Assembly: GCF_044647545.1 (NCBI RefSeq) | Contig: NZ_CP172818.1 | DNA length: 64,000 bases | Reading direction: 5' to 3' (one strand) | Source: Escherichia coli | GTDB taxonomy: Bacteria; Pseudomonadota; Gammaproteobacteria; Enterobacterales; Enterobacteriaceae | Made by a program: the position numbers and the translations under genes | Notes under the pieces: model-generated | Databases searched by the model: none | Seen by the model: only the letters and a program-made list of their open reading frames with translations | What the model was told of the DNA's origin: nothing | Shown here: positions 1 to 64,000 of the stretch, one piece after another | Layout of the letters: each line of letters starts with the position of its first letter | Numbering within the stretch: position 1 is the first letter of the stretch

Positions 1-39
1 GGCTTTAGAGGGCACAGAGAATAGCACGGAAAGAGAGCA

Positions 40-55
40 AGGAAAACGGTTGCGT
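40..55 (-). promoter_or_regulatory. PurR operator-like site (read on minus strand: ACGCAACCGTTTTCCT) in the purE promoter region; purE itself lies beyond the window start
   Basis: Close match to the PurR box consensus ACGCAAACGTTTTCNT; position upstream of where purE is expected from gene order. Confidence 0.45.
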
Positions 56-85
56 GGCTGTGAAATCAGCAAAGTTGCGGGTTTT

Positions 86-808
86 TTAAAAAGGAAAATG
101 AATCAGCTCAACGTCATCCGCCGTGACTTTTACCATTGAACCTTCAGTATGCCAGGCACCCAGCACGACGCGGAAAGCAGGTTGCTGATTGGCGATAAGT
201 TCATGTACTGCCGGGCGATGGGTATGCCCGTGAATCAGCCATTGCACCTGATGTTTTTCCATCGCACTGACCACCGCGTTTTGGTTAACGTCCATGATCG
301 CCAGCGATTTACTGCTGTTGGCTTCTTTGCTGTTCGCTCGCATTCGCGCGGCAATGCGTTTGCGCACAAACAACGGCAGGGCGAGGAATAGCGTTTGCAG
401 CCAGGGTTTGTGGACTTTGGCGCGAAAAGCCTGATAACCGGCGTCATCGGTGCACAGCGTGTCGCCATGCATAATCAATACCCGGCGACCATACAGTTCG
501 AGCACCTTTTCTTCCGGCAATAACGTCATGCCGCTTTCACGGGCAAAGCGTTTGCCGAGCAGAAAATCACGGTTGCCATGAATGAAATAACAGGGAACAC
601 CGGAATCGGACACCGCTTTGATCGCTGCCGCCATCTGGCGATGGAGTGGGTTGGGATCGTCGTCGCCAATCCACGCTTCAAACAGATCGCCAAGAATATA
701 CAGCGCGTCGGCCTTGCGGGCTTCCCCCGCTAAAAAACGCAGAAAACCGGCGGTGATCGCCGGTTCTTCCGCGCAGAGATGAAGATCTGCAATAAAGAGT
801 GTCGCCAC
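86..808 (-). CDS. lpxH: UDP-2,3-diacylglucosamine hydrolase LpxH
   Basis: 240-aa ORF with calcineurin-like phosphoesterase motifs (DLHL, GDLFE, GNRD, GHTH); recognised sequence. Confidence 0.92.
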
Positions 809-810
809 GA

Positions 811-1305
811 TTACTCGCTAACGGTCACGCTTTCAATGATAACGTCTTCTTTTGGCACGTCCTGGTGCATACCGCTACGACCGGTTGCCACACCTTTGAT
901 TTTGTCTACCACGTCCATGCCTTCAACCACTTCAGCAAACACGCAGTAACCCCAACCTTGCAGGCTTTCGCCAGAGAAGTTCAGGAAGTCGTTATCAACC
1001 ACGTTGATGAAGAACTGTGCAGTTGCAGAGTGCGGTGCCTGAGTACGGGCCATTGCCAGTGTACCACGGGTATTTTTCAGACCGTTGTTGGCTTCGTTTT
1101 TGATCGGTTCTTTGGTGGCTTTTTGTTTCATGCCCGGTTCAAAACCGCCGCCCTGAATCATAAAGCCGTTGATAACACGGTGGAAAATGGTGTTGTTGTA
1201 AAAACCTTCGCGGCAGTAGTCCAGGAAGTTTTTAACTGTTTCAGGTGCTTTATCGTCAAAAGTTTTGATGACAATATCGCCGTGATTGGTGTGGAAAGTA
1301 ACCAT
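811..1305 (-). CDS. ppiB: peptidyl-prolyl cis-trans isomerase B (cyclophilin)
   Basis: 164-aa ORF, cyclophilin family signature; recognised sequence. Confidence 0.93.
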
Positions 1306-1478
1306 TTTTGCATCCTGTTCCGTTTGATTGGTGCTTCAACCCGGTTCGGGTCATATATAGGGTGGTGTTATAGCATAACCGCACGATCGGATCATCACGC
1401 AATGTATGCTGATTCGCGCGGGAAATATGGGTATTATACGCAACTCAATTACCCACACATGTCTAAACGGAATCTTCG

Positions 1479-2864
1479 ATGCTAAAAATCTTCAATACTC
1501 TGACACGCCAAAAAGAGGAATTTAAGCCTATTCACGCCGGGGAAGTCGGCATGTACGTGTGTGGAATCACCGTTTACGATCTCTGTCATATCGGTCACGG
1601 GCGTACCTTTGTTGCTTTTGACGTGGTTGCGCGCTATCTGCGTTTCCTCGGCTATAAGCTGAAGTATGTGCGCAACATTACCGATATCGACGACAAAATC
1701 ATCAAACGCGCCAATGAAAATGGCGAAAGCTTTGTAGCGCTGGTGGATCGCATGATCGCCGAAATGCACAAAGATTTTGATGCTTTGAATATTCTGCGCC
1801 CGGATATGGAGCCGCGCGCGACGCACCATATCGCAGAAATTATTGAACTCACTGAACAACTGATCGCCAAAGGTCACGCGTATGTGGCGGACAACGGCGA
1901 CGTGATGTTCGACGTCCCGACCGATCCGACCTATGGCGTGCTGTCGCGTCAGGATCTCGACCAGCTGCAGGCAGGCGCGCGCGTTGACGTGGTCGACGAC
2001 AAACGCAACCCGATGGACTTCGTTCTGTGGAAGATGTCGAAAGAGGGCGAACCGAGCTGGCCGTCTCCGTGGGGCGCGGGCCGTCCTGGCTGGCACATTG
2101 AGTGTTCGGCAATGAACTGCAAACAGTTGGGTAACCACTTTGATATCCACGGCGGCGGTTCTGACCTGATGTTCCCGCACCACGAAAACGAAATCGCGCA
2201 GTCCACCTGTGCCCATGATGGCCAGTATGTGAACTACTGGATGCACTCCGGAATGGTGATGGTTGACCGCGAGAAGATGTCCAAATCGCTGGGTAACTTC
2301 TTTACCGTGCGCGATGTGCTGAAATACTACGACGCGGAAACCGTGCGTTACTTCCTGATGTCGGGCCACTATCGCAGCCAGCTGAACTACAGCGAAGAGA
2401 ACCTGAAGCAGGCGCGTGCGGCGCTGGAGCGTCTCTACACTGCGCTGCGCGGCACAGATAAAACTGTTGCGCCTGCCGGTGGCGAAGCGTTTGAAGCGCG
2501 CTTTATTGAAGCGATGGACGACGATTTCAACACCCCGGAAGCCTATTCCGTGCTGTTTGATATGGCCCGTGAAGTGAACCGTCTGAAAGCAGAAGATATG
2601 GCAGCGGCGAATGCAATGGCATCTCACCTGCGTAAACTTTCCGCCGTATTGGGCCTGCTGGAGCAAGAACCAGAAGCGTTCCTGCAAAGCGGCGCGCAGG
2701 CAGACGACAGCGAAGTGGCTGAGATTGAAGCGTTAATTCAACAGCGTCTGGATGCCCGTAAAGCGAAAGACTGGGCGGCGGCAGATGCGGCGCGTGATCG
2801 TCTTAACGAGATGGGGATCGTGCTGGAAGATGGCCCGCAAGGGACCACCTGGCGTCGTAAGTAA
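1479..2864 (+). CDS. cysS: cysteine--tRNA ligase
   Basis: 461-aa ORF with class I aaRS HIGH and KMSKS motifs. Confidence 0.95.
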
Positions 2865-2875
2865 TTGCGCTATTG

Positions 2876-2899
2876 CCGGATGCGAGTTTTCGCATCCGG
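2876..2899. terminator. 9-bp stem hairpin (CCGGATGCG / CGCATCCGG) between convergent cysS and ybcI; possible bidirectional terminator or REP-like element
   Basis: Perfect inverted repeat seen in sequence; no strong T-run, so terminator role is tentative. Confidence 0.4.
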
Positions 2900-3421
2900 T
2901 TATCGCCTGCGCCACCACAACATTCCCATCAGTAGCATCCCCGGCAACCACACCCACATTAATTCAGAAATAATCACCTGATGCCCGTACGGCGTGGTGT
3001 AACGAGACAATGCAAACGGCGCGACTTTAATCACCTGCCAGGGAGCGAAAAAGCGTTCATCTGACCACGGCCACAGCCAGCCAACCCCTTTACCGCCAGT
3101 GGTTACCGAATCCAGCAAGCTGTGCGATAGCAACGAGACGGTTAAAAACAGCCAGCAGCGAATCAGCCCAGCCCTGAACCATCGACGTCCAATCAGCACA
3201 CATAACAGCGGGACAACAAACGCAAACACCAACGAATGGGTAAACCCGCGATGACCAAAAACATTGCCGTAAGCAACGCCAAATTTAAATGACAATACGT
3301 CGGCATCGGGCAGCATCGCCAGGACGATTCCGGCAAATAACAGGCGCGGAGGGATGACTTTTGAACCCAACCCTAAACCAATGCAAAGGGGAACGGCGGC
3401 GTGCGTAATAACGGTTGGCAT
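2900..3421 (-). CDS. ybcI: inner-membrane metal-dependent hydrolase family protein YbcI
   Basis: 173-aa hydrophobic ORF; recognised sequence and gene order. Confidence 0.8.
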   Translation of the reverse strand: MPTVITHAAVPLCIGLGLGSKVIPPRLLFAGIVLAMLPDADVLSFKFGVAYGNVFGHRGFTHSLVFAFVVPLLCVLIGRRWFRAGLIRCWLFLTVSLLSHSLLDSVTTGGKGVGWLWPWSDERFFAPWQVIKVAPFALSRYTTPYGHQVIISELMWVWLPGMLLMGMLWWRRR

Positions 3422-3489
3422 GATGATCGCTTCGGCAAAATATCGATGCTATCAGCATGGATGAACGAGGCGTAGGGGGCAACAGTCTG

Positions 3490-3520
3490 AAAAGAGAACC
3501 GGCCTGTTGATACAGGCCGG
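3490..3520 (-). terminator. rho-independent terminator downstream of ybcJ-folD (minus strand)
   Basis: 8-bp GC-rich stem (CCGGCCTG / CAGGCCGG) followed on the minus strand by TTCTCTTTT. Confidence 0.5.
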
Positions 3521-3528
3521 GAAAGGGA

Positions 3529-3741
3529 TCAGGCAACAACCTGTACGCTGTGACCTGCAAAACTTACTGTCTGCCCGGCGACAATTTTGCAGCGTTTGCG
3601 CGTTTCAACCGCACCGTCGACTTTCACCTGGCCTTCGGCAATCGCGATTTTCGCCTGCGCGCCGCTTTCGCTCCAGCCTTCCAGTTTCAGCAAGTCGCAC
3701 AGCTCAACGTGCGGATGTTTACCTAAAGAAAATGTCGCCAT
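3529..3741 (-). CDS. ybcJ: S4-like RNA-binding protein YbcJ
   Basis: 70-aa ORF starting MATFSLGKHPHVEL; the ORF track extends it 18 codons upstream into folD, which is unlikely to be real. Confidence 0.8.
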   Translation of the reverse strand: MATFSLGKHPHVELCDLLKLEGWSESGAQAKIAIAEGQVKVDGAVETRKRCKIVAGQTVSFAGHSVQVVA

Positions 3742-3742
3742 G

Positions 3743-4609
3743 TTACTCACCCTGTGGATCATGATATTCAACGCACGCCTGTAGCGTGTTTTCAATCAGC
3801 GTGGCAACCGTCATCGGGCCAACGCCGCCGGGAACAGGCGTAATGTATGAGGCGCGTTTAGCCGCGTCTTCAAACACGACGTCGCCCACAACTTTGCCAT
3901 TTTCCAGACGGTTGATGCCGACATCAATCACAATTGCGCCTTCTTTGATCCAGTCACCAGGAATAAAGCCCGGCTTGCCGACGGCAACGATCAGTAGATC
4001 GGCATTTTCTACGTGGTGACGCAGATTTTTAGTGAAACGGTGAGTCACGGTGGTGGTGCAACCTGCCAGTAGCAGTTCCATGCTCATCGGGCGGCCAACG
4101 ATATTCGATGCGCCAATCACCACGGCGTTGAGGCCGAAGGTATCAATATTGTAACGCTCAAGCAGCGTGACAATACCGCGCGGGGTGCAGGGACGCAGAC
4201 GCGGCGCGCGCTGGCACAGGCGACCGACGTTATAAGGATGGAAACCGTCTACGTCTTTGTCCGGATGAATACGTTCCAGCACTTTGACGTTATCAATACC
4301 CGCCGGTAACGGCAGTTGAACCAGAATGCCATCGATGGTGTTGTCGGCATTCAGCGCATCGATAAGCTCCAACAGCTCCGCTTCGCTGGTGGTTTCCGGG
4401 AGGTCATAAGAGCGGGAGACGAACCCGACTTCTTCACAAGCCTTGCGTTTGCTTGCGACATAAATTTGCGATGCAGGGTTACTACCCACCAGCACAACGG
4501 CCAGTCCTGGTGCCCGCAGTCCGGCTGCAATACGCGCCTGAACTTTTTGAGCAACTTCAGAGCGCACCTGCTGCGCAATCGTTTTACCGTCAATAATCTT
4601 TGCTGCCAT
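3743..4609 (-). CDS. folD: bifunctional methylenetetrahydrofolate dehydrogenase / methenyl-THF cyclohydrolase
   Basis: 288-aa ORF; recognised sequence. Confidence 0.94.
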
Positions 4610-5080
4610 CAGAGAGAGGATTCCATCTGTTACGTAGGTCGAAGGGGATGCGCCTATTTTGTCAGAAGCGGGGCGCGCTGTCAGGTTTCGTTTCAGATTT
4701 ATCGCGTGAAGCGACCTCTTGCGAAGGTGAGGCGCACCGTCGCTGAGATTGAAAGCTTCATTTTTCGTCCATGATGACGTTGTAAATCTGGAACTGATTT
4801 ATTTCCTTGTCTAAGGATTAAGATAATTTAAGAAATACCTGACAATATAAAAAGAATTTTCAGCCTGGTAATTTACCGCTTCAGGTCTATATTTGTGTTG
4901 AATATATTTTGCGCGGAAATATTCATCTAACGGGGCTCTCTATTTTTTAGAATAGAGTGCATATTTTCAATTAAGACATTCTTAGAGGATAAAAAGGAAT
5001 TTTACTACTATCAGTGTCTTAAATAAAGTAATCGGTTATATACGGATGTGGAGTCGATAAATGAGATTGAAGGAATATAT

Positions 5081-5623
5081 ATGAAATTAAGATTTATTTC
5101 GTCTGCGCTGGCCGCCGCACTATTCGCCGCTACGGGTAGTTATGCTGCCGTTGTAGATGGCGGTACAATTCACTTTGAAGGCGAACTGGTGAATGCTGCC
5201 TGTTCAGTGAATACTGACTCGGCAGACCAGGTTGTCACACTCGGTCAATATCGTACCGATATTTTCAATGCTGTTGGTAATACCTCTGCATTAATTCCAT
5301 TCACTATACAGTTGAACGACTGCGATCCTGTCGTTGCCGCTAATGCTGCCGTTGCATTTTCTGGTCAGGCGGATGCAATCAATGATAATTTATTGGCCAT
5401 TGCATCCAGTACTAATACAACAACAGCAACGGGTGTCGGTATTGAAATACTTGATAATACATCCGCAATTCTCAAACCTGATGGGAATAGCTTCTCAACC
5501 AACCAGAACTTGATCCCCGGGACCAACGTTCTTCATTTTTCTGCACGTTATAAAGGTACCGGTACAAGTGCATCAGCAGGGCAAGCAAATGCTGACGCGA
5601 CTTTTATTATGAGATACGAATAA
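5081..5623 (+). CDS. sfmA: type 1-like fimbrial major subunit SfmA
   Basis: 180 aa from MKLRFISS with signal peptide and fimbrial subunit C-terminus; ORF track begins 11 codons upstream. Confidence 0.85.
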
Positions 5624-5842
5624 TCAAAACCACGTTGTTTTGAATTATATATCACGTCTTATAACAAAGTAATGTACCGGTTGTCTGAAGCGGTATGGTG
5701 GCAATGTAAATCGAAATCACGCTCACTTTGTATCATGCCGCTTTATTAAATGAAAAGGGAATGATGTGTTGTAAGAAACCAAAGCAATCATTTCTTTATA
5801 CTCCTTATTTTTGCCGTCAGGAATACACAAGGCGTATTAACT

Positions 5843-6535
5843 ATGATGACTAAAATAAAGTTATTGATGCTCATTATATTTTATTTAATCATTTCGGTCA
5901 GCGCCCATGCTGCCGGAGGGATCGCATTAGGTGCCACGCGTATTATTTATCCCGCTGATGCTAAACAGACTGCGGTATGGATTAGAAATAGCCATACCAA
6001 TGAGCGCTTTCTGGTCAATTCGTGGATTGAAAACAGCAGCGGTGTAAAAGAAAAGTCATTCATCATTACACCGCCACTGTTTGTTAGTGAACCCAAAAGC
6101 GAAAATACTTTGCGTATTATTTACACCGGTCCACCGCTGGCGGCAGATCGTGAGTCTCTGTTCTGGATGAATGTTAAGACGATCCCTTCGGTAGATAAAA
6201 ATGCATTGAACGGCAGGAATGTTTTGCAACTGGCGATTTTATCACGCATGAAATTATTTCTCCGTCCAATTCAATTACAAGAATTACCCGCAGAAGCGCC
6301 GGACACACTCAAGTTTTCGCGATCCGGTAACTATATCAATGTTCATAATCCATCACCTTTTTATGTCACCCTGGTTAACTTGCAAGTGGGCAGCCAAAAA
6401 CTGGGGAATGCTATGGCTGCACCCAGAGTTAATTCACAAATTCCCTTACCCTCAGGAGTGCAGGGAAAGCTGAAATTTCAGACCGTTAATGATTATGGTT
6501 CAGTAACCCCGGTCAGAGAAGTGAACTTAAACTAA
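5843..6535 (+). CDS. sfmC: periplasmic fimbrial chaperone SfmC (PapD-like)
   Basis: 230-aa ORF with signal peptide; chaperone-usher operon context. Confidence 0.88.
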
Positions 6536-6565
6536 CCGAATCATCTGACAATATCAGAGCTAATT

Positions 6566-9175
6566 ATGAAAATACCCACTACTACGGATATTCCGCAGAG
6601 GTATACCTGGTGTCTGGCCGGAATTTGTTATTCATCTCTTGCCATTTTACCCTCCTTTTTAAGCTATGCGGAAAGTTATTTCAACCCGGCATTTTTATTA
6701 GAGAATGGCACATCCGTTGCTGATTTATCGCACTTTGAGAGAGGTAATCATCAACCTGCGGGCGTGTATCGGGTGGATCTCTGGCGTAATGATGAGTTCA
6801 TTGGTTCACAGGATATCGTATTTGAATCGACGACAGTAAATACAGGTGATAAATCAGGTGGGTTAATGCCTTGTTTTAACCAGGCACTCCTTGAACGAAT
6901 TGGCCTTAATAGCAGTGCATTCCCCGAGTTAGCCCAGCAGCAAAATAATAAATGCATCAATTTACTGAAAGCTGTACCTGATGCCACAATTAACTTTGAT
7001 TTTGCAGCGATGCGCCTGAACATCACTATTCCTCAGATAGCGTTGTTGAGTAGCGCTCACGGTTATATTCCGCCTGAAGAGTGGGATGAAGGTATTCCTG
7101 CTTTACTCCTGAATTATAATTTCACCGGTAACAGAGGTAATGGTAACGATAGCTATTTTTTTAGTGAACTCAGCGGGATTAATATTGGCCCGTGGCGTTT
7201 ACGCAACAATGGTTCCTGGAATTATTTTCGCGGAAATGGATATCATTCAGAACAGTGGAATAATATTGGCACCTGGGTACAGCGCGCCATTATTCCGCTG
7301 AAAAGTGAACTGGTAATGGGAGACGGTAATACAGGGAGTGATATTTTCGATGGCGTTGGATTTCGAGGTGTACGGCTTTATTCTTCCGATAATATGTATC
7401 CTGATAGCCAGCAGGGATTTGCTCCAACGGTACGTGGGATTGCCCGTACGGCGGCCCAGCTAACGATTCGGCAAAATGGTTTTATTATCTATCAAAGCTA
7501 TGTTTCCCCCGGCGCTTTTGAAATTACAGATTTGCACCCGACATCTTCAAATGGCGATCTGGACGTCACCATCGACGAGCGTGATGGTAATCAGCAGAAT
7601 TACACGATTCCGTATTCAACAGTGCCAATTTTACAACGCGAAGGGCGTTTCAAATTTGACCTGACGGCGGGCGATTTTCGTAGCGGTAATAGTCAGCAAT
7701 CGTCGCCTTTCTTTTTTCAGGGCACGGCACTCGGCGGTTTACCACAGGAATTTACTGCCTACGGCGGGACGCAATTATCTGCAAATTACACCGCCTTTTT
7801 GTTAGGGCTGGGGCGCAACCTCGGGAACTGGGGCGCAGTGTCGCTGGATGTAACGCATGCGCGCAGTCAGTTAGCCGACGACAGTCGTCATGAGGGGGAT
7901 TCCATTCGCTTCCTCTATGCGAAATCAATGAACACTTTCGGCACCAATTTTCAGTTAATGGGTTACCGCTATTCGACACAAGGTTTTTATACTCTTGATG
8001 ATGTTGCGTATCGTCGAATGGAGGGGTACGAATATGATTACGATTATGACGGTGAGCATCGCGATGAACCGATAATCGTGAATTACCACAATTTACGCTT
8101 TAGTCGTAAAGACCGTTTGCAGTTAAATATTTCACAATCACTTAATGACTTTGGCTCGCTTTATATTTCTGGTACCCATCAAAAATACTGGAATACTTCG
8201 GATTCAGATACCTGGTATCAGGTGGGGTATACCAGCAGCTGGGTTGGCATCAGTTATTCACTCTCATTTTCGTGGAATGAATCTGTAGGGATCCCCGATA
8301 ACGAACGTATTGTCGGACTTAATGTTTCAGTGCCTTTCAATGTTCTGACCAAACGTCGCTACACCCGGGAAAATGCGCTCGACCGCGCTTATGCCTCCTT
8401 TAACGCCAACCGTAACAGCAACGGGCAAAATAGCTGGCTGGCAGGCGTTGGTGGGACCTTACTGGAAGGCCACAACCTGAGTTATCACGTAAGCCAGGGC
8501 GATACCTCGAATAATGGGTATACGGGCAGCGCCACGGCAAACTGGCAGGCCGCTTACGGTACGCTGGGGGTCGGGTATAACTACGACCGCGATCAACATG
8601 ACGTTAACTGGCAGCTGTCTGGCGGTGTGGTCGGGCATGAAAATGGTATAACGCTGAGCCAGCCTTTAGGGGATACCAATGTTTTGATTAAAGCGCCAGG
8701 CGCAGGCGGTGTACGCATTGAAAATCAAACTGGAATTTTAACCGACTGGCGCGGCTATGCGGTGATGCCGTATGCCACGGTTTATCGGTATAACCGTATC
8801 GCGCTTGATACCAATACGATGGGGAATTCCATCGATGTTGAAAAAAATATTAGCAGCGTTGTGCCGACGCAAGGCGCGTTGGTTCGTGCCAATTTTGATA
8901 CCCGCATAGGCGTGCGGGCGCTCATTACCGTTACCCAGGGCGGAAAACCGGTGCCGTTTGGATCACTGGTACGGGAAAACAGTACCGGAATAACCAGTAT
9001 GGTGGGTGATGACGGGCAAGTTTATTTAAGCGGTGCGCCATTGTCTGGTGAATTACTGGTTCAGTGGGGAGACGGCGCGAACTCACGCTGCATAGCGCAC
9101 TATGTATTGCCGAAGCAAAGCTTACAGCAAGCCGTCACTGTTATTTCGGCAGTTTGCACACATCCTGGCTCATAA
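6566..9175 (+). CDS. sfmD: outer-membrane fimbrial usher SfmD
   Basis: 869-aa ORF; usher family size and operon position. Confidence 0.9.
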
Positions 9176-9187
9176 AGGAAATTATCA

Positions 9188-10195
9188 ATGAAGATAATCT
9201 GCAGATTATTATTGGCGATGGCATGTTTGTGGTTAACAAACATATCCTGGGCTACTGTTTGTGCAAATAGTACTGGCGTAGCAGAAGATGAACACTATGA
9301 TCTCTCAAATGTCTTTAATAGCACCAATAACCAGCCAGGGCAGATTGTTGTTTTACCGGAAAAATCCGGCTGGGTAGGTGTATCAGCAATTTGTCCACCC
9401 GGCACGCTGGTGAATTATACATACCGTAGTTATGTCACCAACTTTATTGTTCAGGAAACTATCGATAATTATAAATATATGCAATTAAATGATTATCTAT
9501 TAGGTGCGATGAGTCTGGTTGATAGCGTGATGGATATTCAATTCCCTCCGCAAAATTATATTCGTATGGGAACAGATCCTAACGTTTCGCAAAACCTTCC
9601 GTTCGGGGTGATGGATTCTCGTTTGATATTTCGTTTAAAGGTTATTCGTCCCTTTATTAACATGGTGGAGATCCCCAGACAGGTGATGTTTACCGTGTAT
9701 GTGACATCAACGCCTAACGATCCGTTGGTTACACCTGTTTATACCATTAGTTTTGGTGGCCGGGTTGAAGTACCGCAAAACTGCGAATTAAATGCCGGGC
9801 AAATTGTTGAATTTGATTTTGGTGATATCGGCGCATCGTTATTTAGTGCGGCAGGGCCGGGGAATCGACCAGCTGGTGTCATGCCGCAAACCAAGAGCAT
9901 TGCGATCAAATGTACGAATGTTGCTGCGCAGGCTTATTTAACAATGCGTCTGGAAGCCAGTGCCGTTTCTGGTCAGGCGATGGTGTCGGACAATCAGGAT
10001 TTAGGTTTTATTGTGGCCGATCAGAACGATACGCCGATCACGCCTAACGATCTCAATAGCGTTATTCCTTTCCGTCTGGATGCAGCTGCGGCAGCCAATG
10101 TCACACTTCGCGCCTGGCCTATCAGTATTACCGGTCAAAAACCGACCGAAGGGCCGTTTAGCGCGCTGGGGTATTTACGCGTCGATTATCAATGA
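9188..10195 (+). CDS. sfmH: fimbrial adhesin-like protein SfmH
   Basis: 335-aa ORF with signal peptide; exact start codon uncertain. Confidence 0.8.
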   Translation: MKIICRLLLAMACLWLTNISWATVCANSTGVAEDEHYDLSNVFNSTNNQPGQIVVLPEKSGWVGVSAICPPGTLVNYTYRSYVTNFIVQETIDNYKYMQLNDYLLGAMSLVDSVMDIQFPPQNYIRMGTDPNVSQNLPFGVMDSRLIFRLKVIRPFINMVEIPRQVMFTVYVTSTPNDPLVTPVYTISFGGRVEVPQNCELNAGQIVEFDFGDIGASLFSAAGPGNRPAGVMPQTKSIAIKCTNVAAQAYLTMRLEASAVSGQAMVSDNQDLGFIVADQNDTPITPNDLNSVIPFRLDAAAAANVTLRAWPISITGQKPTEGPFSALGYLRVDYQ

Positions 10196-10205
10196 GGTAC
10201 GGAGA

Positions 10206-10721
10206 ATGAGAAGAGTACTCTTTAGCTGTTTCTGCGGGCTACTGTGGAGTTCCAGTGGATGGGCAGTTGACCCTTTAGGAACGATTAATATCAATTTGCA
10301 CGGTAACGTTGTTGATTTCTCCTGTACCGTAAACACAGCGGATAAGGATAAGACGGTAGATTTAGGCAGATGGCCTACGACACAATTACTGAGCGCTGGC
10401 GATACCACGGCACTCGTCCCTTTTAGCCTGCGGCTGGAGGGATGTCCTCCGGGTTCAGTTGCGATTTTATTTACGGGAACGCCGGCATCTGATGCCAACC
10501 TGCTGGCTCTGGATGATCCCGCAATGGCACAAACCGTCGCCATCGAATTACGTAATAGCGATCGCTCCCGGCTCGCACTGGGGGAGGCGAGCTCGACTGA
10601 GGAAGTTGATGCAAATGGCAATGTCACACTAAACTTTTTTGCCAATTATCGAGCGTTAGCCAGCGGTGTTCAGCCTGGTGTGGCGAAAGCGGATGCGATA
10701 TTTATGATCAATTATAATTAA
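10206..10721 (+). CDS. sfmF: fimbrial minor subunit SfmF
   Basis: 171 aa from MRRVLFSCF; the longer ORF-track N-terminus overlaps sfmH and is rejected. Confidence 0.8.
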   Translation: MRRVLFSCFCGLLWSSSGWAVDPLGTININLHGNVVDFSCTVNTADKDKTVDLGRWPTTQLLSAGDTTALVPFSLRLEGCPPGSVAILFTGTPASDANLLALDDPAMAQTVAIELRNSDRSRLALGEASSTEEVDANGNVTLNFFANYRALASGVQPGVAKADAIFMINYN

Positions 10722-10723
10722 TA

Positions 10724-11356
10724 TTATATTAATTCATATAATTTGGCGTAGTCGATAAGCTCTACAATTGAATGCAAACCTAGCTTGCCATAAATATTAG
10801 ATTTATGTGCACTAACTGTTTTATTGCTAAGTAATAACTTATCGGCAATTTCTTTATTAGATAATCCGCTAACCAGATAACGTAATATGGTTACTTCACG
10901 ATTAGATAGCACAGTGACCGTTGAACTATTCGTACTACATTTATTGCTTTTTATATAGTTGAGCGTTTCGCTGGGAAAAAAAGTGTATCCGGAGAGAATC
11001 ATCTGAACGGCATGAAAAATATCATTCTGATCATTGCATTTACTGACAAAACCGTTAGCACCAGCTTGTATCGCTCTGCCAGCATAAAAGCATTCTGATT
11101 TCGATGATAAAAATAATACTTTCACTGTACTCTGAATTTGTTTGATCCTTTTTAGGAAGGTAAAACCGTCTGTACCGGGCAAGTCTATATCCATAATGAT
11201 TAAATCAACAGGACGGGTTCGGAGATAATCGATGGTTATGCGGTAATCATCCGTTTTCAGGACAATCTGCAATTCACTGTTTTTTTGCAACAGAACTTCA
11301 ATAGACATTCTGATGATAGGATGAGTATCCATAATGATCACCGACGTTGGTTTCAT
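10724..11356 (-). CDS. fimZ: LuxR/FixJ-type response regulator FimZ
   Basis: 210 aa from MKPTSVIIMD; receiver domain plus C-terminal helix-turn-helix. Confidence 0.88.
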   Translation of the reverse strand: MKPTSVIIMDTHPIIRMSIEVLLQKNSELQIVLKTDDYRITIDYLRTRPVDLIIMDIDLPGTDGFTFLKRIKQIQSTVKVLFLSSKSECFYAGRAIQAGANGFVSKCNDQNDIFHAVQMILSGYTFFPSETLNYIKSNKCSTNSSTVTVLSNREVTILRYLVSGLSNKEIADKLLLSNKTVSAHKSNIYGKLGLHSIVELIDYAKLYELI

Positions 11357-11538
11357 AGTTACCAGTCTCATTGGATCGGACAATTTTCCGTTAGGGCGGT
11401 AAATTGTACTTGATACATGAAAATACGGGTTTTCCTGATTCAGACGCGCAGCGGTGTGCGTTTGTTTGCCGCTATAACGAAATAAATCAGAAAATCAGAC
11501 GCGGTCGTTCACTTGTTCAGCAACCAGATCAAAAGCCA

Positions 11539-11566
11539 TTGACTCAGCAAGGGTTGACCGTATAAT
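11539..11566 (+). promoter_or_regulatory. candidate sigma-70 promoter of argU (-35 TTGACT, 16-bp spacer, -10 TATAAT)
   Basis: Near-consensus hexamers about 30 bp upstream of the tRNA 5' end. Confidence 0.5.
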
Positions 11567-11597
11567 TCACGCGATTACACCGCATTGCGGTATCAAC

Positions 11598-11674
11598 GCG
11601 CCCTTAGCTCAGTTGGATAGAGCAACGACCTTCTAAGTCGTGGGCCGCAGGTTCGAATCCTGCAGGGCGCGCCA
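11598..11674 (+). tRNA. argU: tRNA-Arg (anticodon UCU), ending in CCA
   Basis: 77-nt sequence GCGCCCTTAGCTCAGTTGGATAGAGCAACGACCTTCTAAGTCGTGGGCCGCAGGTTCGAATCCTGCAGGGCGCGCCA; cloverleaf-compatible; recognised argU. Confidence 0.95.
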
Positions 11675-11689
11675 TTACAATTCAATCAG

Positions 11690-12853
11690 TTACGCCTTCT
11701 TTATATCCTCCATAATTCCAGAGTGGGACATATTTGGGACATTATCACCAAAAATGTCGTCTATTTTCCTCGCATGCTCTGTCAAATGATTAGGCGCAAG
11801 GTGAGCATACCTACGAACCATTTCTATGGACTCCCATCCGCCCATTTCCTGAAGCACTGATAATGGGACGCCTGACTGAATCAGCCAGCTTGCCCAGGTG
11901 TGTCTGAGGTCATGGAAACGGAAATCTTCAATTCCTGCACGACGACAAGCTGATAGCCATGATGTCTTGCTGTCGATGCGCATCTTCCTGACCGCAGGCG
12001 TTGATGTTCCATCTGCTCGCTTAGCCGCCTTGGTATGTACAAACACCCATTTGTGATGCTTGCCTATTTGATCACGCAACACTTTACAGGCGGTATCGTT
12101 CAGCGCCACACCAATGGCGCGGTTTGATTTGCTCTCTTCTGGATTCACCCAGGCAACTCGTCGCTGCATGTCGATTTGTTGCCATTCCAGATTTATGATG
12201 TTCGACTTTCTCAGACCAGTTGCCAGCGCAAACTTGACGACAGATTTCAGTGGTTCGGGGCACTCATCAATAAGGCGTTTTGCTTCCTCCTTTTCCAGCC
12301 ATCTGACTCGCTTGTTTCTGACCGCTGGTATCTTGATGACAGGCGCTTTTTCCAGCCACTTCCAGTCGCGTTCTGCAGCACGGAGAATGGCCTTTATCAT
12401 GGCAAGATGCTTTGCCTTTGTCTGAGTTGATACTGGCTTTGGTTCATAAACAGGCAGTTCTTTACCTTTCCTGATGGCGGCCTGAACTTTCTGTTTCCAT
12501 ATTTCTTTCGTCTTTCTGTTATGCATTCTGCTTACAGCAGAGTAAATCTTTGCCTCCGAGATATCTTTAAGCCTTATACCCTCAAAATGTTCAAGCCAGA
12601 ACTCAATCCGGCTTTTATCTGAATCGAGAGATTTTTTATCAGCTTTTTCCTCAAGCCATCTTAGGCAGGCCTCTTCAAAAGTGACATCAGGTAAATCCCC
12701 TAGCTTTTCTACTCGCCAGAGTTCTGCTTTTCGCTTGTCGTGCAACTCCTGAGCTTGCCGCTTGTCCTTTGTGCCAAGAGATTCCTTAATTCGTTTCCCG
12801 CCCGGGAGCGAATACGAGGCATACCATATTTCATTTCTGCGGAAGAGTGACAT
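11690..12853 (-). CDS. intD: prophage tyrosine integrase
   Basis: 387-aa ORF 15 bp downstream of the tRNA; C-terminal R..HxxR..Y catalytic region ([13 protein letters not shown]). Confidence 0.9.
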
Positions 12854-12972
12854 TTTCTTTCCTCTGTTATGCCATCACCCGCGCTCACCTGGACAGTATG
12901 CAGCGGAGACTGAAGCGCCGCAATGCAGGCTTGCCGTGTTGTGAGGTACCCGGATATTATCGTGAGGATGCG

Positions 12973-13311
12973 TCATCGCCATTGCTCCCCAAATACAAAA
13001 CCAATTTCAGCCAGTGCCTCGTCCATTTTTTCGATGAACTCCGGCACCATCTCGTCAAAACTCGCCATGTACTTTTCATCCCGCTCAACCACGACATAAT
13101 GCAGTCCTTCACGCTTCATACGCGGGTCATAGTTGGCAAAGTACCAGGCATCTTTTCGTGTCACCCACATGCTGTACTGCACCTGGGCCATGTAAGCCGA
13201 CTTTATGGCCTCGAAACCACCGAGCCGGAACTTCATGAAATCCCGGGAGGTACGAGTATTGCCGGAAGCGCGGGCTGTATCCGGATGCAGAGTCTTATCC
13301 GTGGAAATCAA
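12973..13311 (-). pseudogene. exoD: lambda exonuclease (Exo) C-terminal fragment
   Basis: 112-aa ORF whose sequence ([50 protein letters not shown]...GFVFGEQWR) corresponds to the C-terminal part of lambda Exo only. Confidence 0.7.
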
Positions 13312-13349
13312 ACGCGCACTACTGGCTGGTTACCAACCTGTATCAGAAC

Positions 13350-13562
13350 ATGCGGGCCAATGCGTTGACTGACGCGGAATTACGGCGCAAGGCTGCCGAT
13401 GAACTGTCCTGTATGACCGCACGAATTAACCGTGGTGAGGCTATACCTGAACCAGTAAAACAACTTCCTGTCATGGGCGGTAGACCTCTAAATCGTGCAC
13501 AGGCTCTGGCGAAGATCGCAGAAATCAAAGCTAAGTTTGGGCTGAAAGGAGCAAGGGTATGA
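13350..13562 (+). pseudogene. peaD: lambda replication protein P C-terminal fragment
   Basis: 70-aa ORF ending ...AEIKAKFGLKGARV, matching the end of lambda P; no N-terminal part present. Confidence 0.6.
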
Positions 13563-13716
13563 CGGGCAAAGAGGCAATTATTCATTACCTGGGGACTCAT
13601 AAGAAATTCTGTGCGCAGGACGTTGCCGCGGTAACAGGCGCAACGGTAATCTGATCTTACCCAGCAATAGTGGACACGCGGCTAAGTGAGTAAACTCTCA
13701 GTCAGAGGTGACTCAC

Positions 13717-14016
13717 ATGACAAAAACAGTATCAACCAGTAAAAAACCCCGTAAACAGCATTCGCCTGAATTTCGCAGTGAAGCCCTGAAGCTTGCTGAA
13801 CGCATCGGTGTTACTGCCGCAGCCCGTGAACTCAGCCTGTATGAATCACAACTCTACAACTGGCGCAGTAAACAGCAAAATCAGCAGACGTCTTCTGAAC
13901 GTGAACTGGAGATGTCTACCGAGATTGCACGTCTCAAACGCCAGCTGGCAGAACGGGATGAAGAGCTGGCTATCCTCCAAAAGGCCGCGACATACTTCGC
14001 GAAGCGCCTGAAATGA
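13717..14016 (+). CDS. insE: IS3 OrfA (transposase N-terminal, helix-turn-helix)
   Basis: 99 aa from [15 protein letters not shown]; recognised IS3 OrfA. Confidence 0.88.
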
Positions 14017-14879
14017 AGTATGTCTTTATTGAAAAACATCAGGCTGAGTTCAGCATCAAAGCAATGTGCCGCGTGCTCCGGGTGGCCCGCAGCGGCTGGT
14101 ATACGTGGTGTCAGCGGCGGACAAGGATAAGCACGCGTCAGCAGTTCCGCCAACACTGCGACAGCGTTGTCCTCGCGGCTTTTACCCGGTCAAAACAGCG
14201 TTACGGTGCCCCACGCCTGACGGATGAACTGCGTGCTCAGGGTTACCCCTTTAACGTAAAAACCGTGGCGGCAAGCCTGCGCCGTCAGGGACTGAGGGCA
14301 AAGGCCTCCCGGAAGTTCAGCCCGGTCAGCTACCGCGCACACGGCCTGCCTGTGTCAGAAAATCTGTTGGAGCAGGATTTTTACGCCAGTGGCCCGAACC
14401 AGAAGTGGGCAGGAGACATCACGTACTTACGTACAGATGAAGGCTGGCTGTATCTGGCAGTGGTCATTGACCTGTGGTCACGTGCCGTTATTGGCTGGTC
14501 AATGTCGCCACGCATGACGGCGCAACTGGCCTGCGATGCCCTGCAGATGGCGCTGTGGCGGCGTAAGAGGCCCCGGAACGTTATCGTTCACACGGACCGT
14601 GGAGGCCAGTACTGTTCAGCAGATTATCAGGCGCAACTGAAGCGGCATAATCTGCGTGGAAGTATGAGCGCAAAAGGTTGCTGCTACGATAATGCCTGCG
14701 TGGAAAGCTTCTTTCATTCGCTGAAAGTGGAATGTATCCATGGAGAACACTTTATCAGCCGGGAAATAATGCGGGCAACGGTGTTTAATTATATCGAATG
14801 TGATTACAATCGGTGGCGGCGGCACAGTTGGTGTGGCGGCCTCAGTCCGGAACAATTTGAAAACAAGAACCTCGCTTAG
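14013..14879 (+). CDS. insF: IS3 OrfB transposase (DDE catalytic domain; normally made as an OrfAB fusion by -1 frameshift)
   Basis: 288-aa ORF overlapping insE; recognised IS3 OrfB. Confidence 0.88.
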
Positions 14880-15189
14880 GCCTGTGTCCATATTACGTGG
14901 GTAGGATCAACCAGCATAAATCAGGCTGCGGCTAAAATGGCACGGGCAGGTCTTCTGGCTATCGAAGGTAAGGTCTGGCGAACGGTGTATTACCGGTTTG
15001 CTACCAGAGAAGAACGGGAAGGAAAGGTGAGCACGAATCTGATTTTTAAGGAGTGTCGCCAGAGTGCCGCGATGAAACGGGTATTGAGGGTATATAAAAG
15101 AACATCAATGGGTACACAATGATGAAACAGGTGAGTTGAGTTCAAACTGTAGTACAATTCTCTCCAGTTTGAACAGGAAAGAATATTCT

Positions 15190-15522
15190 ATGAACCCTTA
15201 TATTTATCTTGGTGGTGCAATACTTGCAGAGGTCATTGGTACAACCTTAATGAAGTTTTCAGAAGGTTTTACACGGTTATGGCCATCTGTTGGTACAATT
15301 ATTTGTTATTGTGCATCATTCTGGTTATTAGCTCAGACGCTGGCTTATATTCCTACAGGGATTGCTTATGCTATCTGGTCAGGAGTCGGTATTGTCCTGA
15401 TTAGCTTACTGTCATGGGGACTTTTCGGCCAACGGCTGGACCTGCCAGCCATTATAGGCATGATGTTGATTTGTGCCGGTGTGTTGGTTATTAATTTATT
15501 GTCACGAAGCACACCACATTAA
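15190..15522 (+). CDS. emrE: small multidrug resistance efflux transporter EmrE
   Basis: 110 aa from MNPYIYLGGAILAEVIGTTLMK, four transmembrane helices, conserved Glu in the first helix. Confidence 0.9.
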   Translation: MNPYIYLGGAILAEVIGTTLMKFSEGFTRLWPSVGTIICYCASFWLLAQTLAYIPTGIAYAIWSGVGIVLISLLSWGLFGQRLDLPAIIGMMLICAGVLVINLLSRSTPH

Positions 15523-15553
15523 AAATAATTTGTTTCTAAACGACTAAAATATG

Positions 15554-15586
15554 GAGGCTCTTATATTTATATGAGCCTCGTTTTAT
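15554..15586 (+). terminator. candidate rho-independent terminator after emrE
   Basis: GAGGCTC / GAGCCTC stem with AT-rich loop followed by GTTTTATGCTTTTT. Confidence 0.45.
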
Positions 15587-15778
15587 GCTTTTTGTTAATG
15601 TCTTTATTTTTTTATGTATTCTTTTGTGCTTTCAAGATTATGGCGTAAGAAAATTGCAATACGATTATTGTTGTATATTCAAGATAATGTGACCTTAATT
15701 GTCTTTTTAAATAAAAATTAAACAAAAATTATATCCCACCACTAAGGTTTATAAAAGCATACGTTAGCAGGTGTCACC

Positions 15779-17305
15779 ATGAAAAAAGCCATAGCATATA
15801 TGCGATTTTCATCACCAGGTCAGATGTCTGGCGACTCATTAAACCGACAGAGAAGACTTATTGCTGAATGGTTAAAGGTAAATAGTGATTATTATCTTGA
15901 TACCATAACATATGAAGATTTAGGATTAAGTGCATTCAAAGGAAAGCATGCACAATCAGGAGCTTTTTCGGAATTTTTAGATGCTATAGAGCATGGTTAT
16001 ATATTGCCAGGAACTACATTGTTAGTTGAAAGTCTGGACAGACTTTCAAGAGAAAAAGTCGGTGAAGCGATTGAACGTCTGAAATTGATTTTGAATCACG
16101 GTATTGATGTTATAACTCTTTGCGACAATACAGTCTATAATATTGACTCTTTGAATGAGCCATATTCATTAATAAAAGCCATACTTATAGCACAAAGGGC
16201 AAATGAAGAAAGCGAGATAAAGTCAAGTCGGGTTAAATTATCATGGAAGAAAAAACGGCAGGATGCACTGGAATCAGGTACGATTATGACGGCGTCTTGT
16301 CCGAGATGGCTCTCCTTAGATGACAAAAGAACGGCTTTTGTTCCAGACCCCGACAGGGTGAAAACTATTGAGCTAATTTTTAAACTCAGGATGGAAAGGC
16401 GCTCATTGAATGCAATAGCCAAGTATTTAAATGATCATGCTGTAAAGAATTTCTCAGGAAAAGAAAGTGCATGGGGACCTTCTGTAATTGAAAAATTATT
16501 AGCGAATAAAGCTCTGATAGGTATATGCGTACCTTCATATCGTGCAAGAGGTAAAGGAATAAGTGAAATCGCTGGCTATTATCCCAGAGTCATATCAGAT
16601 GATTTGTTTTACGCTGTACAGGAAATTCGGTTGGCACCTTTTGGTATTAGCAATAGTAGCAAAAATCCTATGTTGATAAATCTACTTCGAACAGTTATGA
16701 AGTGCGAGGCTTGTGGTAATACCATGATTGTTCATGCGGTATCTGGAAGTTTGCATGGCTATTATGTTTGTCCGATGAGAAGACTGCATCGATGTGACAG
16801 GCCATCAATAAAGAGAGATTTGGTTGATTATAATATCATTAATGAGTTGCTTTTTAATTGTAGTAAAATCCAACCAGTTGAAAACAAGAAAGATGCTAAT
16901 GAAACTTTAGAGTTGAAAATTATTGAGCTCCAGATGAAAATTAATAATTTAATTGCTGCATTATCTGTTGCGCCTGAAGTTACCGCTATAGCAGAAAAAA
17001 TCAGAGTATTAGATAAGGAATTACGAAGGGCTTCTGTATCATTAAAAACTTTGAAGAGTAAAGCGGTGAGTTCACTTGGTGATTTTCATGCTATTGACTT
17101 AACCAGTAAAAATGGGCGAGAGCTATGTCGTACACTTGCCTATAAAACATTCGAAAAAATCATAATCAATACAGATAATAAAACCTGTGATATCTATTTT
17201 ATGAATGGCATTGTTTTTAAACACTATCCTTTAATGAAAACAATATCCGCCCAGCAGGCGATAAGTACTCTCAAATATATGGTTGATGGTGAGGTTTATT
17301 TTTGA
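15779..17305 (+). CDS. ybcK: large serine recombinase family protein
   Basis: 508-aa ORF; N-terminal resolvase-like catalytic motif (AYMRFSSPGQ), central recombinase domain, Cys-rich zinc ribbon (CEACGN...CPMRRLHRCD), C-terminal coiled-coil-like region. Confidence 0.85.
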   Translation: MKKAIAYMRFSSPGQMSGDSLNRQRRLIAEWLKVNSDYYLDTITYEDLGLSAFKGKHAQSGAFSEFLDAIEHGYILPGTTLLVESLDRLSREKVGEAIERLKLILNHGIDVITLCDNTVYNIDSLNEPYSLIKAILIAQRANEESEIKSSRVKLSWKKKRQDALESGTIMTASCPRWLSLDDKRTAFVPDPDRVKTIELIFKLRMERRSLNAIAKYLNDHAVKNFSGKESAWGPSVIEKLLANKALIGICVPSYRARGKGISEIAGYYPRVISDDLFYAVQEIRLAPFGISNSSKNPMLINLLRTVMKCEACGNTMIVHAVSGSLHGYYVCPMRRLHRCDRPSIKRDLVDYNIINELLFNCSKIQPVENKKDANETLELKIIELQMKINNLIAALSVAPEVTAIAEKIRVLDKELRRASVSLKTLKSKAVSSLGDFHAIDLTSKNGRELCRTLAYKTFEKIIINTDNKTCDIYFMNGIVFKHYPLMKTISAQQAISTLKYMVDGEVYF

Positions 17306-17499
17306 GTAATAATCTTTTTTACGTCGTGCTATAGTAAGAAAGTGCAAGACAGAATTAATTATCTTTGACGAAACTTAATGGGTAATTACTTTGTTTGCTC
17401 CCACAAGCGAGTTTTGTACGGCTGTATTGGGGTAGTAAATGAGCTATACAATCTTAATCATTTGTTAGGTGAGAACTCTTGGTCGCAGATTCAAATACT

Positions 17500-17549
17500 G
17501 AAAATACGTGACAAATTATTATGAGCAAAATGGTGTATGTCACGTATTT
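17500..17549. repeat. 13-bp perfect inverted repeat pair (AAAATACGTGACA ... TGTCACGTATTTT) separated by 24 bp
   Basis: Seen directly in the ybcK-ybcL intergenic region. Confidence 0.6.
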
Positions 17550-17762
17550 TGAATGGTAGGTTAAAAAATAACACCGACTTTCGTAGGTATTACTAATAAT
17601 AAAGCAGAGTTTTTAGATAGTATCAATGTGCTTTGTGTATATTGTGGCAAATAATTGGGTTGCTGAGGGGTAGAATGTGATTGCTTTTGCATGAACACTT
17701 TATGCATAATGAGATAAAGGAATATCAAATAAAGAACGATAGGTCATAACAAAGAGGTTTTT

Positions 17763-18312
17763 ATGAAAACACTTATCGTTTCAACTGTATTGGCATTCAT
17801 AACATTTTCTGCGCAGGCTGCAGCATTTCAGGTCACTAGTAATGAAATAAAAACAGGAGAGCAACTTACAACGTCTCATGTCTTTCTCGATTTGGGTGTG
17901 AAGGTGGTAATACATCGCCCTCATTAACCTGGTCTGGTGTTCCTGAAGGTACCAAAAGCTTTGCCGTAACTGTATATGATCCAGATGCACCTACAGGCAG
18001 TGGTTGGTGGCATTGGACTGTTGTTAATATTCCAGCAACAGTAACATATTTTCCGTTGATGCAGGGAGACGTGATGGAACAAAACTGCCGACTGGTGCTG
18101 TTCAAGGCCGAAATGATTTTGGCTATGCTGGGTTTGGTGGCGCATGTCCTCCTAAAGGAGATAAACCACATCATTACCAGTTTAAAGTATGGGCTCTAAA
18201 AACTGAAAAGATTCCTGTAGATTCTAACTCCAGCGGAGCGTTAGTTGGTTATATGCTTAATGCTAATAAAATCGCAACCGCTGAGATAACACCAGTTTAT
18301 GAGATAAAGTAG
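17763..18312 (+). pseudogene. ybcL: periplasmic PEBP/UPF0098 family protein with two frame breaks in this assembly
   Basis: Signal peptide MKTLIVSTVLAFITFSAQA; the protein is recovered across three frames with shifts near 17884 (T-run) and 18054 (C-run); corrected length would be 183 aa. Confidence 0.7.
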
Positions 18313-18321
18313 GGTGAGAGT

Positions 18322-19119
18322 ATGCTGGCAAGAGGTAAGACTAACTTAAAGATCGAAGAAATACGGATGCATAAACATCATGAGATTCATAGGGTTAAGC
18401 CTCTTATGCCAGCTTTGTGTCGTATCCGTCAGGGAAAGAAAGTTATCAATTGGGAGACGCATACTTTAACTGTTGATAATAATCAAATAATATTATTTCC
18501 TTGTGGTTATGAATTTTATATTGAGAATTATCCTGAAGCAGGGCTTTATCTTGCAGAAATGCTTTACTTACCCATTGATTTAATTGAGAGTTTCCAAAAA
18601 CTTTATACGGTAACTGATCAAATACGTAACAAAACAAGTTTCTTTTTACCTCAGAATCCTGAGTTAATATATTGTTGGGAGCAACTAAAAACATCTGTTT
18701 CCCGAGGCTTCTCAACTAAAATTCAGGAGCACTTAGCAATGGGCGTTCTACTTTCGTTAGGAGTGAATCATGTTAATCATTTACTTTTATCATATAGTAA
18801 ACAATCATTGATAAGTCGTTGTTATAACCTGCTGCTATCCGAACCCGGCACAAAATGGACAGCAAACAAGGTTGCTCGATATCTCTACATTTCTGTTTCT
18901 ACATTACATCGCCGTCTAGCAAGCGAGGGGGTAAGTTTCCAAAGTATACTGGACGATGTGAGGTTAAATAATGCGTTGTCTGCTATACAAACGACGGTAA
19001 AACCTATAAGCGAGATTGCCAGAGAAAATGGTTATAAGTGTCCTTCTCGTTTTACTGAAAGATTTCATAATCGTTTTAATATAACACCAAGAGAGATAAG
19101 AAAAGCTTCCAGAGAGTAA
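18322..19119 (+). CDS. ybcM: AraC-family transcriptional regulator
   Basis: 265-aa ORF with C-terminal AraC-type helix-turn-helix. Confidence 0.85.
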
Positions 19120-19235
19120 AAGTGTTTTAAGAAGGAGCAATTCTATCGATTTTGATTTGCGATAATCAACTCGCCATAATCATGTCATCGGAGCCTGAAC
19201 AACTCCGGTGACTTCTGCGCTAAACGGGGACGTTT

Positions 19236-19337
19236 ATGCGCACACACAATCCAAACTCTCTTCTCCCTCCACAGATGCAGAAATGCACCTGCGATATATT
19301 GTATCCAGCGTTTGACCTCTGCGGAGGTGAAGCGTGA
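19236..19337 (+). CDS. ylcH: small prophage ORF (33 aa)
   Basis: Short [36 protein letters not shown] ending 4 bp into ybcN; small size, low certainty. Confidence 0.35.
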
Positions 19338-19789
19338 ATCTCCCACAAGATGGCATCAAATTACATCGCGGTAACTTCACCGCTATCGGTCGGCAGATCC
19401 AGCCTTATCTGGAGGAGGGCAAATGCTTTCGCATGGTGCTTAAACCGTGGCGTGAGAAACGCAGTCTTTCCCAGAATGCACTCAGCCACATGTGGTACAG
19501 CGAAATCAGTGAATACCTCATCAGCAGGGGTAAAACGTTCGCTACTCCAGCTTGGGTAAAAGATGCTCTCAAACACACATATCTCGGTTATGAAACCAAA
19601 GACCTGGTTGATGTCGTAACCGGTGATATCACCACTATCCAGTCGTTACGCCATACCTCCGATCTTGATACCGGAGAGATGTATGTCTTCCTGTGTAAGG
19701 TTGAAGCCTGGGCGGTGAATATTGGCTGCCACCTGACTATTCCGCAGAGCTGCGAGTTCCAGCTGCTCCGCGACAAGCAGGAGGCGTAA
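19334..19789 (+). CDS. ybcN: NinB-like prophage protein
   Basis: 151-aa ORF with apparent GTG start; position ahead of ninE/rusA in a lambda nin-like region. Confidence 0.8.
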
Positions 19790-19959
19790 TGGCTACACCG
19801 CTTATTCGTGTCATGAACGGACACATCTACAGAGTACCAGATCGTCGTAAGCGTAAACCGGAGCTGAAGCCTTCCGAAATACCAACACTGCTCGGATATA
19901 CCGCCAGCCTGGTTGATAAAAAATGGTTGCGACTGGCAGCAAGGAGGAATCATGGCTGA
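19789..19959 (+). CDS. ninE: NinE-family prophage protein (56 aa)
   Basis: [26 protein letters not shown]... overlapping ybcN stop; below ORF-track size cutoff. Confidence 0.6.
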   Translation: MATPLIRVMNGHIYRVPDRRKRKPELKPSEIPTLLGYTASLVDKKWLRLAARRNHG

Positions 19960-20242
19960 TTTGAGAAAAGCAGCGCGTAGTCGGGAATGCCAGGTAAGAA
20001 TCCCTGGCGTATGTAATGGCAACCCTGAAACGTCTGTACTGGCACATATCCGGCTGACTGGATTGTGCGGCACCGGTACCAAACCGCCAGACCTGATTGC
20101 CACCATTGCATGTTCTGCCTGCCACGACGAAATCGACCGCCGCACACATTTTGTCGATGCTGCATATGCAAAAGAATGCGCGCTGGAAGGTATGGCGAGA
20201 ACACAGGTTATCTGGCTGAAAGAGGGGGTTATTAAGGCGTGA
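19952..20242 (+). CDS. ybcO: prophage protein YbcO (Cys-rich, 96 aa)
   Basis: 96 aa from [10 protein letters not shown]; conserved nin-region position. Confidence 0.75.
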
Positions 20243-20601
20243 ATACCTACAGCATCACATTACCCTGGCCTCCGAGCAATAATCGCTATTACCGCCATAA
20301 TCGCGGGCGCACGCACGTCAGCGCAGAGGGGCAGGCATACCGCGATAACGTCGCCCGAATCATTAAAAACGCAATGCTGGATATCGGCCTGGCTATGCCT
20401 GTGAAAATCCGCATTGAGTGCCACATGCCGGATCGCCGTCGCCGTGACCTGGATAATCTGCAAAAAGCCGCTTTTGACGCACTCACTAAAGCAGGTTTCT
20501 GGCTGGATGATGCTCAGGTCGTTGATTACCGCGTTGTGAAGATGCCTGTTACCAAAGGTGGGAGGCTGGAACTGACCATCACCGAAATGGGGAATGAATG
20601 A
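20239..20601 (+). CDS. rusA: Holliday junction resolvase RusA
   Basis: 120-aa [21 protein letters not shown]...; recognised RusA. Confidence 0.9.
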
Positions 20602-20738
20602 TGTTTGAGTTTTATATGGCAGAACGTCTTCGCCACCGCTGGGGGCGTCTGCGCTTATATCGTTTCCCCGGTTCTGTTTTGACCGATTACCGAATACTGA
20701 AGAATTACGCCAAAACCCTGACAGGAGCAGGAGTATGA
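20598..20738 (+). CDS. ylcG: small prophage ORF (46 aa)
   Basis: [26 protein letters not shown]... overlapping rusA stop; verified codon by codon. Confidence 0.45.
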
Positions 20739-20823
20739 AGTCAGAGATAACAATCAACTAATACTGTTTCGTTGATTTTTGCTTGTAATTGGCGTTCTGG
20801 TCTGATTTTTGTGGAGTAAGTTG

Positions 20824-21207
20824 ATGCGTGATATTCAGATGGTTCTTGAGCGTTGGGGAGCGTGGGCGGCTAATAATCATGAAGATGTGACCTGGTCGTC
20901 CATTGCCGCCGGTTTTAAGGGATTAATTACTTCAAAAGTAAAATCTCGCCCACAATGTTGTGACGATGACGCGATGATCATTTGCGGGTGCATGGCCCGT
21001 CTGAAAAAGAACAACAGCGATTTGCATGATTTATTGGTGGACTATTATGTCGGCGGCATGACTTTTATGGCGCTTGCACGTAAGCATGGGCGATCTGATT
21101 GTTGGGTTGGCAGGATGCTTCAGAAAGCTGAGGGCGTAGTGGAGGGTATGCTGATGGTGTTGGATCTCCGATTGGAGATGGATGTCGTTGTTAATAACTC
21201 TAATTAA
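20824..21207 (+). CDS. quuD: Q-family late-gene antiterminator
   Basis: 127 aa from [18 protein letters not shown]; immediately upstream of a hairpin-rich regulatory region. Confidence 0.8.
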
Positions 21208-21229
21208 TATGCCAATTGTTTACTAAAAA

Positions 21230-21390
21230 TTATTAAAAATGGGGCGTTGAGACGCCCCCAAAAATAAAGGGTAATATATAACAGAAGGTTTATATAGTTA
21301 GAAGCAAGGTTGTGCTTCTAAAGGAAGTGGCTTGAGGGAGCCACTTATATGTTGGGGAGGCAACGCCTCCCGCAACATATCTTTTTCGTA
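21230..21390 (+). promoter_or_regulatory. late regulatory region downstream of Q (candidate pR'/qut and short-transcript terminator)
   Basis: Several GC hairpins (GGGGCG..CGCCCC; AAGTGGC..GCCACTT; GGGAGGC AAC GCCTCCC followed by ...CTTTTT). Confidence 0.3.
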
Positions 21391-21458
21391 ATCAGATTAG
21401 AACTGGTAAACCAGACCTACAGCAACGATGTCATCAGTGCTTACACCGAGTGCTTTAG

Positions 21459-22653
<1,195 letters not shown>

Positions 22654-23683
22654 TTAGTGAAGTCATTTTTGTCAAGCAGGTTGATTTTGTAATCAACGAA
22701 AGTAGACATATTTTTGTTGAAGTAATAGGTTGCACCTACATCAACATATTTGACTAAGTCCTGATCGCCCCATACTCCAAGATCCTTACCTTTAGATTGC
22801 AGGTAAGCAACGGACGGACGCAGACCGAAATCGAACTGATATTGTGCAACAGCTTCGAAGTTTTGGGCTTTATTAGCAACGAAGTGATCAGCAAATACAG
22901 TCATATTCTGGGTTTCAGAATAGGTAGTGGCCAGGTAAATGTTGTTAGCGTCATATTTCAGACCTGCGGCCCAAACTTCTGCATTTTTACCGGAAGCAAA
23001 TACTTCAGGAAGAACTTTCCCTGCATTAACTTGAGTGTCGGTACGATCAGATTTCGCATAAGTTGCACCGATACCGAATCCTTCGTATTCATAGGTAGCA
23101 GAGAAACCGAAGCCATCACCGTTACCTTCAGTGTAGTTATCGAAATCGCTACGATCGTTTTTGCCTTGGTACTGAATCGCAAAATCAAGACCATCAACCA
23201 GGCCAAGAAATCATAGTTACGGTAGGTTGCAACACCGTTGGTACGACCATTCATGAAGTTGTCAGCGGAAGCCCAGGAATCGCCACCCCATTCAACTAAC
23301 ATATCGGTATAAGCTGCGGCATCATAAGCAACACCGTAGTTACGGCCATAGTCAAATGACCACTCGTTATATTTCAAACCGGCGAAGGTTAAACGGGTTT
23401 TTTCCTGGTTTTCACCTTCGGGCTTGCTGGCGTCGAGGTTGTATTCAAACTGACCAAAACCAGTCAGTTCGCTGGTGATTTGGGTTTCACCTTTGAAGCC
23501 AAGACGGGCATAAGTAGTATCACCATCATCTGCATCATTAGAGGAGAAGTAGTGCTTAGCATTAACTTTCCCGTACAGATCCAGCTTGTTACTGTCTTTA
23601 TTATAAATTTCAGCTGCCTGAGCAGACATCGCCATTAGTACTGATGCAGCTACAGCAGAAATTGCCACTGTTAATTTTTTCAT
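22654..23683 (-). pseudogene. nmpC: OmpC-family outer-membrane porin, truncated at the 3' end by IS5 and carrying an internal single-base frame break near 23205
   Basis: Signal peptide [23 protein letters not shown]; porin sequence reads YRNYDF then shifts frame, then continues in frame to the IS5 junction (last residues EGANKSLI come from IS5). Confidence 0.8.
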
Positions 23684-24258
23684 CGTGAGCCCTTTTTTTG
23701 AACTATTATTAAAAAATGATGTCACTGCGCGATAAATATTCATCTAATCAATGTGATTATTTCAAGATGTAAGTTTTGGTTTCTCGTTTGATTTGTGAAG
23801 TAGATCTCTATTTTTATCTGAACTTTTTTCTATCGAATCCTATTCATGGCTCTTGGCTGAATAAAAATAAATCTATTAGCCAATTTATATTAACGGCTGT
23901 TATTTATAAGTGCTCTATAATTTGAAGGTTCAATTTAAACCGGCTAAAAATAACACTGGAAATTATTTTTTGGTTATTTGTTGAGATTTGCTTATGTATT
24001 TGTAGTGGTGTTTTCAATACTCGGTAGCATTCTCTCAAATATCATTTAGTGGTTTACGTACGTAAAAAATTGGTTATGCTGTTAAGAGTGGTTACTTCGT
24101 CACACAGCTTAAACCCGCCGTCGAGCGGGTTTTTCCATTTTTTGAGTCTCGATATTAGCTGATAACCCAATACCTGAGTTATTCACTGACTCCGAGTCTG
24201 TTACGTTTCGTAGTATTCCCTCAATTTACACCCATCCGTTATTTGCGGAGGTGAGGCT

Positions 24259-24474
24259 ATGAAATCCATGGATAAGTTAACAACGGGCATTGCCTACGGC
24301 ACCTCCGCAGGCAGTGCTGGCTACTGGTTTTTACAGCTGCTCGATAAAGTCACGCCCTCACAGTGGGCAGCAATAGGTGTGCTGGGTAGCTTGGTATTTG
24401 GCCTGCTGACGTACCTGACAAACCTTTATTTCAAGATTAAAGAAGATAAGCGCAAGGCTGCGAGAGGTGAATAA
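24259..24474 (+). CDS. essD: phage holin (71 aa)
   Basis: Two hydrophobic segments and charged C-terminus; first gene of the lysis cassette. Confidence 0.85.
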
Positions 24475-24971
24475 TGCCTCCATCATTACGAAAAGCCGTT
24501 GCTGCTGCTATTGGTGGCGGAGCAATTGCTATAGCATCAGTGTTAATCACTGGCCCAAGTGGTAACGATGGTCTGGAAGGTGTCAGCTACATACCATACA
24601 AAGATATCGTTGGCGTATGGACTGTATGTCACGGGCATACAGGAAAAGACATCATTCCCGGTAAAACGTATACCGAAGCAGAATGCAAAGCCCTCCTGAA
24701 TAAAGACCTTGCCACGGTAGCCAGACAAATTAACCCGTACATCAAAGTCGATATACCGGAAACAACGCGCGGCGCTCTTTACTCGTTCGTCTATAACGTG
24801 GGCGCAGGCAATTTCAGAACATCTACTCTTCTTCGCAAAATAAACCAGGGCGATATCAAGGGCGCATGTGACCAGCTACGTCGCTGGGCATACGCTGGCG
24901 GTAAGCAATGGAAAGGCCTGATGACTCGTCGTGAGATTGAGCGTGAGGTCTGTTTGTGGGGGCAACAATGA
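24474..24971 (+). CDS. rrrD: phage endolysin (lysozyme family)
   Basis: 165-aa ORF overlapping holin stop; N-terminal signal-anchor-like segment. Confidence 0.85.
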
Positions 24972-25342
24972 GCAGAGTCACCGCGATTATCTCCGCTCTG
25001 GTTATCTGCATCATCGTCTGCCTGTCATGGGCTGTTAATCATTACCGTGATAACGCCATCGCCTACAAAGAACAGCGCGATAAAAAAGTCAGTGAGCTGA
25101 AGCAGGCGACCGCCACCATTACTGACATGCAGCAGCGCCAGCGTGATGCTGATGCACTCGATGCTAAATACACGAAGGAGTTAGCTGATGCGAAAGCTGA
25201 AAATGATGCTCTTCGGCGCAAGCTTGATAATGGTGGTCGGGTGCTCGTCAAAGGAAAATGCCCTGTGCCATCCTCAGCCGAAACCTCCAGCGCCTCCGGC
25301 ATGGGCAATGATGCCACCGTCGAACTCAAAGACCGAGAATAA
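24968..25342 (+). CDS. rzpD: Rz-like inner-membrane spanin subunit (reading frame as it stands in this sequence)
   Basis: N-terminal transmembrane segment [21 protein letters not shown], coiled-coil-like region; frame terminates at 25342 while the following Rz-like C-terminal peptide lies in the +1 frame. Confidence 0.6.
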
Positions 25343-25445
25343 AAACTATCCAGTTAGCGACGAATATCTGGACCCAATTATCGCGACCAAAACAGCACTG
25401 AGAACGCTTCAGGAATTCATCAGGACGCAATGTCCTTCGAGATAG
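25188..25445 (+). CDS. rzoD: Rz1-like outer-membrane lipoprotein spanin subunit, +1 frame inside and extending beyond the Rz frame
   Basis: [12 protein letters not shown] lipobox, proline-rich PKPPAPPAW; true C-terminus uncertain. Confidence 0.45.
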
Positions 25446-25602
25446 CGATTATTTTACTCATCATTCCCTTCACATCTGGCTCTGTAGACAGTTCACTTCT
25501 GAAATCCAATAAACATCTCATTCTGATGCTTGATATTGAGCATTTTGCGCGCGGTAAGGGGCTGCGTTGAGATAAGAACCAGTAAAAATAAACCAGGATT
25601 TA

Positions 25603-25625
25603 GCCTCGCATTCGCGGGGCTTTTT
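25603..25625 (+). terminator. candidate rho-independent terminator of the lysis operon
   Basis: GCCTCGC ATTC GCGGGGC hairpin (7-bp stem with one G-U pair) followed by TTTTT. Confidence 0.5.
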
Positions 25626-25709
25626 ATTGCCATTACAAAAGCCACTTCCTACAGAGTGGCTTTGATAATGGTTTATACCCTACACGGGATAACTTAACTG
25701 ATATCCCTT

Positions 25710-25874
25710 TTAAAGGATAAAGGTATTCAAGCCTGACACATCATGCGCTGTATCGTCGCCGTATTCCCGTATTAACAGAGACCGTAGCCCGACGGGGAAC
25801 TCCTTCTGCGCGAGTGTGCGGGAATAATCAAAAACGATGCACACCGGGGTTACCGGGTACACATATTTCATCAT
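25710..25874 (-). CDS. hypothetical small ORF (54 aa)
   Basis: ORF MMKYVYPVTPVCIVFDYSRTLAQKEFPVGL...; no recognisable family; below ORF-track cutoff. Confidence 0.2.
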   Translation of the reverse strand: MMKYVYPVTPVCIVFDYSRTLAQKEFPVGLRSLLIREYGDDTAHDVSGLNTFIL

Positions 25875-25919
25875 GCCAGCGAGTCCGGTTCTGGCACGGA
25901 AGAAACCGGACGTTATGAT

Positions 25920-26330
25920 TTAGTGCGGAAATATTTGTGTAGTGTTCTGAATGTTCTCAGTAAAGAGTAATGAATTATCAAAGGTATAGTAATACCTTTT
26001 GTTTTCGTGGATATTTGTAATCCATCTGAAAACCCCTGCTGTAGCAAGATTTTTCCTGTATTCGTAAAATGATAACTCTCCTGATTTGAATCCTTTTAAG
26101 GTGGCTTCTATAAGGCATTTATTTTTTGAAAATCTTACATTTACAACCTTACCCTGTCCTTTTATTAAAACCGTATTATCGTTTTCAAGAACAAGATGAA
26201 TATTCTCTGTAGCTAAATAGTAAATGTAATGTGAGACATTGTGACGTTTTAGTTCAGAATAAAACCAGTGATAGTTTAAATTATTTCGCACTTTATCGAA
26301 TATTTGTTTAAAAATGGCAACCTGAGCCAT
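25920..26330 (-). CDS. ybcV: prophage protein YbcV (DUF1398-like)
   Basis: 136 aa from [31 protein letters not shown]. Confidence 0.75.
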
Positions 26331-26662
26331 TGTGGTACCTTCCATGTGATATGAGGGGCGTAGTCTGCACGATTATCTAAATTGCTTCAATCTGGTCTGA
26401 TTTTTGAGAATTTAAATAAGCAGATTAGAAGGGAAACGCTGAAATTCATGTTGTTTTCAATAAACAAAGAATGGACGAAAAATCATAAAGACAATACTGC
26501 CAGGACAGGTTAAAAACTATCTTAATACACATTCGATGGTTAGATGTTTAATCATGTATAGAACATCATACCTAAAATACTAAAAGCAAAAGAAACGAAG
26601 GAATCCTCTATAATTAATCTATCAAAGAAGAGAATACGTATCTGACTAAGAGACTAATCAAC

Positions 26663-26896
26663 TCAGCAATCCTCGTATTTAGGGAATACAATACGTCCAG
26701 TGTCACTCTTTTCTTTGTTTGCTTCAGGAGAAACTCTTTTTTCTGAGCACAGTCTCCGGCGGCAGGCTTCAATGACCCAGGCTGAGAAATTCCCGGACCC
26801 TTTTTGATCAAGAGCGATGTTAATTTGTTCAATCATTTGGTTAGGAAAGCGGATGTTGCGGATTGTTGTTCTGCGGGTTCTGTTCTTCGTTGACAT
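26663..26896 (-). CDS. ylcI: small DNA-binding-like prophage protein (YlcI/DUF3950-like)
   Basis: 77-aa ORF MSTKNRTRRTTIRNIRFPNQMIEQINIALDQKGSGNFSAWVIEACRRRL; start codon uncertain. Confidence 0.5.
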   Translation of the reverse strand: MSTKNRTRRTTIRNIRFPNQMIEQINIALDQKGSGNFSAWVIEACRRRLCSEKRVSPEANKEKSDTGRIVFPKYEDC

Positions 26897-27095
26897 GAGG
26901 TTGTCCCGTATTTAGTGTCGCTGATTTGTATTGTCTGAAGTTGTTTTTACGTTAAGTTGATGCAGATCAATTAATATGATACCTGCGTCATAATTGATTA
27001 TTTGACGTGGTTTGATGGCGTAGATGCACGTTGTGACATGCAGATGATAATTATTATCATTTTGCGGGTCCTTTCCGGCGATCCGACAGGTTACG

Positions 27096-27107
27096 GGGCG
27101 GCGACCT
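27096..27107 (+). other. lambda-type cosN cohesive-end sequence GGGCGGCGACCT
   Basis: Exact lambda cohesive-end 12-mer preceded by GATCCGACAGGTTACG; CGTTTCC/GGAAACG repeats (terminase small-subunit binding elements) lie between it and nohD. Confidence 0.8.
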
Positions 27108-27284
27108 CGCGGGTTTTCGCTATTTATGAAAAATTTCCGGTTTAAGGCGTTTCCGTTCTTCTTCGTCATAACTTAATGTTTTTATTTAAAATACCCTCTG
27201 AAAAGAAAGGAAACGACAGGTGCTGAAAGCGAGCTTTTTGGCCTCTGTCGTTTCCTTTCTCTGTTTTTGTCCGTGGAATGAACA

Positions 27285-27830
27285 ATGGAAGTCAACAAAA
27301 AGCAGCTGGCTGACATTTTCGGTGCGAGTATCCGTACCATTCAGAACTGGCAGGAACAGGGAATGCCCGTTCTGCGAGGCGGTGGCAAGGGTAATGAGGT
27401 GCTTTATGACTCTGCCGCCGTCATAAAATGGTATGCCGAAAGGGATGCTGAAATTGAGAACGAAAAGCTGCGCCGGGAGGTTGAAGAACTGCGGCAGGCC
27501 AGCGAGGCAGATCTCCAGCCAGGAACTATTGAGTACGAACGCCATCGACTTACGCGTGCGCAGGCCGACGCACAGGAACTGAAGAATGCCAGAGACTCCG
27601 CTGAAGTGGTGGAAACCGCATTCTGTACTTTCGTGTTGTCGCGGATCGCAGGTGAAATTGCCAGTATTCTCGACGGGCTCCCCCTGTCGGTGCAGCGGCG
27701 TTTTCCGGAACTGGAAAACCGACATGTTGATTTCCTGAAACGGGATATTATCAAAGCCATGAACAAAGCAGCCGCGCTGGATGAACTGATACCGGGGTTG
27801 CTGAGTGAATATATCGAACAGTCAGGTTAA
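27285..27830 (+). CDS. nohD: terminase small subunit (lambda Nu1 homologue)
   Basis: 181-aa [49 protein letters not shown]...; recognised Nu1 sequence. Confidence 0.9.
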
Positions 27831-28548
27831 CAGGCTGCGGCATTTTGTCCGCGCCGGGCTTCGCTCACTGTTCAGGCCGGAGCCACAGACCGCCGTTGAA
27901 TGGGCGGATGCTAATTACTATCTCCCGAAAGAATCCGCATACCAGGAAGGGCGCTGGGAAACACTGCCCTTTCAGCGGGCCATCATGAATGCGATGGGCA
28001 GCGACTACATCCGTGAGGTGAATGTGGTGAAGTCTGCCCGTGTCGGTTATTCCAAAATGCTGCTGGGTGTTTATGCCTACTTTATAGAGCATAAGCAGCG
28101 CAACACCCTTATTCCAGCTGGCTTCGTGGCTGTTTTCAACAGTGATGAGTCATCGTGGCATCTCGTTGAAGATCATCGGGGTAAAACGGTTTATGACGTA
28201 GCGTCAGGGGACGCGTTATTTATTTCTGAACTCGGTCCGTTACCGGAAAATGTTACCTGGTTATCGCCGGAAGGGGAGTTTCAGAAGTGGAACGGTACAG
28301 CCTGGGTGAAAGATGCAGAAGCAGAAAAACTGTTCCGGATTCGGGAGGCGGAAGAAACAAAAAACAGCCTGATGCAGGTAGCCAGTGAGCATATTGCGCC
28401 ACTTCAGGATGCTGTAGATCTGGAAATCGCAACGGAGGAAGAAACCTCATTGCTGGAAGCCTGGAAAAAATATCGGGTGTTGCTGAACCGTGTTGATACA
28501 TCAACTGCACCTGATATTGAGTGGCCTACGAACCCTGTCAGGGAGTAA
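27805..28548 (+). pseudogene. tfaD: fusion of terminase large-subunit N-terminal fragment to a tail-fibre assembly C-terminal fragment
   Basis: N-terminal ~100 aa match lambda gpA start ([28 protein letters not shown]...), C-terminal part matches Tfa (...[28 protein letters not shown]...). Confidence 0.75.
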
Positions 28549-28602
28549 TCATTGGGATTATGCCGCAGCACGTCTTAAGCAAGAACATGCTGCGGTTGGA
28601 TG

Positions 28603-29187
28603 CTATTTTTTTCCTGAAGCGGAAAACATTACTACAGTACCTTGAACCTTGGTTTTAACATTCTCGAAATGCTCTGAGAGTATATGTGTTAAGCCTTCTT
28701 CGGAATCTTTTGTGTTTGAAAAGATGCCTTTCTGATTGTAAATGCGCATCAGTTTTTGACCGAAGCTATTGTGCACAACTCCATCGCCAAGAATTGTGGC
28801 TCCGTATAGAGTTCCATCGTCAGTTAAGGCCTGCGCCGCATTGCGTATTACACAGCTTTTTGTAGATATATTTCCAGGCAGGCAGTGAAGAAGGTAAGAC
28901 ATGGAAATGGAATCAAATTGACCATGTAACGCCGCGGGATAAGGTTCAAAAACATCATGGCTAATTTTATGTTTAATTTTTGATTCCCCAGCCCTTGTAG
29001 ATGCCGCGTTCAGGCTAGCTTCGTTCAAATCCATTAAAGATATCAGACTACTCTCAGGTACGTGAGTAAGGTAAAACCCAGTTCCAACACCAATATCCAG
29101 ATGGTTGTTACCTAAATGTTCCAGAAAGTGTGGAAGAAGGTGTTCCTTTGTAGGACATCCCCATGCAAGCCGATTTGATACTCCCAA
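28603..29187 (-). CDS. ybcY: SAM-dependent methyltransferase-like protein
   Basis: 194-aa ORF with glycine-rich nucleotide-binding motif (LDIGVGTG); may be a truncated gene. Confidence 0.6.
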   Translation of the reverse strand: MGVSNRLAWGCPTKEHLLPHFLEHLGNNHLDIGVGTGFYLTHVPESSLISLMDLNEASLNAASTRAGESKIKHKISHDVFEPYPAALHGQFDSISMSYLLHCLPGNISTKSCVIRNAAQALTDDGTLYGATILGDGVVHNSFGQKLMRIYNQKGIFSNTKDSEEGLTHILSEHFENVKTKVQGTVVMFSASGKK

Positions 29188-29325
29188 AACCCACCAGTCA
29201 TAAAGCTTTAGGGTAAGTGGTGTGTAAATTCTAGCCCCATCATCTGTGTTTTTTTATTAATTTCACCATGTTATAGTTTTATTTGTGAATTAAATCAATT
29301 ATGGCAATGAATTACAAGGGGTTAA

Positions 29326-29586
29326 ATGCTGCCGCAGCATAGCGATATTGAAATAGCCTGGTATGCTTCAATACAGCAGGAGCCGAATGGCTGGAAGACC
29401 GTCACCACACAGTTCTACATCCAGGAATTCAGTGAGTATATTGCGCCACTGCAGGATGCTGTAGATCTGGAAATCGCAACGGAGGAAGAAAACTCGTTGC
29501 TGGAAGCCTGGAAAAAGTATCGGGTGCTGCTAAACCGTGTGGACACTTCCGTAGCACCAGATATCGAGTGGCTTATTCAACCATAA
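29326..29586 (+). pseudogene. tfaX: tail-fibre assembly protein C-terminal fragment
   Basis: 86-aa ORF whose C-terminal 50 aa closely match the C-terminus of the tfaD fusion. Confidence 0.6.
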
Positions 29587-30131
29587 TAAACAGTATGTAT
29601 ATCATAGGTTATTAATTGTGAGTTTTTTCGGTGTGTTATTTGTTTGTTTGATGTTATGCTTTTGCGCCCCAAAAGGTTGTTTAGATGTATTTTATCAATT
29701 GATTTTCAATGTCGTTTAATAAAGAAAAATTAAGCAAGCTGGATGTTGGTTTTTTGTTAATTGAATGGTTCTAATAATGTTTTTTTACTGTTGTTGAATG
29801 TGACTTGATAAGAAATGCAAGTAAAAATGATACTCTTTTTATTTTAAATTCAAACGGTTGACATATATATAGCAAGAGGTTTCAGGTGCGTTGTAGTGAG
29901 TTTATGTTAATAAAAAGTATAGTAAGCGTTGAAAAATGTAACTTTGAAATACGTTAGAATAAAAAACAATATACATATAATAATTTAATCTTAAATGAAA
30001 TTTATTAAAATTTGCAAACTATAATTTTGTGTATAAAAATATAAATGCACATCATCCTGATTATGATTGTGTATTTAATTGGTTGTTATTTGACTGCTAT
30101 CAACTTGTTTTAATTTTATGATAGGTGCAAG

Positions 30132-30881
30132 ATGGATTATGTTTGCTCCGTAGTTTTCATCTGTCAATCATTTGATTTAATTATAAACAGGAGAGTTATC
30201 TCGTTCAAAAAAAATTCATTGTTTATTGTAAGCGACAAAATTAGAAGGGAGTTACCAGTATGCCCCTCTAAACTAAGAATTGTTGATATAGATAAGAAAA
30301 CATGTTTATCCTTTTTTATCGACGTGAATAATGAGCTGCCTGGCAAATTTACTCTTGATAAGAATGGCTATATTGCTGAAGAGGAACCTCCATTATCGCT
30401 TGTTTTTTCTCTGTTTGAAGGGATTAAAATAGCAGACTCACACTCCCTTTGGTTAAAAGAAAGACTATGTATATCCTTACTTGCCATGTTCAAAAAACGC
30501 GAAAGTGTAAATTCATTTATACTAACAAATATAAATACATTTACCTGTAAAATTACTGGAATAATCAGTTTTAATATTGAGCGGCAATGGCATTTAAAAG
30601 ATATTGCGGAATTGATTTATACGAGTGAAAGTTTAATAAAAAAAAGATTAAGGGATGAAGGAACGTCATTTACTGAAATATTGAGAGATACTAGGATGAG
30701 GTATGCAAAAAAACTCATAACTTCAAACTCTTATTCTATCAATGTCGTAGCCCAGAAATGTGGCTATAACAGTACTTCATATTTCATATGTGCATTTAAA
30801 GATTATTATGGTGTCACGCCATCTCATTATTTTGAGAAAATAATCGGCGTCACAGATGGAATAAACAAAACAATTGACTGA
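30132..30881 (+). CDS. appY: AraC-family transcriptional activator AppY
   Basis: 249-aa ORF with C-terminal AraC helix-turn-helix; AT-rich flanks. Confidence 0.9.
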
Positions 30882-31129
30882 TAATGTTTATTACAAGTTG
30901 CCTACATGTTAATTATAATATTATACAGCGTTTTTTTGATGTGATATTCTGGAACCATTAATTTGTAATTGGGTTGCTGTCGCCTATTTTATACATGCTA
31001 TAATTGATGGTTTTCTATGTGATTTAGTTAATAACCTTCTGGGTTTATTTTAAGGGTTAATTGTTACATTGAAATGGCTAGTTATTCCCCGGGGCGATTG
31101 TCACCTCGGGGAAATTTTAGTTGGCGTTC

Positions 31130-32083
31130 TTAAAATGTGTACTTAAGACCAGCAGTAGTGATGAAGTTATAGTTTTCTATGCCTGCACCATTTTTGCTGT
31201 AGTCTGAAGTGTTATCATTGTGATCATAAAGTGAAGTATTACCTTTTTTATTCGTAACCCGATTCCATGCGCCTTCAACATAAACTTTTGCGTTAGGTGT
31301 TACGTAATAACCTGCATTGACTGCAACAGAATAGTAATTTTGGTCTTTGACTTTACTGCGATAAGTGATTCTTTTTCCTGGGTCATAGTGCTCATCGTTA
31401 TCAGATGCTTCCACCCAGCCGCTGTATTTAAATGTGCCACCTAGCTCAAAATCTTCATAACGATAACTTCCAGTCAAGCCAATGTAGGGCATTTTAAAAC
31501 GTTGTTTGTAGCCGATTGCTCTTTCTCCATTCGGGAAGGAGCCGATATCATCTCTGAATCCCTCCTCAGAACTGTAGATATAGGAACCACCTCTGGCTGT
31601 AAAGCTATAACGGCTTTCCTGATATCCGGCCATGAGTCCCAGGCGGTAATTGGGTTCGTTGAGGAGCCAGCCTTTGATATTCAGATCAAATTCGTTGGCA
31701 TAATTGAGTTGTGTATCAGGGTGCCTACTTTCATCTGTCCAGGTTCCGGGGTTACTGGAATCCATCCAGTCCTGATCGACCATATTGCCACCTCGGCTGC
31801 CGAGAGTAGTCCAGCCCGCAGCCCCAATAGATATCTGGGGCATCAAATCCCAATTAATTGCACCTTTAATAATTGCAGCGTTATTGAATTTCCAGTCGAG
31901 TTGACTGACTTTTCGGCCTCCTTCTTCGGCTAGATAAACACGCTCTTTTGTTTTTCCGCTCAGAGTTCCAAGACTAATGTCCGCATTTATGTTGTCAGGA
32001 GTAAACGATAAAGTCTCGGTAGAAGCAAAAGAGCTGATCGCAATAGGGGTTGTCAGGACTATTCCCAGAAGTTTCGCCCGCAT
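31130..32083 (-). CDS. ompT: outer-membrane aspartyl protease OmpT (omptin)
   Basis: 317-aa ORF; recognised omptin sequence. Confidence 0.93.
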   Translation of the reverse strand: MRAKLLGIVLTTPIAISSFASTETLSFTPDNINADISLGTLSGKTKERVYLAEEGGRKVSQLDWKFNNAAIIKGAINWDLMPQISIGAAGWTTLGSRGGNMVDQDWMDSSNPGTWTDESRHPDTQLNYANEFDLNIKGWLLNEPNYRLGLMAGYQESRYSFTARGGSYIYSSEEGFRDDIGSFPNGERAIGYKQRFKMPYIGLTGSYRYEDFELGGTFKYSGWVEASDNDEHYDPGKRITYRSKVKDQNYYSVAVNAGYYVTPNAKVYVEGAWNRVTNKKGNTSLYDHNDNTSDYSKNGAGIENYNFITTAGLKYTF

Positions 32084-32506
32084 AAAAGTTCTCCATTCAA
32101 TCGTTTTAATGATTGAATATGTATTTTTTATATCTAACTTAATGAGTCAATTACATATTGCTCCACTGTTTATATTTTGTTTAGTATTGAATGATTATCA
32201 CAATGCGCTATCTGTTTTTGGTTTAATTATCTGTTATTGTTTCATATTGCGGTTTTACTGTGTGGTTTTTTTATGCTTTTGTGGTGCTTTTATCTATTTA
32301 AGTGCCATGCCTTTAGAGGCATATAAGCGAAAATAGCATGAGGTTTATCCTCAATTACTATGTTTTTTAGTACAAAAAAGAGGGACAAAACTGAGACACA
32401 TAAGGCCTCACAATGGCTTGCAAGGCTTTACATGTTTTGAGGTAGTGGGACGTGTGAGCGCAGAGATGGCGCGGTAAGTTGTTGACTTAAAATGTCGTTC
32501 TAGGAA

Positions 32507-32551
32507 CTTCTAAGTCGTGGGCCGCAGGTTCGAATCCTGCAGGGCGCGCCA
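32507..32551 (+). repeat. 45-bp direct repeat of the argU 3' end marking the prophage right attachment site
   Basis: Identical to 11630..11674 (CTTCTAAGTCGTGGGCCGCAGGTTCGAATCCTGCAGGGCGCGCCA). Confidence 0.9.
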
Positions 32552-32595
32552 TTTCTTCTTCATTTAATCCCGTCTTATCCGTTCCGCTTTGCTCT

Positions 32596-33357
32596 TCACC
32601 ACATCACTTTTTGTCGCTGTTTGGCGAGATAATTCAACGGTGTCAGGCCGTAAAACGCCTTAAAAACAGAGATAAAGTACGACGTGCTGCTATAGCCACA
32701 TAATTGCGCCACCTGAGTGATATTTTTGTTATCCATCAATAACATCTGTACGGCGTAACGCATACGACACTCTGTGACAATCTGGCTATAGCTGGTATTT
32801 TCGTTTTTTAATTTCTTTTTGAGCAGGCTGGGGCTTAAACATAGCGAACTGGCGACAATTCGCAGATTCCAGTAATGCTGAATATCGCTTTGAATAATGC
32901 GGCAGACGCTGTCGCGGACGCTGCTGCGTAAGATATACATCAGTAGGGCAATAAACCGCGATTGCTCAAGAAAGTTAGACAATACGGTAAAAAGCAATGC
33001 GCGCGTCAACTCCGCTTCGCAGGGTTTGCTGGGTTGCTGCTTGCTGTGGTTGGCGGCTAGCCGGAACACTTCCGGTGTACGGCTATGACAAGCGATAACC
33101 GGGGTTGCCAGCCGCGACCAGGGCTTTATACAGGTTAAGTTCTTATTTAAAAACAACAGATAATCGTTGATGATGTTACGGTTGATGTGGGTGATTAATA
33201 CGTGATTTAACGTTGAGAGTTCAATGACGTTATTGTTGCACGCGAAGGCGGCCAGGTAGTTTTTCGGAAGGGTAAACGTAGCATGGTTATTGACGCTTAC
33301 CTCTACCTCTTTTTCGGTCAGGATCACCACGCAAGGTTCACTGCTGCTCAATTGCAT
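32596..33357 (-). CDS. envY: AraC-family porin thermoregulator EnvY
   Basis: 253-aa ORF with C-terminal AraC helix-turn-helix. Confidence 0.88.
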   Translation of the reverse strand: MQLSSSEPCVVILTEKEVEVSVNNHATFTLPKNYLAAFACNNNVIELSTLNHVLITHINRNIINDYLLFLNKNLTCIKPWSRLATPVIACHSRTPEVFRLAANHSKQQPSKPCEAELTRALLFTVLSNFLEQSRFIALLMYILRSSVRDSVCRIIQSDIQHYWNLRIVASSLCLSPSLLKKKLKNENTSYSQIVTECRMRYAVQMLLMDNKNITQVAQLCGYSSTSYFISVFKAFYGLTPLNYLAKQRQKVMW

Positions 33358-33539
33358 TTCGCACTCCTCAGATATCAGAAACTCCGCTCAAAGGATCTAT
33401 GCTTCCTGCATGAGTGATCGGCCCGTTCGCCGATAACGATCTTCTTTCTTTAGCACGCTTTTTAGCAATTAATCTTGATGGAATTCTGACGAGAGCGAAA
33501 GAGGTAAGCCAGGTCGTACCCGACTTACCTGGAGGAGAT

Positions 33540-34430
33540 TTAATACTCGAGAATGCCGTGCGCGACGGGCAAATAGCGCAGAGAGAAATAGAGCGTGTCT
33601 TTACCGCAAGAGGAACGTTTCGCTAACAGCGAGGCAATTTCTGCGTCCGGTTTCGGTTTCGCTGTAAAGGTTTTGCCTTTGCCGGCGACAAACAGTTCAT
33701 AAACAATGCCGCTTGCTGGGGCGGAGCTTTGGCAATCGGCGCTGGCCTGTAGATAACGTTCACGCTGTTCAGCGGTCAGTTTATCCACGCCGCTGCCATC
33801 CTGTACCCAGACATTAACGCCGGTTGCTTTAACGTGTTCCAGCAGTTGGCGATAGCCATCGGGCGACATGTTTCCGGCGAAAAAACTACTGATATAAACC
33901 GGTTTTGCTGAAACATCGCTAATCAACCGCTGCGCGTTGTTTAACCATGTTAGCAAAGGCTGACGGGCGGCTTCGCTGCGCCAGTTCAGGTCGTCAATTT
34001 CCGCGCTGATGTACCAGCCATCCGGCGTTACGCCAGGTACGGCGCTCCATAATCTGGCTTGCTGGAGATCGGCAGCCAGCAGGCGGTTAAGATAGCTTTC
34101 CAGCGCTGCAGACGACTGTTTCTGGTGCATAAAAAATTCCGGATCGGCATTCAGCCCGACAATCAGCTTCAGGCCAGCCTGTTGCGCAGCTGCGGCACGC
34201 TTAAACAATAACGCGTGCTGTTCTGGCTGGGTGAATGCATCGCCGTAACGAGTCCATTGCAAAACCAGGGTATCGAAGCCTTGCAAACGTAACTGACTCA
34301 TCAGCCCCTGCCACTGGGTATCGGTAACCTGACTATCACGGTTTTGTGGTTGCCAGATAATACCTTTCATCGCAAAGGAAAAAGGGCTGACCAAAAGCAG
34401 TGTCAGCAATACGAAAATGAACTTACGCAT
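33540..34430 (-). CDS. ybcH: secreted DUF4434-family protein YbcH
   Basis: 296-aa ORF with signal peptide; abuts nfrA stop. Confidence 0.8.
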   Translation of the reverse strand: MRKFIFVLLTLLLVSPFSFAMKGIIWQPQNRDSQVTDTQWQGLMSQLRLQGFDTLVLQWTRYGDAFTQPEQHALLFKRAAAAQQAGLKLIVGLNADPEFFMHQKQSSAALESYLNRLLAADLQQARLWSAVPGVTPDGWYISAEIDDLNWRSEAARQPLLTWLNNAQRLISDVSAKPVYISSFFAGNMSPDGYRQLLEHVKATGVNVWVQDGSGVDKLTAEQRERYLQASADCQSSAPASGIVYELFVAGKGKTFTAKPKPDAEIASLLAKRSSCGKDTLYFSLRYLPVAHGILEY

Positions 34431-37403
34431 TTACCAGTGCACTCCAATGGTGAGAAACGCATTGTTGCGCTCTCCGTTACGTTGATTAATCGCCTTAAAG
34501 GTATGTTGATACTCGACGCCGAGACTGACTTTGTGCGGCCAGGCGTCGTAGTGCGTCTCGCCGGTCCAGATATTCCAGCGGACCCCGACACCGCCAAGCT
34601 GCGCGCCCTGAGTGCCTTTATCACGATAGCCGTTGTCCTGAACGTGAGCGTAAGGCTCAATAGTCTGTCCGTTAGCTACCTTCTGATGCCAGCTGACGCG
34701 ATAATCTGCCGTCCACGCCTGAATATCCTGGCGGATATATTGCGCTGCATCGAGGTACAGGTTTTGGGCAAACCAGCCTGAACCGTTCGGGTGCCATTCG
34801 TCGCTGTATTTGCCGCCATTAAAGAATGAGGCGCTGGCGCGCAGCATGGTATCGGATGCGCCATTTTGCCCGTTCAGCGGCAACTGCTGTTCGACGGCGA
34901 GGAAAAAGATCTGATCGCGCAGCGGCTTCCAGCGCAGACCGGTGCCGGACATCGGATTTTTCACCGGCATCATCACCCCGTTTTCTCCAGTATCGGCAAA
35001 TACACGGCTGTAAACCGAGAGCAGGTCGCCTTCCAGCAGCATATTGCGTCCGATGCGATACTCGGCTTCCAGTTGCCCGTAGCTACGATAGCTTTTCCCT
35101 GGCGCTGCGCCGCCGACATTATTGTTAGCGGTACTTATTGCGCCGGAACGCAAGCCGATAGAAGAATCGAAACTGAACGTCCAGCGGCGACCGACCTCCT
35201 CATGCAGACGGCGGAAATTGAAGCGTTGCTGATTTTGCTCTGGGGTCAGTGGGGTTATCAGCGCCTGATTATCAATGTCATCAATCACCAGCCGGGCGTA
35301 GTGCTGCGTCGCAGGCATGTCATCCAGACGCTGGTTCACGTAGGCCAGTTGTCGGATAAGTGCCGGATCGTCCGGTAGCCCTTTATGCGCCTGTTCGAGC
35401 ATTTCCCGCGACTGTGCGATATCACCGCTATCCCACAAGGCGTAACCGAGCGCTGCCTGGGTGTTGCTATTATTCGGTTCCAGTTCCAGCGCGGCGCGCA
35501 AATCACTCACCGCCGCCGGGACATTATGACGTTGGCGATAAATTGTCGCCCGCGCAACGTAAGCGTTGGCAGAAGGCGCAATATTGATTGAGCGCGTGAG
35601 ATCGTTCAGTGCGAGTTCCGGCTGACCAGGAATGTAACGTTGCGCATGCAGCCACCAGTAGAGGGCATTGTTTCCCAGCCCACGTTGTTCTGCCTGCTGA
35701 AGCCAGCGATCGCGAGCCGCACCATTTCCTGCCGCCTGGGCGGTATTGGCAGCAGCAAGCAGATCCTCATTGCTCATGTCGTGAAGACTGATTTTCTGCC
35801 AGGCCGCCAGTGCGGTGGCGTAGTCCTCAACCTGATACGCCTGATAGGCTACCGCACGATGTTGCCAGGCGTTCGGTTGTCGTTGTTCGGCCTGAAGCCA
35901 TGCATACAACGCCACACCGGGTAGCGTGTCCCGATAACACTTTGCCAGACGGTTCCAGGCGGCGGCATCGTAGGAAGGCGACATATCGCCCAGCAAGCGA
36001 ACTATTGCCGGGCAATTATCTGCAATACCCGGCAACTGACTTTGCCACTGACGTTGCTCCGCCAGCGGTAAAGGTTTCGATAAAATCGCCACCTTCGCCG
36101 GCGTTGCCAGGTAAGGATGACTTTCCAGCAGAGACGCCAGTCGCGCCATTAACGTCTGGCTGACACGCGCATCGCCCTGGAAAGGATAGCGTTGCAGCAA
36201 TAAATCGGCAGCTTCGCGTGACTGCTCGTTCTGCATCAGTTGCCAGGTCAGTTGATCCAGGCGGGTAAGATTTGCCGGTTCTTGCTGATACAGCAATCGT
36301 GCCAGACGCAGAGCTTCAGCCTTGTTATGGGTCGCTACGCTAACGGTATAACGCTCCTCAAGCATTTCATTGGCGGGGAGGGTGGCGAGCAGTTTTTGCG
36401 CTGCGTCGTACTGACCTTCTTTTAACAGCACCGGTAGCGTCGCGCCAACAACATACTGGCGGTTATCGGCAAACTGTACCGTATAATTCGCCAACGCCTG
36501 AACGGGGTTGACGCTGTATTTAGATAACAGATAGAGCCAACTTTTCTCTTGTGCGTCCGTGGTAAACAGCGGCTTATTTTCAATGAGATAATGCTGGAGG
36601 CGCGCTTTTTCGCCACGATAAGCCAGCGCGGTCGCGTAAGTAATATATGACTGAGGATCGGTGAAGATCCCCTGTGATTGCAGCGCCAGGATCCGATCAT
36701 CCAGCTGCGCGGCAAGAAGCACGTCAAACCACTGACGGCGTTCTGCCGCGCTTAATGTGTTCTGCTGGCGTGCTTCATTATATAGCGTATCTGCCTGGGA
36801 CCATTGTTTCAGGTAGATTGCGCGTTGCAGCAGATCGGTTCGCAACGTTTTTCCTTCCGGCGATGCAGCAAACGTCGCATCGTTTAGTTGCGCTCTGGCG
36901 ACAGGTAATTGTGCCAGCCGCAGGGCATTCTGCCCGACTTCACTGCGACAACGCAGGGTCGGCGCAGCGTCGCACGCTTTTTGCTGGGCAAGCAGTTCTT
37001 CAACAGTCGTAACGCTTTTCACTTCAACTGGAATAGCCGCCAGACTGCGCTCAAGTCGGGCATCTCCTGGGTGACGTTTCAGTTGATCCTCAAGCAACAG
37101 CCGCGCCCGGTCATCATGACCAAAATGGCGATAGGCTTCCGCAAGGTATAAAGTCAGCGGAATATTATCCGGCACCTGCTGGTGTATATATTCAAATTCG
37201 CGGATGGCGGTTGCTTCGTCGTTATTTTTCTGTGCCTTCAGCGCCTTGTCGAGACGGGGATAAATAACGAAATGGCGATAATCGCTCAGCCCCAGCTCTT
37301 CTGCGCTGGTGCCGATATTGTCTGCGAGTGCGCTGGTACTCAATAAAGACGTCAGCAGTAAACCAGACCATCCGATGACGCGATTAAGGTTATTCTCCTT
37401 CAT
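34431..37403 (-). CDS. nfrA: phage N4 adsorption protein A (TPR-repeat outer-membrane protein)
   Basis: 990 aa from MKENNLNRVIGWSGLLLTSLLSTSALA; overlaps nfrB stop. Confidence 0.9.
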   Translation of the reverse strand: MKENNLNRVIGWSGLLLTSLLSTSALADNIGTSAEELGLSDYRHFVIYPRLDKALKAQKNNDEATAIREFEYIHQQVPDNIPLTLYLAEAYRHFGHDDRARLLLEDQLKRHPGDARLERSLAAIPVEVKSVTTVEELLAQQKACDAAPTLRCRSEVGQNALRLAQLPVARAQLNDATFAASPEGKTLRTDLLQRAIYLKQWSQADTLYNEARQQNTLSAAERRQWFDVLLAAQLDDRILALQSQGIFTDPQSYITYATALAYRGEKARLQHYLIENKPLFTTDAQEKSWLYLLSKYSVNPVQALANYTVQFADNRQYVVGATLPVLLKEGQYDAAQKLLATLPANEMLEERYTVSVATHNKAEALRLARLLYQQEPANLTRLDQLTWQLMQNEQSREAADLLLQRYPFQGDARVSQTLMARLASLLESHPYLATPAKVAILSKPLPLAEQRQWQSQLPGIADNCPAIVRLLGDMSPSYDAAAWNRLAKCYRDTLPGVALYAWLQAEQRQPNAWQHRAVAYQAYQVEDYATALAAWQKISLHDMSNEDLLAAANTAQAAGNGAARDRWLQQAEQRGLGNNALYWWLHAQRYIPGQPELALNDLTRSINIAPSANAYVARATIYRQRHNVPAAVSDLRAALELEPNNSNTQAALGYALWDSGDIAQSREMLEQAHKGLPDDPALIRQLAYVNQRLDDMPATQHYARLVIDDIDNQALITPLTPEQNQQRFNFRRLHEEVGRRWTFSFDSSIGLRSGAISTANNNVGGAAPGKSYRSYGQLEAEYRIGRNMLLEGDLLSVYSRVFADTGENGVMMPVKNPMSGTGLRWKPLRDQIFFLAVEQQLPLNGQNGASDTMLRASASFFNGGKYSDEWHPNGSGWFAQNLYLDAAQYIRQDIQAWTADYRVSWHQKVANGQTIEPYAHVQDNGYRDKGTQGAQLGGVGVRWNIWTGETHYDAWPHKVSLGVEYQHTFKAINQRNGERNNAFLTIGVHW

Positions 37404-39627
37404 TTTCGGACTCCAGTTGCGCAACCTTTTCTGTGTTTAAACCTGCTTTGAGTAATAGTGATTGCATCGAAACTTGTAATTCGCGTTGAATTGTCAGAAC
37501 GCGATCCAACGTTTCCTGGCTGATAACGCCTTCGGTGACCAAAAACTTGCCGAGCGGCAGAGAACTGCGTTCATGGTGCAATAACAACACGTTAATTGCT
37601 GAACGATTAATATGACCGAGCGTGGTCAGTATTTCGGCGAACAGGAACTGATGCGGCACATATTGCCGCCAGATTTCACCGGCCTGCTGTTCCGTGAGCC
37701 ACTGATGCTGAACCGCATTGTACAACATTGCCCGCGGATCGTGACCGCGTCGGCGCGCATACCAGTGGCGTAACCCCGTGACAATTTGTCCCCGCAGAAC
37801 AATGACGTAACGCACTTTGCGTCCGACTTTACGCGTCAGGGCCGCCAGCGAAACCGGGTCAATACCATCTTCACTGCCGACAATTAACTCATCATTTTCC
37901 AGACGCAGCGGCAGCACTGCATAATGCAGCGCCACGGAGGCCGGCATCTCGGCAATCAGTGATGAAGGGATCTGCCAGGCGTCGATCGACTCCCACGCCA
38001 CGCCGTTTTGCTCTGCCAGCGCCTGTGCCAGCTGCTCGGCGCTAATCAGCCCCTGCATCAGCATTGAACCGCCAAGGCGTAGACCTTCGACGCGATTACG
38101 CAGTGCTGTATCGAGTTGTTCTTCAGTGATGACCTGATTTTCCAGCAGAATTTGACCTAACGGGCGCAACGAGCGGGTATCGCCAGTCACGCTGGGGAAG
38201 TCATGCGTTGTTTTATCCCACGCCACGCGACGTGGATCGCCGTGTTGAAGTACCTGTTTTAACGCGCGCCAGTTGGCCATGAAGTTAATCAGGTTGCCCC
38301 AGAAAAGACGCAGGACAGATAGTAGCCCCTGCGTCAGGCCGTAGTAGCCAGTGACGAAAATCACCCGCTGCACGATGCGGTTAACCATCAAGCCAAAGTT
38401 TAGCCACAGCAGGGTCATTAACCATGCGCTGCCGCTGAAAATAGAAAGGAAATGCCAGGCATCGGGCCACAAACTTTCATACGCCAGTAACAGCAAAAGC
38501 TGGATCATCACCAGCATCGCGAGGAAGCTGACAAAGTTACTGATTGCCCCTTTGCGGTCGCGCCAGAGAAAGTAGTTCAGCGTCAGGCTGGAGGTCCATT
38601 TGTGGGTTTTAAAGCCCTGGAAAACAATGCCGATGATCCAGCGAGATTTTTGTCGAACCGCCGTCGAAAAGGTATCGGGGAAATATTCGCGCACGCAGAT
38701 CATGTTTGACGTCCGCGCGTGCTGTAAAAATTTACGCTGCTCGCGTTCTTTGGCTTCGTCCACCACCGGAAAACGGACAAAAATTTCCGTCATACCTTTT
38801 TCTTTCAGGCGGAAACCAATGTCGTAATCTTCAGTAAGACTCTGCACGTCGAAAGCAATACCGTCACCGTCAGCTAACAGTGCGGTCACGGCGCGGCGGC
38901 TGAAACAAGTACCGACACCTGCGCTGGGCACCTGTCCGGCGAGGGCTTCACGCACCGGAACATCTTTGCCATGCAGTTCTGAAAACTCATCAATGTAAGT
39001 CATGCTGGTGAAGTGCGTCCATTCGCGTTCGAATGGGTATACCGGGATCTGAATCAGATCTTTACGCTCGACCAGATAGTTGAACAGACGCAATTCCATC
39101 GGTGAAATTACGTCTTCGGCGTCATGCAGAATAAAACCAGCAAAAGCGAAATTGGCGCTACGCTCAAACTGGGTGATGGCGTCCAGCACGTTGTTCAGGC
39201 AGTCGGCTTTGCTGGTGGGGCCAGGACGCGCGCAGACTACCTTATGCACGTTTGGGAAGCGAGCGCACACTTCGTCAACATCACGCTGAGTATCGGGGTC
39301 GTTGGGGTAGGTGCCAACAAAGATATGATAGTTTTCATAGTCGAGCGTGGTCGCCGCCAGCTCGGCCATATTGCCGATGACGCCCGTTTCATTCCACGCC
39401 GGAACCATAATCGCTAACGGTTTTTCATCTGGTTTATACAGTTCGCGGTAACTCATTCGCGGGTAGCGGCGATAAACACTCAACTTGCGTTTAATGCGGC
39501 GTACCCAGTAGACGACATCAATAAAAAAATCGTCCAGCCCGCTGATGAACATGATGACCGCTAACGTTATCGCGATTACTTTTAAGCCATATAGCCAGGT
39601 TGCAAAAACATCAAGAAGCCAGTCCAC
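37390..39627 (-). CDS. nfrB: phage N4 adsorption protein B (inner-membrane glycosyltransferase family 2)
   Basis: 745-aa ORF with N-terminal transmembrane segments and glycosyltransferase domain. Confidence 0.9.
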   Translation of the reverse strand: MDWLLDVFATWLYGLKVIAITLAVIMFISGLDDFFIDVVYWVRRIKRKLSVYRRYPRMSYRELYKPDEKPLAIMVPAWNETGVIGNMAELAATTLDYENYHIFVGTYPNDPDTQRDVDEVCARFPNVHKVVCARPGPTSKADCLNNVLDAITQFERSANFAFAGFILHDAEDVISPMELRLFNYLVERKDLIQIPVYPFEREWTHFTSMTYIDEFSELHGKDVPVREALAGQVPSAGVGTCFSRRAVTALLADGDGIAFDVQSLTEDYDIGFRLKEKGMTEIFVRFPVVDEAKEREQRKFLQHARTSNMICVREYFPDTFSTAVRQKSRWIIGIVFQGFKTHKWTSSLTLNYFLWRDRKGAISNFVSFLAMLVMIQLLLLLAYESLWPDAWHFLSIFSGSAWLMTLLWLNFGLMVNRIVQRVIFVTGYYGLTQGLLSVLRLFWGNLINFMANWRALKQVLQHGDPRRVAWDKTTHDFPSVTGDTRSLRPLGQILLENQVITEEQLDTALRNRVEGLRLGGSMLMQGLISAEQLAQALAEQNGVAWESIDAWQIPSSLIAEMPASVALHYAVLPLRLENDELIVGSEDGIDPVSLAALTRKVGRKVRYVIVLRGQIVTGLRHWYARRRGHDPRAMLYNAVQHQWLTEQQAGEIWRQYVPHQFLFAEILTTLGHINRSAINVLLLHHERSSLPLGKFLVTEGVISQETLDRVLTIQRELQVSMQSLLLKAGLNTEKVAQLESENEGE

Positions 39628-39776
39628 ACAAAAACCTTACATTAACGCTGGTTATGTTTAGGGTGGCGTATATTAAAGTTTTTTATGAATTGTGACAGCT
39701 TTTTATCATTAATAGGTAGGATTATTGCGGCACGTTATTTTTACACTGGTTATAAAAGTTGCCGATTGCTGAAGGA

Positions 39777-41219
39777 TTAAGCGGGTAGTTTGATCATAAA
39801 CCTTGTTCCCCGCGCATCTGACGTTACTGCAACCGTGCCTTTATGCGCGACAACAATTGATTTCACTATCGCCAGCCCAATGCCGCTACCTTCGCCTTTT
39901 CGCTGGCGGGAAGGATCAACGCGGTAGAAACGGTCAAACAATCGCGGTAAGTGTTCGGGCGCAATGGGCGTACCGGGGTTTTCGACGGAAACTTGCACCT
40001 GGTGATCGACCGTCTGGCAGCGCACAACAATTGCCTCTCCGGGTGGCGTATAACGCAGGGCGTTCGAAAGCAGGTTGCTTAACGCCCGACGCAACATCAG
40101 CGGATCGCCCGCAACCTGACACTCGTCACCAACAAACCGCAACTCCACGCCGCGATCTTCCGCTAACGCCTCGAAAAAATCGAACACTTTGCCGACTTCA
40201 TCCGCCAGGTTGAGCATTTTCTTTTCGGGGATTAACTGGTTGTTATCGGCCTGAGCGAGAAACAGCATATCGCTGACCATTTTCGCCATTCGAGTCAGCT
40301 CTTCGAGATTAGAGTAGAGCACATCTTCCAGCTCCTTCTGACTGCGCGACTGGCTGAGGGCGATTTCCGTTTGCGTTATGAGATTCGTAATCGGCGTGCG
40401 AATTTCGTGAGCGATATCCGCTGAGAAATTGGACTGGCGGGTAAAGACATCCTCGATACGCTCGATCATATGGTTGAACGACAGCACCAGTTGTTCGAGT
40501 TCAATGGGCACGGTCTGTGGATCGAGGCGAACGTCGAGATCTTTCGAGGTAATGTTCTGGATTTGACGGCTGACGCTGCGAATTGGCGCGTGGCCTTTAT
40601 GTACCGCCAGCAGCACGATAAAGACGATCAGGATGCTGATGATCGATGCGGTCATAATAAGTTTATTCATCAAATCATTTATGTAATGAAGATGAAAATC
40701 GATCGAAAGCGCGATGTAGAGCGTATAAATCGGTTTGCCGTCCACCAACGGGCCAACCGGCAAGTTAATCATCCGCCAGTTGCTGTGTTCCATATGCCCG
40801 TGACCGTGGCCTGGCATCATAATCGTCGGGCCGGAAAGGAGATACACCTCGCCACCCTGAGCGTCTTTATCGGGTATGGCGTCACGCGTAAACTCGCGGA
40901 TATCCGGCGCACCGGGGGAGTGATACACCGTTTTGCCGTGGCTATCTGCCAGGGAAATCAACACGTTGGAATAACCACTGACGATATCTTCCAGCGTCAT
41001 TAAGCGTCGGGCTTGCGTCTCGTCAGGATGATTAAGTACCCGTTCAAGGGTGGCGCTAATTTCTTTTAAATCATTAATATCCTGCTCGGCAAAATGCACT
41101 TTCACTGAGTGGATCATGATCCATGCAAAGGCGAAAAACGCCGCGATGGTGGCCAGGCTGATAAAAAAGGTCAGACGGGTTGCCAGCGAAAACGGGCGCT
41201 GAAATGGCTTACTGACCAT
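39777..41219 (-). CDS. cusS: copper/silver-sensing histidine kinase CusS
   Basis: 480 aa from [10 protein letters not shown]; HisKA and HATPase motifs; overlaps cusR. Confidence 0.9.
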
Positions 41220-41892
41220 CCGGCACCTCAAGCATATAGCCCACGCCGCGCACGGTCTGAATCAGCTTCGGCTCAAAGTCGTTGTCGATTTTGCCGCGTA
41301 GCCGCTTCACCGCCACATCAATGGCGTTAGTGTCGCTGTCGAAATTCATGTCCCACACCTGCGAGGCGATAAGCGAGCGGGGCAGCACTTCACCCTGATG
41401 GCGGAGGAAAAACTCCAGCAAAGTAAATTCTTTACTGGTCAACGTGATGCGCGTGCCGCTACGGGTGACTTTGCGGCTGACGAGATCGACCATCAGATCG
41501 GCAACCTGAAACTGACTTTCGATAATCACCGCCGCCCCGCGCCGCAGTAGAGTGCGCACCCGCGCCAGCAGTTCAGCAAAAGCGAACGGCTTAACCAGAT
41601 AGTCATCCGCCCCCAACTCCAGCCCCTTGACGCGATGTTCAATGGTGCCAAGCGCGGTAAGCAACAGAATCGGCATCCCCTTATTGGCGGAACGCAACAT
41701 GCGCACGATATCCCAGCCGTTCACGTCCGGCAGCATAATATCGAGGATTATCAGATCATAATCACCGGTCATCGCCAGATGGTAGCCATTCAGCCCGTTG
41801 TCGGCCAAATCGACCACAAAACCGGCTTCGGTTAACCCTTTGGTCAAGTATTCTCCGGTTTTCTTTTCATCTTCGACAATCAACAGTTTCAT
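41209..41892 (-). CDS. cusR: OmpR-family response regulator CusR
   Basis: 227-aa [19 protein letters not shown]...; receiver plus winged-helix domains. Confidence 0.93.
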
Positions 41893-41957
41893 ATTTCCTC
41901 CGCATGTTGCCCGGGCAATTCTAGAGTAGCGGGATCAGATGGCAATCGCTTATTGGC

Positions 41958-41979
41958 AAAATGACAATTTTGTCATTTT
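41958..41979. promoter_or_regulatory. CusR box palindrome AAAATGACAATTTTGTCATTTT in the cusR-cusC divergent promoter
   Basis: Perfect 22-bp palindrome seen in sequence; matches the known CusR operator. Confidence 0.7.
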
Positions 41980-42048
41980 CCTGTCACCGGAAAATCAGAG
42001 CCTGGCGAGTAAAGTTGGCGGCATAAAATCACCAGAAATTATGAGCCT

Positions 42049-43437
42049 ATGTCTCCTTGTAAACTTCTGCCATTTTGTGTGGCCCTTGCGCTAACCGGTT
42101 GTTCACTGGCACCGGATTATCAGCGTCCGGCAATGCCCGTGCCGCAGCAGTTCTCACTCAGCCAGAACGGCCTGGTTAACGCAGCAGATAACTACCAGAA
42201 CGCGGGCTGGCGCACCTTTTTTGTTGATAATCAGGTGAAGACGCTGATTAGCGAGGCGTTGGTGAATAACCGGGATTTACGCATGGCGGCGCTGAAAGTG
42301 CAGGAGGCACGGGCGCAATATCGTCTGACCGATGCCGACCGCTACCCACAGCTCAATGGCGAGGGCAGCGGCAGCTGGAGCGGTAATCTTAAAGGGAATA
42401 CCGCCACGACACGGGAGTTTTCGACCGGCCTTAACGCCAGCTTTGACCTCGATTTTTTCGGGCGCTTAAAGAACATGAGCGAAGCCGAGCGTCAAAATTA
42501 TTTAGCTACTGAGGAAGCTCAGCGCGCGGTGCATATTCTGCTGGTTTCTAATGTCGCGCAAAGCTATTTCAATCAGCAACTGGCGTATGCGCAAGTGCAA
42601 ATAGCCGAAGAAACGCTGCGTAATTATCAGCAGTCATATGCATTTGTCGAAAAACAACTGTTGACCGGTAGCAGCAATGTTCTGGCGCTAGAACAGGCTC
42701 GCGGGGTGATAGAAAGTACCCGCAGCGACATCGCTAAACGTCAGGGGGAACTGGCGCAGGCGAATAATGCATTGCAACTGTTATTGGGAAGCTACGGCAA
42801 GCTGCCGCAAGCGCAGACAGTAAACAGCGACAGCCTGCAAAGCGTTAAATTACCGGCGGGCTTGTCGTCGCAAATCTTATTGCAGCGCCCTGATATTATG
42901 GAAGCTGAACACGCGTTAATGGCGGCTAATGCCAATATTGGCGCTGCACGCGCGGCATTTTTCCCGTCTATCAGCCTGACCAGCGGAATATCGACCGCCA
43001 GTAGCGATCTGTCGTCATTATTTAACGCCAGCAGCGGGATGTGGAATTTTATACCCAAAATTGAGATCCCCATTTTTAATGCCGGACGCAACCAGGCCAA
43101 TCTGGATATCGCCGAAATTCGCCAGCAGCAGTCGGTGGTGAATTATGAACAGAAAATCCAGAATGCCTTTAAAGAAGTGGCAGATGCGCTGGCATTACGT
43201 CAAAGCCTGAACGATCAAATCAGCGCCCAGCAGCGTTATCTGGCATCGCTGAAAATTACTTTGCAACGGGCGCGGGCATTATATCAGCACGGCGCAGTAA
43301 GTTATCTGGAAGTGCTGGATGCCGAGCGTTCTTTATTTGCAACCCGACAAACTTTACTTGACCTGAATTATGCCCGTCAGGTTAACGAAATTTCTTTATA
43401 TACCGCCTTAGGGGGCGGTTGGCAGCAAAATTTTTAA
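42049..43437 (+). CDS. cusC: outer-membrane efflux lipoprotein CusC
   Basis: 462-aa ORF with lipobox LTGC; OMF family. Confidence 0.9.
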   Translation: MSPCKLLPFCVALALTGCSLAPDYQRPAMPVPQQFSLSQNGLVNAADNYQNAGWRTFFVDNQVKTLISEALVNNRDLRMAALKVQEARAQYRLTDADRYPQLNGEGSGSWSGNLKGNTATTREFSTGLNASFDLDFFGRLKNMSEAERQNYLATEEAQRAVHILLVSNVAQSYFNQQLAYAQVQIAEETLRNYQQSYAFVEKQLLTGSSNVLALEQARGVIESTRSDIAKRQGELAQANNALQLLLGSYGKLPQAQTVNSDSLQSVKLPAGLSSQILLQRPDIMEAEHALMAANANIGAARAAFFPSISLTSGISTASSDLSSLFNASSGMWNFIPKIEIPIFNAGRNQANLDIAEIRQQQSVVNYEQKIQNAFKEVADALALRQSLNDQISAQQRYLASLKITLQRARALYQHGAVSYLEVLDAERSLFATRQTLLDLNYARQVNEISLYTALGGGWQQNF

Positions 43438-43453
43438 CTCCAGGAGAGAATAA

Positions 43454-43786
43454 ATGAAAAAAGCACTGCAAGTCGCGATGTTCAGTCTGTTTACCGTTAT
43501 TGGCTTTAATGCCCAGGCTAACGAACATCATCATGAAACCATGAGCGAAGCACAACCACAGGTTATTAGCGCCACTGGCGTGGTAAAAGGTGTTGATCTG
43601 GAAAGCAAAAAAATCACCATCCATCACGATCCGATTGCTGCCGTGAACTGGCCGGAGATGACCATGCGCTTTACCATCACCCCGCAGACGAAAATGAGCG
43701 AAATTAAAACCGGCGACAAAGTGGCGTTTAATTTTGTCCAGCAGGGCAACCTTTCTTTATTACAGGATATTAAAGTCAGCCAGTAA
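43454..43786 (+). CDS. cusF: periplasmic copper/silver chaperone CusF
   Basis: 110-aa ORF with signal peptide and His/Met-rich metal site. Confidence 0.9.
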   Translation: MKKALQVAMFSLFTVIGFNAQANEHHHETMSEAQPQVISATGVVKGVDLESKKITIHHDPIAAVNWPEMTMRFTITPQTKMSEIKTGDKVAFNFVQQGNLSLLQDIKVSQ

Positions 43787-43801
43787 CCCAGGTTTAATGA
43801 G

Positions 43802-45025
43802 ATGAAAAAAATCGCGCTTATTATCGGCAGCATGATTGCGGGCGGTATTATTTCTGCGGCAGGTTTTACCTGGTTTGCAAAGGCTGAACCGCCCGCAGAA
43901 AAAACGCCGACCGCAGAACGTAAAATCTTATTCTGGTACGACCCGATGTATCCCAATACGCGGTTCGATAAACCAGGTAAATCGCCGTTTATGGATATGG
44001 ATCTGGTGCCGAAATATGCCGATGAAGAGAGTTCTGCGTCTGGTGTACGCATTGACCCGACCCAGACGCAGAATCTGGGGGTGAAAACGGCGACCGTCAC
44101 GCGCGGGCCGCTGACTTTTGCCCAGAGTTTCCCGGCGAATGTCAGTTACAACGAGTATCAGTATGCCATTGTGCAGGCTCGCGCTGCCGGGTTTATCGAT
44201 AAGGTGTATCCGCTTACCGTGGGCGATAAAGTACAAAAGGGCACACCGCTTCTCGACCTGACCATTCCCGACTGGGTGGAAGCGCAGAGTGAGTATTTAC
44301 TGCTGCGCGAAACCGGCGGTACGGCGACCCAGACTGAAGGCATTCTTGAGCGGCTGAGACTGGCGGGAATGCCGGAGGCGGATATTCGCCGCCTGATCGC
44401 CACGCAAAAAATCCAGACTCGCTTTACGCTCAAAGCGCCCATTGATGGCGTGATCACCGCGTTTGATCTGCGCGCGGGAATGAATATCGCCAAAGATAAC
44501 GTGGTCGCGAAAATTCAGGGTATGGACCCGGTGTGGGTCACTGCTGCGATCCCGGAGTCCATCGCCTGGCTGGTGAAAGATGCCTCGCAGTTTACGCTCA
44601 CCGTTCCGGCGCGACCTGATAAAACACTCACCATTCGCAAATGGACGCTGCTACCCGGCGTGGATGCCGCGACCCGCACGCTGCAACTGCGTCTGGAAGT
44701 CGACAACGCCGACGAGGCGCTAAAACCGGGCATGAACGCCTGGTTGCAACTCAATACCGCCAGCGAACCGATGCTGCTCATTCCGTCACAGGCGCTGATT
44801 GATACCGGCAACGAACAGCGGGTGATTACCGTTGATGCTGACGGGCGCTTTGTACCGAAACGCGTTGCCGTTTTCCAGGCATCGCAAGGCGTCACCGCGT
44901 TACGCTCTGGTCTGGCGGAAGGTGAAAAGGTGGTTTCCAGCGGCCTGTTCCTGATTGATTCTGAAGCCAATATTTCTGGCGCACTGGAGCGGATGCGCTC
45001 TGAAAGTGCTACCCATGCGTATTGA
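43802..45025 (+). CDS. cusB: membrane fusion protein CusB
   Basis: 407-aa ORF; operon position. Confidence 0.9.
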   Translation: MKKIALIIGSMIAGGIISAAGFTWFAKAEPPAEKTPTAERKILFWYDPMYPNTRFDKPGKSPFMDMDLVPKYADEESSASGVRIDPTQTQNLGVKTATVTRGPLTFAQSFPANVSYNEYQYAIVQARAAGFIDKVYPLTVGDKVQKGTPLLDLTIPDWVEAQSEYLLLRETGGTATQTEGILERLRLAGMPEADIRRLIATQKIQTRFTLKAPIDGVITAFDLRAGMNIAKDNVVAKIQGMDPVWVTAAIPESIAWLVKDASQFTLTVPARPDKTLTIRKWTLLPGVDAATRTLQLRLEVDNADEALKPGMNAWLQLNTASEPMLLIPSQALIDTGNEQRVITVDADGRFVPKRVAVFQASQGVTALRSGLAEGEKVVSSGLFLIDSEANISGALERMRSESATHAY

Positions 45026-45036
45026 GGGAATAACCA

Positions 45037-48000
45037 ATGATTGAATGGATTATTCGTCGCTCGGTGGCGAACCGTTTTCTGGTGCTGATGGGCGCGTTGT
45101 TTCTGAGCATCTGGGGCACCTGGACCATCATTAACACGCCAGTGGATGCGCTGCCGGATCTCTCTGATGTACAGGTGATTATTAAAACCAGCTATCCCGG
45201 TCAGGCACCGCAAATCGTTGAAAATCAGGTGACTTATCCGCTAACCACCACCATGTTGTCGGTACCTGGCGCGAAGACAGTGCGCGGTTTCTCGCAGTTT
45301 GGCGACTCTTATGTGTATGTCATTTTTGAAGATGGCACCGATCCGTACTGGGCGCGCTCGCGGGTGCTGGAGTACCTCAATCAGGTACAGGGGAAGCTGC
45401 CTGCGGGAGTCAGCGCCGAGCTGGGGCCAGACGCCACGGGCGTTGGCTGGATCTATGAATATGCACTGGTAGATCGCAGCGGTAAGCACGATCTGGCCGA
45501 TTTACGCTCATTGCAGGACTGGTTTCTCAAATATGAGCTAAAAACCATCCCTGACGTTGCGGAAGTGGCGTCGGTGGGCGGTGTGGTGAAAGAGTATCAG
45601 GTGGTTATCGATCCTCAGCGCCTGGCGCAGTATGGCATCAGTCTCGCCGAAGTAAAAAGCGCGCTGGATGCTTCAAACCAGGAAGCGGGCGGTTCGTCGA
45701 TCGAACTGGCGGAAGCGGAATATATGGTGCGCGCCAGCGGATATCTGCAAACGCTCGACGACTTTAATCACATCGTTTTAAAAGCCAGTGAAAATGGCGT
45801 GCCCGTTTATCTGCGTGATGTTGCGAAGGTCCAGGTTGGCCCGGAGATGCGCCGGGGCATTACCGAACTGAACGGCGAAGGCGAAGTGGCGGGCGGGGTG
45901 GTGATCCTGCGTTCCGGCAAAAACGCCCGTGAAGTGATCGCTGCCGTGAAGGACAAACTGGAAACGCTGAAAAGCAGTCTGCCGGAAGGCGTGGAGATAG
46001 TTACAACATACGATCGCAGCCAGCTCATTGACCGCGCCATTGACAACCTCAGTGGCAAGTTGCTGGAAGAGTTTATTGTGGTGGCGGTAGTCTGTGCGCT
46101 GTTTCTCTGGCATGTGCGCTCGGCGCTGGTGGCGATTATTTCGTTGCCGCTGGGGTTGTGTATTGCTTTTATTGTCATGCACTTTCAGGGACTGAACGCC
46201 AATATTATGTCGCTGGGCGGTATTGCGATTGCCGTCGGGGCGATGGTCGATGCCGCTATCGTCATGATCGAGAATGCGCATAAACGGCTGGAAGAGTGGC
46301 AGCACCAGCATCCTGACGCCACGCTGGATAATAAAACGCGCTGGCAGGTGATTACCGATGCATCTGTTGAAGTGGGGCCGGCGCTGTTTATCAGTCTGCT
46401 GATTATCACGCTGTCGTTTATCCCGATCTTCACCCTGGAAGGGCAGGAAGGTCGTCTGTTTGGCCCGCTGGCGTTCACCAAAACCTATGCGATGGCGGGC
46501 GCGGCGCTACTGGCGATCGTAGTGATCCCGATCCTGATGGGCTACTGGATCCGTGGCAAAATTCCGCCGGAAAGCAGTAACCCGCTCAATCGCTTTTTGA
46601 TTCGTGTTTATCATCCGCTGTTGCTGAAAGTACTGCACTGGCCGAAAACCACGCTGTTGGTGGCAGCGCTTTCGGTGCTGACGGTACTCTGGCCGCTCAA
46701 TAAAGTTGGCGGGGAATTTTTACCGCAGATCAATGAAGGCGACTTGTTGTATATGCCATCGACGCTGCCGGGGATTTCCGCAGCAGAGGCGGCGAGCATG
46801 CTGCAAAAAACCGACAAGCTGATTATGAGCGTACCGGAAGTGGCGCGGGTATTTGGCAAAACCGGGAAAGCGGAAACCGCCACCGATTCAGCTCCACTGG
46901 AGATGGTAGAAACGACTATCCAGCTTAAGCCACAAGATCAGTGGCGGCCAGGCATGACGATGGACAAAATCATTGAGGAACTGGATAACACCGTGCGTCT
47001 GCCGGGGCTGGCGAATCTGTGGGTGCCGCCAATTCGTAACCGTATCGATATGCTCTCGACTGGCATTAAAAGCCCTATCGGCATTAAAGTTTCCGGCACT
47101 GTGCTGGCGGATATCGACACGATGGCGGAGCAAATTGAAGAAGTGGCGCGAACGGTGCCAGGCGTAGCTTCTGCTCTTGCCGAGCGGCTGGAAGGTGGGC
47201 GCTATATCAACGTTGAGATTAACCGTGAAAAAGCCGCGCGTTACGGTATGACGGTGGCGGATGTGCAATTGTTTGTGAAATCTGCGGTGGGCGGGGCGAT
47301 GGTTGGCGAAACGGTGGAAGGGATTGCCCGTTATCCAATTAATCTGCGTTATCCGCAAAGCTGGCGCGATAGCCCGCAGGCACTGCGCCAGTTGCCGATC
47401 CTCACGCCGATGAAGCAGCAAATCACCCTGGCAGACGTGGCCGACGTTAAAGTCTCTACCGGACCGTCGATGCTGAAAACCGAGAATGCGCGCCCGACGA
47501 GCTGGATTTATATCGATGCCCGCGATCGTGACATGGTGTCGGTGGTTCACGATCTGCAAAAAGCGATAGCTGAAAAAGTGCAGTTAAAACCGGGCACCAG
47601 CGTGGCATTCTCCGGGCAGTTCGAGCTACTGGAGCGCGCCAACCATAAGCTGAAACTGATGGTGCCGATGACGCTGATGATCATCTTCGTGCTGTTGTAC
47701 CTGGCGTTCCGTCGGGTGGGCGAAGCGTTGCTGATTATCAGCAGCGTACCGTTTGCGCTGGTGGGCGGCATCTGGTTGCTGTGGTGGATGGGCTTTCATC
47801 TTTCCGTGGCGACGGGCACCGGTTTTATTGCCCTTGCCGGGGTCGCCGCCGAATTTGGCGTGGTGATGCTGATGTATTTACGTCACGCCATAGAGGCCGA
47901 GCCGTCGTTGAATAATCCGCAAACATTCAGCGAGCAGAAGCTGGATGAGGCGTTGTATCACGGCGCGGTCCTGCGCGTGCGCCCGAAAGCGATGACGGTG

Positions 48001-48180
48001 GCGGTGATTATCGCTGGTCTGCTGCCGATTCTGTGGGGAACGGGAGCAGGTTCAGAGGTGATGAGCCGGATTGCCGCGCCGATGATTGGCGGCATGATCA
48101 CCGCGCCTTTGCTATCGCTGTTTATTATCCCGGCGGCGTATAAGCTGATGTGGCTGCACCGACATCGGGTACGGAAATAA
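45037..48180 (+). CDS. cusA: RND-family copper/silver efflux pump CusA
   Basis: 1047-aa ORF, 12-transmembrane RND architecture. Confidence 0.93.
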
Positions 48181-48281
48181 AAGCAGGATACCCCGTTTAA
48201 CCGTGTGGATTGTGTCTTGCGACGATGGGCACTAAATGTTAAAAGGTGCCCCTCAACAAAAAAGACACACAGGGGAAAGGC

Positions 48282-49658
48282 GTGAAAAACGCGTCAACCG
48301 TATCGGAAGATACTGCGTCGAATCAAGAGCCGACGCTTCATCGCGGATTACATAACCGTCATATTCAACTGATTGCGCTGGGTGGCGCAATTGGTACTGG
48401 TCTGTTTCTTGGCATTGGCCCGGCGATTCAGATGGCGGGTCCGGCTGTATTGCTGGGCTACGGCGTCGCCGGGATCATCGCTTTCCTGATTATGCGCCAG
48501 CTTGGCGAAATGGTGGTTGAGGAGCCGGTATCCGGTTCATTTGCCCACTTTGCCTATAAATACTGGGGACCGTTTGCGGGCTTCCTCTCTGGCTGGAACT
48601 ACTGGGTAATGTTCGTGCTGGTGGGAATGGCAGAGCTGACCGCTGCGGGCATCTATATGCAGTACTGGTTCCCGGATGTTCCAACGTGGATTTGGGCTGC
48701 CGCCTTCTTTATTATCATCAACGCCGTTAACCTGGTGAACGTGCGCTTATATGGCGAAACCGAGTTCTGGTTTGCGCTGATTAAAGTGCTGGCGATCATC
48801 GGTATGATCGGCTTTGGCCTGTGGCTGCTGTTTTCTGGGCACGGCGGCGAGAAAGCCAGTATCGATAACCTCTGGCGCTACGGTGGTTTTTTTGCCACCG
48901 GCTGGAATGGGCTGATTTTGTCGCTGGCGGTGATTATGTTCTCCTTCGGCGGGCTGGAGCTGATTGGGATTACTGCCGCTGAAGCGCGCGCTCCGGAAAA
49001 AAGCATCCCGAAAGCAGTGAATCAGGTGGTGTATCGCATCCTGCTGTTTTATATCGGTTCACTGGTGGTTTTACTGGCACTCTATCCGTGGGTGGAAGTG
49101 AAATCCAACAGTAGCCCGTTTGTGATGATTTTCCATAATCTCGACAGCAACGTGGTAGCCTCTGCGCTGAACTTCGTCATTCTGGTAGCATCATTATCGG
49201 TGTATAACAGCGGGGTTTACTCTAACAGCCGCATGCTGTTTGGCCTTTCTGTGCAGGGTAATGCGCCGAAGTTTTTGACTCGCGTCAGCCGTCGCGGTGT
49301 GCCGATTAACTCGCTGATGCTTTCCGGAGCGATCACTTCGCTGGTGGTGTTAATCAACTATCTGCTGCCGCAAAAAGCGTTTGGTCTGCTGATGGCGCTG
49401 GTGGTAGCAACGCTGCTGTTGAACTGGATTATGATCTGCCTGGCGCATCTTCGTTTTCGTGCTGCGATGCGACGTCAGGGACGTGAAACACAGTTTAAGG
49501 CGCTGCTTTATCCGTTCGGCAACTATCTCTGCATTGCCTTCCTCGGCATGATTTTGCTGCTGATGTGCACGATGGATGATATGCGCTTGTCAGCGATTCT
49601 GCTGCCGGTGTGGATTGTATTCCTGTTTGTAGCATTTAAAACGCTGCGTCGGAAATAA
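48282..49658 (+). CDS. pheP: phenylalanine-specific permease PheP (APC family)
   Basis: 458 aa from an apparent GTG start (VKNASTVSED...); ORF-track N-terminal extension rejected. Confidence 0.85.
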   Translation: MKNASTVSEDTASNQEPTLHRGLHNRHIQLIALGGAIGTGLFLGIGPAIQMAGPAVLLGYGVAGIIAFLIMRQLGEMVVEEPVSGSFAHFAYKYWGPFAGFLSGWNYWVMFVLVGMAELTAAGIYMQYWFPDVPTWIWAAAFFIIINAVNLVNVRLYGETEFWFALIKVLAIIGMIGFGLWLLFSGHGGEKASIDNLWRYGGFFATGWNGLILSLAVIMFSFGGLELIGITAAEARAPEKSIPKAVNQVVYRILLFYIGSLVVLLALYPWVEVKSNSSPFVMIFHNLDSNVVASALNFVILVASLSVYNSGVYSNSRMLFGLSVQGNAPKFLTRVSRRGVPINSLMLSGAITSLVVLINYLLPQKAFGLLMALVVATLLLNWIMICLAHLRFRAAMRRQGRETQFKALLYPFGNYLCIAFLGMILLLMCTMDDMRLSAILLPVWIVFLFVAFKTLRRK

Positions 49659-49689
49659 GGCATTCACGCTACATCCGACAAAACGATGT

Positions 49690-49723
49690 CCGCTCTCATC
49701 CATTCGATGAGAGCGGTTTTTTT
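49690..49723. terminator. bidirectional rho-independent terminator between convergent pheP and ybdG
   Basis: CCGCTCTCATC / GATGAGAGCGG stem followed by TTTTTTT. Confidence 0.7.
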
Positions 49724-49725
49724 AA

Positions 49726-51021
<1,296 letters not shown>

Positions 51022-51080
51022 TTATGCAAATCAGGAGAATCTGAGGGGAAATAGCCGGGCAGATGCCCGGCAAGAGAGAA

Positions 51081-51734
51081 TTACACTTCGGTTAAGGTGA
51101 TGTTTTGCGGCAGACGAGATTTCGGCAGCGTAGCGTTAAAATCTTCAACGCTGTGATGACCCACCGGAACAACTACCAGACTGGTGTAGCCTTTCTCTTT
51201 CAGACCAAATTCTGCATCGAGGATTGCGGCGTCAAAACCTTCGATGGGTACCGCGTCCAGACCCAGCGCCGCCACGCCGAGCAGGAAGTTGCCGACGTTG
51301 AGATAAACCTGTTTTGCCATCCACTCTGCATCATCATGCAGATCTTTACGGTGCATATCGGCGAAGAACTTGCGACCTTTATCGTTCGCGGCTTTCGCTT
51401 CCGGCGTGGCAAAGCGGCCATCGGCATCTTCCTGGTCAACAACCAGCTTCAGCCAGGCATCGTCCATCGCGGTTTTTGCACAGAACACCACGACGTGCGA
51501 GGCATCAAGCATTTTACGCTCGTTGAACACGTAATTACCGGCAGCGGATTTGGCAACACGCGCTTTACCTTCTTCCGTGCTGGCAACAATAAAATGCCAC
51601 GGCTGGGAGTTGGTGCTGGATGGGCTGTATTGCAGTAGCGTTTTTATCTGCTCGGCCTGTTCCGGGGTAAGTTTTTTGCTGGCATCAAATGCCTTAGTGG
51701 AATGACGCTTTAAGGCGACAGAAATGATATCCAT
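51081..51734 (-). CDS. nfsB: oxygen-insensitive NAD(P)H nitroreductase NfsB
   Basis: 217-aa [20 protein letters not shown]... Confidence 0.93.
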
Positions 51735-51812
51735 AAAGACTCCATGTGAAAGTAATTTTGCGTGCCAGCAGATTACAAGGATCGAGATGAAATGGTAAGC
51801 GAGAAAAATGCG

Positions 51813-52196
51813 CTATTGATTTACGGTTGAGTCAGGACGCACTCTTTTTTGATCGCGTTTAGCCAGACCATCAACCACCAGATTCCACGAATCGTTGATC
51901 AGATCGCGAAGTAACGCTTCGGAGATTTCCTCGCCGGGATACACCGAAATCCAGTGCTTTTTATTCATGTGATACCCTGGCTTGATGCTTGGGTATATTT
52001 GCTGATTTAGCAGGGATTTTTGTGGATCGGACTTCAGATTGATAAAGGGGACGCCGCGCAGCTCCGACGACAGCATAAAAATCTTGCCGCCAATTTTAAA
52101 AACATCGAACTCCGGGCCAAAAGGCCAGCAAAGCTCGACAAAGGGTAACTCAAGAGCCAGGCGTTTCGCCGTTTCGTGCAGTGATTGCTTATCCAT
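51813..52196 (-). CDS. ybdF: uncharacterised protein YbdF
   Basis: About 127 aa from [21 protein letters not shown]; start codon uncertain. Confidence 0.7.
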
Positions 52197-52260
52197 AAAC
52201 GTTCCTTTAGGCGAAGGAGAATAAGCAAAGTATGCCGCGAAGTTCGGCGATAATCGACGT

Positions 52261-52509
52261 TTAATCCGCCAGCGAGAACCAGCGTCGCCAGATAAAGCGC
52301 AGAACAAAATACTCAATAGCGCCCAGCACTAAAAACCACAGACAAAACAATAAAGTGTAAAGCTGGCTAAGATCCATCAGATGGAACGTGGTCACCAGTT
52401 TTTGTGCCAGCGTCAGCCCCAATGCGGGGGCGGGAAGCAGCAGGCAAGAGAGGAAAGCCATCAGCAAAATGCCTGCTGCGGTGGTCAAGGTTTCTAAAGG
52501 GTGTTTCAT
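52261..52509 (-). CDS. ybdJ: small membrane protein YbdJ
   Basis: 82-aa ORF with two hydrophobic segments. Confidence 0.7.
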
Positions 52510-52574
52510 AACATTGTTAAATGTAAGTTAAAACACCATTGTCAGGGATATTCTTCTGTAAGGCAATTCCCGGC

Positions 52575-53702
<1,128 letters not shown>

Positions 53703-54044
53703 TTATGTTGGCGTTTTCTATTCAGTATAGAAGTGGGAGCGACTGGGCGAGATGCGGAAGTTCTGGAATATTTCTTTTTTTGGTGATGGTGAACTGATTG
53801 TGAGTGAAGCAATTTAGCTACTTTTTCAATGTGGCAAGTTATGGCACAGCTGGCTGGTGGCGAAGAATTTTGACGATTGAGGCATGCAGAAAAAACGGGC
53901 TCAGCTTCAGTTGATCAAATGGGGAGTGAGAAGTCCGAAACAGGATTCACTGTATAAATAAACAGCTATTTTGCTGAGGAAGCGTAAGATAACGGCGGGT
54001 GCCTGAAGCTTTCCGGTTTCAGGTTAACTCTGAGGTCTGGAAAG

Positions 54045-54233
54045 ATGAAGCCCCAGGACGATATTTCTATCAACCCTGGGGCTGCCACTCCAAACCCGAA
54101 CAATTTGGATGGTAGTCCCTTCTTCGCATGGAGGCAATATAAACATGCTGACGAAATATGCCCTTGTGGCAGTCATAGTGCTGTGTTTAACGGTGCTGGG
54201 ATTTACGCTTCTGGTCGGCGACTCGCTGTGTGA
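54045..54233 (+). CDS. mokE: mok-like overlapping reading frame of the hok locus
   Basis: 62-aa ORF overlapping the hok start in another frame, as in hok/mok/sok loci. Confidence 0.35.
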
Positions 54234-54297
54234 GTTTACGGTGAAGGAACGTAATATTGAGTTTAAGGCTGTTCTCGCTTACGAACCGAAGAAGTAG
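54145..54297 (+). CDS. hokE: Hok-family type I toxin (50 aa)
   Basis: [50 protein letters not shown]; single transmembrane helix; GC hairpin in 3' UTR. Confidence 0.85.
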
Positions 54298-54418
54298 CCG
54301 TTGTGCGGGGAGCAATCCCCGCATATCCGGTTGTCAGGTCAGGATGGTAAGGCACCTGCTTTACACTTTCGCCCGTGGTCAGTGATGGCTGCGGGCGAAT
54401 CGTACCAGATGTTGTCAA

Positions 54419-55048
54419 TTAATCGTGTTGGCACAGCGTTATGACTATTTTTTCTTTTATCTGCCAGTGCACAGCAAACTGCTCATCCTCTAGTCGAATG
54501 ATGATCTGCTGTTTATTCCAGCTAATTATCTGATAATCCAGAAAACCTTGAGCGGCCTGTATCTTGCTTGCCTTAAATGCGCTTTCTTTGGCGGAAAATG
54601 CCAGTGTCAGCGCCAGAGAAAAGGTTAAACCGCATTCTGCGAGTCGCTCGTGTTCTGCTGGTGTAATAATGTTGTCTGTCAATTCTCTTGCGGTTTGTAC
54701 AGAGAAAATCTCTTCGATATCAATGCCAATCGGTTGACGAGATACCACGGCTAATGCCGTAGTCCCACAGTGACTAATGCTGCCGTATACCCCCGCAGGC
54801 CACACAGGTTGGCGTAGCTCGCCGATTGCGGGCACACATTTATAGCCATATTCCCGCAGCGCATAAACTGCAGCGATCCGTCCGGCTAAATGCTCTGTTT
54901 TACGTTTACGTCCAGCGTGTTGCAGTTGCGCGTAGTGTGGCAGCCAGAGTAAATCCTGCTCACAAAAACTCGCCGGATCAAACTCAACAAAATGCAGCGT
55001 ATGTCCTACAAAGGGGAGGGCGGTATGCGTAGTTTTCATGTCGACCAT
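54419..55048 (-). CDS. entD: enterobactin synthase 4'-phosphopantetheinyl transferase EntD
   Basis: 209 aa from MVDMKTTHTALPFVGHTLHF; ORF-track extension across the REP element rejected. Confidence 0.88.
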   Translation of the reverse strand: MVDMKTTHTALPFVGHTLHFVEFDPASFCEQDLLWLPHYAQLQHAGRKRKTEHLAGRIAAVYALREYGYKCVPAIGELRQPVWPAGVYGSISHCGTTALAVVSRQPIGIDIEEIFSVQTARELTDNIITPAEHERLAECGLTFSLALTLAFSAKESAFKASKIQAAQGFLDYQIISWNKQQIIIRLEDEQFAVHWQIKEKIVITLCQHD

Positions 55049-55076
55049 ATTAGAGACTGATGACAAACGCAAAACT

Positions 55077-55174
55077 GCCTGATGCGCTACGCTTATCAGG
55101 CCTACGTGGTCCTGCAATATATTGAATTGGCAAGATTTTTGTAGGCCGGATAAGGCGTTCACGCCGCATCCGGC
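55077..55174. repeat. REP/BIME-type repetitive extragenic palindromes between fepA and entD
   Basis: GCCTGATGCGCTACGCTTATCAGGCCTAC and GTAGGCCGGATAAGGCGTTCACGCCGCATCCGGC in inverted orientation. Confidence 0.8.
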
Positions 55175-55213
55175 ATGAACGACGCGCACTTTGTCAACAA
55201 TCTGACGTTAGCA

Positions 55214-57454
55214 TCAGAAGTGAGTGTTTACGCTCATATACCACGTACGTCCCGGCTCGTTATAGGTATACGCCCCGGCACCTGCGATATAGTTGGCTCC
55301 TGCCAGATCGCCCGTGGTCTGGGCATTACCCGCACGCCACAAACGTTTGTCGAACAGGTTGTCCACGCCGCCGGTCAGACTGACATTCTTCGTCACATCC
55401 CAGGTCGCGCTCAGGCCAACAATGCTGTACGGGCTGATTTCTTTGGTTTCCGGTCCAACCGCTGGCTGACCTTTATAGTTGTACTTCTTCGGCTGCTGCT
55501 TGCCGTACCAGGTGAAGGTTGTTTGCATCGACAAATCTTCCCGTGCCTGCCAGCTCAGCGTTGAGTTCAACGTATACTCCGGGATGATCGACAAACGGTC
55601 GCCCGTGGTTTTGTTTTCACTCTTCAGCATATAAGTGATGTTATTGGTCCACATCACCGTTTCGCTAACCGGTACGTTTAACGATCCTTCCAGACCTTCA
55701 ACCACCGCTTTCGGTACGTTATCCCACTGATAGAGATCGGTGCCGACTGCGTTTTGCCCTACAGCCACATAGCCCGCTTCAATCTTATTGCGATAATCGT
55801 TACGGAACCAGGTGACGCCCGCCAGCCAGCCGTCGCGTTTGAACTCCAGACCAATCTCTTTGTTGATGCTGGTTTCCGCTTTCAGGTCATCATTACCTTG
55901 CAGATAGCAGCCGCCCGCGCTGGCATAGCAACCCTGACCTTTACTGTAGAGAATGTAGTTCGGGTTAGTCTGGTACAGGCTCGGTGCTTTATAGGCGCGG
56001 GCAATGCCCATTTTCAGCGTGAAGTCATCGCCTAAACCTTGCGATATGTTCAGCGCCGGGCTCCAGTTATTGCCAACAATGCTGTGATGATCGAAACGCA
56101 GCCCCGGCGTTACGATGGTGCTGTCAGTCAGCTCCATATTGTTTTCGGCAAATAGCGAGAAAATTTCTGCTTTTGAATACGGGCTACGGTCGGTGGCACT
56201 CACACCATCAATAGCACCGCCAGTATTCGTCCCAGTGAGCGCCTGGGTGTTGGAACTTAAATCCTTCATCCGCTGCTGATTCCACTCCGTACCCAGCGTC
56301 AGCGTCTGGTTAACGAGGAAATCAATCGGCAGGTTAACTTCGCTGTGCAGCATCACGTCATCGAGATCGATATCGACGAAATCCTGTGTCGCTTTTTCGT
56401 TAAATTTCCCTTCGGTACCGCCCGCCAGACCTTCCGGAATACGCGAGTTACGGGTGTGTTCGTACTGCACCCAGTTGCTGGTGGTCACGCCGTTATCCCA
56501 GCCACCGTTCCAGGTCAGCGAGTAGTTCTGGCGATACAGGCGGTTGGTTTCATCGCCATATTTCGAGCGAGTGTAAGCGTCAGAGTTGGTGTTCTGAGTA
56601 TCACCCGCATACAGGTTACCCTGGCGGCTGTAGCCCGCTTCCAGTTCGAGTGATTGCAGAGGCGCGAAGTCCCAGCGCACTACGCCATTAATATCTTTGT
56701 TAATTACCCCTTCGCGCCCGGCTGGTAACGTCGTGGCATACGTTCCGGCACGCGCGGACTGATGGCCCTGGTTGATATCCCACGCGTCAGCCTGGGTTTT
56801 GTCGAGGTTGCCATACAAGCGGAAGCTGAATTCGTCGCCCAGCGGACCGGTCAGGCTGAAGTTGGTGCGTTTGGTGGCACCTTCCTCTTTATGTTCTGGC
56901 GCATTGAAATAAGCATCCCAGGAGCCGTGCCACTCACCGCTGCCTTTTTTGGTAATGATGTTAACCACGCCGCCCGCCGCGCCGTTGCCATAACGCGCAG
57001 CTGCCGGACCACGCAGAACTTCAATACGTTCAATCATTTCAGGTGGCACCCAGGAGGTATCACCACGGGTATCGCGCTCGCCACGCCAGCCCTGACGCAC
57101 TGAGTTACGGCTGCTTACCGGCTTGCCGTCAATCAAAATCAGCGTGTTTTCCGGACCCATGCCGCGAATATCAATCTGGCGGTTATTCCCACGCTGACCA
57201 CTGGTGGAGTTACCGGTCAGGTTAACGCCTGGCATGGTACGGATGATCTCCGACACATCACGGGCAACGGGGTTTTTGCGGATTTCATCTGCGGTGATGG
57301 TCGAAACGCCAGGCGCCTGCAAGTTCTGCTCGGCGGCGGTAACGACAATGGTATCGTCATGTGAAACAGGAGTATCGGTCGGCTCTTGTGCCTGTGCTAC
57401 CCCATAAATCCCCAGATTGACCAACAAGGCCAGGGAATGAATCTTCTTGTTCAT
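55214..57454 (-). CDS. fepA: TonB-dependent ferric enterobactin outer-membrane receptor FepA
   Basis: 746 aa from MNKKIHSLALLVNLGIYGVAQA; TonB box DTIVVTA; C-terminal aromatic residue. Confidence 0.94.
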   Translation of the reverse strand: MNKKIHSLALLVNLGIYGVAQAQEPTDTPVSHDDTIVVTAAEQNLQAPGVSTITADEIRKNPVARDVSEIIRTMPGVNLTGNSTSGQRGNNRQIDIRGMGPENTLILIDGKPVSSRNSVRQGWRGERDTRGDTSWVPPEMIERIEVLRGPAAARYGNGAAGGVVNIITKKGSGEWHGSWDAYFNAPEHKEEGATKRTNFSLTGPLGDEFSFRLYGNLDKTQADAWDINQGHQSARAGTYATTLPAGREGVINKDINGVVRWDFAPLQSLELEAGYSRQGNLYAGDTQNTNSDAYTRSKYGDETNRLYRQNYSLTWNGGWDNGVTTSNWVQYEHTRNSRIPEGLAGGTEGKFNEKATQDFVDIDLDDVMLHSEVNLPIDFLVNQTLTLGTEWNQQRMKDLSSNTQALTGTNTGGAIDGVSATDRSPYSKAEIFSLFAENNMELTDSTIVTPGLRFDHHSIVGNNWSPALNISQGLGDDFTLKMGIARAYKAPSLYQTNPNYILYSKGQGCYASAGGCYLQGNDDLKAETSINKEIGLEFKRDGWLAGVTWFRNDYRNKIEAGYVAVGQNAVGTDLYQWDNVPKAVVEGLEGSLNVPVSETVMWTNNITYMLKSENKTTGDRLSIIPEYTLNSTLSWQAREDLSMQTTFTWYGKQQPKKYNYKGQPAVGPETKEISPYSIVGLSATWDVTKNVSLTGGVDNLFDKRLWRAGNAQTTGDLAGANYIAGAGAYTYNEPGRTWYMSVNTHF

Positions 57455-57609
57455 TGTTTTATTCCTGCATTTTTGCCACGAATTGCAACTGTCGGGCATG
57501 GTCGTCATCAATACGACGCACCCCGCTACCGCGAAAACCTTTGATCCTGAAAGACACGCAGTGCAGTTGGTTAATTAATGTCCGCGCTTCCCACGGCGCG
57601 CCATTACGC

Positions 57610-57650
57610 TATTGCAAATGCAAATAGTTATCAATAATATTATCAATATA
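57610..57650. promoter_or_regulatory. Fur box-like AT-rich repeats in the divergent fepA-fes promoter region
   Basis: AATAGTTATCAATAATATTATCAATAT resembles overlapping GATAAT hexamer Fur sites. Confidence 0.55.
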
Positions 57651-57696
57651 TTTCTGCAATCAATGAAAAATTGCACAGTAAACATGGGGTTATGGT

Positions 57697-58899
57697 GTGA
57701 CGGCGTTAAAAGTAGGAAGTGAGAGCTGGTGGCAGTCGAAACATGGCCCGGAATGGCAGCGTCTGAATGACGAAATGTTTGAGGTCACTTTCTGGTGGCG
57801 TGATCCCCAAGGTTCTGAAGAATACTCGACGATAAAGCGCGTATGGGTCTACATCACTGGTGTGACCGATCACCATCAGAACAGCCAGCCCCAGTCGATG
57901 CAGCGAATTGCAGGCACCAACGTCTGGCAGTGGACGACACAGCTCAATGCCAACTGGCGCGGCAGCTACTGCTTTATTCCCACCGAACGCGATGACATTT
58001 TTTCTGCACCATCCCCCGATCGCCTCGAATTACGTGAAGGCTGGCGAAAACTATTACCCCAGGCGATAGCCGATCCGCTGAATCCACAAAGCTGGAAAGG
58101 CGGGCGAGGGCACGCTGTTTCTGCACTCGAAATGCCGCAAGCGCCTCTGCAACCGGGATGGGATTGTCCGCAAGCGCCAGAAACGCCTGCCAAAGAAATT
58201 ATCTGGAAAAGTGAACGGTTGAAAAATTCACGCCGTGTATGGATTTTTATCACCGGCGATGCAACAGCAGAAGAACGCCCGCTGGCAGTTTTGCTTGATG
58301 GTGAATTTTGGGCGCAGAGTATGCCCGTCTGGCCTGCGCTAACTTCGCTGACCCATCGTCGGCAACTTCCTCCCGCCGTGTATGTGTTGATCGATGCTAT
58401 CGACACCACGCACCGCGCCCACGAACTGCCGTGTAATGCGGATTTCTGGCTGGCAGTACAGCAAGAGTTATTACCCCTGGTGAAAGCTATTGCCTCTTTT
58501 AGCGATCGCGCCGATCGCACCGTGGTCGCCGGGCAGAGTTTTGGTGGGCTTTCCGCGCTGTATGCCGGACTGCACTGGCCTGAACGCTTTGGCTGTGTAT
58601 TAAGCCAGTCAGGATCGTACTGGTGGCCGCATCGGGGCGGGCAGCAAGAAGGTGCTTTACTTGAGCAACTTAAAGCTGGTCAAGTTAGCGCCGAAGGTCT
58701 GCGCATTGTGCTGGAAGCGGGTATTCGCGAGCCGATGATCATGCAGGCCAATCAGGCGCTGTATGCGCAATTACACCCCATAAAAGAATCCATTTTCTGG
58801 CGTCAGGTTGACGGCGGACATGATGCGCTTTGTTGGCGCGGTGGCTTGATGCAGGGGCTAATCGACCTCTGGCAACCACTTTTCCATGACAGGAGTTGA
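57697..58899 (+). CDS. fes: enterobactin esterase Fes
   Basis: 400-aa ORF from an apparent GTG start; a shorter form from an internal start is possible. Confidence 0.85.
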   Translation: MTALKVGSESWWQSKHGPEWQRLNDEMFEVTFWWRDPQGSEEYSTIKRVWVYITGVTDHHQNSQPQSMQRIAGTNVWQWTTQLNANWRGSYCFIPTERDDIFSAPSPDRLELREGWRKLLPQAIADPLNPQSWKGGRGHAVSALEMPQAPLQPGWDCPQAPETPAKEIIWKSERLKNSRRVWIFITGDATAEERPLAVLLDGEFWAQSMPVWPALTSLTHRRQLPPAVYVLIDAIDTTHRAHELPCNADFWLAVQQELLPLVKAIASFSDRADRTVVAGQSFGGLSALYAGLHWPERFGCVLSQSGSYWWPHRGGQQEGALLEQLKAGQVSAEGLRIVLEAGIREPMIMQANQALYAQLHPIKESIFWRQVDGGHDALCWRGGLMQGLIDLWQPLFHDRS

Positions 58900-58901
58900 A
58901 T

Positions 58902-59120
58902 ATGGCATTCAGTAATCCCTTCGATGATCCACAGGGAGCGTTTTACATTTTGCGCAATGCGCAGGGGCAATTCAGTCTGTGGCCGCAACAATGCCTCTTA
59001 CCGGCAGGCTGGGACATTGTGTGTCAGCCGCAGTCACAAGAGTCCTGCCAGCAGTGGCTGGAAGTCCACTGGCGTACTCTGACACCGGCGAATTTCACCC
59101 AGTTGCAGGAGGCACAATGA
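58902..59120 (+). CDS. ybdZ: MbtH-like protein YbdZ
   Basis: 72 aa from MAFSNPFDDPQGAFYILRNAQGQFSLWP; overlaps entF start. Confidence 0.85.
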   Translation: MAFSNPFDDPQGAFYILRNAQGQFSLWPQQCLLPAGWDIVCQPQSQESCQQWLEVHWRTLTPANFTQLQEAQ

Positions 59121-62100
59121 GCCAGCATTTACCTTTGGTCGCCGCACAGCCCGGCATCTGGATGGCAGAAAAACTGTCGGATTTACCCTCCGCCTGGAGC
59201 GTGGCGCATTACGTTGAGTTAACCGGAGAGGTTGATGCGCCATTACTGGCCCGCGCGGTGGTTGCCGGATTAGCGCAAGCAGATACGCTGCGGATGCGTT
59301 TTACGGAAGATAACGGCGAAGTCTGGCAATGGGTCGATGATGCGCTGACGTTCGAACTGCCAGAAATTATCGACCTGCGAACCAACATTGATCCGCACGG
59401 TACTGCGCAGGCATTAATGCAGGCGGATTTGCAACAAGATCTGCGCGTCGATAGCGGTAAACCACTGGTCTTTCATCAGTTGATACAGGTGGCGGATAAC
59501 CGCTGGTACTGGTATCAGCGTTATCACCATTTGCTGGTCGATGGGTTTAGTTTCCCGGCCATTACCCGCCAGATCGCCAACATTTACTGCGCATGGCTGC
59601 GTGGCGAACCTACGCCTGCTTCGCCGTTTACGCCTTTCGCTGATGTAGTGGAAGAGTACCAGCAATACCGCGAAAGCGAAGCCTGGCAGCGTGATGCGGC
59701 ATTCTGGGCGGAACAGCGTCGTCAATTGCCGCCGCCCGCGTCACTTTCTCCGGCACCTTTACCGGGGCGCAGCGCCTCGGCAGATATTCTGCGCCTGAAA
59801 CTGGAATTTACCGACGGGGAATTCCGCCAGTTGGCTACGCAACTTTCAGGTGTGCAGCGTACCGATTTAGCCCTTGCGTTGGCAGCCTTGTGGCTGGGGC
59901 GATTGTGCAACCGCATGGACTACGCTGCCGGATTTATCTTTATGCGTCGACTGGGCTCGGCGGCGCTGACGGCTACCGGACCCGTGCTCAACGTTTTGCC
60001 GTTGGGTATTCATATTGCGGCGCAAGAAACGCTGCCGGAACTGGCAACCCGACTGGCGGCTCAACTGAAAAAAATGCGTCGCCATCAACGTTACGATGCC
60101 GAACAAATTGTCCGTGACAGCGGGCGAGCGGCAGGTGATGAACCGCTGTTTGGTCCGGTACTCAATATCAAGGTATTTGATTACCAACTGGATATTCCTG
60201 ATGTTCAGGCGCAAACCCATACCCTGGCTACCGGTCCGGTTAATGACCTTGAGCTGGCCCTGTTCCCGGATGAACACGGTGATTTGAGTATTGAGATCCT
60301 CGCCAATAAACAGCGTTACGATGAGCCAACGTTAATTCAACACGCTGAACGCCTGAAAATGCTGATTGCCCAGTTCGCCGCGGATCCGGCGCTGTTGTGC
60401 GGCGATGTCGATATTATGCTGCCAGGTGAATATGCGCAGCTGGCGCAGATCAACGCCACTCAGGTTGAGATTCCAGAAACCACGCTGAGCGCGCTGGTGG
60501 CAGAACAAGCGGCAAAAACACCGGATGCTCCGGCGCTGGTTGATGCGCGTTACCAGTTCAGCTATCGGGAAATGCGCGAACAGGTGGTGGCGCTGGCGAA
60601 TCTGCTGCGTGAGCGCGGCGTTAAACCAGGCGACAGCGTGGCGGTGGCATTACCGCGCTCGGTCTTTTTGACCCTGGCGCTACATGCGATTGTTGAAGCT
60701 GGTGCGGCCTGGCTACCTCTGGATACCGGCTATCCGGACGATCGCCTGAAAATGATGCTGGAAGATGCGCGTCCATCGCTGTTAATCACCACCGACGATC
60801 AACTGCCGCGCTTTGCCGATGTTCCAGATTTAACCCGCCTTTGCTATAACGCCCCGCTTATACCACAGGGCAGTGCGCCGCTGCAGCTTTCACAACCGCA
60901 CCACACGGCTTATATCATCTTCACCTCCGGTTCCACCGGCAGGCCGAAAGGGGTAATGGTCGGGCAGACGGCTATCGTTAACCGCCTGCTCTGGATGCAA
61001 AACCACTACCCGCTTACAGGCGAAGATGTCGTTGCCCAAAAAACGCCGTGCAGTTTTGATGTCTCGGTGTGGGAGTTTTTCTGGCCGTTTATTGCCGGGG
61101 CTAAACTGGTGATGGCTGAACCGGAAGCGCACCGCGACCCGCTCGCTATGCAGCAATTCTTTGCCGAATATGGTGTAACAACCACGCACTTTGTGCCGTC
61201 GATGCTGGCGGCATTTGTTGCATCGATGACGCCGCAAACCGCTCGTCAGAGTTGCGCGACGTTGAAACAGGTTTTCTGTAGTGGTGAGGCCTTACCGGCT
61301 GATTTATGCCGCGAATGGCAACAGTTAACCGGCGCGCCGTTGCATAATCTGTATGGCCCGACGGAAGCAGCGGTAGATGTCAGCTGGTATCCGGCCTTTG
61401 GCGAGGAACTGGCACAGGTACGCGGCAGCAGTGTGCCGATTGGTTATCCGGTGTGGAATACGGGCCTGCGCATTCTCGATGCGATGATGCATCCGGTGCC
61501 GCCGGGTGTGGCGGGAGATCTCTATCTCACCGGTATTCAACTGGCGCAGGGGTATCTTGGACGACCCGATCTGACAGCCAGCCGCTTTATTGCCGATCCT
61601 TTTGCGCCAGGTGAACGCATGTACCGTACCGGAGATGTTGCCCGCTGGCTGGATAACGGCGCGGTGGAGTATCTCGGGCGTAGTGATGATCAGCTAAAAA
61701 TTCGCGGGCAGCGTATCGAACTGGGCGAAATTGATCGCGTGATGCAGGCGCTGCCGGATGTCGAACAAGCCGTTACCCACGCCTGTGTGATTAACCAGGC
61801 GGCAGCCACTGGTGGTGATGCGCGTCAGTTGGTGGGCTATCTGGTGTCGCAATCAGGTCTGCCGTTGGATACCAGCGCATTACAGGCGCAGCTTCGTGAA
61901 ACATTGCCACCACATATGGTACCGGTGGTTCTGCTGCAACTTCCACAGTTACCACTTAGCGCCAACGGCAAGCTGGATCGCAAAGCCTTACCGTTGCCTG
62001 AACTGAAGGCACAAGCGCCGGGGCGTGCGCCGAAAGCGGGCAGTGAAACGATTATCGCCGCGGCATTCTCGTCGTTGCTGGGTTGTGACGTGCAGGATGC

Positions 62101-62998
62101 CGATGCTGATTTCTTTGCGCTTGGCGGTCATTCGCTACTGGCAATGAAACTGGCAGCGCAGTTAAGTCGGCAGTTTGCCCGTCAGGTGACGCCGGGTCAG
62201 GTGATGGTCGCGTCAACCGTCGCCAAACTGGCAACGATTATTGATGGTGAAGAAGACAGCACCCAGCGCATGGGATTCGAAACCATTCTGCCGTTGCGTG
62301 AAGGTAATGGTCCGACGCTGTTTTGTTTCCATCCGGCATCCGGTTTTGCCTGGCAGTTTAGCGTGCTCTCGCGTTATCTCGATCCACAATGGTCGATTAT
62401 TGGCATCCAGTCGCCACGCCCTCATGGCCCCATGCAGACGGCGGCAAACCTGGATGAAGTCTGCGAAGCGCATCTGGCAACGTTACTTGAGCATCAACCG
62501 CACGGCCCTTATTACCTGCTGGGTTATTCGCTGGGCGGTACGCTGGCGCAGGGTATTGCGGCGCGGCTGCGTGCCCGTGGCGAACAGGTGGCATTTCTTG
62601 GCTTGCTGGATACCTGGCCGCCAGAAACGCAAAACTGGCAGGAAAAAGAGGCTAATGGCCTGGACCCGGAAGTGCTGGCGGAGATTAACCGCGAGCGCGA
62701 GGCCTTCCTGGCGGCACAGCAGGGAAGTACTTCAACGGAGTTGTTTACCACCATTGAAGGCAACTACGCTGATGCTGTGCGCCTGCTGACGACTGCTCAT
62801 AGCGTACCGTTTGAAGGTAAAGCGACGCTGTTTGTTGCTGAACGCACGCTTCAGGAAGGTATGAATCCCGAACGCGCCTGGTCGCCGTGGATTACGGAGC
62901 TGGATATCTATCGTCAGGATTGTGCGCATGTGGATATTATCTCGCCGATGGCGTTTGAAAAAATAGGGCCGATTATTCGTGCGACGCTAAATAAGTAA
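59117..62998 (+). CDS. entF: enterobactin non-ribosomal peptide synthetase EntF (C-A-PCP-TE)
   Basis: 1293 aa from MSQHLPLVAAQPGIWMAEKLS; adenylation motifs (FTSGSTGRPKG), PCP Ser motif (LGGHSLLAMKL), thioesterase GYSLGG. Confidence 0.93.
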   Translation: MSQHLPLVAAQPGIWMAEKLSDLPSAWSVAHYVELTGEVDAPLLARAVVAGLAQADTLRMRFTEDNGEVWQWVDDALTFELPEIIDLRTNIDPHGTAQALMQADLQQDLRVDSGKPLVFHQLIQVADNRWYWYQRYHHLLVDGFSFPAITRQIANIYCAWLRGEPTPASPFTPFADVVEEYQQYRESEAWQRDAAFWAEQRRQLPPPASLSPAPLPGRSASADILRLKLEFTDGEFRQLATQLSGVQRTDLALALAALWLGRLCNRMDYAAGFIFMRRLGSAALTATGPVLNVLPLGIHIAAQETLPELATRLAAQLKKMRRHQRYDAEQIVRDSGRAAGDEPLFGPVLNIKVFDYQLDIPDVQAQTHTLATGPVNDLELALFPDEHGDLSIEILANKQRYDEPTLIQHAERLKMLIAQFAADPALLCGDVDIMLPGEYAQLAQINATQVEIPETTLSALVAEQAAKTPDAPALVDARYQFSYREMREQVVALANLLRERGVKPGDSVAVALPRSVFLTLALHAIVEAGAAWLPLDTGYPDDRLKMMLEDARPSLLITTDDQLPRFADVPDLTRLCYNAPLIPQGSAPLQLSQPHHTAYIIFTSGSTGRPKGVMVGQTAIVNRLLWMQNHYPLTGEDVVAQKTPCSFDVSVWEFFWPFIAGAKLVMAEPEAHRDPLAMQQFFAEYGVTTTHFVPSMLAAFVASMTPQTARQSCATLKQVFCSGEALPADLCREWQQLTGAPLHNLYGPTEAAVDVSWYPAFGEELAQVRGSSVPIGYPVWNTGLRILDAMMHPVPPGVAGDLYLTGIQLAQGYLGRPDLTASRFIADPFAPGERMYRTGDVARWLDNGAVEYLGRSDDQLKIRGQRIELGEIDRVMQALPDVEQAVTHACVINQAAATGGDARQLVGYLVSQSGLPLDTSALQAQLRETLPPHMVPVVLLQLPQLPLSANGKLDRKALPLPELKAQAPGRAPKAGSETIIAAAFSSLLGCDVQDADADFFALGGHSLLAMKLAAQLSRQFARQVTPGQVMVASTVAKLATIIDGEEDSTQRMGFETILPLREGNGPTLFCFHPASGFAWQFSVLSRYLDPQWSIIGIQSPRPHGPMQTAANLDEVCEAHLATLLEHQPHGPYYLLGYSLGGTLAQGIAARLRARGEQVAFLGLLDTWPPETQNWQEKEANGLDPEVLAEINREREAFLAAQQGSTSTELFTTIEGNYADAVRLLTTAHSVPFEGKATLFVAERTLQEGMNPERAWSPWITELDIYRQDCAHVDIISPMAFEKIGPIIRATLNK

Positions 62999-63212
62999 AT
63001 TTATATTATCTATAAACCCATAATTACAATAAATGATTATGGGTTTATTATTTATTTAATTTATCAATTTAACGGATATTTCTCTGAAATAGAGTGAATG
63101 TTGCATTCAGTGGGAGGAATTTACAAACTTCAGCTTCGGATAAATCTCACCAACTGGTAAAGTGGGGGCCGTGGAGATTTACTCTTATTGGACCCATTTC
63201 AGGTTATACCGC

Positions 63213-64000
63213 ATGTCATCACTGAATATTAAACAGGGAAGTGACGCTCATTTTCCCGAGTATCCTCTGGCGTCGCCCAGTAATAATGAAATTGATTTAC
63301 TTAATCTAATCGACGTTTTATGGCGGGCAAAAAAAACGGTCATGGCGGTCGTTTTTGCGTTTGCCTGCACAGGATTGCTGATCTCTTTCATCCTGCCGCA
63401 AAAATGGACCAGCGCGGCGGTTGTCACGCCTCCAGAACCTGTTCAGTGGCAAGAACTGGAGAAAACATTCACTAAGCTTCGTGTGCTGGATCTGGATATC
63501 AAAATTGATCGTACAGAAGTATTTAACCTGTTTATCAAGAAGTTTCAGTCTGTTAGCTTACTAGAAGAGTACCTGCGCTCATCACCTTATGTGATGGACC
63601 AATTAAAAGAGGCGAAAATCGACGAACTGGATTTGCATCGAGCTATCGTCGCATTGAGCGAAAAAATGAAAGCGGTTGATGACAATGCCAGTAAGAAAAA
63701 AGATGAACCGTCACTGTATACCTCCTGGACGCTAAGTTTTACCGCGCCAACCAGTGAAGAGGCGCAGACCGTTTTGAGCGGGTATATCGATTATATCTCT
63801 GCGTTGGTGGTGAAAGAGTCGATAGAAAACGTCCGTAATAAACTGGAGATCAAAACCCAGTTTGAAAAAGAAAAACTGGCTCAGGATCGCATTAAAACGA
63901 AAAATCAACTTGATGCAAACATTCAGCGCCTCAATTATTCACTCGACATTGCCAACGCGGCAGGAATTAAAAAGCCCGTTTACAGTAATGGTCAGGCCGT
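63213..64000 (+). CDS. fepE: ferric enterobactin transport / LPS O-antigen chain-length regulator FepE, 5' part only (continues beyond window)
   Basis: ORF from MSSLNIKQGSDAHFPEYPLASP... runs to the window edge. Confidence 0.75.
   Translation, partial: MSSLNIKQGSDAHFPEYPLASPSNNEIDLLNLIDVLWRAKKTVMAVVFAFACTGLLISFILPQKWTSAAVVTPPEPVQWQELEKTFTKLRVLDLDIKIDRTEVFNLFIKKFQSVSLLEEYLRSSPYVMDQLKEAKIDELDLHRAIVALSEKMKAVDDNASKKKDEPSLYTSWTLSFTAPTSEEAQTVLSGYIDYISALVVKESIENVRNKLEIKTQFEKEKLAQDRIKTKNQLDANIQRLNYSLDIANAAGIKKPVYSNGQA

Follow-up and report, generated by a model that had tools for sequence, protein, structure and literature searches.

The window analyzed here, a 64-kb stretch of Escherichia coli DNA, carries the gene order sfmD-sfmH-sfmF-fimZ-argU, after which a prophage begins. 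The tRNA-Arg(UCU) gene argU (11598–11674, plus strand), which was predicted by ARAGORN, matched the Rfam tRNA family, and occupies the same relative position in MG1655, is the integration target. The prophage is bounded by a 50-bp direct repeat that corresponds to the 3' end of argU and encloses an element of 20.9 kb. A repeat search located the left copy (attL) at 11627–11676 and the right copy (attR), identical at 49 of 50 positions, at 32504–32553, where the alignment to Escherichia phage Turner (PP925837), a lambdoid phage isolate that has a DLP12 backbone and is the closest intact relative, stops at the attP of that phage. Immediately downstream of argU lies intD (11690–12853, minus strand), an intact open reading frame for a 387-aa P22-type tyrosine integrase (Pfam Phage_integrase, E = 5e-47), which shares 99.7% amino acid identity with both the IntD of K-12 and the integrase of Turner.

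Beyond the left arm, the element contains emrE-ybcK, the nin region, quuD, nmpC::IS5, essD-rrrD-rzpD, nohD, tfaD, appY, and ompT, and the window is colinear with the argU-ompT interval of MG1655. This colinearity was assessed by blastn (97.3–98.5% identity) and by tblastn of K-12 proteins, with the exceptions that borD and ybcW are absent and that ybcL (17763–18309), intact in K-12, is spread over three reading frames and is a pseudogene here. The segment at approximately 25213–26733 (Rz-bor-ybcV-ybcW) has also been replaced, being either 83% like K-12 or wholly unlike it. The genes that were kept thus include an intact integrase, the nin region, the late regulator Q, a lysis cassette, and the accessory genes emrE, ompT, and appY. 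Rfam matches were found to the IS009 RNA in the tfaD region of the prophage (28307–28505, plus strand) and, outside the prophage, to the sok antitoxin RNA (53997–54153, plus strand) and the ES036 sRNA (55098–55139, minus strand). Based on the integration site and its repeat, the integrase, the colinear content, and the series of gene remnants described below, the element is identified as a cryptic lambdoid prophage of the DLP12 type at argU, with the locus in question as its left arm.

The left arm consists of the pseudogene series xis'-exo'-P'-ren::IS3 with the same junctions as in K-12, and both joints align without gaps. The exo remnant (exoD; 12973–13252, minus strand), recognized by blastn, tblastn, and Pfam, comprises Exo residues 135–226 and the stop codon. 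Its presence as a minus-strand, C-terminal fragment ending at 12973 had been proposed in the first-pass annotation and is confirmed by tblastn of lambda Exo against the window (E = 9e-59), in which the match ends with the exo stop codon at 12973–12975, and by Pfam YqaJ, of which the Exo piece matched only positions 117–149 of 150 (the last 33). When the window was aligned to lambda and Turner at the DNA level, the homology block containing exo' (12947–13252, equivalent to Turner 3761–3456) was 98.0% identical to lambda and 97.4% identical to Turner. The catalytic domain is incomplete, as the region of D119, E129, and K131, which we take to be the catalytic residues of lambda Exo, is deleted and the remnant begins just after it.

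On the opposite strand, the P remnant (peaD; 13251–13562, plus strand), delimited by tblastn, alignment, and Pfam, comprises residues 131–233 of replication protein P and the stop codon (13560–13562). The tblastn search with lambda P returned E = 2e-64, and the P piece matched only positions 96–162 of the 162 positions of Pfam Phage_lambda_P (PF06992). The P/ren homology block (13251–13649, equivalent to Turner 46281–45883) is 100% identical to Turner, 94% to K-12, and 92.7% to lambda. The remaining P is not full-length, and no in-frame start codon precedes residue 164. Although the P fragment had been thought to start at 13350, this position is merely the first in-frame ATG, and the homology to P begins at 13251. 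The two remnants directly abut each other, as had been recognized earlier, and their homology blocks share the dinucleotide TA at 13251–13252 (“junction B”). Alignment of the parental sequences to the window shows that they part from it exactly at this TA, on either side of the junction, and the same joint is present in MG1655. Since both the sequence of the joint and its annotation are the same in MG1655, the exo'/P' joint is the known exoD/peaD junction of DLP12, here in a non-K-12 background.

The P fragment is followed by ren, as previously noted, but only the first 30 codons (13559–13648) are present before an insertion sequence interrupts the gene. The 5' fragment of ren, together with the left copy of the target duplication, occupies 13559–13651 on the plus strand (tblastn match to ren residues 1–30) and corresponds to fragment 1 of renD in MG1655. 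It is followed by IS3 (13652–14909, plus strand), which carries the insE and insF open reading frames and is 100% identical over 1259 bp to the IS3C region of MG1655, at the same site. The 3' fragment of ren (14910–15122, plus strand) was identified by tblastn, is 100% identical to the ren of Turner, and corresponds to fragment 2 of renD in MG1655; from 14909 onward, the window aligns to Turner from 45884 downward. The trinucleotides flanking IS3, ATC on the left (13649–13651) and ACC on the right (14910–14912), are the same in K-12 and probably go back to a target duplication of 3 bp in which one position was later substituted. The position of IS3 in ren, 400 bp to the right of the exo'/P' joint, raises the question of whether the element created the joint through an adjacent deletion or through recombination between two IS3 copies. 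However, the target duplication on either side of IS3 (ATC/ACC, one mismatch) and the 400 bp that separate the element from the joint make such a role unlikely. Moreover, ren is continuous across IS3 in comparison to Turner, as is characteristic of a simple insertion; neither joint contains or touches an IS sequence, and no relative was seen with an IS3 end at 13252 or 12948. An IS3-mediated deletion was accordingly rejected as very improbable.

The 119 bp between the start of int (12853) and the stop codon of exo (12973) are not a simple spacer. The interval 12854–13651 had been interpreted as one deletion scar; the exo'/P' joint is indeed the main scar, but a second one at 12947/12948 had been overlooked, together with the truncated xis within 12854–12972. 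The xis remnant (xisD; 12709–12948, minus strand) was recognized by comparison to an open reading frame of Turner and by Pfam, and represents the C-terminal 79 codons (residues 45–123) of a 123-aa P22-type excisionase. The remnant itself has no Pfam match, whereas the full open reading frame in Turner has an HTH_17 domain at residues 6–36; residues 1–44 of Xis, including this DNA-binding domain, are deleted in the window. The Turner record has no annotation for the open reading frame of the 123-aa P22-type excisionase (approximately 5000–5370, plus strand; HTH_17 E = 1e-8), which overlaps the start of int, and the 56-aa CDS0014, which is annotated there in another frame, is probably spurious.

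At the second scar (“junction A”), xis' is fused to DNA located just downstream of exo through another 2-bp TA overlap (12947–12948), and the alignments to Turner, lambda, and the natural isolate AST19 all break there. The left side of the joint, containing attL, int, and xis' (11627–12948), is equivalent to Turner 6438–5117. On the right side, a 24-bp remnant (12949–12972, minus strand) between the joint and the exo stop codon is the 5' end of an orf60a/DUF1317-like gene (Turner 3761–3736, lambda 31322–31347). Approximately 1.36 kb was lost relative to Turner; this segment (positions 3762–5116) includes the 5' part of xis, a DUF4222 gene, and genes similar to orf60a, orf63, and orf61. The AST19 sequence matches the window at 99.86% identity as far as 12948, beyond which it runs on into the genes that are deleted here, and this departure at exactly 12948 provides an independent confirmation of the breakpoint.

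The breakpoints and the content missing between them are directly visible in the alignments. At junction B, approximately 5.4 kb is missing relative to Turner, the record of which is circularly permuted so that the gap extends from 3455 through the ends of the record to 46282, and approximately 8.3 kb is missing relative to lambda (approximately 31628–39971). The content lost relative to Turner comprises the 5' part of exo, bet, gam, three regulatory genes, which encode a CI-like product (PHROG “transcriptional repressor”, E = 5e-73), a cro-like repressor, and a cII-like activator, and further O and the 5' part of P. The interpretation that the whole immunity and early region is deleted is borne out, as Turner has all of the missing parts in the corresponding order and only C-terminal pieces of Exo, P, and Xis remain. 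The first-pass annotation listed the lost genes from lambda as bet, gam, kil, cIII, N, rexAB, cI, cro, cII, and O. This list is correct for the lambda interval 31628–39971, which covers all of these genes as well as the operators of pL and pR, the nut sites, and the iterons of the origin within O, but for Turner neither rexAB nor an N homologue is annotated, and the loss relative to this phage is approximately 5.4 kb rather than 8.3 kb.

Protein searches agree with this absence. The whole 64-kb window was searched by tblastn with 23 lambda and 19 Turner proteins, including those of int, xis, all of the b-region, red, kil, cIII, N, rex, cI, cro, cII, O, P, and ren. The only matches were to int, exo', P', ren, the tail of the Turner T14 open reading frame that overlaps xis', and a weak match to orf60a/T08 across junction A (E of approximately 1e-4, 27–29% identity, 12725–12976). 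No homologue of cI, cro, N, cII, cIII, rexA, rexB, O, or the CI-, cro-, and cII-like genes of Turner was detected by tblastn in the 64 kb. Pfam searches of the other sizeable open reading frames of the prophage identified the YbcK serine recombinase, the AraC-type regulators YbcM and AppY, NinB-like and YbcO proteins, Phage_antitermQ (QuuD, E = 1e-50), DUF1398, DUF3950, and a methyltransferase, so the only regulators are Q, YbcM, and AppY; no HTH_3/Peptidase_S24 repressor and no O-type replication initiator was present among the prophage open reading frames scanned. A promoter and terminator scan of 12700–13750 yielded nothing beyond the expectation from shuffled sequences, and no Rfam RNA family was found in the scar. 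Since all bases of 12854–13651 are assigned to remnants, the interval could not accommodate a repressor or an O-like gene, and no such coding sequence was detected in 12854–13650. The first-pass claim that the prophage has no repressor, no N, and no replication origin is thus upheld by the tblastn and Pfam scans and by the full assignment of the interval.

Two further lesions lie outside the left arm. IS5 interrupts the porin gene nmpC at approximately 21464–22653, and at 28110–28112 a fragment of the terminase large subunit is fused to a tail-fiber-assembly fragment through a TAT overlap. The 22 kb of Turner that contains the head and tail genes (12913–35031) has no counterpart in the window. 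Among the components of an inducible prophage, the element retains Q (E = 1e-50) and intact homologues of essD, rrrD, and rzpD, whereas CI, cro, the operators, and the antiterminator, O, the origin, and an intact P, the DNA-binding domain of Xis, and the head and tail genes are missing. From this gene content, we infer that the prophage is not self-inducible and would undergo at most very rare excision by Int alone. Excision of DLP12 still occurs in K-12, in fewer than 1 per 100,000 cells (PMC3105296), and the lysis operon of the prophage is both conserved and transcribed (PMC7918800). The R, Rz, and nu1 genes of DLP12 are functional once recombined into lambda (PMC3945230), and phage 434B contains a 5.5-kb segment of DLP12 (PMC9119081).

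Junctions A and B occur together in 319 of the 5426 complete E. coli genomes. Of the scar-bearing genomes listed, the majority are laboratory strains of K-12 or assemblies that resemble K-12, and the identity value of MG1655 is shared by most. An exact 37-mer over junction B was absent from the GTDB species representatives, although variants with a SNP would escape such a search, and among metagenome contigs it was found on one 4.64-Mb contig, 12.5 kb of which match MG1655 with 99.96% identity. The near-absence of the 37-mer elsewhere suggests that the joint is confined to the K-12-type lineage of DLP12. The RefSeq genomes BHUCD02 and PD007, which are recorded as “complete”, were left out as evidence; they have mixed exo'/P' haplotypes on chromosomes within approximately 100 bp of MG1655 and are suspected to be reference-guided consensus assemblies. 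The chromosomal flanks in the window differ from K-12 by approximately 2%, and the best identity among the 5426 complete genomes is 97.8% for the scar region and 98.8% for nfrA-cusS (36000–42000). The host thus has no close match among these complete genomes, and yet its DLP12 is of the K type and has both insertions, IS3 and IS5, in common with it.

The identity of the prophage to K-12 is patchy, with int, IS3, IS5, and ybcM at 99.8–100% and parts of nmpC and the Rz-ybcV region at 80–90%. Patchiness of this kind (80–100%), together with the highly mosaic nature of lambdoid genomes, could indicate that the joints are boundaries of mosaic modules or assembly artefacts that connect unrelated phage fragments. 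However, the fragments are cut in the middle of genes and domains while the ancestral order and orientation are kept, and both joints are found again in the finished MG1655 genome as well as in hundreds of assemblies that are independent of one another. Moreover, P continues normally upstream in 117 of the 118 viral contigs that contain the sequence just to the right of the joint, the single exception being a contig with a break at nucleotide 389 of P. Such an origin is even less probable than an IS3-mediated one, to the point of being almost negligible.

Within the left arm, the remnants differ from K-12 to a greater extent than the integrase gene. Over 12948–13649 and 14910–15122, the exo' remnant is 97.4% identical to MG1655 (2.6% divergence) and P'/ren is 94% identical (approximately 6%), whereas int is 99.85% identical (0.15%) and the junctions are identical. 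The P'/ren alleles of the window are 100% Turner-type, as is the exo' allele of K-12, and the exo' allele of the window is 100% identical to full-length exo in other strains. Since the remnants have diverged while int has hardly changed and the junctions are identical, later recombination is indicated rather than the simple vertical descent of one scar. For fixed junctions and IS sites combined with swapped alleles, the best explanation appears to be that homologous sequences were later exchanged with other lambdoid phages within blocks delimited by boundaries of heterology. Recombination between DLP12 and infecting phages has been published (PMC3945230) and fits this reading of the alleles.

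Loss of the immunity and replication region is not restricted to the K-12 type. An intact P-ren-emrE arrangement is present in approximately 1000 genomes, whereas the E. coli C/AST19 and PSS-07 types of prophage, which share the argU site, int, and the ren-emrE-ybcK backbone, have the immunity and replication region deleted with the right breakpoint in P. In the E. coli C/AST19 type (35 genomes; AST19 locus 12092–12700), a truncated dam-like methyltransferase gene is joined to nucleotide 460 of P, and in the PSS-07 type (locus 5137–6223), DNA beyond gam is joined to nucleotide 480, compared to exo' joined to nucleotide 391 in the window. The AST19 and PSS-07 loci examined have a ren without IS3 and an uninterrupted porin gene. 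In addition, a prophage beside ybhC in F3_13_1_3 (locus 5658–6318) has P broken at nucleotide 389. A hot spot of breakage in P was considered on account of these four independent breaks (nucleotides 389, 391, 460, and 480), but a general hot spot found no support, as all but one of the 118 viral contigs have a normal P upstream of nucleotide 391.

Two colinear deletions in a Turner-like ancestor, followed by the insertion of IS3 and a separate 22-kb deletion, would almost certainly account for the fixed, dead DLP12 of the window, and no direct evidence speaks against this history. The ancestor, reconstructed from its relative, would have had P22-type int-xis beside lambda-type exo-bet-gam, an immunity region, O-P-ren, emrE, and ybcK. 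We infer the order and mechanism of the events as follows. Two nearby deletions would have arisen by illegitimate recombination at sequences that share only the dinucleotide TA. The deletion at 13251/13252 would have removed the 5' part of exo, bet, gam, the pL/pR operator region including the genes for the repressor and the cro-like protein, cII, O and the origin it contains, and the 5' part of P. The deletion at 12947/12948 would have removed small accessory genes (approximately 1.36 kb) together with the N-terminal, DNA-binding part of Xis. IS3 would later have split ren, and the separate 22-kb deletion (approximately 28110–28112) would have taken the head and tail genes. The end product is a chromosome-fixed prophage that has lost its repressor, early promoters, antitermination, initiator and origin, excisionase, and virion genes. 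Both joints have colinear flanks, a 2-bp overlap, and no IS or att sequence, a pattern that illegitimate recombination typically leaves behind. An overlap of 2 bp is barely beyond chance, so the overlap does not identify the mechanism, be it end joining, replication slippage, or topoisomerase error.

Some features of the joints would also be consistent with a single concerted event, such as serial switches of template in the course of replication or repair, perhaps directed by a feature of the sequence. The parental sequence at both left breakpoints (12941–12948 and 13245–13252) is GAGGTA/A, both joints use TA, and the retained exo' island between junctions A and B is only 306 bp; GAGGTAA occurs only five times in the 48-kb Turner genome when both strands are counted. 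On the other hand, the third large deletion joint (28110–28112) has TAT without GAGGTA, and the shared 6–7-mer may be a coincidence after allowing for the multiple ways of looking. To our knowledge, no enzyme targets GAGGTAA, which further weighs against a concerted event. No intermediate forms were found, and the genomes consequently provide no information on the order of events. Taken together, the GAGGTA/A shared by both left breakpoints is probably coincidental, and a concerted origin of the two junctions is unlikely, though it deserves more weight than an origin through IS3 or through mosaic assembly. A more elaborate version, slightly less likely again, would combine one sequence-directed event that made both scars with subsequent block-wise overwriting of the remnants by gene conversion from passing lambdoid phages, for which junction A, junction B, and the ends of IS3 would be the boundaries of heterology. 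If this were true, the left arm, although dead, would serve as an active interface for recombination instead of being inert debris.

The scar marks the element as DLP12 and has little importance beyond correct annotation. It explains why the prophage is a fixed, presumably non-inducible resident in which emrE, rusA, the Q-lysis cassette, ompT, and appY act as host genes. The locus has modest value for the study of prophage domestication, as the free-living Turner defines exactly what was lost, and as at least three lineages of DLP12 have lost the immunity and replication region with differing breakpoints; the remnants also appear to go on exchanging sequence with other lambdoid phages. Only mildly new are the reconstruction against an intact relative, the scar that truncates xis, the swapping of alleles at fixed junctions, and the parallel deletions elsewhere.

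In comparison to known systems, the closest counterpart is DLP12 of K-12. The annotation of MG1655 gives the order intD, xisD, exoD, peaD, renD/IS3C, emrE, and ybcK through to ompT in an interval labeled “cryptic prophage DLP12”, with the pseudogenes xisD (b4633), exoD (b0539), peaD (b4508), and renD (b0542::IS3C). The window has in common with MG1655 the integration site, both junctions to the base, IS3 in ren, IS5 in nmpC, and the deletion of the head and tail genes. In other K-12 genomes, the automatic NCBI annotation (PGAP) likewise has an “exonuclease, missing N-terminus” that abuts a “replication protein P, missing N-terminus”. Lindsey et al. (1989) reportedly described, next to IS3, a P22-like int, an incomplete xis, and parts of exo, P, and ren of lambda. 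The first description of DLP12 is attributed to Lindsey, Mullin, and Walker (J Bacteriol 1989), as cited in passages of PMC6379469 and PMC7918800.

Lambda (J02459) has the same gene order and orientation as the window, with 98% DNA identity in exo' and approximately 93–96% in P'/ren, but its own int and xis are not P22-type and its exo–P interval includes rexAB and N. Turner is closer, with 99.8% identity in int, 98–99.8% in the int-attP-ompT module, and 99.7–100% in P'-ren-emrE, and is colinear with the window in ybcK, the nin region, Q, the porin gene, the lysis genes, and nohD. Its integrase is 387 aa, like that of the window, and is encoded next to an attP with a fragment of argU and ompT. 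Turner has no IS elements, and its porin gene is uninterrupted, while a Bor-like lipoprotein gene and terminase genes are present. It also has what the window lost, including xis, the accessory genes, full exo-bet-gam, the immunity genes, O, P, and the 22 kb of head and tail genes.

Follow-up and report, generated by a model that had tools for sequence, protein, structure and literature searches.

The 64,000-nucleotide stretch of Escherichia coli DNA analysed in the current work (hereafter the window) contains a copy of IS3 within ren, and the best explanation of this arrangement, which we hold to be very likely, is that it represents DLP12 renD::IS3 at argU in the K-12 layout, followed by a cargo block that is independent of the IS element, and with an IS3 contribution to emrE that is probably weak. 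The observation itself is real and is not a chance pattern. It had been made in the initial annotation, which placed IS3 within ren, and the interval concerned, 13559-15122, corresponds exactly to the coordinates of MG1655 renD (b0542), which is likewise split by IS3C. An IS3 in ren is thus already known and ordinary, being the insertion annotated in the DLP12 prophage of K-12 just upstream of emrE. The features of the region (in window coordinates) are as follows.

11598-11671, tRNA-Arg gene (argU), identified by Rfam
11690-12853, intD
13251/13252, exo / P deletion junction
13252-13562, + strand, C-terminal fragment of the P gene (peaD pseudogene; Pfam Phage_lambda_P; replication protein P/peaD in K-12)
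13559-13651, + strand, ren (renD) fragment 1, 31 codons, 'gene fragment 1 of renD' in MG1655
13649-13651, left target-site duplication copy, with ATC in place of the expected ACC
13652-14909, + strand, IS3, 1258 bp, identical to MG1655 IS3C, sole copy in the window
13652-13690, + strand, IRL of the IS3 terminal inverted-repeat pair
13717-14016, + strand, orfA (insE), 99 aa, HTH_Tnp_1 (PF01527, E=5.4e-10), insE3 in MG1655
13977-13983, + strand, CCAAAAG, putative slip site with A4G -1 frameshift motif (sequence match)
14013-14879, + strand, orfB (insF), 288 aa, DDE integrase core rve (PF00665, E=5.1e-28)
14871-14909, + strand, IRR of the IS3 terminal inverted-repeat pair
14910-14912, right target-site duplication copy, with ACC
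14910-15122, + strand, ren (renD) fragment 2, consisting of 70 codons and a stop codon ('gene fragment 2 of renD' in MG1655)
15190-15522, + strand, emrE, SMR efflux transporter, 110 aa (Pfam Multi_Drug_Res, E=3e-35)

Comparison of the element with MG1655 IS3C returned 0 mismatches over 1258 bp, and its boundaries at 13652 and 14909 bear out the length that it had initially been assigned. Both this length and the TG...CA termini are those of the IS3 family (about 1.2-1.5 kb), the terminal inverted repeats being imperfect (39 nt, 72% complementary, TGATC...GATCA) with the sequences TGATCTTACCC... on the left and ...GGGTAGGATCA on the right. The encoded domains are also those of the family, namely an HTH in OrfA and a DDE (rve) core in OrfB, the latter protein giving further Pfam matches to rve_2 (PF13333, E=4.8e-22) and HTH_21. 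Members of the IS3 family produce their DDE transposase through a -1 frameshift at an A4G motif and transpose via a minicircle intermediate. Here, orfA and orfB overlap by ATGA in phases 0 and -1, as in the two-ORF organization associated with the A4G motif, and the -1 frame is open from 13983 to 14879, which would make an OrfAB fusion possible. The PGAP annotation of the IS3 transposase includes the term 'programmed frameshift', and the A4G motif is named for IS3 in PMC8860574. Folding of the RNA 3' of the slip site (13975-14065) revealed no significant structure (z = -1.37), and for this reason a stimulatory pseudoknot is not claimed. At the sequence level IS3 is intact, having retained its two inverted repeats, orfA, the slip site with its A4G motif, and an orfB that is open; it is without any difference from the IS3 of E. 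coli, only the flanking 3-bp duplication being imperfect. Such an element would move by a copy-out/paste-in process employing the DDE transposase generated by the orfA-orfB -1 frameshift.

The gene interrupted by IS3 is located directly 3' of P, as expected for the Ren family, with the stop codon of the P fragment overlapping the start codon of ren (ATGA, 13562 / 13559), and the order of P followed by ren is common to phage Turner, FDAARGOS_497 and REL606. The 5' piece of ren encodes MTGKEAIIHYLGTHKKFCAQDVAAVTGATVI, of which the final codon, ATC, constitutes the left copy of the target duplication, and it is terminated by a TGA formed by bases 1-3 of IS3, while the 3' piece begins TSINQAAAKMARAG.... 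Genomes without IS3, whichever of the two ren haplotypes they carry (REL606 among them), have GGTAACCAGC as the empty site, with ACC as the target triplet. A 3-bp direct repeat is expected as the target duplication of IS3; the two flanks, ATC and ACC, match at 2 of 3 bases, and given that the empty site is ACC, one post-insertion substitution in the left copy is assumed. As they stand, the two pieces of ren are out of frame, since 1258 equals 3x419+1, and precise removal of the 1258 bp preserves the frame (93 + 213 = 306 bp), while removal of IS3 together with one 3-bp target copy generates a 100-codon ren. Many IS3-free genomes match, at 100.0% identity across 650 bp, a construct from which IS3 and the ATC copy were removed. 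The initial annotation had described a precise insertion flanked by ...GATV and TSINQ; the clean nature of the insertion holds, as excision with one target copy gives a ren identical to natural alleles, but the junction reads ...GATV-I / IS3 / TSINQ, the ATC codon having been overlooked.

The reconstructed 100-aa Ren matches PHROG 142 (E=1.8e-41, residues 1-98) and shares 93-100% identity with proteins annotated as Ren in lambdoid phages (100% with that of phage Turner), thus showing full-length homology to the lambda Ren family (Ren-like exclusion protein); no Pfam model matched the ren fragments. Split by IS3 into 31 and 70 codons, ren is not an intact coding sequence and represents a pseudogene. 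We propose that IS3 inserted at ren codon 30/31 with duplication of the triplet ACC, of which the left copy now reads ATC, and that the insertion would have cut Ren to 31 residues, leaving behind a 70-codon 3' remnant. This would amount to straightforward gene inactivation in a prophage already without its repressor, its promoters and most of its replication genes. Its biological weight is small, the insertion being annotated in the reference E. coli and ren being dispensable in a dead prophage.

In MG1655, renD b0542 with IS3C (insE3/insF3; NC_000913.3, 566684-568247) has the same position, orientation, length, junctions (ATC / IS3 / ACC) and neighbours (peaD upstream and emrE downstream), and the PGAP annotation of the window shows the same renD/IS3 arrangement. 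The first 25,212 nucleotides of the window (1-25212) form a single colinear alignment to MG1655, and the prophage is assigned to DLP12 of the K-12 type by the presence of argU and intD and by colinearity with MG1655 564755-586056 that extends to the deletions and IS elements of that interval. An Rfam scan of 11000-17500 returned only tRNA-Arg and, on the other strand, a chance match below threshold, with no frameshift element and no further RNA family. The window departs from MG1655 in the ren and P DNA flanking IS3, which is 5.6-6% different and has the same sequence as the ren allele found in prophages without IS3.

We consider it likely, if somewhat less firmly than the assignment to DLP12 renD::IS3, that the window is a K-12-templated sequence (a reference-guided consensus or other chimera) of a non-K-12 strain. 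No gaps occur in its alignment to MG1655 over 11410-15520, and the two sequences share the xis/exo and exo / P deletion junctions, the IS3 site and orientation, and the aberrant ATC copy. Between breakpoints, the window shows 100% identity to the argU prophage of FDAARGOS_497, which is intact, and differs from K-12 by 2.6-6%. The closest differences from K-12 come within 7 bp of IS3 on its left and 33 bp on its right, and within 20-21 bp of the exo / P junction on either side. The segments absent from the FDAARGOS_497 prophage (IS3, 18001-19000, 21501-23000 and 28001-29000) have about 0 mismatches to K-12. REL606 possesses the K-12 ren haplotype, yet its ren is intact, its early deletion is another one, and nmpC contains IS1 rather than IS5; the K-12 breakpoints are therefore lineage-specific. 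Among 5426 complete E. coli genomes none has the combination found in the window (best match 98.4%), and a window-specific 40-mer spanning the left junction has no exact match in GTDB representative genomes. The 61-aa ren 3' ORF of the window haplotype was retrieved from 5 public contigs, with IS3 at the ren site in 0 of the 5, and the nmpC stretch 22950-23560 has no natural match above 84%.

Certain features of the window argue against such templating: it is without N or ambiguity codes, it matches the non-K-12 strain exactly in its small indels and in the length of sfmD, where there is a difference of 6 bp, and a few SNPs are present within the K-12-only ybcL segment. Moreover, BS-01, one RefSeq 'complete' genome at least, likewise combines K-12 architecture with divergent alleles, which implies that either such genomes are natural or such assemblies are common. 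Natural recombination was considered as the origin of a K-12 layout combined with non-K-12 sequence and was judged implausible, as conversion tracts would need to end within 7-33 bp of four separate breakpoints. Under templating, the IS3 in ren, the early deletions and the IS5 in nmpC would derive from MG1655, and the isolate itself would carry an intact ren and a fuller prophage, so that the IS elements, deletions and pseudogenes of the window would describe MG1655 and not the isolate. Because the provenance of the window is doubtful, the insertion may not hold for the sequenced isolate, and for users of the window sequence this anomaly outweighs the biology of the insertion. A K-12-templated origin is compatible with DLP12 renD::IS3 as the best explanation of the arrangement.

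The gene emrE is the first of an AT-rich cargo block of 4 kb (emrE-ylcJ-ybcK-ybcL-ybcM; GC 31-40%). IS3 does separate the early remnants (exo', 'P and the ren 5' piece) from everything downstream, as initially described, but it does not adjoin the nin region, since the ren 3' piece and this cargo block intervene. The location of IS3 directly upstream of a foreign-looking AT-rich block could suggest that the element delivered or mobilised the emrE cargo, either as a composite transposon or by IS-mediated capture, a scenario to which we assign a negligible probability. The 64 kb contain one copy of IS3 and a single IRL match when up to 3 mismatches are allowed, the ren 3' remnant separates IS3 from emrE, and the ren-emrE-ybcK junction is present base for base without IS3 in a free phage, an intact prophage and E. 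coli B. A composite transposon carrying emrE was rejected, there being no second IS3 beyond the cargo in the 64 kb. FDAARGOS_497, phage Turner (PP925837) and E. coli B REL606 all have the order O-P-ren-emrE-ybcK with no IS3 in it, and the order P-ren-emrE-small ORF-ybcK of the window is the same in Turner, the argU prophage of FDAARGOS_497 and DLP12 of REL606. Unlike in the window, ren is an intact 100-codon gene in all three. After removal of IS3, Ren and the DNA upstream of emrE in the window are 100% identical to those of Turner and FDAARGOS_497, and the three sequences do not differ at any of the 291 bp that run from the site of insertion into emrE. Across complete genomes, an uninterrupted ren-emrE arrangement was found in 1059 versus 306 with the IS3-bearing arrangement. 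The downstream cargo was thus not brought in by IS3.

The initial annotation had further noted that the transposase genes are co-directional with emrE, which is correct (orfA, orfB and emrE are all on the + strand), and had suggested that they could supply outward promoter activity. The comparison with IS3-free variants that it proposed as a check gave an intact ren and identical DNA upstream of emrE. As the same 280 bp of upstream DNA is present in IS3-free phages and prophages, emrE would not need IS3 for its expression. The sequence elements relevant to this question are the following.

14784-14810, + strand, outward promoter-like pair within IS3, TTTAAT-15 nt-TACAAT, corresponding to Fuqua and Wagner's hotspots 14 and 15 (PMC12095673)
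14828-14858, + strand, P3R boxes TTGGTG (14828) ... CAATTT (14853), published IS3 outward promoter
15131-15158, + strand, weak pair resembling a promoter, GTGAGT-16 nt-TACAAT, located 32 bp 5' of the emrE start codon
15140-15174, + strand, perfect 10-bp inverted repeat GTTCAAACTG / CAGTTTGAAC, bracketing the proximal -10 box

The emrE start codon is 280 bp away from the end of IS3 and about 325 nt away from the putative P3R start site. The outward-facing boxes near the IS3 end were identified by sequence match, and none of them reaches the standard consensus threshold. Both standard and relaxed scans returned no consensus promoter across or 3' of the right junction, and no hybrid promoter across 14909/14910 (-35 in IRR and -10 in the flank, 16-18 bp). 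The promoter-like pair proximal to emrE scores under the standard-scan threshold and does not vary among relatives that lack IS3, and folding of the emrE leader palindrome was no better than that of shuffled sequence (z = -0.42). A terminator scan of 13300-15800 found none, nor any hairpin with a T-run between orfB and emrE. The SMRT-Cappable-seq supplements contain no mention of emrE, insF or ybcK, a phrase search for literature on an emrE promoter or transcript returned only the two paraquat studies, and the 'IS3' matches in PMC9783932 turned out to be IS30, matched by prefix.

An outward promoter of IS3 is an old idea that restates a property published in 1982. As cited in PMC12095673 and PMC8860574, P3R was described by Charlier, Piette and Glansdorff (1982) as activating argE, and the account of IS3 in PMC8860574 gives the element two promoters in the same direction, of which P3R, there termed a 'strong' outward promoter with reference to the 1982 argE work, faces outward in the same sense as the transposase genes. 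The boxes in the window are the same as in the argE 'mobile promoter' case and have the same orientation to the downstream gene; in contrast to that case, emrE starts 280 bp past the IS3 end and keeps its native upstream DNA, and no activation phenotype or transcript is known for it. More recently, the wild-type 150-bp right end of IS3 was found to have no detectable reporter activity, none of the functional hotspots overlapped with the boxes of Charlier et al., promoters in the IS3 backbone were detectable only at ≤150 bp from the reporter, and the last 50 bp of IS3 repressed transcription about 1.9-fold via a pause or rut-like site (Fuqua and Wagner 2025, PMC12095673).

In view of the above, we regard it as unlikely that IS3 acts as a mobile promoter whose P3R or transposase-promoter transcripts cross the ren remnant and materially express emrE-ybcK. 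The published P3R faces outward and its boxes are correctly oriented here, the interval from orfB to emrE is free of terminator-like hairpins with a T-run, and every upstream phage promoter has been deleted from the prophage of the window. Against this stand the silence of the wild-type IS3 right end in a reporter and a detection range of 150 bp compared to the 280 bp found here, as well as a leader of about 325 nt that would be largely untranslated and hence probably exposed to Rho, and upstream DNA that is the same in IS3-free relatives. Furthermore, K-12 carries IS3C and still needs new IS1 insertions or an about 42-fold amplification to raise emrE. Slightly more improbable is a domesticated IS3C promoter that gives basal transcription of emrE and ybcK-ybcM, by read-through or from P3R, in DLP12 of the K-12 type, and still less likely is that position 90 of ren is an IS3 hotspot hit independently on two ren haplotypes. 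Within the preferred reading, DLP12 renD::IS3 with an independent cargo, the element may add some emrE transcription through read-through from its left-end promoter or from P3R at its right end, a contribution that is probably weak.

The better-documented effect of IS3 on emrE is that of a substrate for regional rearrangement and amplification. In K-12 under paraquat, emrE was raised by new IS1 insertions just upstream of the gene or by the about 42-fold amplification mentioned above, and the paraquat-selected amplification was attributed to the flanking insEF3, IS3 being proposed as its cause. The copy number and expression of emrE, which encodes a model multidrug transporter, shift readily under selection.

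The insertion of IS3 in ren is real and was read correctly in the initial annotation but for one codon; it is also already known and of low interest. The 1258-bp element lies between the 5' and 3' pieces of ren, and 13559-15122 is the exact extent of renD (b0542) in E. coli K-12 MG1655 (NC_000913.3), a gene annotated as a pseudogene in two fragments around 'insertion sequence:IS3C'. The corresponding features are as follows.

13559-13651, + strand: ren 5' piece, with product MTGKEAIIHYLGTHKKFCAQDVAAVTGATVI and a TGA stop contributed by the IS3 terminus
13652-14909: IS3, 1258 bp, with 39-nt imperfect inverted repeats at both ends (TGATCTTACCC... and ...GGGTAGGATCA)
13717-14016, + strand: orfA, HTH_Tnp_1 (E=5.4e-10)
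13977, + strand: A4G slip site CCAAAAG, after which the -1 frame is open up to 14879
14013-14879, + strand: orfB, rve (E=5.1e-28), also rve_2 and HTH_21
14910-15122, + strand: ren 3' piece, beginning TSINQAAAKMARAG

The IS3 gene is labelled by PGAP as an IS3 transposase with programmed frameshift, and the element shows 0 mismatches to IS3C of MG1655. Judged on its sequence, it has all features looked for in IS3, save a perfect 3-bp duplication. It is the only IS3 copy in the 64-kb window, on which ground a composite transposon was considered and rejected.

IS3 is flanked by GGTAATC on its left and ACCAGC on its right. An in-silico construct from which both IS3 and the ATC triplet had been removed was compared with complete E. 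coli genomes, and showed 100.0% identity with many of these over 650 bp (e.g. FDAARGOS_497, ST648 and MS6198); the empty site is therefore GGTAACCAGC. As read from this site, the original target triplet is ACC, and the left target copy, ATC, is one base off it in K-12 and the window alike. Restored ren comprises 100 codons; its product hits PHROG 142 ('Ren-like exclusion protein') at E=1.8e-41 and shows 100% identity with the Ren protein of Escherichia phage Turner. The host gene has the properties of a lambda-type ren, although in pseudogene form. The claim of a precise insertion thus holds in that ren is restored without IS3 and one target copy, but the proposed junction (...GATV, IS3, TSINQ) misses an Ile codon because the left target copy is present beside IS3. 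In contig JATAPL010000065.1 (1-200) of GCA_036915955.1, which carries the ren haplotype of the window, the terminus of another multi-copy IS3-family element adjoins ren at approximately codon 4 while the K-12 IS3 site is uninterrupted (GGTAACCAGC), so that IS elements have inserted in ren independently of one another.

The window covers the argU/DLP12 region, is colinear with MG1655 from 553133 on, and the locus is DLP12 in its K-12 arrangement. The features upstream of ren are, in order, argU, intD (- strand), a C-terminal fragment of exo (- strand) and a C-terminal fragment of gene P, the stop codon of which overlaps the ren start codon. The ren remnant is followed 3' by an AT-rich block (≈15.1-19.15 kb, GC 31-40%) of emrE, ylcJ, ybcK, ybcL and ybcM, and the nin-type region begins only past it (ylcH, ybcN, ninE, ybcO, rusA, quuD). 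IS3 does lie between the early fragments and the nin region, as initially described, but does not adjoin the latter, since the AT-rich cargo is interposed. Within this block (15100-19150), ybcK encodes a serine recombinase, and the right part varies, being ybcL/ybcM in K-12 and E. coli B REL606, and a gene for a P22 AR C-terminal domain in FDAARGOS_497 and Turner.

The comparison with IS3-free variants proposed in the initial annotation could be made. The order P-ren-emrE-small ORF-ybcK occurs without IS3 in the argU prophage of FDAARGOS_497, which appears to be complete, in the 48-kb genome of Turner and in DLP12 of REL606, where ren is intact. Over 291 bp, from the insertion point into emrE, the window, FDAARGOS_497 and Turner agree at every base; the only differences of K-12 over this stretch are in the coding sequence of ren and at a single base ahead of the emrE start codon. 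Among 5426 complete genomes searched, the ren-emrE junction is uninterrupted in 1059, the IS3-bearing arrangement being present in 306. Therefore, the cargo was not brought by IS3, and the DNA upstream of emrE was left unchanged by it. REL606 can serve as a natural control without IS3 for the expression of emrE; its DLP12 (535000-575000) has decayed independently, with a DNA methyltransferase fragment fused to the P fragment, IS1 in the porin gene and the tail-fibre genes kept.

The combination of layout and sequence in the window raises the question of its provenance. From 11410 to 15520 the window aligns base by base with MG1655 without gaps, and both share the following breakpoints.

12947/8: xis/exo junction
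13251/2: exo/P junction
13651/2 and 14909/10: both IS3 junctions, ATC copy included

Mismatches to K-12 number 24/400 in the P fragment plus ren 5' piece, 0/1258 in IS3 and 12/213 in the ren 3' piece, the differences closest to IS3 being 7 bp to its left and 33 bp to its right. Between the breakpoints, every segment matches the intact FDAARGOS_497 prophage at 100%, as the left-hand chromosome matches that strain, and segments absent from this prophage are practically identical to K-12 (IS3, 18001-19000, 21501-23000 and 28001-29000; 23501-24000 also counts among the K-12-identical blocks of 11410-29000). The window has the exact layout of MG1655, with FDAARGOS_497-type sequence at 100% wherever such a strain has homologous DNA and K-12 sequence elsewhere; in our view its most likely origin is a reference-guided consensus, or a chimera, templated on K-12. 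REL606 shares the ren haplotype of K-12 (3 differences) and has ren intact, an early-region deletion of another kind, and in nmpC an IS1 where K-12 has IS5; the K-12 breakpoints are therefore lineage-specific, which favours templating. Three further checks point the same way: a window-specific junction 40-mer was not found in GTDB representatives; the 61-aa ORF in the 3' piece of ren was found in five public contigs only, none with IS3 at the ren site; and the 5' part of nmpC (22950-23560, 611 bp) has a best natural full-length match of 84.3% among the 5426 genomes, with 98 differences to K-12 in 500 bp between blocks of 0 differences. Variants of porin paralogues may have been joined into a mosaic here, which would fit a mapping artefact. 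For 13200-15700 the best full-length match among the same genomes is 98.4%, the top matches listed being K-12-like, and none of the 5426 has the window's combination of layout and sequence. Of the four Logan contigs, the one aligned was SRR33736372 (≈2885-3190), a public short-read contig with the window's ren haplotype. Here ren is contiguous with P, with a gene call for its 61-aa 3' ORF only; 1 bp is missing at position 42 of ren, which could be a real frameshift or an error of the assembly.

Two points speak against templating: ambiguity codes are absent from the window, and K-12 architecture is combined with divergent alleles in BS-01 too, which RefSeq lists as a 'complete' genome. In this chicken isolate (NZ_CP172816.1, 534500-575000) the DLP12 layout of K-12 is complete, with IS3 in ren and IS5 in nmpC; many genes are frameshifted, and alleles diverge from K-12 and the window alike. 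Its assembly, too, may have been templated on K-12. A natural origin, which we rate as less likely than templating, needs the same set of four rearrangements to have arisen on another haplotype, or conversion tracts each ending within 7-33 bp of a breakpoint. If the window is K-12-templated, IS3 in ren describes MG1655 and not the isolate.

As initially noted, orfA, orfB and emrE are co-directional (+ strand). The further suggestion of outward promoter activity is an old, published idea: IS3 carries two promoters of one direction, P3L at its left end and the outward-facing P3R (Kanai et al., PMC8860574, citing Charlier et al. 1982), with P3R boxes TTGGTG/CAATTT and an additional pair, TTTAAT-15-TACAAT (Fuqua and Wagner, PMC12095673). 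These occur at 14828/14853 and 14784/14805, respectively, with one copy of each in the terminal 150 bp at the right end of the element; as far as sequence goes, the putative outward promoter is represented only by these published boxes. No terminator-like site was found from orfB to emrE, which is in favour of read-through. Several results speak against a material effect. A standard scan gave no consensus promoter from 14771 to the emrE start codon (15190), and a relaxed scan gave no -35/-10 pair spanning the right IS3 junction, whereby a hybrid promoter was rejected.

In a 2025 massively parallel assay (PMC12095673) the wild-type 150-bp IS3 right end was selected as being without detectable promoter activity, the Charlier boxes overlapped no functional hotspot, removal of the last 50 bp raised expression ≈1.9-fold (attributed by the authors to a pause or rut site), and on the IS3 backbone a promoter was detectable only at ≤150 bp from the reporter. 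The emrE start codon lies 280 bp from the IS3 end and ≈325 nt from the putative P3R start site. Paraquat-adapted K-12, carrying the same IS3, has been reported with the emrE region amplified ≈42-fold, which was attributed to flanking insEF3, with an insertion of 9 bp located 39 bp upstream of emrE, or with IS1 insertions upstream of emrE and measurably higher emrE mRNA. Together, the paraquat, reporter and scan results point to a low basal expression of emrE in the presence of IS3C; IS3-driven transcription of emrE is plausible, and any effect would be weak on present evidence.

The sole promoter-like pair close to emrE, GTGAGT-16-TACAAT (15131-15158), is invariant in the IS3-free relatives. 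A perfect 10-bp inverted repeat (15140-15174, arms at 15140 and 15165, GTTCAAACTG...CAGTTTGAAC), invariant in K-12, FDAARGOS_497 and Turner, surrounds its TACAAT box 32 bp upstream of emrE; its predicted fold was not significant, and a role as operator or as mRNA hairpin is conceivable. The published 9-bp insertion falls within this repeat region.

Follow-up and report, generated by a model that had tools for sequence, protein, structure and literature searches.

The AT-rich stretch separating the ren remnant from ybcN in the window (the 64,000 nucleotides of E. coli DNA analysed here) is an ordinary mosaic moron region, i.e. a run of separately swapped add-on genes rather than a single nested mobile element. 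In a lambdoid prophage of the DLP12 type it forms the emrE-ybcK-ybcL-ybcM accessory region, which has already been annotated and is already known. Its contents are emrE, a frameshifted ylcJ, an intact ybcK, a broken ybcL and ybcM, which specifies an AraC-type regulator (Table 1); comparison of E. coli genomes and phages split them into at least three independently assorting units. The best explanation, and one considered likely, is that the block is the moron region found between ren and ninB (ybcN) in lambdoid phages of the DLP12/phage-82 type, and that its stacked units were each acquired and exchanged separately, the swapping being the outcome of ordinary mosaicism and not of YbcK activity.

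Table 1. Features of the block and of its immediate borders (positions are those of the window)
Feature	Position	Strand	Basis or remark
ren 3′ remnant	14937..15122	+	ORF list; separated from the ren 5′ part by IS3
Unit 1, emrE	15113..15530	+	Promoter-like 5′ region plus CDS; bounded by homology to the fliE-locus remnant L001 (91.9%)
emrE CDS	15190..15522	+	110 aa
Unit 2, ylcJ-ybcK	15531 to about 17343/17385	+	
Terminator-like palindromic hairpin followed by a U-rich tract	15554..15593	+	Just 3′ of emrE; left edge of the ybcK unit
ylcJ (small ORF)	15571..15721	+	Frameshifted; translation set against the K-12-like copy
ybcK	15779..17305	+	Intact, 508 aa; large serine recombinase
268-bp spacer	17344..17611	+	Breakpoint comparison; confined to the ybcL-ybcM (DLP12) arrangement
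Unit 3, ybcL-ybcM	17612..19149	+	
ybcL (periplasmic PEBP/RKIP-like)	17763..18312	+	Inactivated; aligned with the K-12-like and fliE-locus copies
ybcM	18322..19119	+	AraC/XylS-type regulator, 265 aa
Conserved phage backbone, not cargo	19150..19333	+	Same sequence start in phages of every cargo type and in those without ybcK
ybcN (NinB/Orf family)	19334..19789	+	phrog_72 NinB/Orf, 2e-52; opens the nin-like region, right bound of the slot

The GC content falls to 0.32–0.40 over about 15200–19200, versus about 0.50 on either flank, and in lambda-type phage records ren alone finds a match. This bears out the sequence-only reading, which had described an AT-rich block with no lambda counterpart. Lambda and some close relatives (L002 and L008) lack the block genes; lying between backbone genes, variably present in close relatives and deviant in base composition, these genes have the properties by which morons are recognised, and their status as accessory cargo of foreign base composition is supported. 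The limits first proposed for the block (15123–19333) did require correction: comparison with phages and prophages lacking it placed the edges at 15095/15113 on the left and 19149 on the right. Homology to phage ren begins at 14909 and the match between the block-less phage L002 and the window ends at 15094; the last ∼28 nt of the ren remnant are unlike the ren of emrE-less phages, and positions 15113–15189 were assigned by comparison to the emrE unit. On the right, the backbone segment preceding ybcN has a 33-codon ORF running into the ybcN start and, in a promoter scan, a promoter-like TTGATT-N17-CATAAT at 19152–19180; the phage 82 record X92588, a fragment starting within the 3′-end of ybcM, annotates the −35 and −10 of this junction promoter as well as orf33. 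Promoter-like sequences were seen at the unit starts, and a hairpin with a U-tract (fold −13.8 kcal/mol, z −2.9) after emrE; these promoter and terminator assignments are consensus matches, and the number of promoter-like sequences in the scan equals that expected from shuffled sequence.

The reading of emrE as an SMR efflux pump proved correct. The protein has the expected size (about 110 aa) and four-helix SMR sequence, matches the PDB EmrE chains over its full length (1e-68) and also phrog_1395 (QacE), and carries a single substitution (F78L) relative to K-12; the diversity of the emrE unit is very low (pi 0.010). Likewise, ybcM does specify the AraC-type regulator proposed: YbcM shows no differences from the K-12-like protein and has the C-terminal double helix-turn-helix of the AraC/XylS family (Pfam HTH_18, 2.8e-16; HTH_AraC, 1.6e-3) behind an N-terminal ExsA_N-like domain (9.5e-4). 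The claim that ybcL encodes a secreted PEBP protein holds for the intact K-12-like YbcL (Pfam PBP, 4e-42; equal to PDB 1FUX) but not for the copy in the window, whose frame is broken by 1-base deletions in T-runs near 17882 and 18052. An ORF of 54 aa (17763–17927) is left, and an intact PBP domain behind a signal peptide is missing; this ybcL is either a pseudogene or the product of two sequencing errors.

The slot that follows ybcK is occupied by at least eight alternative gene sets in the 81 sequences compared, one of them including the defence gene BstA (confirmed by PADLOC, 4e-121). Among the IMG/VR loci long enough to show it, ren-emrE-ybcK was found in 80/80, and these loci formed twelve cargo clusters (eight gene sets, one near-empty deletion form and three IS-disrupted forms). 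In O157, ren-emrE-ybcK is followed directly by ybcN; in other orders it is followed by P22AR plus BstA, by an alpha/beta hydrolase gene or by ybcL-ybcM. In L002, three small genes lie between ren and ybcN, and 2,627 genomes have emrE-ybcL-ybcM without ybcK at the fliE locus. PD-lambda-1 is annotated beside ren in one related phage. All sets found directly after ybcK end on the right at one same nucleotide, 2 bp upstream of the −35 given in the phage 82 annotation. This common end, the number of sets and the purifying selection acting on the recombinase might be expected if YbcK captured and swapped cassettes at a site just 3′ of its own gene, in the manner of an integron integrase, thereby making the ybcK-ybcN slot hypervariable. 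Such an activity is, however, very unlikely to be the cause, since L002 and L008 have the identical right junction yet lack ybcK, and since the left junctions after the ybcK stop vary with the cargo type (+38, +65 or about +112 nt), with residual homology that fades gradually instead of ending at a core. No motif common to the left and right cargo junctions was found. In addition, a truncated P22AR-domain ORF is common to most cargo types, which suggests a single ancestral join and later homologous exchange at points farther downstream.

The identification of ybcK as the gene for a 508-aa large serine recombinase was upheld by its Pfam domains (Resolvase, 2e-18; Recombinase, 5e-14; Zn_ribbon_recom, 2e-7) and by its match to the phrog_95 integrase (4e-120). 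A PDB search with the single YbcK sequence gave no match. The C-terminal domain of the A118 integrase matched positions 188–473 in a profile comparison (3.6e-15), and the YxRxSxxxQ and LDRLSR motifs align with the catalytic domain of the TP901-1 integrase; YbcK thus has both the catalytic domain and the recombinase domain plus zinc ribbon with embedded coiled coil of this class. The catalytic serine, whose loss had been named beforehand as counter-evidence to the nested-module reading, is in place with the rest of the active site: R9, S11, D87, R88, R91, E144 and the four zinc-ribbon Cys are invariant in 25 sequences. With its active site complete, YbcK would be expected to be functional. Across alleles, dN/dS is 0.04–0.11 (dS up to 0.18), and pi is 0.053 at codon position 3 versus 0.010 at positions 1 and 2; YbcK is intact and, judged by these substitution patterns, under purifying selection.

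These values bear directly on the possibility that ybcK is an inert relic, derived from the integration module of another phage and decaying into a pseudogene. The gene does lie in a cryptic prophage from which most genes have disappeared, and in K-12 a Rho-dependent terminator upstream of ybcK blocks transcription into it (PMC4150792). This possibility is nonetheless disfavoured, and appears extremely improbable, in view of the low dN/dS, the retention of every catalytic residue, the coverage of at least 80% of ybcK in 1,397 of the 1,423 E. coli genomes with the gene, the match of all 80 IMG/VR copies (80/80) to residues 1–508, and the presence of ybcK in viable phages. Its position, which corresponds to the early rightward operon of lambda, is not that of a phage integrase gene: ybcK is internal, between ren and ninB, and it is intD that adjoins tRNA-Arg. 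The prophage remnant at the fliE locus has retained emrE, ybcL, ybcM and a porin gene, ybcK having gone along with the phage genes. As far as sequence can tell, selection maintains ybcK as a phage gene, which is neither host cargo nor the integrase gene of its phage.

The sequence-only reading had suggested a single nested, once-mobile module moved by its own recombinase. In a narrower form, either ylcJ-ybcK (15531–17611) or emrE-ylcJ-ybcK (about 15100–17343) would have entered by YbcK-mediated site-specific integration and have since become fixed. Compared with the fliE locus, where emrE adjoins ybcL (emrE|ybcL), ylcJ-ybcK is indeed a clean 2,081-bp presence/absence (15531–17611), with four unrelated bases in its stead; so discrete a difference could reflect the old insertion of an element rather than a deletion. 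The integrity of YbcK and its complete set of catalytic residues fit this idea, as does the finding of solitary family members at the borders of accessory modules in unrelated phages and plasmids. In one such case (L020), the 5′-end of a DUF1367 gene is present in two 229-bp copies, 82.5% identical to each other, with the genes for the recombinase, KGG and DinI in between; integration into a gene, with provision of a replacement end, would be expected to leave such a layout. Entry by this route is nevertheless unlikely. The gene is present in 1,423–1,425 of 5,426 E. coli genomes and most of its unit in 1,399, in 1,394 of which ren-emrE-ybcK is contiguous; because of this linkage, ybcK gives no sign of independent mobility. 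Neither a second genomic context nor a divergent paralogue of ybcK was found in the 5,426 genomes, and no empty site was found at ≥95% identity, the emrE|ybcL junctions being all 83–90% identical and all at the fliE locus; the several contexts and matching empty sites that would mark a nested element are thus missing. The prophage remnant at the fliE locus is riddled with deletions, so that ybcK may just as well have been lost there as gained here. The right end of the ybcK unit is also inconstant (17343, +65, about +112 or 17611), as neither any of the other ybcK phages nor the remnant at the fliE locus has the spacer at 17344–17611; the sequence 3′ of ybcK is highly variable (pi 0.17–0.39), and the flanks of homologues have nothing in common past 68 bp upstream of the gene. 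A search for att-like sites had been proposed at 15123..15190 and 19120..19333, but no att-like direct or inverted repeats were found there or elsewhere in the block, nor was a conserved flanking motif. The att sites of large serine recombinases are short and weakly symmetric, so a lack of repeats does not exclude them. With units that assort independently, a fixed linkage, no att-like repeats and a right junction that does not depend on YbcK, the single-module proposal was not sustained.

Viable phages provide further evidence on this point. PhiR34_1, PhiR68_2 and PhiR70_1 carry the entire ren-emrE-ybcK-ybcL-ybcM-ybcN stretch (97.7–97.8% identity, 100% coverage), and an integrase gene is annotated at the prophage end in PhiR34_1, where its length equals that of DLP12 intD, and in PhiR47_2, which also has an excisionase; viable block-bearing lambdoid phages have a tyrosine integrase of their own. 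The finding of the genes within an ancestral contiguous phage backbone had been named beforehand as counter-evidence to a nested module, and the contiguity of the whole block in these phages largely provides it. In PhiR34_1 the DLP12 gene order is complete, with the integrase at the end, whereas the window holds an IS-riddled remnant and not a complete phage. In DLP12 of K-12, emrE, ylcJ, ybcK, ybcL and ybcM lie in the same order between renD and ybcN, with IS3 in ren and IS5 in nmpC at identical places; the window is collinear with it (97.2% over 13 kb, with patchy divergence) but differs in the frameshifted ybcL and ylcJ, in EmrE F78L and in its ybcK allele, which is 100% identical to that of FDAARGOS_497 and not to that of K-12. 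The annotation of FDAARGOS_497 has ylcJ frameshifted as well.

The observed unit boundaries, alternative cargoes, fixed ren-emrE-ybcK linkage and presence in viable tyrosine-integrase phages are consistent with the idea that the moron region was assembled in steps. The first unit is emrE with its own promoter-like leader and the terminator-like hairpin behind it, the second ylcJ-ybcK, and the third ybcL-ybcM, as one of at least eight alternative sets in a sub-slot that extends from ybcK to the promoter-like site upstream of ybcN. The units would have been brought together by illegitimate joins, as in ordinary phage mosaicism, and then exchanged, not by YbcK, but by homologous recombination through the conserved flanks, i.e. 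ren/emrE/ybcK on the left and the ybcN promoter region on the right. EmrE, YbcL and YbcM would serve the host as lysogenic-conversion cargo: EmrE as a cation efflux pump, YbcL as a periplasmic PEBP protein and YbcM as a regulator.

Morons of lambdoid phages were defined for HK97/HK022, and those of lambda include lom, bor and rexAB. The block resembles them in lying between backbone genes, in its patchy presence in close relatives, in its deviant composition and in the promoter- and terminator-like elements at the unit edges; it differs in that several units are stacked, one of them with a site-specific recombinase (not typical moron content), and in that its promoters are predicted. With the phage serine integrases (A118/LI, TP901-1, phiC31, Bxb1) YbcK shares the domain order (catalytic, recombinase, zinc ribbon plus coiled coil), the Ser nucleophile and the Arg/Asp/Glu active-site set. 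It is, however, only remotely similar to the solved integrases, its gene lies away from the prophage edge in a phage with its own tyrosine integrase, and attP/attB were not found. Tn4451/TnpX and SCCmec/Ccr are small elements moved by large serine recombinases, and a resistance-type emrE beside such a recombinase, in a unit of roughly 2.3 kb, recalls them; in contrast to those elements, no terminal att sites, circular form, second insertion site or empty target were found here.

The moron explanation does not account for the strong purifying selection on YbcK, a recombinase for which no substrate was identified. Relatives of 41–61% identity occur as supernumerary genes, either in the accessory slots of other prophages or on plasmids. 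One prophage of Pantoea and one of Atlantibacter each have a tyrosine integrase gene of their own, with the large serine recombinase (LSR) gene as an extra; further relatives lie in a lambdoid nin region, after tail-fibre genes and on Erwiniaceae plasmids. Where the homologue is 59% identical, its gene comes last in the prophage and the tyrosine integrase is at the opposite end. It is conceivable, if quite unlikely, that YbcK and its enterobacterial relatives form a distinct class of non-integrase LSRs acting on a putative site, whose genes are selected accessory genes in the moron slots of tyrosine-integrase temperate phages and on plasmids. If so, the class might exchange neighbouring cargo or defence genes between phages, produce packageable multimers, offer a back-up route of integration or attack competing elements.

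The sequence-only reading had described an AT-rich block with no lambda counterpart between the ren remnant and ybcN, holding an SMR efflux pump gene (emrE), a large serine recombinase gene (ybcK), a PEBP-family gene (ybcL) and an AraC-type regulator gene (ybcM). Checked gene by gene, this description held, apart from the state of ybcL and the precise edges. The GC content is 0.32–0.40 over ~15200–19200, against ~0.50 on both sides, and lambda-type records align to ren only. The emrE product matches EmrE structures over its full length, the 508-aa YbcK contains Resolvase, Recombinase and zinc-ribbon domains, and an AraC-type HTH is present in YbcM. The intact YbcL protein does belong to the PEBP family (structure 1FUX), but the gene is not intact here: single-base deletions in T-runs near 17882 and 18052 leave a 54-aa ORF. 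Outside these two deletions it is nearly identical to the K-12 gene, and its state may reflect either a real pseudogene or a homopolymer sequencing error. A frameshift is also present in ylcJ, near 15613. Regarding the edges, placed at 15123 and 19333, the segment 15123–15190 is part of the emrE unit and common to the fliE locus, while 19120–19333 consists largely of backbone. Directly 3′ of emrE is a hairpin followed by a U-tract, most simply read as a predicted terminator. PADLOC returned zero matches for the proteins of the block itself.

The genes of the prophage run in the order intD, exo and P (both as remnants), ren (split by IS3), emrE, ylcJ, ybcK, ybcL and ybcM, followed by ybcN, ninE, ybcO, rusA, ylcG, quuD and the porin gene nmpC (split by IS5). 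The window is collinear with a K-12-like genome (L004), with 97.2% identity over 13 kb, and the IS3 and IS5 insertion sites are identical in the two. The differences from L004 (2.8% over 11000–24000) occur in patches, being densest at 21000–21250 and 22750–23500. The chromosomal flank (compared over 45000–49000) is 100% identical to that of ST648-like strains, among them FDAARGOS_497, whose prophage at the same place is intact and bears other cargo, and the ybcK allele is also 100% identical to that of FDAARGOS_497. Since the prophage shows the K-12 IS sites and patchy divergence, yet its flank and ybcK allele are those of FDAARGOS_497, it looks recombinant. An Rfam scan gave the flanking tRNA as its sole match.

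Positions in the window of the prophage, the genes of the block and the units composing it
Feature	Coordinates	Remarks
tRNA	11598–11671	adjoins prophage; tRNA-Arg according to the annotation of a K-12-like record
DLP12-type cryptic lambdoid prophage	11690–23743	
emrE unit	15113–15530	limits from breakpoints
emrE	15190–15522	
ylcJ-ybcK unit	15531 to ~17343	limits from breakpoints; weak residual homology on to ~17385
ylcJ	15571–15721	
ybcK	15779–17305	
spacer, 268 bp	17344–17611	confined to the ybcL-ybcM arrangement
ybcL-ybcM unit	17612–19149	limits from breakpoints
ybcL	17763–18312	
ybcM	18322–19119	
phage backbone	19150 onward	common to all relatives
TTGATT-N17-CATAAT	19152–19180	

When breakpoints against other loci were used to set unit limits, the block proved to be a composite of several units. 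In one arrangement ren is followed by three small genes and ybcN; in O157, ren-emrE-ybcK is followed by ybcN; in others ren-emrE-ybcK precedes P22AR and BstA, an alpha/beta hydrolase, or ybcL-ybcM; and one phage is devoid of ren, emrE and ybcK, its cargo being P22AR-HEPN. The viable lambdoid phages PhiR34_1, PhiR68_2 and PhiR70_1 carry the entire stretch (97.7–97.8% identity, full coverage); in PhiR34_1 the gene order of DLP12 is complete, and the integrase at its end is equal in length to DLP12 intD. Phages PhiR47_2 (which has an integrase and an excisionase), D2, 3W and Turner bear emrE-ybcK with other cargo. That the block is contiguous in living phages having their own integrase speaks largely against a nested, once-mobile module. 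The block is probably an ordinary mosaic accessory region assembled by phage recombination, in which emrE, ybcL and ybcM would be cargo directed at the host and YbcK would be a phage gene under selection. In an O104:H4 locus (L007, 4282–5254) a deletion joins emrE (at window position 15379) to ybcK (at 16520) with an overlap of 3 bp, and neither gene survives; the event resembles ordinary illegitimate deletion, not site-specific recombination.

At the right junction, cargo of every type stops a few bases before TTGATT-N17-CATAAT, annotated in the phage 82 record as a putative –35/–10 upstream of orf33 and orf151. Phages without ybcK have an identical right junction, which is therefore independent of YbcK. 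Left junctions vary by cargo type, at +38, +65 or ~+112 nt past the ybcK stop codon. Given junctions that are independent of YbcK, capture of the cargo as cassettes by this recombinase is unlikely. Neither of the segments suggested to hold att-like sites (15123–15190 and 19120–19333) is a junction, and when 14900–19500 and the surroundings of four homologue loci were searched for att-like direct or inverted repeats, nothing emerged but short matches at chance level. A conserved non-coding site beside ybcK was also discarded: diversity is near neutral in the upstream spacer, and the downstream sequence is hypervariable (pi 0.17–0.39).

Loss of the catalytic serine, which would have counted against the once-mobile module, was not seen: in a 25-sequence alignment R9, S11, D87, R88, R91, E144 and four Cys are invariant, and the catalytic set is complete. 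A PDB search with the single YbcK sequence returned nothing, but a profile search matched the C-terminal domain of A118 integrase (3.6e-15) as well as the TP901-1 catalytic domain; PHROGs grouped YbcK with integrases (4e-120). Pairwise dN/dS among six ybcK alleles was 0.04–0.11, with dS up to 0.18, and across 65 haplotypes the third codon positions had a pi of 0.053, against 0.010 for the other two. These selection data contradict the idea that ybcK is a relic; by all sequence criteria it is a working gene. Across 65 haplotypes emrE was much less diverse than the sequences beside it, with a pi of 0.010 for the whole and of 0.001 for a 120-bp stretch (15217–15336), which, set against the third-position value of ybcK, suggests a recent sweep or homogenisation of the emrE unit. 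ybcK sits 3′ of a Rho-dependent terminator (PMC4150792) and was reported in a sabinene-tolerance study; no functional study of YbcK turned up in the literature covered.

Relatives of YbcK (41–61% identity) lie between the replication genes and Q, both in a lambdoid contig and in a Pantoea prophage with a tyrosine integrase at its end; in prophages of Yersinia, Atlantibacter, Erwinia and Ewingella, where they are the last gene, past those for tail-fibre assembly; in a Citrobacter region that is plasmid- or ICE-like; and between unrelated accessory clusters in Duffyella and Pantoea plasmids. The family thus recurs as solitary extras in accessory positions (loci L011/L110–L112, L009, L016, L022, L021, L107 and L108), and at least two prophages with such a gene have their own tyrosine integrase. 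That the relatives serve as prophage integrases was rejected: a tyrosine integrase and a putative excisionase are encoded at the far end of the Atlantibacter prophage, 30 kb off, so its serine recombinase is an extra gene. This homologue adjoins the tmRNA gene, and 123 bp past the recombinase gene there is a 12-nt sequence that is a candidate att core. The late region of the same prophage also contains a 78-aa ORF (L111, 8379–8615) with a Pfam match to Acb2/Tad1-hairpin, a family of anti-defence sponge proteins. A tail-fibre or shufflon invertase, suggested by tail-fibre-gene neighbours and one Shufflon_N neighbour, was dropped, as those genes are not flanked by any inverted repeats. Nor did the homologues have common flanking sequence; two of them, in unrelated phages, share the gene and 68 bp upstream only. 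In a lambdoid contig (L020), a 60%-identical homologue and the KGG and DinI genes are enclosed by two 229-bp copies of the start of a DUF1367 nin gene (9623–9851 and 12609–12831; 82.5% identical), a layout compatible with a mosaic join as well as with integration that supplies a replacement end. No other homologue context resembles integration of this kind into a gene.

All 80 IMG/VR ybcK loci show ren-emrE-ybcK wherever the contig extends far enough. The sequences between ybcK and the putative ybcN promoter region (L025–L104) formed twelve clusters: ybcL-ybcM; the alpha/beta hydrolase; five in which a truncated P22AR-domain ORF comes first and then either BstA or a protein of 260, 168, 118 or 83 aa; one with a pair of 90- and 105-aa proteins; a near-empty deletion form; and three IS-disrupted forms. 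At least eight alternative gene sets thus occur 3′ of ybcK. Among the alternative cargo proteins (representative loci L033, L030, L027, L073, L034, L036 and L065), PADLOC matched BstA alone (4e-121); of the others, only the hydrolase had an NCBIfam match. The 260-aa protein is Cys-rich, and the 260-, 168-, 118-, 105-, 90- and 83-aa proteins are candidates for new defence or exclusion genes. PD-lambda-1 is annotated beside ren in the related phage PhiR26_1. In this phage group the ren-ninB region is a hotspot in which efflux, host-interaction and anti-phage genes substitute for each other. Directly 3′ of ybcK, most ybcK phages have an ORF of ~105 aa with only the C-terminal P22AR domain (e.g. 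L005, 6509–6826; L109, 9478–9801), while a locus without ybcK has a 202-aa version (L008, 5555–6163); it seems, then, that emrE-ybcK took the place of the P22AR gene's 5′ half.

Among 5,426 complete E. coli genomes, 668 contain the full block and 1,425 the ybcK unit (nearly complete in 1,399), ren-emrE-ylcJ-ybcK being contiguous in 1,394. A more sensitive search of E. coli genomes found no divergent ybcK paralogue; given this and the linkage counts, ybcK is never seen alone in this species. A partial ybcK match, H70, was set aside as an uninformative IS1-mediated deletion. In 2,627 genomes emrE is joined straight to ybcL, always at the fliE/porin/yedK locus and with 83–90% identity to the window. 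A recent empty site was sought with an artificial emrE–ybcL junction, and this query returned only the fliE-locus arrangement, at the same identity. A narrowed form of the nested module, in which ylcJ-ybcK was long ago inserted between emrE and ybcL, is considered improbable; the clean presence or absence of ylcJ-ybcK is the sole point in its favour. The fliE island is collinear with DLP12, comprising emrE, ybcL-ybcM plus 186 bp of backbone, the post-quuD region and the porin. The remnant (L001, 8001–11859; also L024) corresponds to window 15113–15530, 17612–19336, 21129–21438 and 22654–24020, and its genes are only emrE, ybcL, ybcM and an nmpC-like porin gene (80–92% identity to the window). 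The island is what remains of a stripped prophage, in which the cargo has been retained but ybcK is gone along with the phage genes. The EmrE and YbcM proteins encoded at the fliE locus of strain HH45 are the same as those of K-12-like DLP12, suggesting that gene conversion has occurred between these loci.

The prophage copy of YbcL (L004, 8870–9421) and the fliE copy (L001, 8579–9130) differ at six residues, V99T included; if a signal peptide takes up the first 21 residues, this position is residue 78. Position 78 is reportedly the single-residue difference between K-12 YbcL (non-suppressive) and UPEC YbcL (neutrophil-suppressive), and V99T would then coincide with it. If so, the two YbcL 'variants' would be paralogous loci, not alleles. 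The K-12 and UPEC proteins are reviewed in PMC4810123, where the residue is not named.

The block and its genes are already known: they are named in the RefSeq K-12 annotation, complete phages bearing the block are in GenBank, and the structures of EmrE and YbcL have been solved. The block itself therefore contributes nothing new. Almost half of E. coli genomes hold a stripped copy of the cargo at the fliE locus, and about a quarter carry a catalytically complete large serine recombinase under selection, which makes its substrate a tractable question and YbcK a possible source for a new recombinase tool.

Follow-up and report, generated by a model that had tools for sequence, protein, structure and literature searches.

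An inverted repeat in the ybcK–ybcL spacer of a DLP12-type prophage

The DNA analysed here (referred to as the window) is a 64-kb stretch of Escherichia coli that carries a DLP12-type lambdoid prophage with the gene order of K-12, namely intD, an IS3 copy within ren, emrE, ylcJ, ybcK, ybcL, ybcM, ybcN, ninE, ybcO, rusA, ylcG and quuD. The genes surrounding the element of interest are all transcribed rightward and form a lambdoid nin-type region. On its left lies ybcK (15779–17305, + strand), which encodes a large serine recombinase of 508 aa with Resolvase, Recombinase and Zn ribbon domains (phrog_95, integrase), while the ATG of ybcL is located at 17763.

Direct reading of the sequence of this spacer confirmed a perfect inverted repeat, which starts 196 nt past the ybcK stop codon. 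Its left arm (AAAATACGTGACA, 17501–17513) and its right arm (TGTCACGTATTTT, 17538–17550), the exact reverse complement of the left one, enclose a 24-bp spacer (AATTATTATGAGCAAAATGGTGTA, 17514–17537), none of these parts being assigned to a strand. The initial annotation of this DNA, which described a 13-bp perfect repeat around a 24-bp AT-rich spacer between ybcK and ybcL, was right in its geometry (13 of 13 arm positions complementary; spacer G+C 7/24) and misplaced by one base, since the 50-bp element runs from 17501 to 17550 instead of from 17500 to 17549. The symmetry ends at the arms, both flanking bases being G (17500 and 17551), and it does not extend inwards either: the spacer has no internal dyad symmetry, and its two 12-bp halves agree at no more positions (3 of 12) than expected by chance. 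The exact centre (17525|17526) is G|C, a palindromic dinucleotide.

In dinucleotide-preserving shuffles of the 64-kb window, perfect inverted repeats with arms of 13 bp or more (loop of up to 60) numbered 0.04 per shuffled window, with 4 of 100 shuffles containing any such repeat, compared to three in the real window. The other two are a lambda-type cosB R2/R1 pair (27204–27260) and an AT-rich hairpin (63012–63048). Additional copies and half-sites, for which the initial annotation had advised a search, were looked for: none of 5,426 complete E. coli genomes had a second copy, even a partial one (BLAST, E-value limit of 10), and the six half-sites with up to two mismatches in the window (1.8 expected), two of which are the arms of the repeat itself, represent no real excess.

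Distribution of the repeat and of the segment that carries it

The 268-bp stretch around the repeat (17344–17611) was present in 674 of the 5,426 complete E. coli genomes with at least 98.9% identity, always on the chromosome and once per genome; the single plasmid match to the carrying segment proved to be a mislabelled chromosome. The 60 bp immediately around the repeat (17496–17555) were identical in 671 of these 674 copies. In IMG/VR, 37 contigs carried the repeat, intact and in the same context throughout, and it was also found in three phages deposited as complete genomes (PhiR34_1, PhiR68_2 and PhiR70_1). A pattern scan for the two arms at 22–26 bp spacing across 100,044 species-representative genomes recovered this context from E. 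coli only, apart from one 255-bp low-coverage contaminant contig; most of the remaining matches came from a palindromic repeat in Opitutae that is unrelated, and a few were spread over other lineages. Searches for diverged relatives of the carrying segment, in phage and plasmid records and in E. coli at blastn sensitivity, returned the same locus only.

The possibility of a MITE, an IS remnant or a REP-like dispersed repeat was rejected, as each carrying genome has exactly one copy. Because the 674 genomic and 37 viral copies, and indeed the whole cassette (17344–19119, 99–100% identical among carriers), are essentially identical, neither conservation nor covariation can be analysed, and no such signal singles out the repeat. 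Since the cassette is as invariant as the repeat, the invariance of the latter is uninformative on selection. As far as these comparisons go, the repeat thus appears as a single-copy, nearly invariant element, restricted to E. coli, in a segment of ~236 bp.

The repeat marks one junction between exchangeable units

The limits of this segment followed from natural variants of the locus, which were found with a 6.6-kb query and whose junctions were mapped by pairwise BLAST. In the arrangement shared by the window and K-12 (type B), the order is emrE-ylcJ-ybcK-leader-ybcL-ybcM. In a second arrangement (type C; loci L005, L006 and L007, including O157:H7), an emrE-ylcJ-ybcK unit that is 96–99.8% identical is followed by different cargo, in the form of a P22AR-C fragment with a hypothetical gene or of an alpha/beta hydrolase gene, or by none; compared to the window, sharp homology stops at 17343, is residual up to ~17375 and resumes at 19150/51. 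In a third (type A; L008 and L086, beside fliE, and L120, in a phage contig), emrE is followed by ybcL and ybcM without ylcJ-ybcK, with junctions at 15530|17612 and a ybcLM that is ~89% identical. A 2,081-bp block (15531–17611) consequently separates the loci with ybcK from the emrE-ybcLM loci without it, and the variant junctions together place the repeat within ~236 bp (17376–17611; not assigned to a strand, 99–100% identical wherever found) that are present only in type B.

This orphan leader was found only at junctions of the ybcK unit with a particular ybcLM allele; ybcK loci that have other cargo lack it, as do ybcLM loci without ybcK. With 1,528 copies of ybcK in 1,423 of the 5,426 E. 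coli genomes, and 3,369 places in E. coli genomes that hold the ybcL promoter with ybcLM, compared to 674 for the repeat, the latter is missing from 56% of the ybcK copies and from ~80% of the ybcLM copies, in which both genes are still annotated as intact. In these genomes, the repeat is tied to neither ybcK nor ybcLM, and it is a lineage-restricted junction element of one prophage variant.

The variant map is a useful by-product in its own right. Alignment of the variants showed that a 3′ flank of ybcK (17306–17375, + strand) is common to all ybcK variants, and that homology between them stops at its end. Within this flank, the box ATTAAyTATCTTGAACGAA (~17354–17375), ~50–70 bp past the ybcK stop codon, was retained in all of them (window and L005–L007) even though its surroundings had diverged or been replaced. 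When the junctions 15530/31, 17343/44, 17611/12 and 19150/51 were compared with each other and with the repeat, only AT-rich matches of 6–10 bp emerged, and nothing att-like.

The window joins a ybcK allele of the L005 type (99.75% identical up to 17343) to a K-12-type cassette (99–100%, 17344–19119). This ybcK allele matches that of strain RS571 (99.75%) and the ybcLM cassette is of the K-12 type, which makes the window prophage a mosaic. Over positions 1–14000, the window is ~98.2% identical to K-12 despite sharing its gene order including IS3, which interrupts ren exactly as in K-12 (13650–14908). For the spacer, no complete E. coli genome was closer to the window than K-12.

The repeat as a possible weak terminator or insulator hairpin

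Tentatively, and as a possibility rather than a probability, we read the repeat as a weak, atypical and bidirectional terminator or insulator hairpin in the orphan junction leader. This role was rated the likeliest because of the hairpin fold with its A4 and U4 flanks, and partly because the alternatives in which the repeat is a protein site were tested and failed. In this scenario, the short leader (~17376–17611) lies between the unit of ybcK and the ybcLM unit of DLP12-type lambdoid prophages, which is self-contained and autoregulated by YbcM, and any action of the repeat would most likely be exerted at the RNA level. Rightward transcripts from emrE-ylcJ-ybcK, or leftward ones, would form the 13-bp stem flanked by A4 and U4, and the resulting hairpin might function as a weak bidirectional intrinsic terminator, or as a 3′-end stabiliser, that shields ybcLM from upstream read-through.

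The 50-mer is predicted to fold with −17.0 kcal/mol on the + strand and −14.0 kcal/mol on the – strand, and none of 200 shuffles folded as well (z = −4.9 and −5.8, respectively). Each arm ends in four A/T, so that a transcript in either direction would read as stem, loop, stem and UUUU. From the ybcK stop codon to the ybcL promoter, the repeat is the sole hairpin candidate on the + strand. At the equivalent position, L007 has a canonical terminator-like hairpin (3220–3241), and L006 has only a weak 7-bp hairpin (2997–3021) followed by a T run. The window moreover contains the above-mentioned AT-rich 13-bp hairpin directly past a stop codon (63012–63048), and the nin region of lambda carries the terminators tR2–tR4.

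Like the intrinsic bidirectional terminators of E. coli and of lambdoid nin regions, the repeat would form a hairpin with a 5′ A run and a 3′ U run that is usable on both strands, it sits between two co-directional units in a phage early-right region, and its folding energy is in the usual range. Unlike these terminators, which have loops of 3–8 nt, it has a loop of 24 nt and an AU-rich stem (G-C in only 4 of 13 pairs), and lies 196 nt from the stop codon. A weak inner helix of 6 bp (three G-U and three A-U pairs) is predicted within this loop for the + strand alone, leaving an apical loop of 7 nt. In addition, the UUUU is the end of the arm rather than a free tail, there being no U tail beyond these four and the next bases being GAAU (+) or CAGU (–). 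A consensus terminator scan of the region made no call at the repeat, and other ybcK variants and ybcLM islands do without it. We regard the long-loop terminator that the initial annotation had listed among its options as a plausible candidate, though at the atypical end of its class.

Published transcript maps contributed little. The Term-seq tables consulted from Adams et al. 2021 list no RNA 3′ end at K-12 positions 570,5xx–570,7xx. Since Rho and H-NS silence the locus at the ybcK 5′ end and expression of ybcK is very low, the missing 3′ end is uninformative. The + strand entries of Cappable-seq contain no start between 568538 and 570094 (U00096.2 numbering), indicating that the repeat harbours no + strand promoter, and the SMRT-Cappable-seq supplements hold nothing for this locus. 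The repeat was also considered as a known structured RNA and rejected, Rfam yielding no relevant match on either strand of 17000–18000 (E ≤ 1).

Morons, after Hendrix, are the promoter-gene-terminator units of lambdoid prophages. Like the boundary elements of such morons, the repeat lies exactly where accessory units that are exchanged independently (those of ybcK and of ybcLM, and the alternative cargo) meet; unlike them, it is not consistently attached to either unit and occurs in one junction variant only. The repeat is an uncharacterised member of a familiar class of elements, and is of practical value only as a possible weak terminator or insulator located ahead of ybcLM.

A possible neutral relic of the junction

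Ranking close behind the terminator or insulator hairpin, and rather unlikely when taken by itself, is an origin as a neutral relic. The repeat would then be a functionless by-product of how the junction arose (by template switching or a quasi-palindrome event, for instance, or through filler DNA of unsampled origin), and would be perfect only because the segment is young. The carrying segment indeed has no relatives outside this one locus, and among the 100,044 species representatives the pattern occurs in E. coli only (plus the 255-bp contaminant contig). The near-identity of its 674 copies (at least 98.9%), which the flanking cassette shares, would reflect recency instead of selection, and the neighbouring genes are commonly kept without the repeat, as the proportions of ybcK and ybcLM copies lacking it illustrate. 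A 48-aa ORF that overlaps its left arm (17378–17524) belongs to no family; considered as a gene, this ORF was rejected (no Pfam or PHROG family, no tblastn relatives, and only two cluster members). Three observations argue against a relic. Chance alone would seldom produce a 13/13 repeat (0.04 per shuffled window), both of the remaining repeats of this class in the window look functional, and the arms finish in runs of A and T just as those of a bidirectional terminator would.

An unlikely site for another protein or minus-strand promoter

It is unlikely, and clearly more so than a relic, that another DNA-binding protein recognises the repeat or that it is a regulated promoter on the – strand. 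In the promoter version, the right arm overlaps GTGACA, which resembles a –35 element, and the left arm overlaps the predicted start, so that a protein occupying the two arms could control an RNA that is antisense to the 3′ end of ybcK. A sigma-70 promoter-like match (17515–17543, – strand) does lie inside the repeat, reading GTGACA, 17 bp and AATAAT and agreeing with the consensus at 10 of 12 positions, and a terminator-like hairpin on the same strand follows ~250 nt downstream (17261–17247). However, promoter-like matches are no more frequent in this region than in shuffles (3 compared to 3.8 expected), and the Rfam search gave no match on either strand. The predicted – strand promoter and this hairpin, which is located inside the 3′ end of ybcK, would delimit a possible antisense RNA to that end.

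That protein sites with such a geometry exist is illustrated by the lambda cosB R2/R1 repeats for binding of Nu1 (27204–27260), which in this same prophage have perfect 16-bp arms ~25 bp apart. They differ from the repeat in sequence, adjoin the gene of their binding protein and are conserved across lambdoid phages, whereas the repeat has no known binder, candidate protein or relatives. Furthermore, its arm centres are 37 bp (~3.5 helical turns) apart, which puts the arms on opposite faces of the helix and makes binding by a simple dimer awkward.

YbcK and the recombination-site reading

The option favoured by the initial annotation, a recombination site for YbcK, is very improbable on our assessment. 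The repeat would here be an attP-like site of the adjacent recombinase, a dimer of which would bind both arms and cut at the centre. The attP site of phiC31 shows strong outer symmetry around a less symmetric core. In this respect the geometric point behind the proposal holds good, since a 50-bp site with outer symmetry resembles some attP sites of large serine recombinases: like those of phiC31, Bxb1, A118 and TP901-1, the repeat measures ~50 bp and has outer inverted repeats beside a Resolvase/Recombinase/Zn-ribbon gene. It lies 196 bp downstream of a recombinase gene that appears catalytically intact, with the catalytic serine motif RFSSPGQ as well as DRLSR, and it falls within the 2,081-bp block (15531–17611) that marks the loci with ybcK.

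Its occurrence does not follow the recombinase, though. Only 674 of the 1,528 ybcK copies are accompanied by the repeat, and intact ybcK alleles that are 96–99.8% identical (L005–L007) continue into unrelated DNA from ~17376 without it. Five orthologous recombinase loci (42–61% identity; Atlantibacter, Yersinia, Erwinia, Pantoea and a metagenomic phage) have neither a long-spacer dyad in or near the 3′ flank nor the arm sequence. The inversion or deletion variants that the initial annotation had expected to be informative were also looked for, and no endpoint of an inversion, deletion or cargo swap fell inside the repeat in the 674 genomes and 37 viral contigs: the module junctions (17343/17376 and 17611) are at least 61 bp off, and the nearest rearrangement junction, an IS1-linked one in a viral contig (L040), is at 17465, 36 bp upstream. 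With a single copy per genome in the BLAST search of 5,426 genomes, and no partner pair of arms at 4–44 bp spacings in the window, a second site for recombination did not appear either, although a diverged attB located elsewhere in a genome would escape these searches.

The core of the repeat was compared with attP sites as well. The outer 13 bp of the repeat are perfectly symmetric (13/13), while the inner 12 + 12 bp match at only 3 of 12 positions and are thus asymmetric at chance level around a palindromic GC centre. In the natural sites of large serine recombinases such as phiC31 and Bxb1, a non-palindromic central dinucleotide sets polarity, which for such an enzyme would be lost with GC at the centre. 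Unlike known attP sites, the repeat was thus found with neither recombinase co-occurrence nor recombination products nor a partner site, and it is most likely not a YbcK recombination site. Had it been one, an uncharacterised recombinase of E. coli K-12 would have gained its first substrate, and there would have been a handle on the movement of accessory cassettes in lambdoid prophages.

Even less probable is a broader version, in which the whole ylcJ-ybcK-leader block (15531–17611) would be a captured integration module of recombinase plus attP, with the repeat as its intact attP. DLP12-type phages with the block would then gain a second, YbcK-driven route of integration, or, alternatively, the downstream cargo cassette would be exchanged with an unsampled partner site.

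As a complete large serine recombinase, YbcK must nonetheless have a substrate somewhere, and its real substrate is the question that the analysis of the repeat has exposed. Its orthologues (42–61%) occupy accessory spots of prophages, being located in the nin region (L013 and L079) or after a tail-fibre assembly gene (L009, L011 and L078). At the rseC|lepA prophage site of Erwinia rhapontici, a locus with the recombinase (L078) and one without it (L082) differ by a 2,281-bp block (L078:5815–8095), the ends of which have no symmetry and no similarity to the ends of the E. coli block. In both E. coli and Erwinia rhapontici, a YbcK-family gene thus forms a presence/absence block of ~2.1–2.3 kb in otherwise collinear prophage regions, comprising the gene with ~200–250 bp upstream and 300–550 bp downstream, and no terminal repeats or att-like symmetry could be recognised in either species.

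The 5′ part of a DUF1367 nin gene is present twice in one metagenomic lambdoid contig (L013:7623–7851 and 10609–10831; 229 bp, 82.5% identical), the first copy being truncated at codon 60, and the DNA between the copies holds a YbcK orthologue (60%) alongside genes for KGG and DinI. This arrangement suggests that the module may have been imported along with a fragment of its previous insertion site.

PADLOC defence-system models matched none of YbcK, YbcL, YbcM and YlcJ, and YbcK had no match among PDB sequences. The papers on ybcK consulted here describe a Rho terminator located at the 5′ end of the gene, or treat small proteins, sigma-54, PhoB and Hfq/polyP binding, and none of the further titles and abstracts surveyed points to recombination. 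None of the papers found quotes the sequence of the repeat.

The YbcM site lies downstream of the repeat

The weakest reading, hardly credible and also taken from the initial annotation, makes the repeat the operator through which the AraC-type regulator YbcM would control ybcLM; the repeat does lie near this operon, which YbcM autoregulates (PMC8464067), but the reading is contradicted by the strongest YbcM site in the ChIP-exo data of Gao et al. 2021 (PMC8464067; 570015–570048, signal-to-noise 357, assigned to ybcL), which spans –101 to –68 relative to the ybcL ATG in NC_000913.2 numbering compared to –266 to –217 for the repeat. On locus L001, the footprint (GTACAATTGTGATTGC..., L001:6350–6383) accordingly starts 116 bp downstream of the repeat (L001:6185–6234). 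If version 3 numbering were used, the footprint would fall inside ybcK, still without overlapping the repeat. It moreover belongs to DNA that is common to the type A ybcLM islands, which lack the repeat.

Mapped onto the window via L001, the ybcL promoter region and the equivalent of the YbcM footprint cover 17644–17698 (+ strand), with the –35 hexamer GTGGCA at 17644–17649, 94 bp downstream of the repeat, and the footprint at ~17670–17698. Genomic SELEX (PMC3946193) had proposed GTGGCA-17-TACAAT as the ybcL promoter, the –10 element of which is overlapped by the YbcM footprint. In the window, the spacer of this promoter is ~4 bp longer (GTGGCA, 21 bp and TAGAAT, compared to 17 bp in K-12), 6 bp are missing from the footprint region, and ybcL itself (17763–18313) is frameshifted relative to K-12 by single-base deletions at ~17882 and ~18051. 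Judged from the assembled sequence, ybcLM may be decaying in this strain, or these differences may be homopolymer errors of the assembly.

Other inverted repeats

The Opitutae repeat recovered by the arm-pattern scan is a dispersed, multi-copy palindrome (TGTCACGTA(A/T)TACGTGACA) in MAGs of Opitutae and other Verrucomicrobiota (L051–L077), often occurring as pairs ~25 bp apart. It shares only a 9-mer with the arms of the E. coli repeat, to which it is unrelated.

The longest perfect inverted repeat of the window is the 16-bp one at 27204–27260 (AGAAAGGAAACGACAG, 25-bp spacer). It is located just upstream of a Nu1-like ORF of 181 aa starting with MEVNKKQL (context 27100–27830), and the region reads like a lambda cos/cosB, with R2/R1 binding sites for the terminase subunit Nu1. 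The repeat at 63012–63048 consists of perfect, AT-rich 13-bp arms (ATAAACCCATAAT) around an 11-nt loop, followed by a T-rich tail. Located 14 nt past the stop codon of a 1,339-aa ORF (58979–62998), it is probably an intrinsic terminator.

Follow-up and report, generated by a model that had tools for sequence, protein, structure and literature searches.

The window analysed here, a stretch of 64,000 nucleotides from Escherichia coli, contains a copy of the prophage gene ybcL that cannot be read as one protein. A gene interrupted in this way may be a pseudogene of the living organism, or it may have been damaged on the way from the DNA to the sequence record. We therefore ask what was altered in ybcL, whether the alterations occur elsewhere, and whether the DNA around the gene is consistent with one bacterial lineage.

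The ybcL reading frame and its repaired product

Among the proteins encoded by DLP12-type prophages, the periplasmic PEBP / Raf-kinase-inhibitor homologue YbcL has been described well. In strain K-12, the gene (b0545) is part of the defective prophage DLP12 and encodes the periplasmic PEBP / Raf-kinase-inhibitor-like protein of structure 1FUX. The window holds the same gene in the same slot, and the order ybcK-ybcL-ybcM is that of K-12. The coding region extends over positions 17763-18312 of the plus strand. A global alignment to ybcL of K-12 MG1655, which is 552 nt long and located at 20168-20719 of the MG1655 stretch compared, revealed a length of 550 nt in the window. Unlike b0545, the gene in the window has two 1-nt deletions, each accompanied by an adjoining substitution, an open reading frame of 54 codons, and four further changes upstream.

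Translation showed that three frames are needed to follow the protein. Frame 1 starts at 17763 with the signal peptide (MKTLIVSTVLAFITFSAQA...), carries the YbcL sequence to about 17884 and closes with a stop codon at 17925-17927 after 54 codons. The YbcL sequence continues in frame 3 up to about 18053 and then in frame 2 to the stop codon at 18310-18312, where it ends with ...PVYEIK. As written, the gene yields only a 54-aa N-terminal product, which consists of the signal peptide and about 20 residues followed by out-of-frame residues. A single intact frame for the signal peptide and the PEBP domain is absent because of the two -1 frameshifts. The ribosome-binding site and the ATG (17750-17765) are unaltered. 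The evidence for the frameshifts is a comparison with a reference and not a statistical pattern, and chance is not at issue.

At the first frameshift site (17883-17888, plus strand), GTCTTTTCTGGA of K-12 is replaced by GTCTTTCTCGA; a run of four T is shortened to three at 17883-85, and G is exchanged for C at 17888. At the second site (18049-18055, plus strand), TATTTGCCCGTT is replaced by TATTTTCCGTT, with a run of three C shortened to two at 18053-54 and a G>T exchange at 18052. These four edits are the only differences in the gene; outside both sites, its 550 nt are identical to K-12. Restoring one base at each site yields 552 nt and 183 codons ending in ...PVYEIK. The naive repair leaves the substitutions G43R at the first site and L97F at the second, so that the repaired protein is identical to K-12 YbcL in 181 of 183 residues. 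Alignment to K-12 ybcL thus located both indels where a sequence-only reading of this DNA had placed the loss of one base each, near 17884 and near 18054, and the repaired translation has the 183 codons which that reading had predicted.

After the two-base repair only, a profile search matched residues 42-180 of the 183-aa protein to the Pfam family PBP (PF01161) with an E-value of 5.9e-42. The match to the YbcL chain of PDB entry 1FUX had an E-value of 6e-111; over the 164 aligned residues, the differences were the two repair substitutions and one residue at the second position of the chain. Judged by these matches, the repaired product is a PEBP-family protein and essentially the crystallised YbcL, in agreement with the gene assignment made from the letters alone. 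A uropathogenic variant of YbcL was reported to suppress transepithelial neutrophil migration, an activity that laboratory and commensal variants were reported to lack owing to one residue (PMC4810123). Apart from the disruptions, ybcL of the window shows no departure from the known YbcL family.

A cluster of private changes in and upstream of ybcL

The two frameshift sites belong to a larger group of alterations. Compared to K-12, the window has six private events, all of them within 465 bp (17589-18053): the two sites in ybcL and four events upstream of the gene on the plus strand. The latter comprise a G>A exchange at 17589, several changes combined at 17663-17676 (insertion of CTGA, a C>G exchange and the loss of one T), a 6-bp deletion of TTGCGC between 17697 and 17698, and the shortening of A4 to A3 together with a T>G exchange at 17731-17735. 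Five of the six events include an indel. The events at 17731-35, 17883-88 and 18052-54 have a common signature, a homopolymer of 3-4 nt that lost one base and a substitution 0-3 nt away from it. The neighbouring DNA is unchanged with respect to K-12 on both sides, over 245 nt to the left (17344-17588) and over 1,097 nt to the right (18054-19150), a stretch that includes the remainder of ybcL and the complete ybcM. The earlier description of two independent single-base losses in homopolymers consequently holds for the losses themselves and not for their independence or simplicity, as each is joined to a substitution and both are part of the six-event patch.

The position 17697/17698 of the 6-bp deletion is also the exact point at which the alignment with divergent emrE-ybcL-ybcM cassettes starts, and ISVsa5 is inserted at the same position in strain ET12567. 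It may represent the left edge of a mobile cargo cassette carrying ybcL and ybcM.

The disrupting mutations were searched for in 5,426 complete RefSeq genomes of E. coli, in metagenome contigs, in a one-genome-per-species collection and in a gene index, and no independent occurrence was found in any of them. None of the RefSeq genomes contains the variants of the patch; the best match to 17650-18070 was 95.8% identical and of the K-12 type, and for the section 17650-17745 the best match, also of the K-12 type, reached just 86.5%. In exact-pattern scans, a 32-mer with the variant of the first site had no match in the metagenome contigs, where the 33-mer of the wild type, used as control, was present 17 times; a 31-mer with the variant of the second site had no match in the collection of one genome per species (100,044 species). 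The gene index held no match to the truncated YbcL of 54 aa. Of the 5,426 genomes, 664 contain the K-12-type gene itself, and 15 of 16 full-length copies on metagenome contigs are intact frames of 552 nt. The sole indel-bearing copy among these 16 is on a contig with a coverage of 2.5x.

The wild-type sequences TTTTCTGGA and TTTGCCCG were kept in all five other alleles that were aligned, K-12-type as well as divergent. Recombination with a divergent ybcL, or a collapse onto one, was considered as source of the changes and rejected: the alleles of ZH063, O157:H16, 700481 and 2013C-4465 are wild-type at every altered site, and none of their SNPs is found in the window. The edits of the patch were matched neither in the divergent ybcL alleles nor in 94 kb of ST648 sequence. 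In strain 700481, ybcL is annotated as pseudogene with an internal stop and is part of an otherwise ordinary emrE-ybcL-ybcM cassette. That allele has a single disruptive change, its other differences being common to the intact allele of O157:H16, whereas the window has six clustered private events on an allele that is otherwise identical to K-12.

ST648-lineage sequence on the K-12 layout of DLP12

The window was compared to K-12 MG1655 and to NZ_CP008697 as representative of ST648. It is collinear with K-12 and about 97.6% identical to it. At 793 diagnostic sites that differ between K-12 and ST648, the window has the ST648-type base 778 times, the K-12-type base 14 times and neither once. ST648-like genomes of phylogroup F match the sections 1-6000 and 30001-55000 at 100.0% identity. 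Identities of 99.75-100% to NZ_CP008697 were observed for 1-12948, 12947-13252, 13251-13649, 14909-17343, 19151-21184, 26701-28112 and 29476-39769.

The structural junctions of the window, on the other hand, are those of the K-12 prophage DLP12, namely the int/exo' and exo'/'P deletions, IS3 inside ren, IS5 inside nmpC, and the terminase/tail-fibre deletion. The lambdoid prophage of ST648 is intact and longer at these points, by 1.36, 5.4 and about 22.5 kb. The int/exo' and exo'/'P junctions, at about 12948 and 13252, are located in a segment (12947-13649) with a sequence that is 100% ST648, although ST648 possesses the additional 1.36 kb and 5.4 kb precisely here. IS3 follows at 13650-14908 on the plus strand; it occupies the exact insertion site of K-12, is identical to the K-12 copy in 1259 of 1259 positions, and is flanked by ST648-type DNA on both sides.

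A similar pattern was observed around ybcL. The left flank with ren', emrE, ylcJ and ybcK (14909-17343, plus strand) is of the ST648 type, with 99.75% identity to NZ_CP008697. The right flank with ybcN, ninE, ybcO, rusA, ylcG and a part of Q (19151-21184, plus strand) is 100% ST648-type. Between them lies a block known from K-12 only (17344-19150, plus strand), which comprises the upstream region of ybcL, ybcL and ybcM and has no ST648 homologue at this slot. It agrees with K-12 in 1798 of 1807 aligned positions; ybcM (18322-19119, plus strand), coding for a regulator of the AraC family with 265 aa, is intact and without any difference to K-12. The context of ybcL is thus not consistent with one lineage, being a K-12-identical block within ST648-type flanks. 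In the left flank, ylcJ (about 15560-15720) has an additional T at 15607 compared to K-12. ST648 has this frameshift too, and its annotation marks ylcJ accordingly; the frameshift looks like a genuine allele of the lineage, in contrast to the private changes in ybcL.

In ST648, the slot between ybcK and ybcN is filled by a gene with a P22AR-C domain and a hypothetical gene, and ybcL and ybcM are absent from it. The exact YbcK allele of the window was followed by P22AR-C cargo, and not by ybcL, in 10 of the 10 places listed. No similarity was detectable between the ST648 cargo and the ybcL block, and mis-mapped reads from this cargo were rejected as an explanation on that ground. Since the slot holds other cargo in ST648 and behind this YbcK allele, and since that cargo has no similarity to ybcL-ybcM, the two genes in the window are most probably carried over from a reference. 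Going by these relatives, the sequenced organism may have no ybcL at this locus.

Other stretches of DNA limited to the reference were likewise kept unchanged. The K-12-only block at 28113-29475 is identical to K-12 in 1363 of 1363 positions, and the block of IS5 and nmpC is K-12-identical save for one patch (23176-23476); together with 17589-18053, this patch is the only exception. Of eight block edges, six have ST648-type diagnostic sites within 1-9 nt; at the ybcL-ybcM block, the nearest such site is 6 nt away from the left edge and 9 nt from the right edge. Edges this close to the limits of homology are expected from read mapping and not from homologous recombination. A natural recombinant prophage would need five structural events specific to K-12 to be remade in ST648-type DNA at the same nucleotides; the alternative form of this explanation is conversion tracts that end within 1-9 nt of most junctions. 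Both forms were judged untenable. The two marks of a reference-templated sequence, K-12 junctions and IS sites on the one hand and non-reference alleles in homologous DNA on the other, were both found.

Two further garbled patches private to the window, 23176-23476 and 25327-25591, lie where K-12 and ST648 differ in structure. The first is in nmpC (22626-23743, minus strand), which is interrupted by IS5 as in K-12. It diverges from K-12 by about 30% and is 10 nt shorter overall, which throws the porin out of frame near 23205; the flanks of the patch are 100% K-12. A known porin allele was rejected as its source, as the porins in the two comparison stretches did not match it; for the chimeric NmpC of 241 aa, no record was found. 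The second patch is rich in indels relative to ST648 (an insertion of 19 nt and deletions of 10 and 7 nt), at a place where K-12 (with bor) and ST648 have different structures. For the surrounding section 24200-28150, the best match in RefSeq was just 98.1% identical over 91% of the query.

The window deviates from the K-12 layout in three places (25216-26700, about 43430 and 54308-19). The sequence at 25216-26700 is not that of K-12, and it includes 299 nt (26402-26700) that match neither the K-12 nor the ST648 stretches compared. Near 43430, 130 nt of K-12 are missing. The IS186/IS421 copy by hokE, which K-12 shares with the ST648-like strain CUVET20-416, is missing as well; 54308-54319 is the empty IS186 site, with 12 nt that align to both sides of the insertion in K-12. 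Because of the departures at IS186, at the 130 nt and at 25216-26700, the window is not a plain reference with SNPs, and local reassembly must be included in any account of its origin. At 39769/39770, an island of about 10-11 kb with an ISAs1 transposase, RHS proteins, a DcrB-like protein and VgrG is missing in the window and in K-12; in ST648-like genomes it sits between nfrB and cusS.

Outside the prophage, about 55 kb are essentially free of private differences, with one difference in a segment of 12.9 kb, one in a segment of 10.3 kb and 100.0% identity over 25 kb. A genome-wide base-calling problem was therefore rejected, the sections 1-12948, 29476-39769 and 30001-55000 being 99.99-100% identical to ST648-lineage genomes.

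Among the 5,426 genomes, matches that cross the junctions in a single piece were restricted to records with the K-12 layout, including BHUCD02, PD007 and EK2009. These three (NZ_CM183444.1, NZ_CP120910.1 and NZ_CP040663.1, respectively) are designated as complete genomes, come from human or chicken isolates and have the DLP12 layout of K-12. The records of BHUCD02 and PD007 are within about 120 bp of the length of K-12, and that of EK2009 is about 37 kb shorter. BHUCD02, an isolate from human stool, was examined further. Its DLP12 has the architecture of K-12, down to the sites of IS3 and IS5; like the window, the record combines this layout with non-K-12 alleles in the flanks, namely in ybcK and ybcN. 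The accessions of its YbcL and YbcM are K-12-identical. Its ybcL is intact, whereas the window has private patches rich in indels. Internal stops were seen in fimA and fimH of this record. Judging from structure, and with BHUCD02 as the one examined, the three records are probably K-12-templated as well.

Origin of the frameshifted ybcL

Taken together, we consider it likely that the window derives from an ST648-lineage isolate whose assembly or consensus was templated on K-12, and that ybcL is a carry-over from the reference with local consensus errors. The frameshifts, their private nature, the mosaic, the exact edges of the blocks and the lack of ybcL at this slot in ST648 relatives are direct observations; the templating procedure and the process that wrote the patch are inferred. 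A reference-guided assembly, consensus or polishing step would have laid the sequence of the isolate on a structural template of K-12. In regions of homology to K-12, the bases of the isolate would appear; where K-12 DNA has no counterpart at the position in the isolate, the K-12 sequence would be carried over, and the ybcL-ybcM block (17344-19150) would be one such case. The six-edit patch would have been written when the consensus of this carried-over block, with no proper read support, was called or polished. On this view, the frameshifts would not have arisen by mutation in a living gene, and they would also not be plain homopolymer miscalls at a locus that is truly present. Two points count against this account of the patch: its edits were matched by none of the sequences compared, and carry-over at zero coverage alone should be error-free, just as it is in 18054-19150.

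Errors of reading could also have arisen in a gene that the organism possesses. A K-12-type ybcL-ybcM, present here or in another lambdoid prophage, would in that case be intact, with frameshifts introduced by read or consensus errors at poor coverage. The signature shared by three of the six edits appears typical of a noisy consensus at low depth, the 465 bp of the patch correspond to about one read length, and the frequency of K-12-type ybcL among E. coli genomes makes its presence in the isolate plausible; the one indel-bearing copy on metagenome contigs, with its low coverage, would fit as well. We nevertheless regard this explanation as unlikely, since the window is essentially error-free outside the prophage and the edges of the block coincide within 6-9 nt with those of K-12/ST648 homology, in a slot that holds other cargo in ST648 relatives. 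Essentially this explanation had been preferred by the sequence-only reading, which leaned towards an artefact over natural decay. The results support that direction, and less so the base-calling pattern it had in mind, given a K-12 block in an ST648 mosaic and the lack of a general base-calling problem.

Rather improbable is a genuine and recent inactivation of ybcL, with relaxed selection on prophage cargo allowing two frameshifts and changes in the promoter region. The interrupted gene of strain 700481 demonstrates that disrupted ybcL exists in nature, and selection on the gene may be weak if K-12-type YbcL lacks the neutrophil-suppressing activity, as reported (PMC4810123). Neutral decay would, however, hardly place six private events, five of them with an indel, in 465 bp next to 245 nt and 1,097 nt without a change; the variants were in no other record or contig searched, and the chimeric context makes the locus itself doubtful. 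The sequence may also be a faithful copy of a real strain that combines an ST648 background with a K-12-like DLP12 remnant, in which one event of about 0.5 kb, for example error-prone repair, wrote all six mutations and silenced ybcL; we regard this as more improbable still. That ybcL is functional as written, by two programmed -1 ribosomal frameshifts, is scarcely credible. The frame could be regained by slipping -1 at both sites, but neither site has a slippery heptamer of the form X XXY YYZ, and all other ybcL alleles examined are one uninterrupted frame of 552 nt. The changes are private, so that nothing about them is conserved. All explanations other than templating, read errors and a real pseudogene together have a very small probability.

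With K-12 templating as the favoured explanation, the frameshifts in ybcL probably have no biological meaning, and the gene should be counted neither as a pseudogene nor as evidence on selection of cargo genes. The DLP12-like prophage region at about 11.6-30 kb of the window appears to be a K-12-templated chimera, which needs confirmation at the level of reads before it is used as the true sequence of the organism. The same caution applies to other results from this region, for example the frameshift in nmpC, the positions of IS3 and IS5, the prophage deletions and the missing RHS island. A mosaic of this kind is also present in at least one RefSeq record (BHUCD02), a point of relevance to surveys of pan-genomes and pseudogenes.

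Follow-up and report, generated by a model that had tools for sequence, protein, structure and literature searches.

In the 64-kb stretch of Escherichia coli DNA analysed here (the window), the porin gene nmpC of the cryptic prophage DLP12 is a chimera of nmpC and the chromosomal porin gene yedS. A central segment has the sequence of yedS, and everything around it is nmpC. IS5 interrupts the gene near its 3' end, and the yedS-type segment carries two small private deletions, one of which shifts the reading frame. On the evidence of the sequence comparisons, the segment was probably acquired by ectopic gene conversion into an nmpC copy that IS5 had already inactivated, and the deletions would be linked to that event.

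Locus and reading frame

The whole window is collinear with positions 553133-618000 of E. coli K-12 MG1655. Its genes are ordered lpxH-cysS-folD-sfm-fimZ-argU, followed by DLP12 and then by appY-ompT-envY-ybcH-nfrAB-cus-pheP...entF. The part that corresponds to K-12 553133-578351 takes in intD, IS3 in renD, ybcK through quuD, nmpC::IS5, essD, and rrrD. The porin gene is flanked by quuD (the Q antiterminator gene) and by the lysis genes essD and rrrD, within a DLP12 prophage located at argU. By position, flanks, and IS5 insertion, the flagged interval is nmpC of the cryptic lambdoid prophage DLP12. The features of the gene are collected in Table 1.

Table 1. Features of the nmpC locus in the window, with coordinates, strand, and the basis of each assignment.
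Feature	Coordinates	Strand	Basis
nmpC 5' part in the original frame: ATG at 23683, signal peptide, codons 1-159, ends ...ATYRNYDF	23207..23683	-	translation
5' crossover block of 19 bp common to nmpC and yedS, AAAGGTGAAACCCAAATCA; encodes the KGETQI motif	23476..23494	-	alignment
yedS-derived tract, minimal extent 300 bases; about residues 70-170, starting right behind KGETQI and ending right ahead of QYQGKN	23176..23475	-	informative sites
Second private lesion in the tract: GAGTTAGGATCA to GAGTGGTCA, net -3 bases, Leu-Gly to Trp, GATC destroyed	23359..23362	-	alignments
Frameshift site: TT (+ strand AA) versus TTT in K-12 nmpC, LH09-a porin, and W-type yedS	23205..23206	-	alignments
3' crossover block of 19 bp common to nmpC and yedS, TCAGTACCAAGGCAAAAAC; encodes the QYQGKN motif	23157..23175	-	alignment
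nmpC downstream part in the shifted frame: 183 stop-free porin codons, GLVDGL...KNDFT, to the IS5 junction	22654..23204	-	translation
Stop codon met in the original frame after 82 nonsense codons; predicted product 241 aa	22958..22960	-	translation
IS5 target-site duplication CTAA, nmpC-proximal copy	22654..22657	-	direct reading
IS5, 1195 bp; transposase ORF 21605-22621; 0 differences from K-12 IS5B	21459..22653	-	comparison with K-12
IS5 target-site duplication CTAA, distal copy	21455..21458	-	direct reading
nmpC 3' remnant beyond IS5: last 19 codons ...ALGVSTDDIVAVGLVYQF and stop; equals 'gene fragment 2 of nmpC' of K-12	21397..21454	-	direct reading

A preliminary description of this DNA had stated that the gene reads as a porin, loses one base near 23205, and then continues as an open porin frame up to the IS5 junction. 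Both parts of this statement were borne out, with 159 codons before the break, TT in place of TTT at 23206-23205, and 183 stop-free codons from 23204 to 22654. No compensating indel was found in nmpC downstream of the frameshift. The predicted product consists of the signal peptide, 136 mature residues, and the 82-residue nonsense tail, and it cannot form a 16-strand barrel.

When one base is restored and the halves are joined across IS5, the gene encodes a protein of 362 aa. This repaired protein covers the complete Pfam Porin_1 (PF00267) model (1-337 of 337, E = 2e-142) and scores 498.6 bits against the NCBIfam model for porin OmpC, above the cut-off of 484. Members of the porin family have a single unbroken frame with a signal peptide, a 16-strand barrel, and a C-terminal Phe, and such a frame is missing from nmpC as it stands. 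Because the frame breaks after codon 159 and IS5 cuts off the last 19 codons, nmpC is here a porin-family pseudogene and not a functional member.

A yedS-type tract within nmpC

The start of nmpC and its upstream region (23476-23760) align with K-12 at 100% identity, as does the interval from 22654 to 23156, and outside the tract the window copy equals K-12 nmpC at every position. K-12 nmpC identity does not extend over the whole gene. Inside 23176-23475 it drops to about 65%, a figure that represents 200 of 310 columns between K-12 nmpC and yedS, the latter being the sequence that the window follows within the tract. A map of differences from K-12 and from strain BS-01 is just as sharp, with 0 differences in 21200-23100, 0 in 23500-24000, and 112 between 23100 and 23500, which lie at about 23150-23480.

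Sites that distinguish K-12 nmpC from the yedS of E. coli W are informative about the origin of each part of the gene. Read from 5' to 3', they give 145 sites of nmpC type, 107 of yedS type plus one lesion, and 323 of nmpC type, which is the sharply bounded, paralog-identical tract in an otherwise unchanged recipient that is expected of gene conversion. The tract agrees with W-type yedS at all 107 of its informative sites and differs from it only by the two lesions, namely the one-T deletion and the change at 23359-23362.

The donor-type gene is a common chromosomal one. The segment is 98.4% identical (4 gap positions and 1 mismatch) to a porin gene at approximately 2.1-2.5 Mb of many E. coli genomes, and in E. 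coli W this gene occupies the yedS locus, with drpB and hchA as its neighbours. The W-type allele (WP_000824355.1) occurs in E. coli W and in about 30% of complete genomes. The yedS pseudogene of K-12 itself was considered as a donor of the frameshift and ruled out, as it is a different and much more divergent allele. Truncated yedS fragments in the databases were also considered as carriers of a shared lesion; they were ruled out because their ends lie elsewhere and every one of them has NELGSFDYG and DFFG.

The frameshift site

For the position of the break, three relatives were aligned with the window: K-12 nmpC, E. coli W yedS, and the DLP12-type porin that strain LH09-a has intact at the corresponding place of its prophage. 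At the shift the window has GATTTC-TTGGCC versus GATTTCTTTGGCC in all three relatives (AA versus AAA on the + strand at 23205-23206). Exactly one gap is needed, at the position that had been claimed, and without this gap the porin alignment is not collinear. A CCTGG (Dcm) site is 3 nt away.

Two points escaped the earlier reading. The peptide that it took to be expected of nmpC at the break is in fact yedS sequence from the 300-base patch, and K-12 nmpC encodes other residues there. The deletion is also probably tied to the yedS patch and less likely to be a free-standing slip in an A/T run.

Some frame breaks are functional, and programmed ribosomal frameshifting, transcriptional slippage, or phase variation could in principle provide regulated porin synthesis. 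The one feature of nmpC that speaks for such a mechanism is the open frame downstream of the break. The site, GATTTCTTGGCC, corresponds to an in-frame TTT in the relatives and is devoid of a repeat tract. Read in codons, GAT TTC TTG GCC offers neither an X XXY YYZ slippery heptamer nor a long homopolymer. All relatives encode the porin in one frame, and IS5 also cuts nmpC, so that a full porin could not be made anyway. A functional shift is thus so improbable that it can practically be set aside.

IS5 and the inactivation of nmpC

The insertion has all the defining features of IS5, namely a length of 1195 bp, terminal inverted repeats GGAAGGTGCGAA(C/T)AAG, a 4-bp target duplication of the form YTAR, and a transposase of the IS5 family, which scores 366 bits against NCBIfam NF033581 (cut-off 140). 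The ends read GGAAGGTGCGAACAAG... and ...CTTATTCGCACCTTCC. The nmpC and IS5 coordinates map one-to-one onto 'gene fragment 1' of b0553, IS5B, and 'gene fragment 2' of K-12. The nmpC::IS5 arrangement recurs in 289 complete genomes, in which at least 80% of a 3.5-kb probe spanning quuD, IS5, nmpC, and essD is covered. In K-12, IS5 is the inactivating lesion of nmpC, and the K-12 strain NCM3722, which is without IS5, expresses NmpC (PMC3045373).

The situation is different in the window. For the sequence as given, our comparison supports the earlier conclusion that precise excision of IS5 would not by itself restore a porin, as the frameshift upstream of IS5 would remain. Repair of the frame would by itself be just as insufficient. 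The gene had been described as doubly disrupted; a second, independent inactivating lesion is indeed present, yet the count of two is too low, the gene having been altered three or four times.

Occurrence of the mosaic in other genomes

Megablast and blastn searches with the whole gene, its 5' half, the tract, and a junction probe did not recover the nmpC mosaic and its lesions from 5,426 complete E. coli genomes. The best of the 4,201 matching complete-genome records reached 91.2% over the whole of nmpC, but no more than 85% when the 5' half was taken alone. With a 101-base probe spanning the 5' junction, none of the 5,426 genomes gave a full-length match. Phage records did not contain the tract, the best identity being 70.5%.

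Searches at the protein level and in larger sequence collections gave a similar picture. Among 5.8 billion protein clusters queried with the repaired protein and the tract peptide, no retrieved protein joined nmpC-type ends to a yedS-type centre, and the closest protein to the repaired chimera was 89% identical. The truncated ORFs of 241 aa and 261 aa had no match in exact look-ups, nor did a 31-mer at the frameshift and a 42-mer at the junction have an exact match in genome and metagenome contig collections. Both lesions are missing from the yedS alleles of complete genomes, and all yedS-type protein matches retrieved read NELGSFDYG, so that neither lesion corresponds to a known variant of yedS. 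Literature searches on nmpC together with yedS and on porin gene conversion in E. coli found no report of such an event between these two genes.

A possible history of the gene

The history of the gene would begin with the insertion of IS5 near the 3' end of nmpC, at the site and with the target duplication and sequence found in K-12. Subsequently, the chromosomal paralog yedS would have supplied its matching segment in place of 300 internal bases. The pattern of this replacement can be read from the informative sites; its mechanism was presumably ectopic, non-reciprocal copying, that is, gene conversion or templated gap repair, with the switches located in the two 19-bp blocks. The patch is most likely later than IS5, because the IS5-bearing flanks are common to 289 genomes and the patch is unique.

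The most likely donor is the strain's own yedS, which we infer, as that locus is about 1.5 Mb away and outside the window. Among the matches listed, the backbone-identical genomes ECONIH1, 1428, MS6198, and FDAARGOS_497 carry W-type yedS. A resident donor is plausible because the backbone flanks match genomes carrying this allele exactly.

The third step would comprise the two private small deletions within the patch, of which the 1-base deletion shifts the frame after codon 159. They may have originated from error-prone synthesis during copying, may already have been present in the donor copy, or may have accumulated neutrally afterwards. Both lesions of nmpC fall within 300 bases, and approximately 2.5 kb of neighbouring K-12-identical DNA is untouched. 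Random placement would produce this with P ~ (300/2800)^2, or ~0.01. The clustering therefore suggests a link between the lesions and the patch, through the copying, the donor copy, or the repeat nature of the tract.

Alternative explanations

Instead of the resident yedS, an incoming porin allele could have delivered the tract, for instance on a superinfecting lambdoid phage or on foreign DNA acquired by transduction. The prophage region is itself recombinant, since 11.5-43.4 kb is K-12-like within a backbone that matches DLP12-less genomes, and phage porins at the nmpC position are highly mosaic (79-91% identity among phages). Foreign delivery is nevertheless improbable, given that the tract is in no phage record (70.5% at best), that a yedS-type centre between nmpC-type ends was seen in none of the proteins retrieved, and that the tract equals a common chromosomal yedS allele of the backbone relatives. 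Gene conversion, which we regard as the probable origin, has its own difficulties. The mosaic and both lesions are private in all the collections searched, and 19 bp is short for RecA-dependent exchange. A narrower version combines patch and deletions in one natural event, in which a break or gap in the dead gene was repaired from its approximately 65%-identical paralog through 19-bp microhomologies and with error-prone synthesis. We consider this version rather unlikely. If it were true, the locus would be a natural E. coli case of ectopic gene conversion that is mutagenic and anchored on microhomology, and cryptic-prophage porin genes would exchange loop-encoding DNA with chromosomal porin genes.

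Errors of sequencing or assembly could also generate private changes. The patch is very probably real, and the single-base deletion is likely to be real as well. An assembly chimera would make the whole 300-base patch a product of graph or bubble collapse via the two shared 19-mers, with the true nmpC being of K type throughout. The switch points do coincide with the only long blocks of identity between nmpC and yedS, and the mosaic is found nowhere else. Such a chimera is very improbable, as it requires two matched wrong turns at 19-mers, as the contig passes IS5 and IS3 without breaks and hence does not come from a small-k short-read graph, and as a collapsed bubble would copy yedS exactly, whereas the tract has two lesions that yedS alleles do not share. 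An error confined to the consensus deserves more weight but is still unlikely. The patch would then be real, the 1-base deletion and perhaps the 3-base lesion would be polishing errors, and nmpC would be a mosaic broken only by IS5. The tract is a repeat of yedS, where short reads map ambiguously and polishing is weakest, and a false deletion that long reads introduce close to a methylated motif could pass through this step uncorrected. Both nmpC lesions are private to the window sequence. The K-12-identical DLP12 DNA holds four private changes (17883, 18053, 23205-23206, and 23359-23362), all of them small deletions, some with an adjacent substitution, and not one isolated SNP, which is unusual for neutral change. 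Two of the four deletions coincide with a Dam or Dcm motif or lie at most 3 nt from one (GATC to GGTC; CCTGG), compared with a background of about 9% of window positions (P ~0.04). This deletion-only pattern could stem either from a specific mutational process or from long-read errors that remained in the consensus. Against such error, the 29.5 kb of flanks (11,500 and 18,001 bases) match independent complete genomes exactly, and a T3 run is an atypical site for homopolymer errors. Polishing is harder for the multicopy elements IS5 and IS3, and these have 0 differences from K-12. A rate of 4 per ~4.7 kb also predicts about a dozen frameshifts in the adjacent 16.7 kb (appY to cusC), where none was seen and all ORFs are intact. 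Throughout the window, all backbone ORFs and most prophage genes are intact, and single-base indels relative to K-12 in 26.7-63 kb are intergenic or cancel within a few bases.

The surrounding window

A second pseudogene in the prophage is ybcL (17763-18313, + strand), which is K-12-identical except for private 1-base deletions at 17883 and 18053, 170 bp apart, and a substitution 1-5 nt away from each. None of 3,233 complete genomes with ybcL shares these lesions, the best match being 99.3%. Import from a divergent class of ybcL alleles was ruled out, the lesions being private. In the single-event version of the nmpC history, the paired deletions might be scars of a repair process similar to the one proposed for nmpC.

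The window as a whole is recombinant. Its flanks (1-11500 and 44000-62000) are found exactly in ECONIH1, 1428, MS6198, 142, RS571, and FDAARGOS_497, and the middle 32 kb (11500-43400) is K-12-like at 97.5-98%, with nfrB and cusS adjacent. In the two strains examined in this respect, 142 and FDAARGOS_497, DLP12 is absent or a different prophage is present at argU, and an Rhs/VgrG island with ISAs1 separates nfrB and cusS. No complete genome exceeded 97.5% over the prophage part at 14900-21300. The strains HS-01 and BS-01 were tried as closer prophage references and reached 99.0% and 96.5%, respectively, in parts. E. coli HS-01 (NZ_CP172817.1) is the nearest match for 26000-34000, but many of its backbone genes (cusA, cusB, nfrB, fimZ) are annotated as frameshifted, and it carries an ISKpn26-type relative of IS5 beside a different porin allele, which makes it unusable as a reference.

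Other insertion sequences and the end of the lysis region were also compared with K-12. IS3 lies in renD (13652-14909, + strand; insF ORF 14013-14879) at the position of K-12 IS3C. The prophage thus has both K-12 insertions, IS3 and IS5, though the backbone of the strain is not K-12. The hokE-entD interval (54308-54319) is without IS186/IS421; IS186B occupies this place in K-12, and an insertion of some 1.35 kb is present there in most of the relatives that match exactly. The end of the lysis region (24956-26700) is unlike K-12. It includes an rzpD-like ORF (24956-25342, 128 aa) whose product is 68% identical to K-12 RzpD, and a ybcV-like gene (25920-26345, - strand) with about 83% DNA identity to K-12. 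No borD/iss homolog was detectable within the window.

Significance

The state of nmpC is one of ordinary pseudogene decay with one unusual recombination footprint, and its biological significance is low. The locus is best annotated as a multiply disrupted pseudogene which, unlike K-12 nmpC, cannot be reactivated by loss of IS5. The yedS patch is a clean, datable case of transfer from a chromosomal into a prophage porin gene. The IS5 insertion is common to K-12-type strains and the patch is private, from which the most likely order of events can be read. With the conserved motifs KGETQI and QYQGKN as its borders, the patch spans a variable central segment. Were such exchanges also to proceed in reverse or into live phage genes, porin variation would have one means of passing between host and phage. 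The weight of a single private event in a dead gene, read from an assembled sequence, is small.

Comparison with known systems

The closest known counterpart is nmpC of K-12 MG1655 (b0553), a porin pseudogene with IS5B. The two share the quuD-nmpC-essD locus at argU and the site, orientation, and CTAA duplication of IS5, and they are 100% identical in the promoter region, the first 208 bases of the gene, the last 503 before IS5, IS5 itself, and the 3' remnant. The K-12 gene is intact but for IS5, whereas the window copy has 300 yedS-type bases, a 1-base frameshift, and a net 3-base deletion.

The general porin gene yedS, located between drpB and hchA, equals the window tract at every informative site in its E. 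coli W allele; the yedS of K-12 is a pseudogene of another allele. Unlike yedS, the window gene sits in a prophage and not at the yedS locus, and it is yedS-like only in the central 300 bases, with the signal peptide, the N-terminal 69 residues, and the C-terminal half being those of nmpC. The Lc porin of phage PA-2 and the porins of lambdoid phages (434, mEp332, ev243, and others) occupy the same position between Q and the lysis cassette and have 90% nucleotide identity overall. Unlike nmpC in the window, these phage genes have stayed intact, and in the central segment they share about 69-70% identity with the window tract.

Gene conversion between paralogs is known for bacterial surface-protein genes such as babA/babB of H. 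pylori and tpr of Treponema, and tufA/tufB is an example that does not involve the surface. The nmpC case differs from conversion of the babA/babB type in that its recipient is a dead prophage gene with no apparent antigenic or functional benefit, its anchors are only 19 bp long, and it is a single private event and no recurrent system. As in these known examples, an internal segment has been replaced, apparently non-reciprocally, and the crossovers are located in conserved blocks around variable, loop-encoding DNA.
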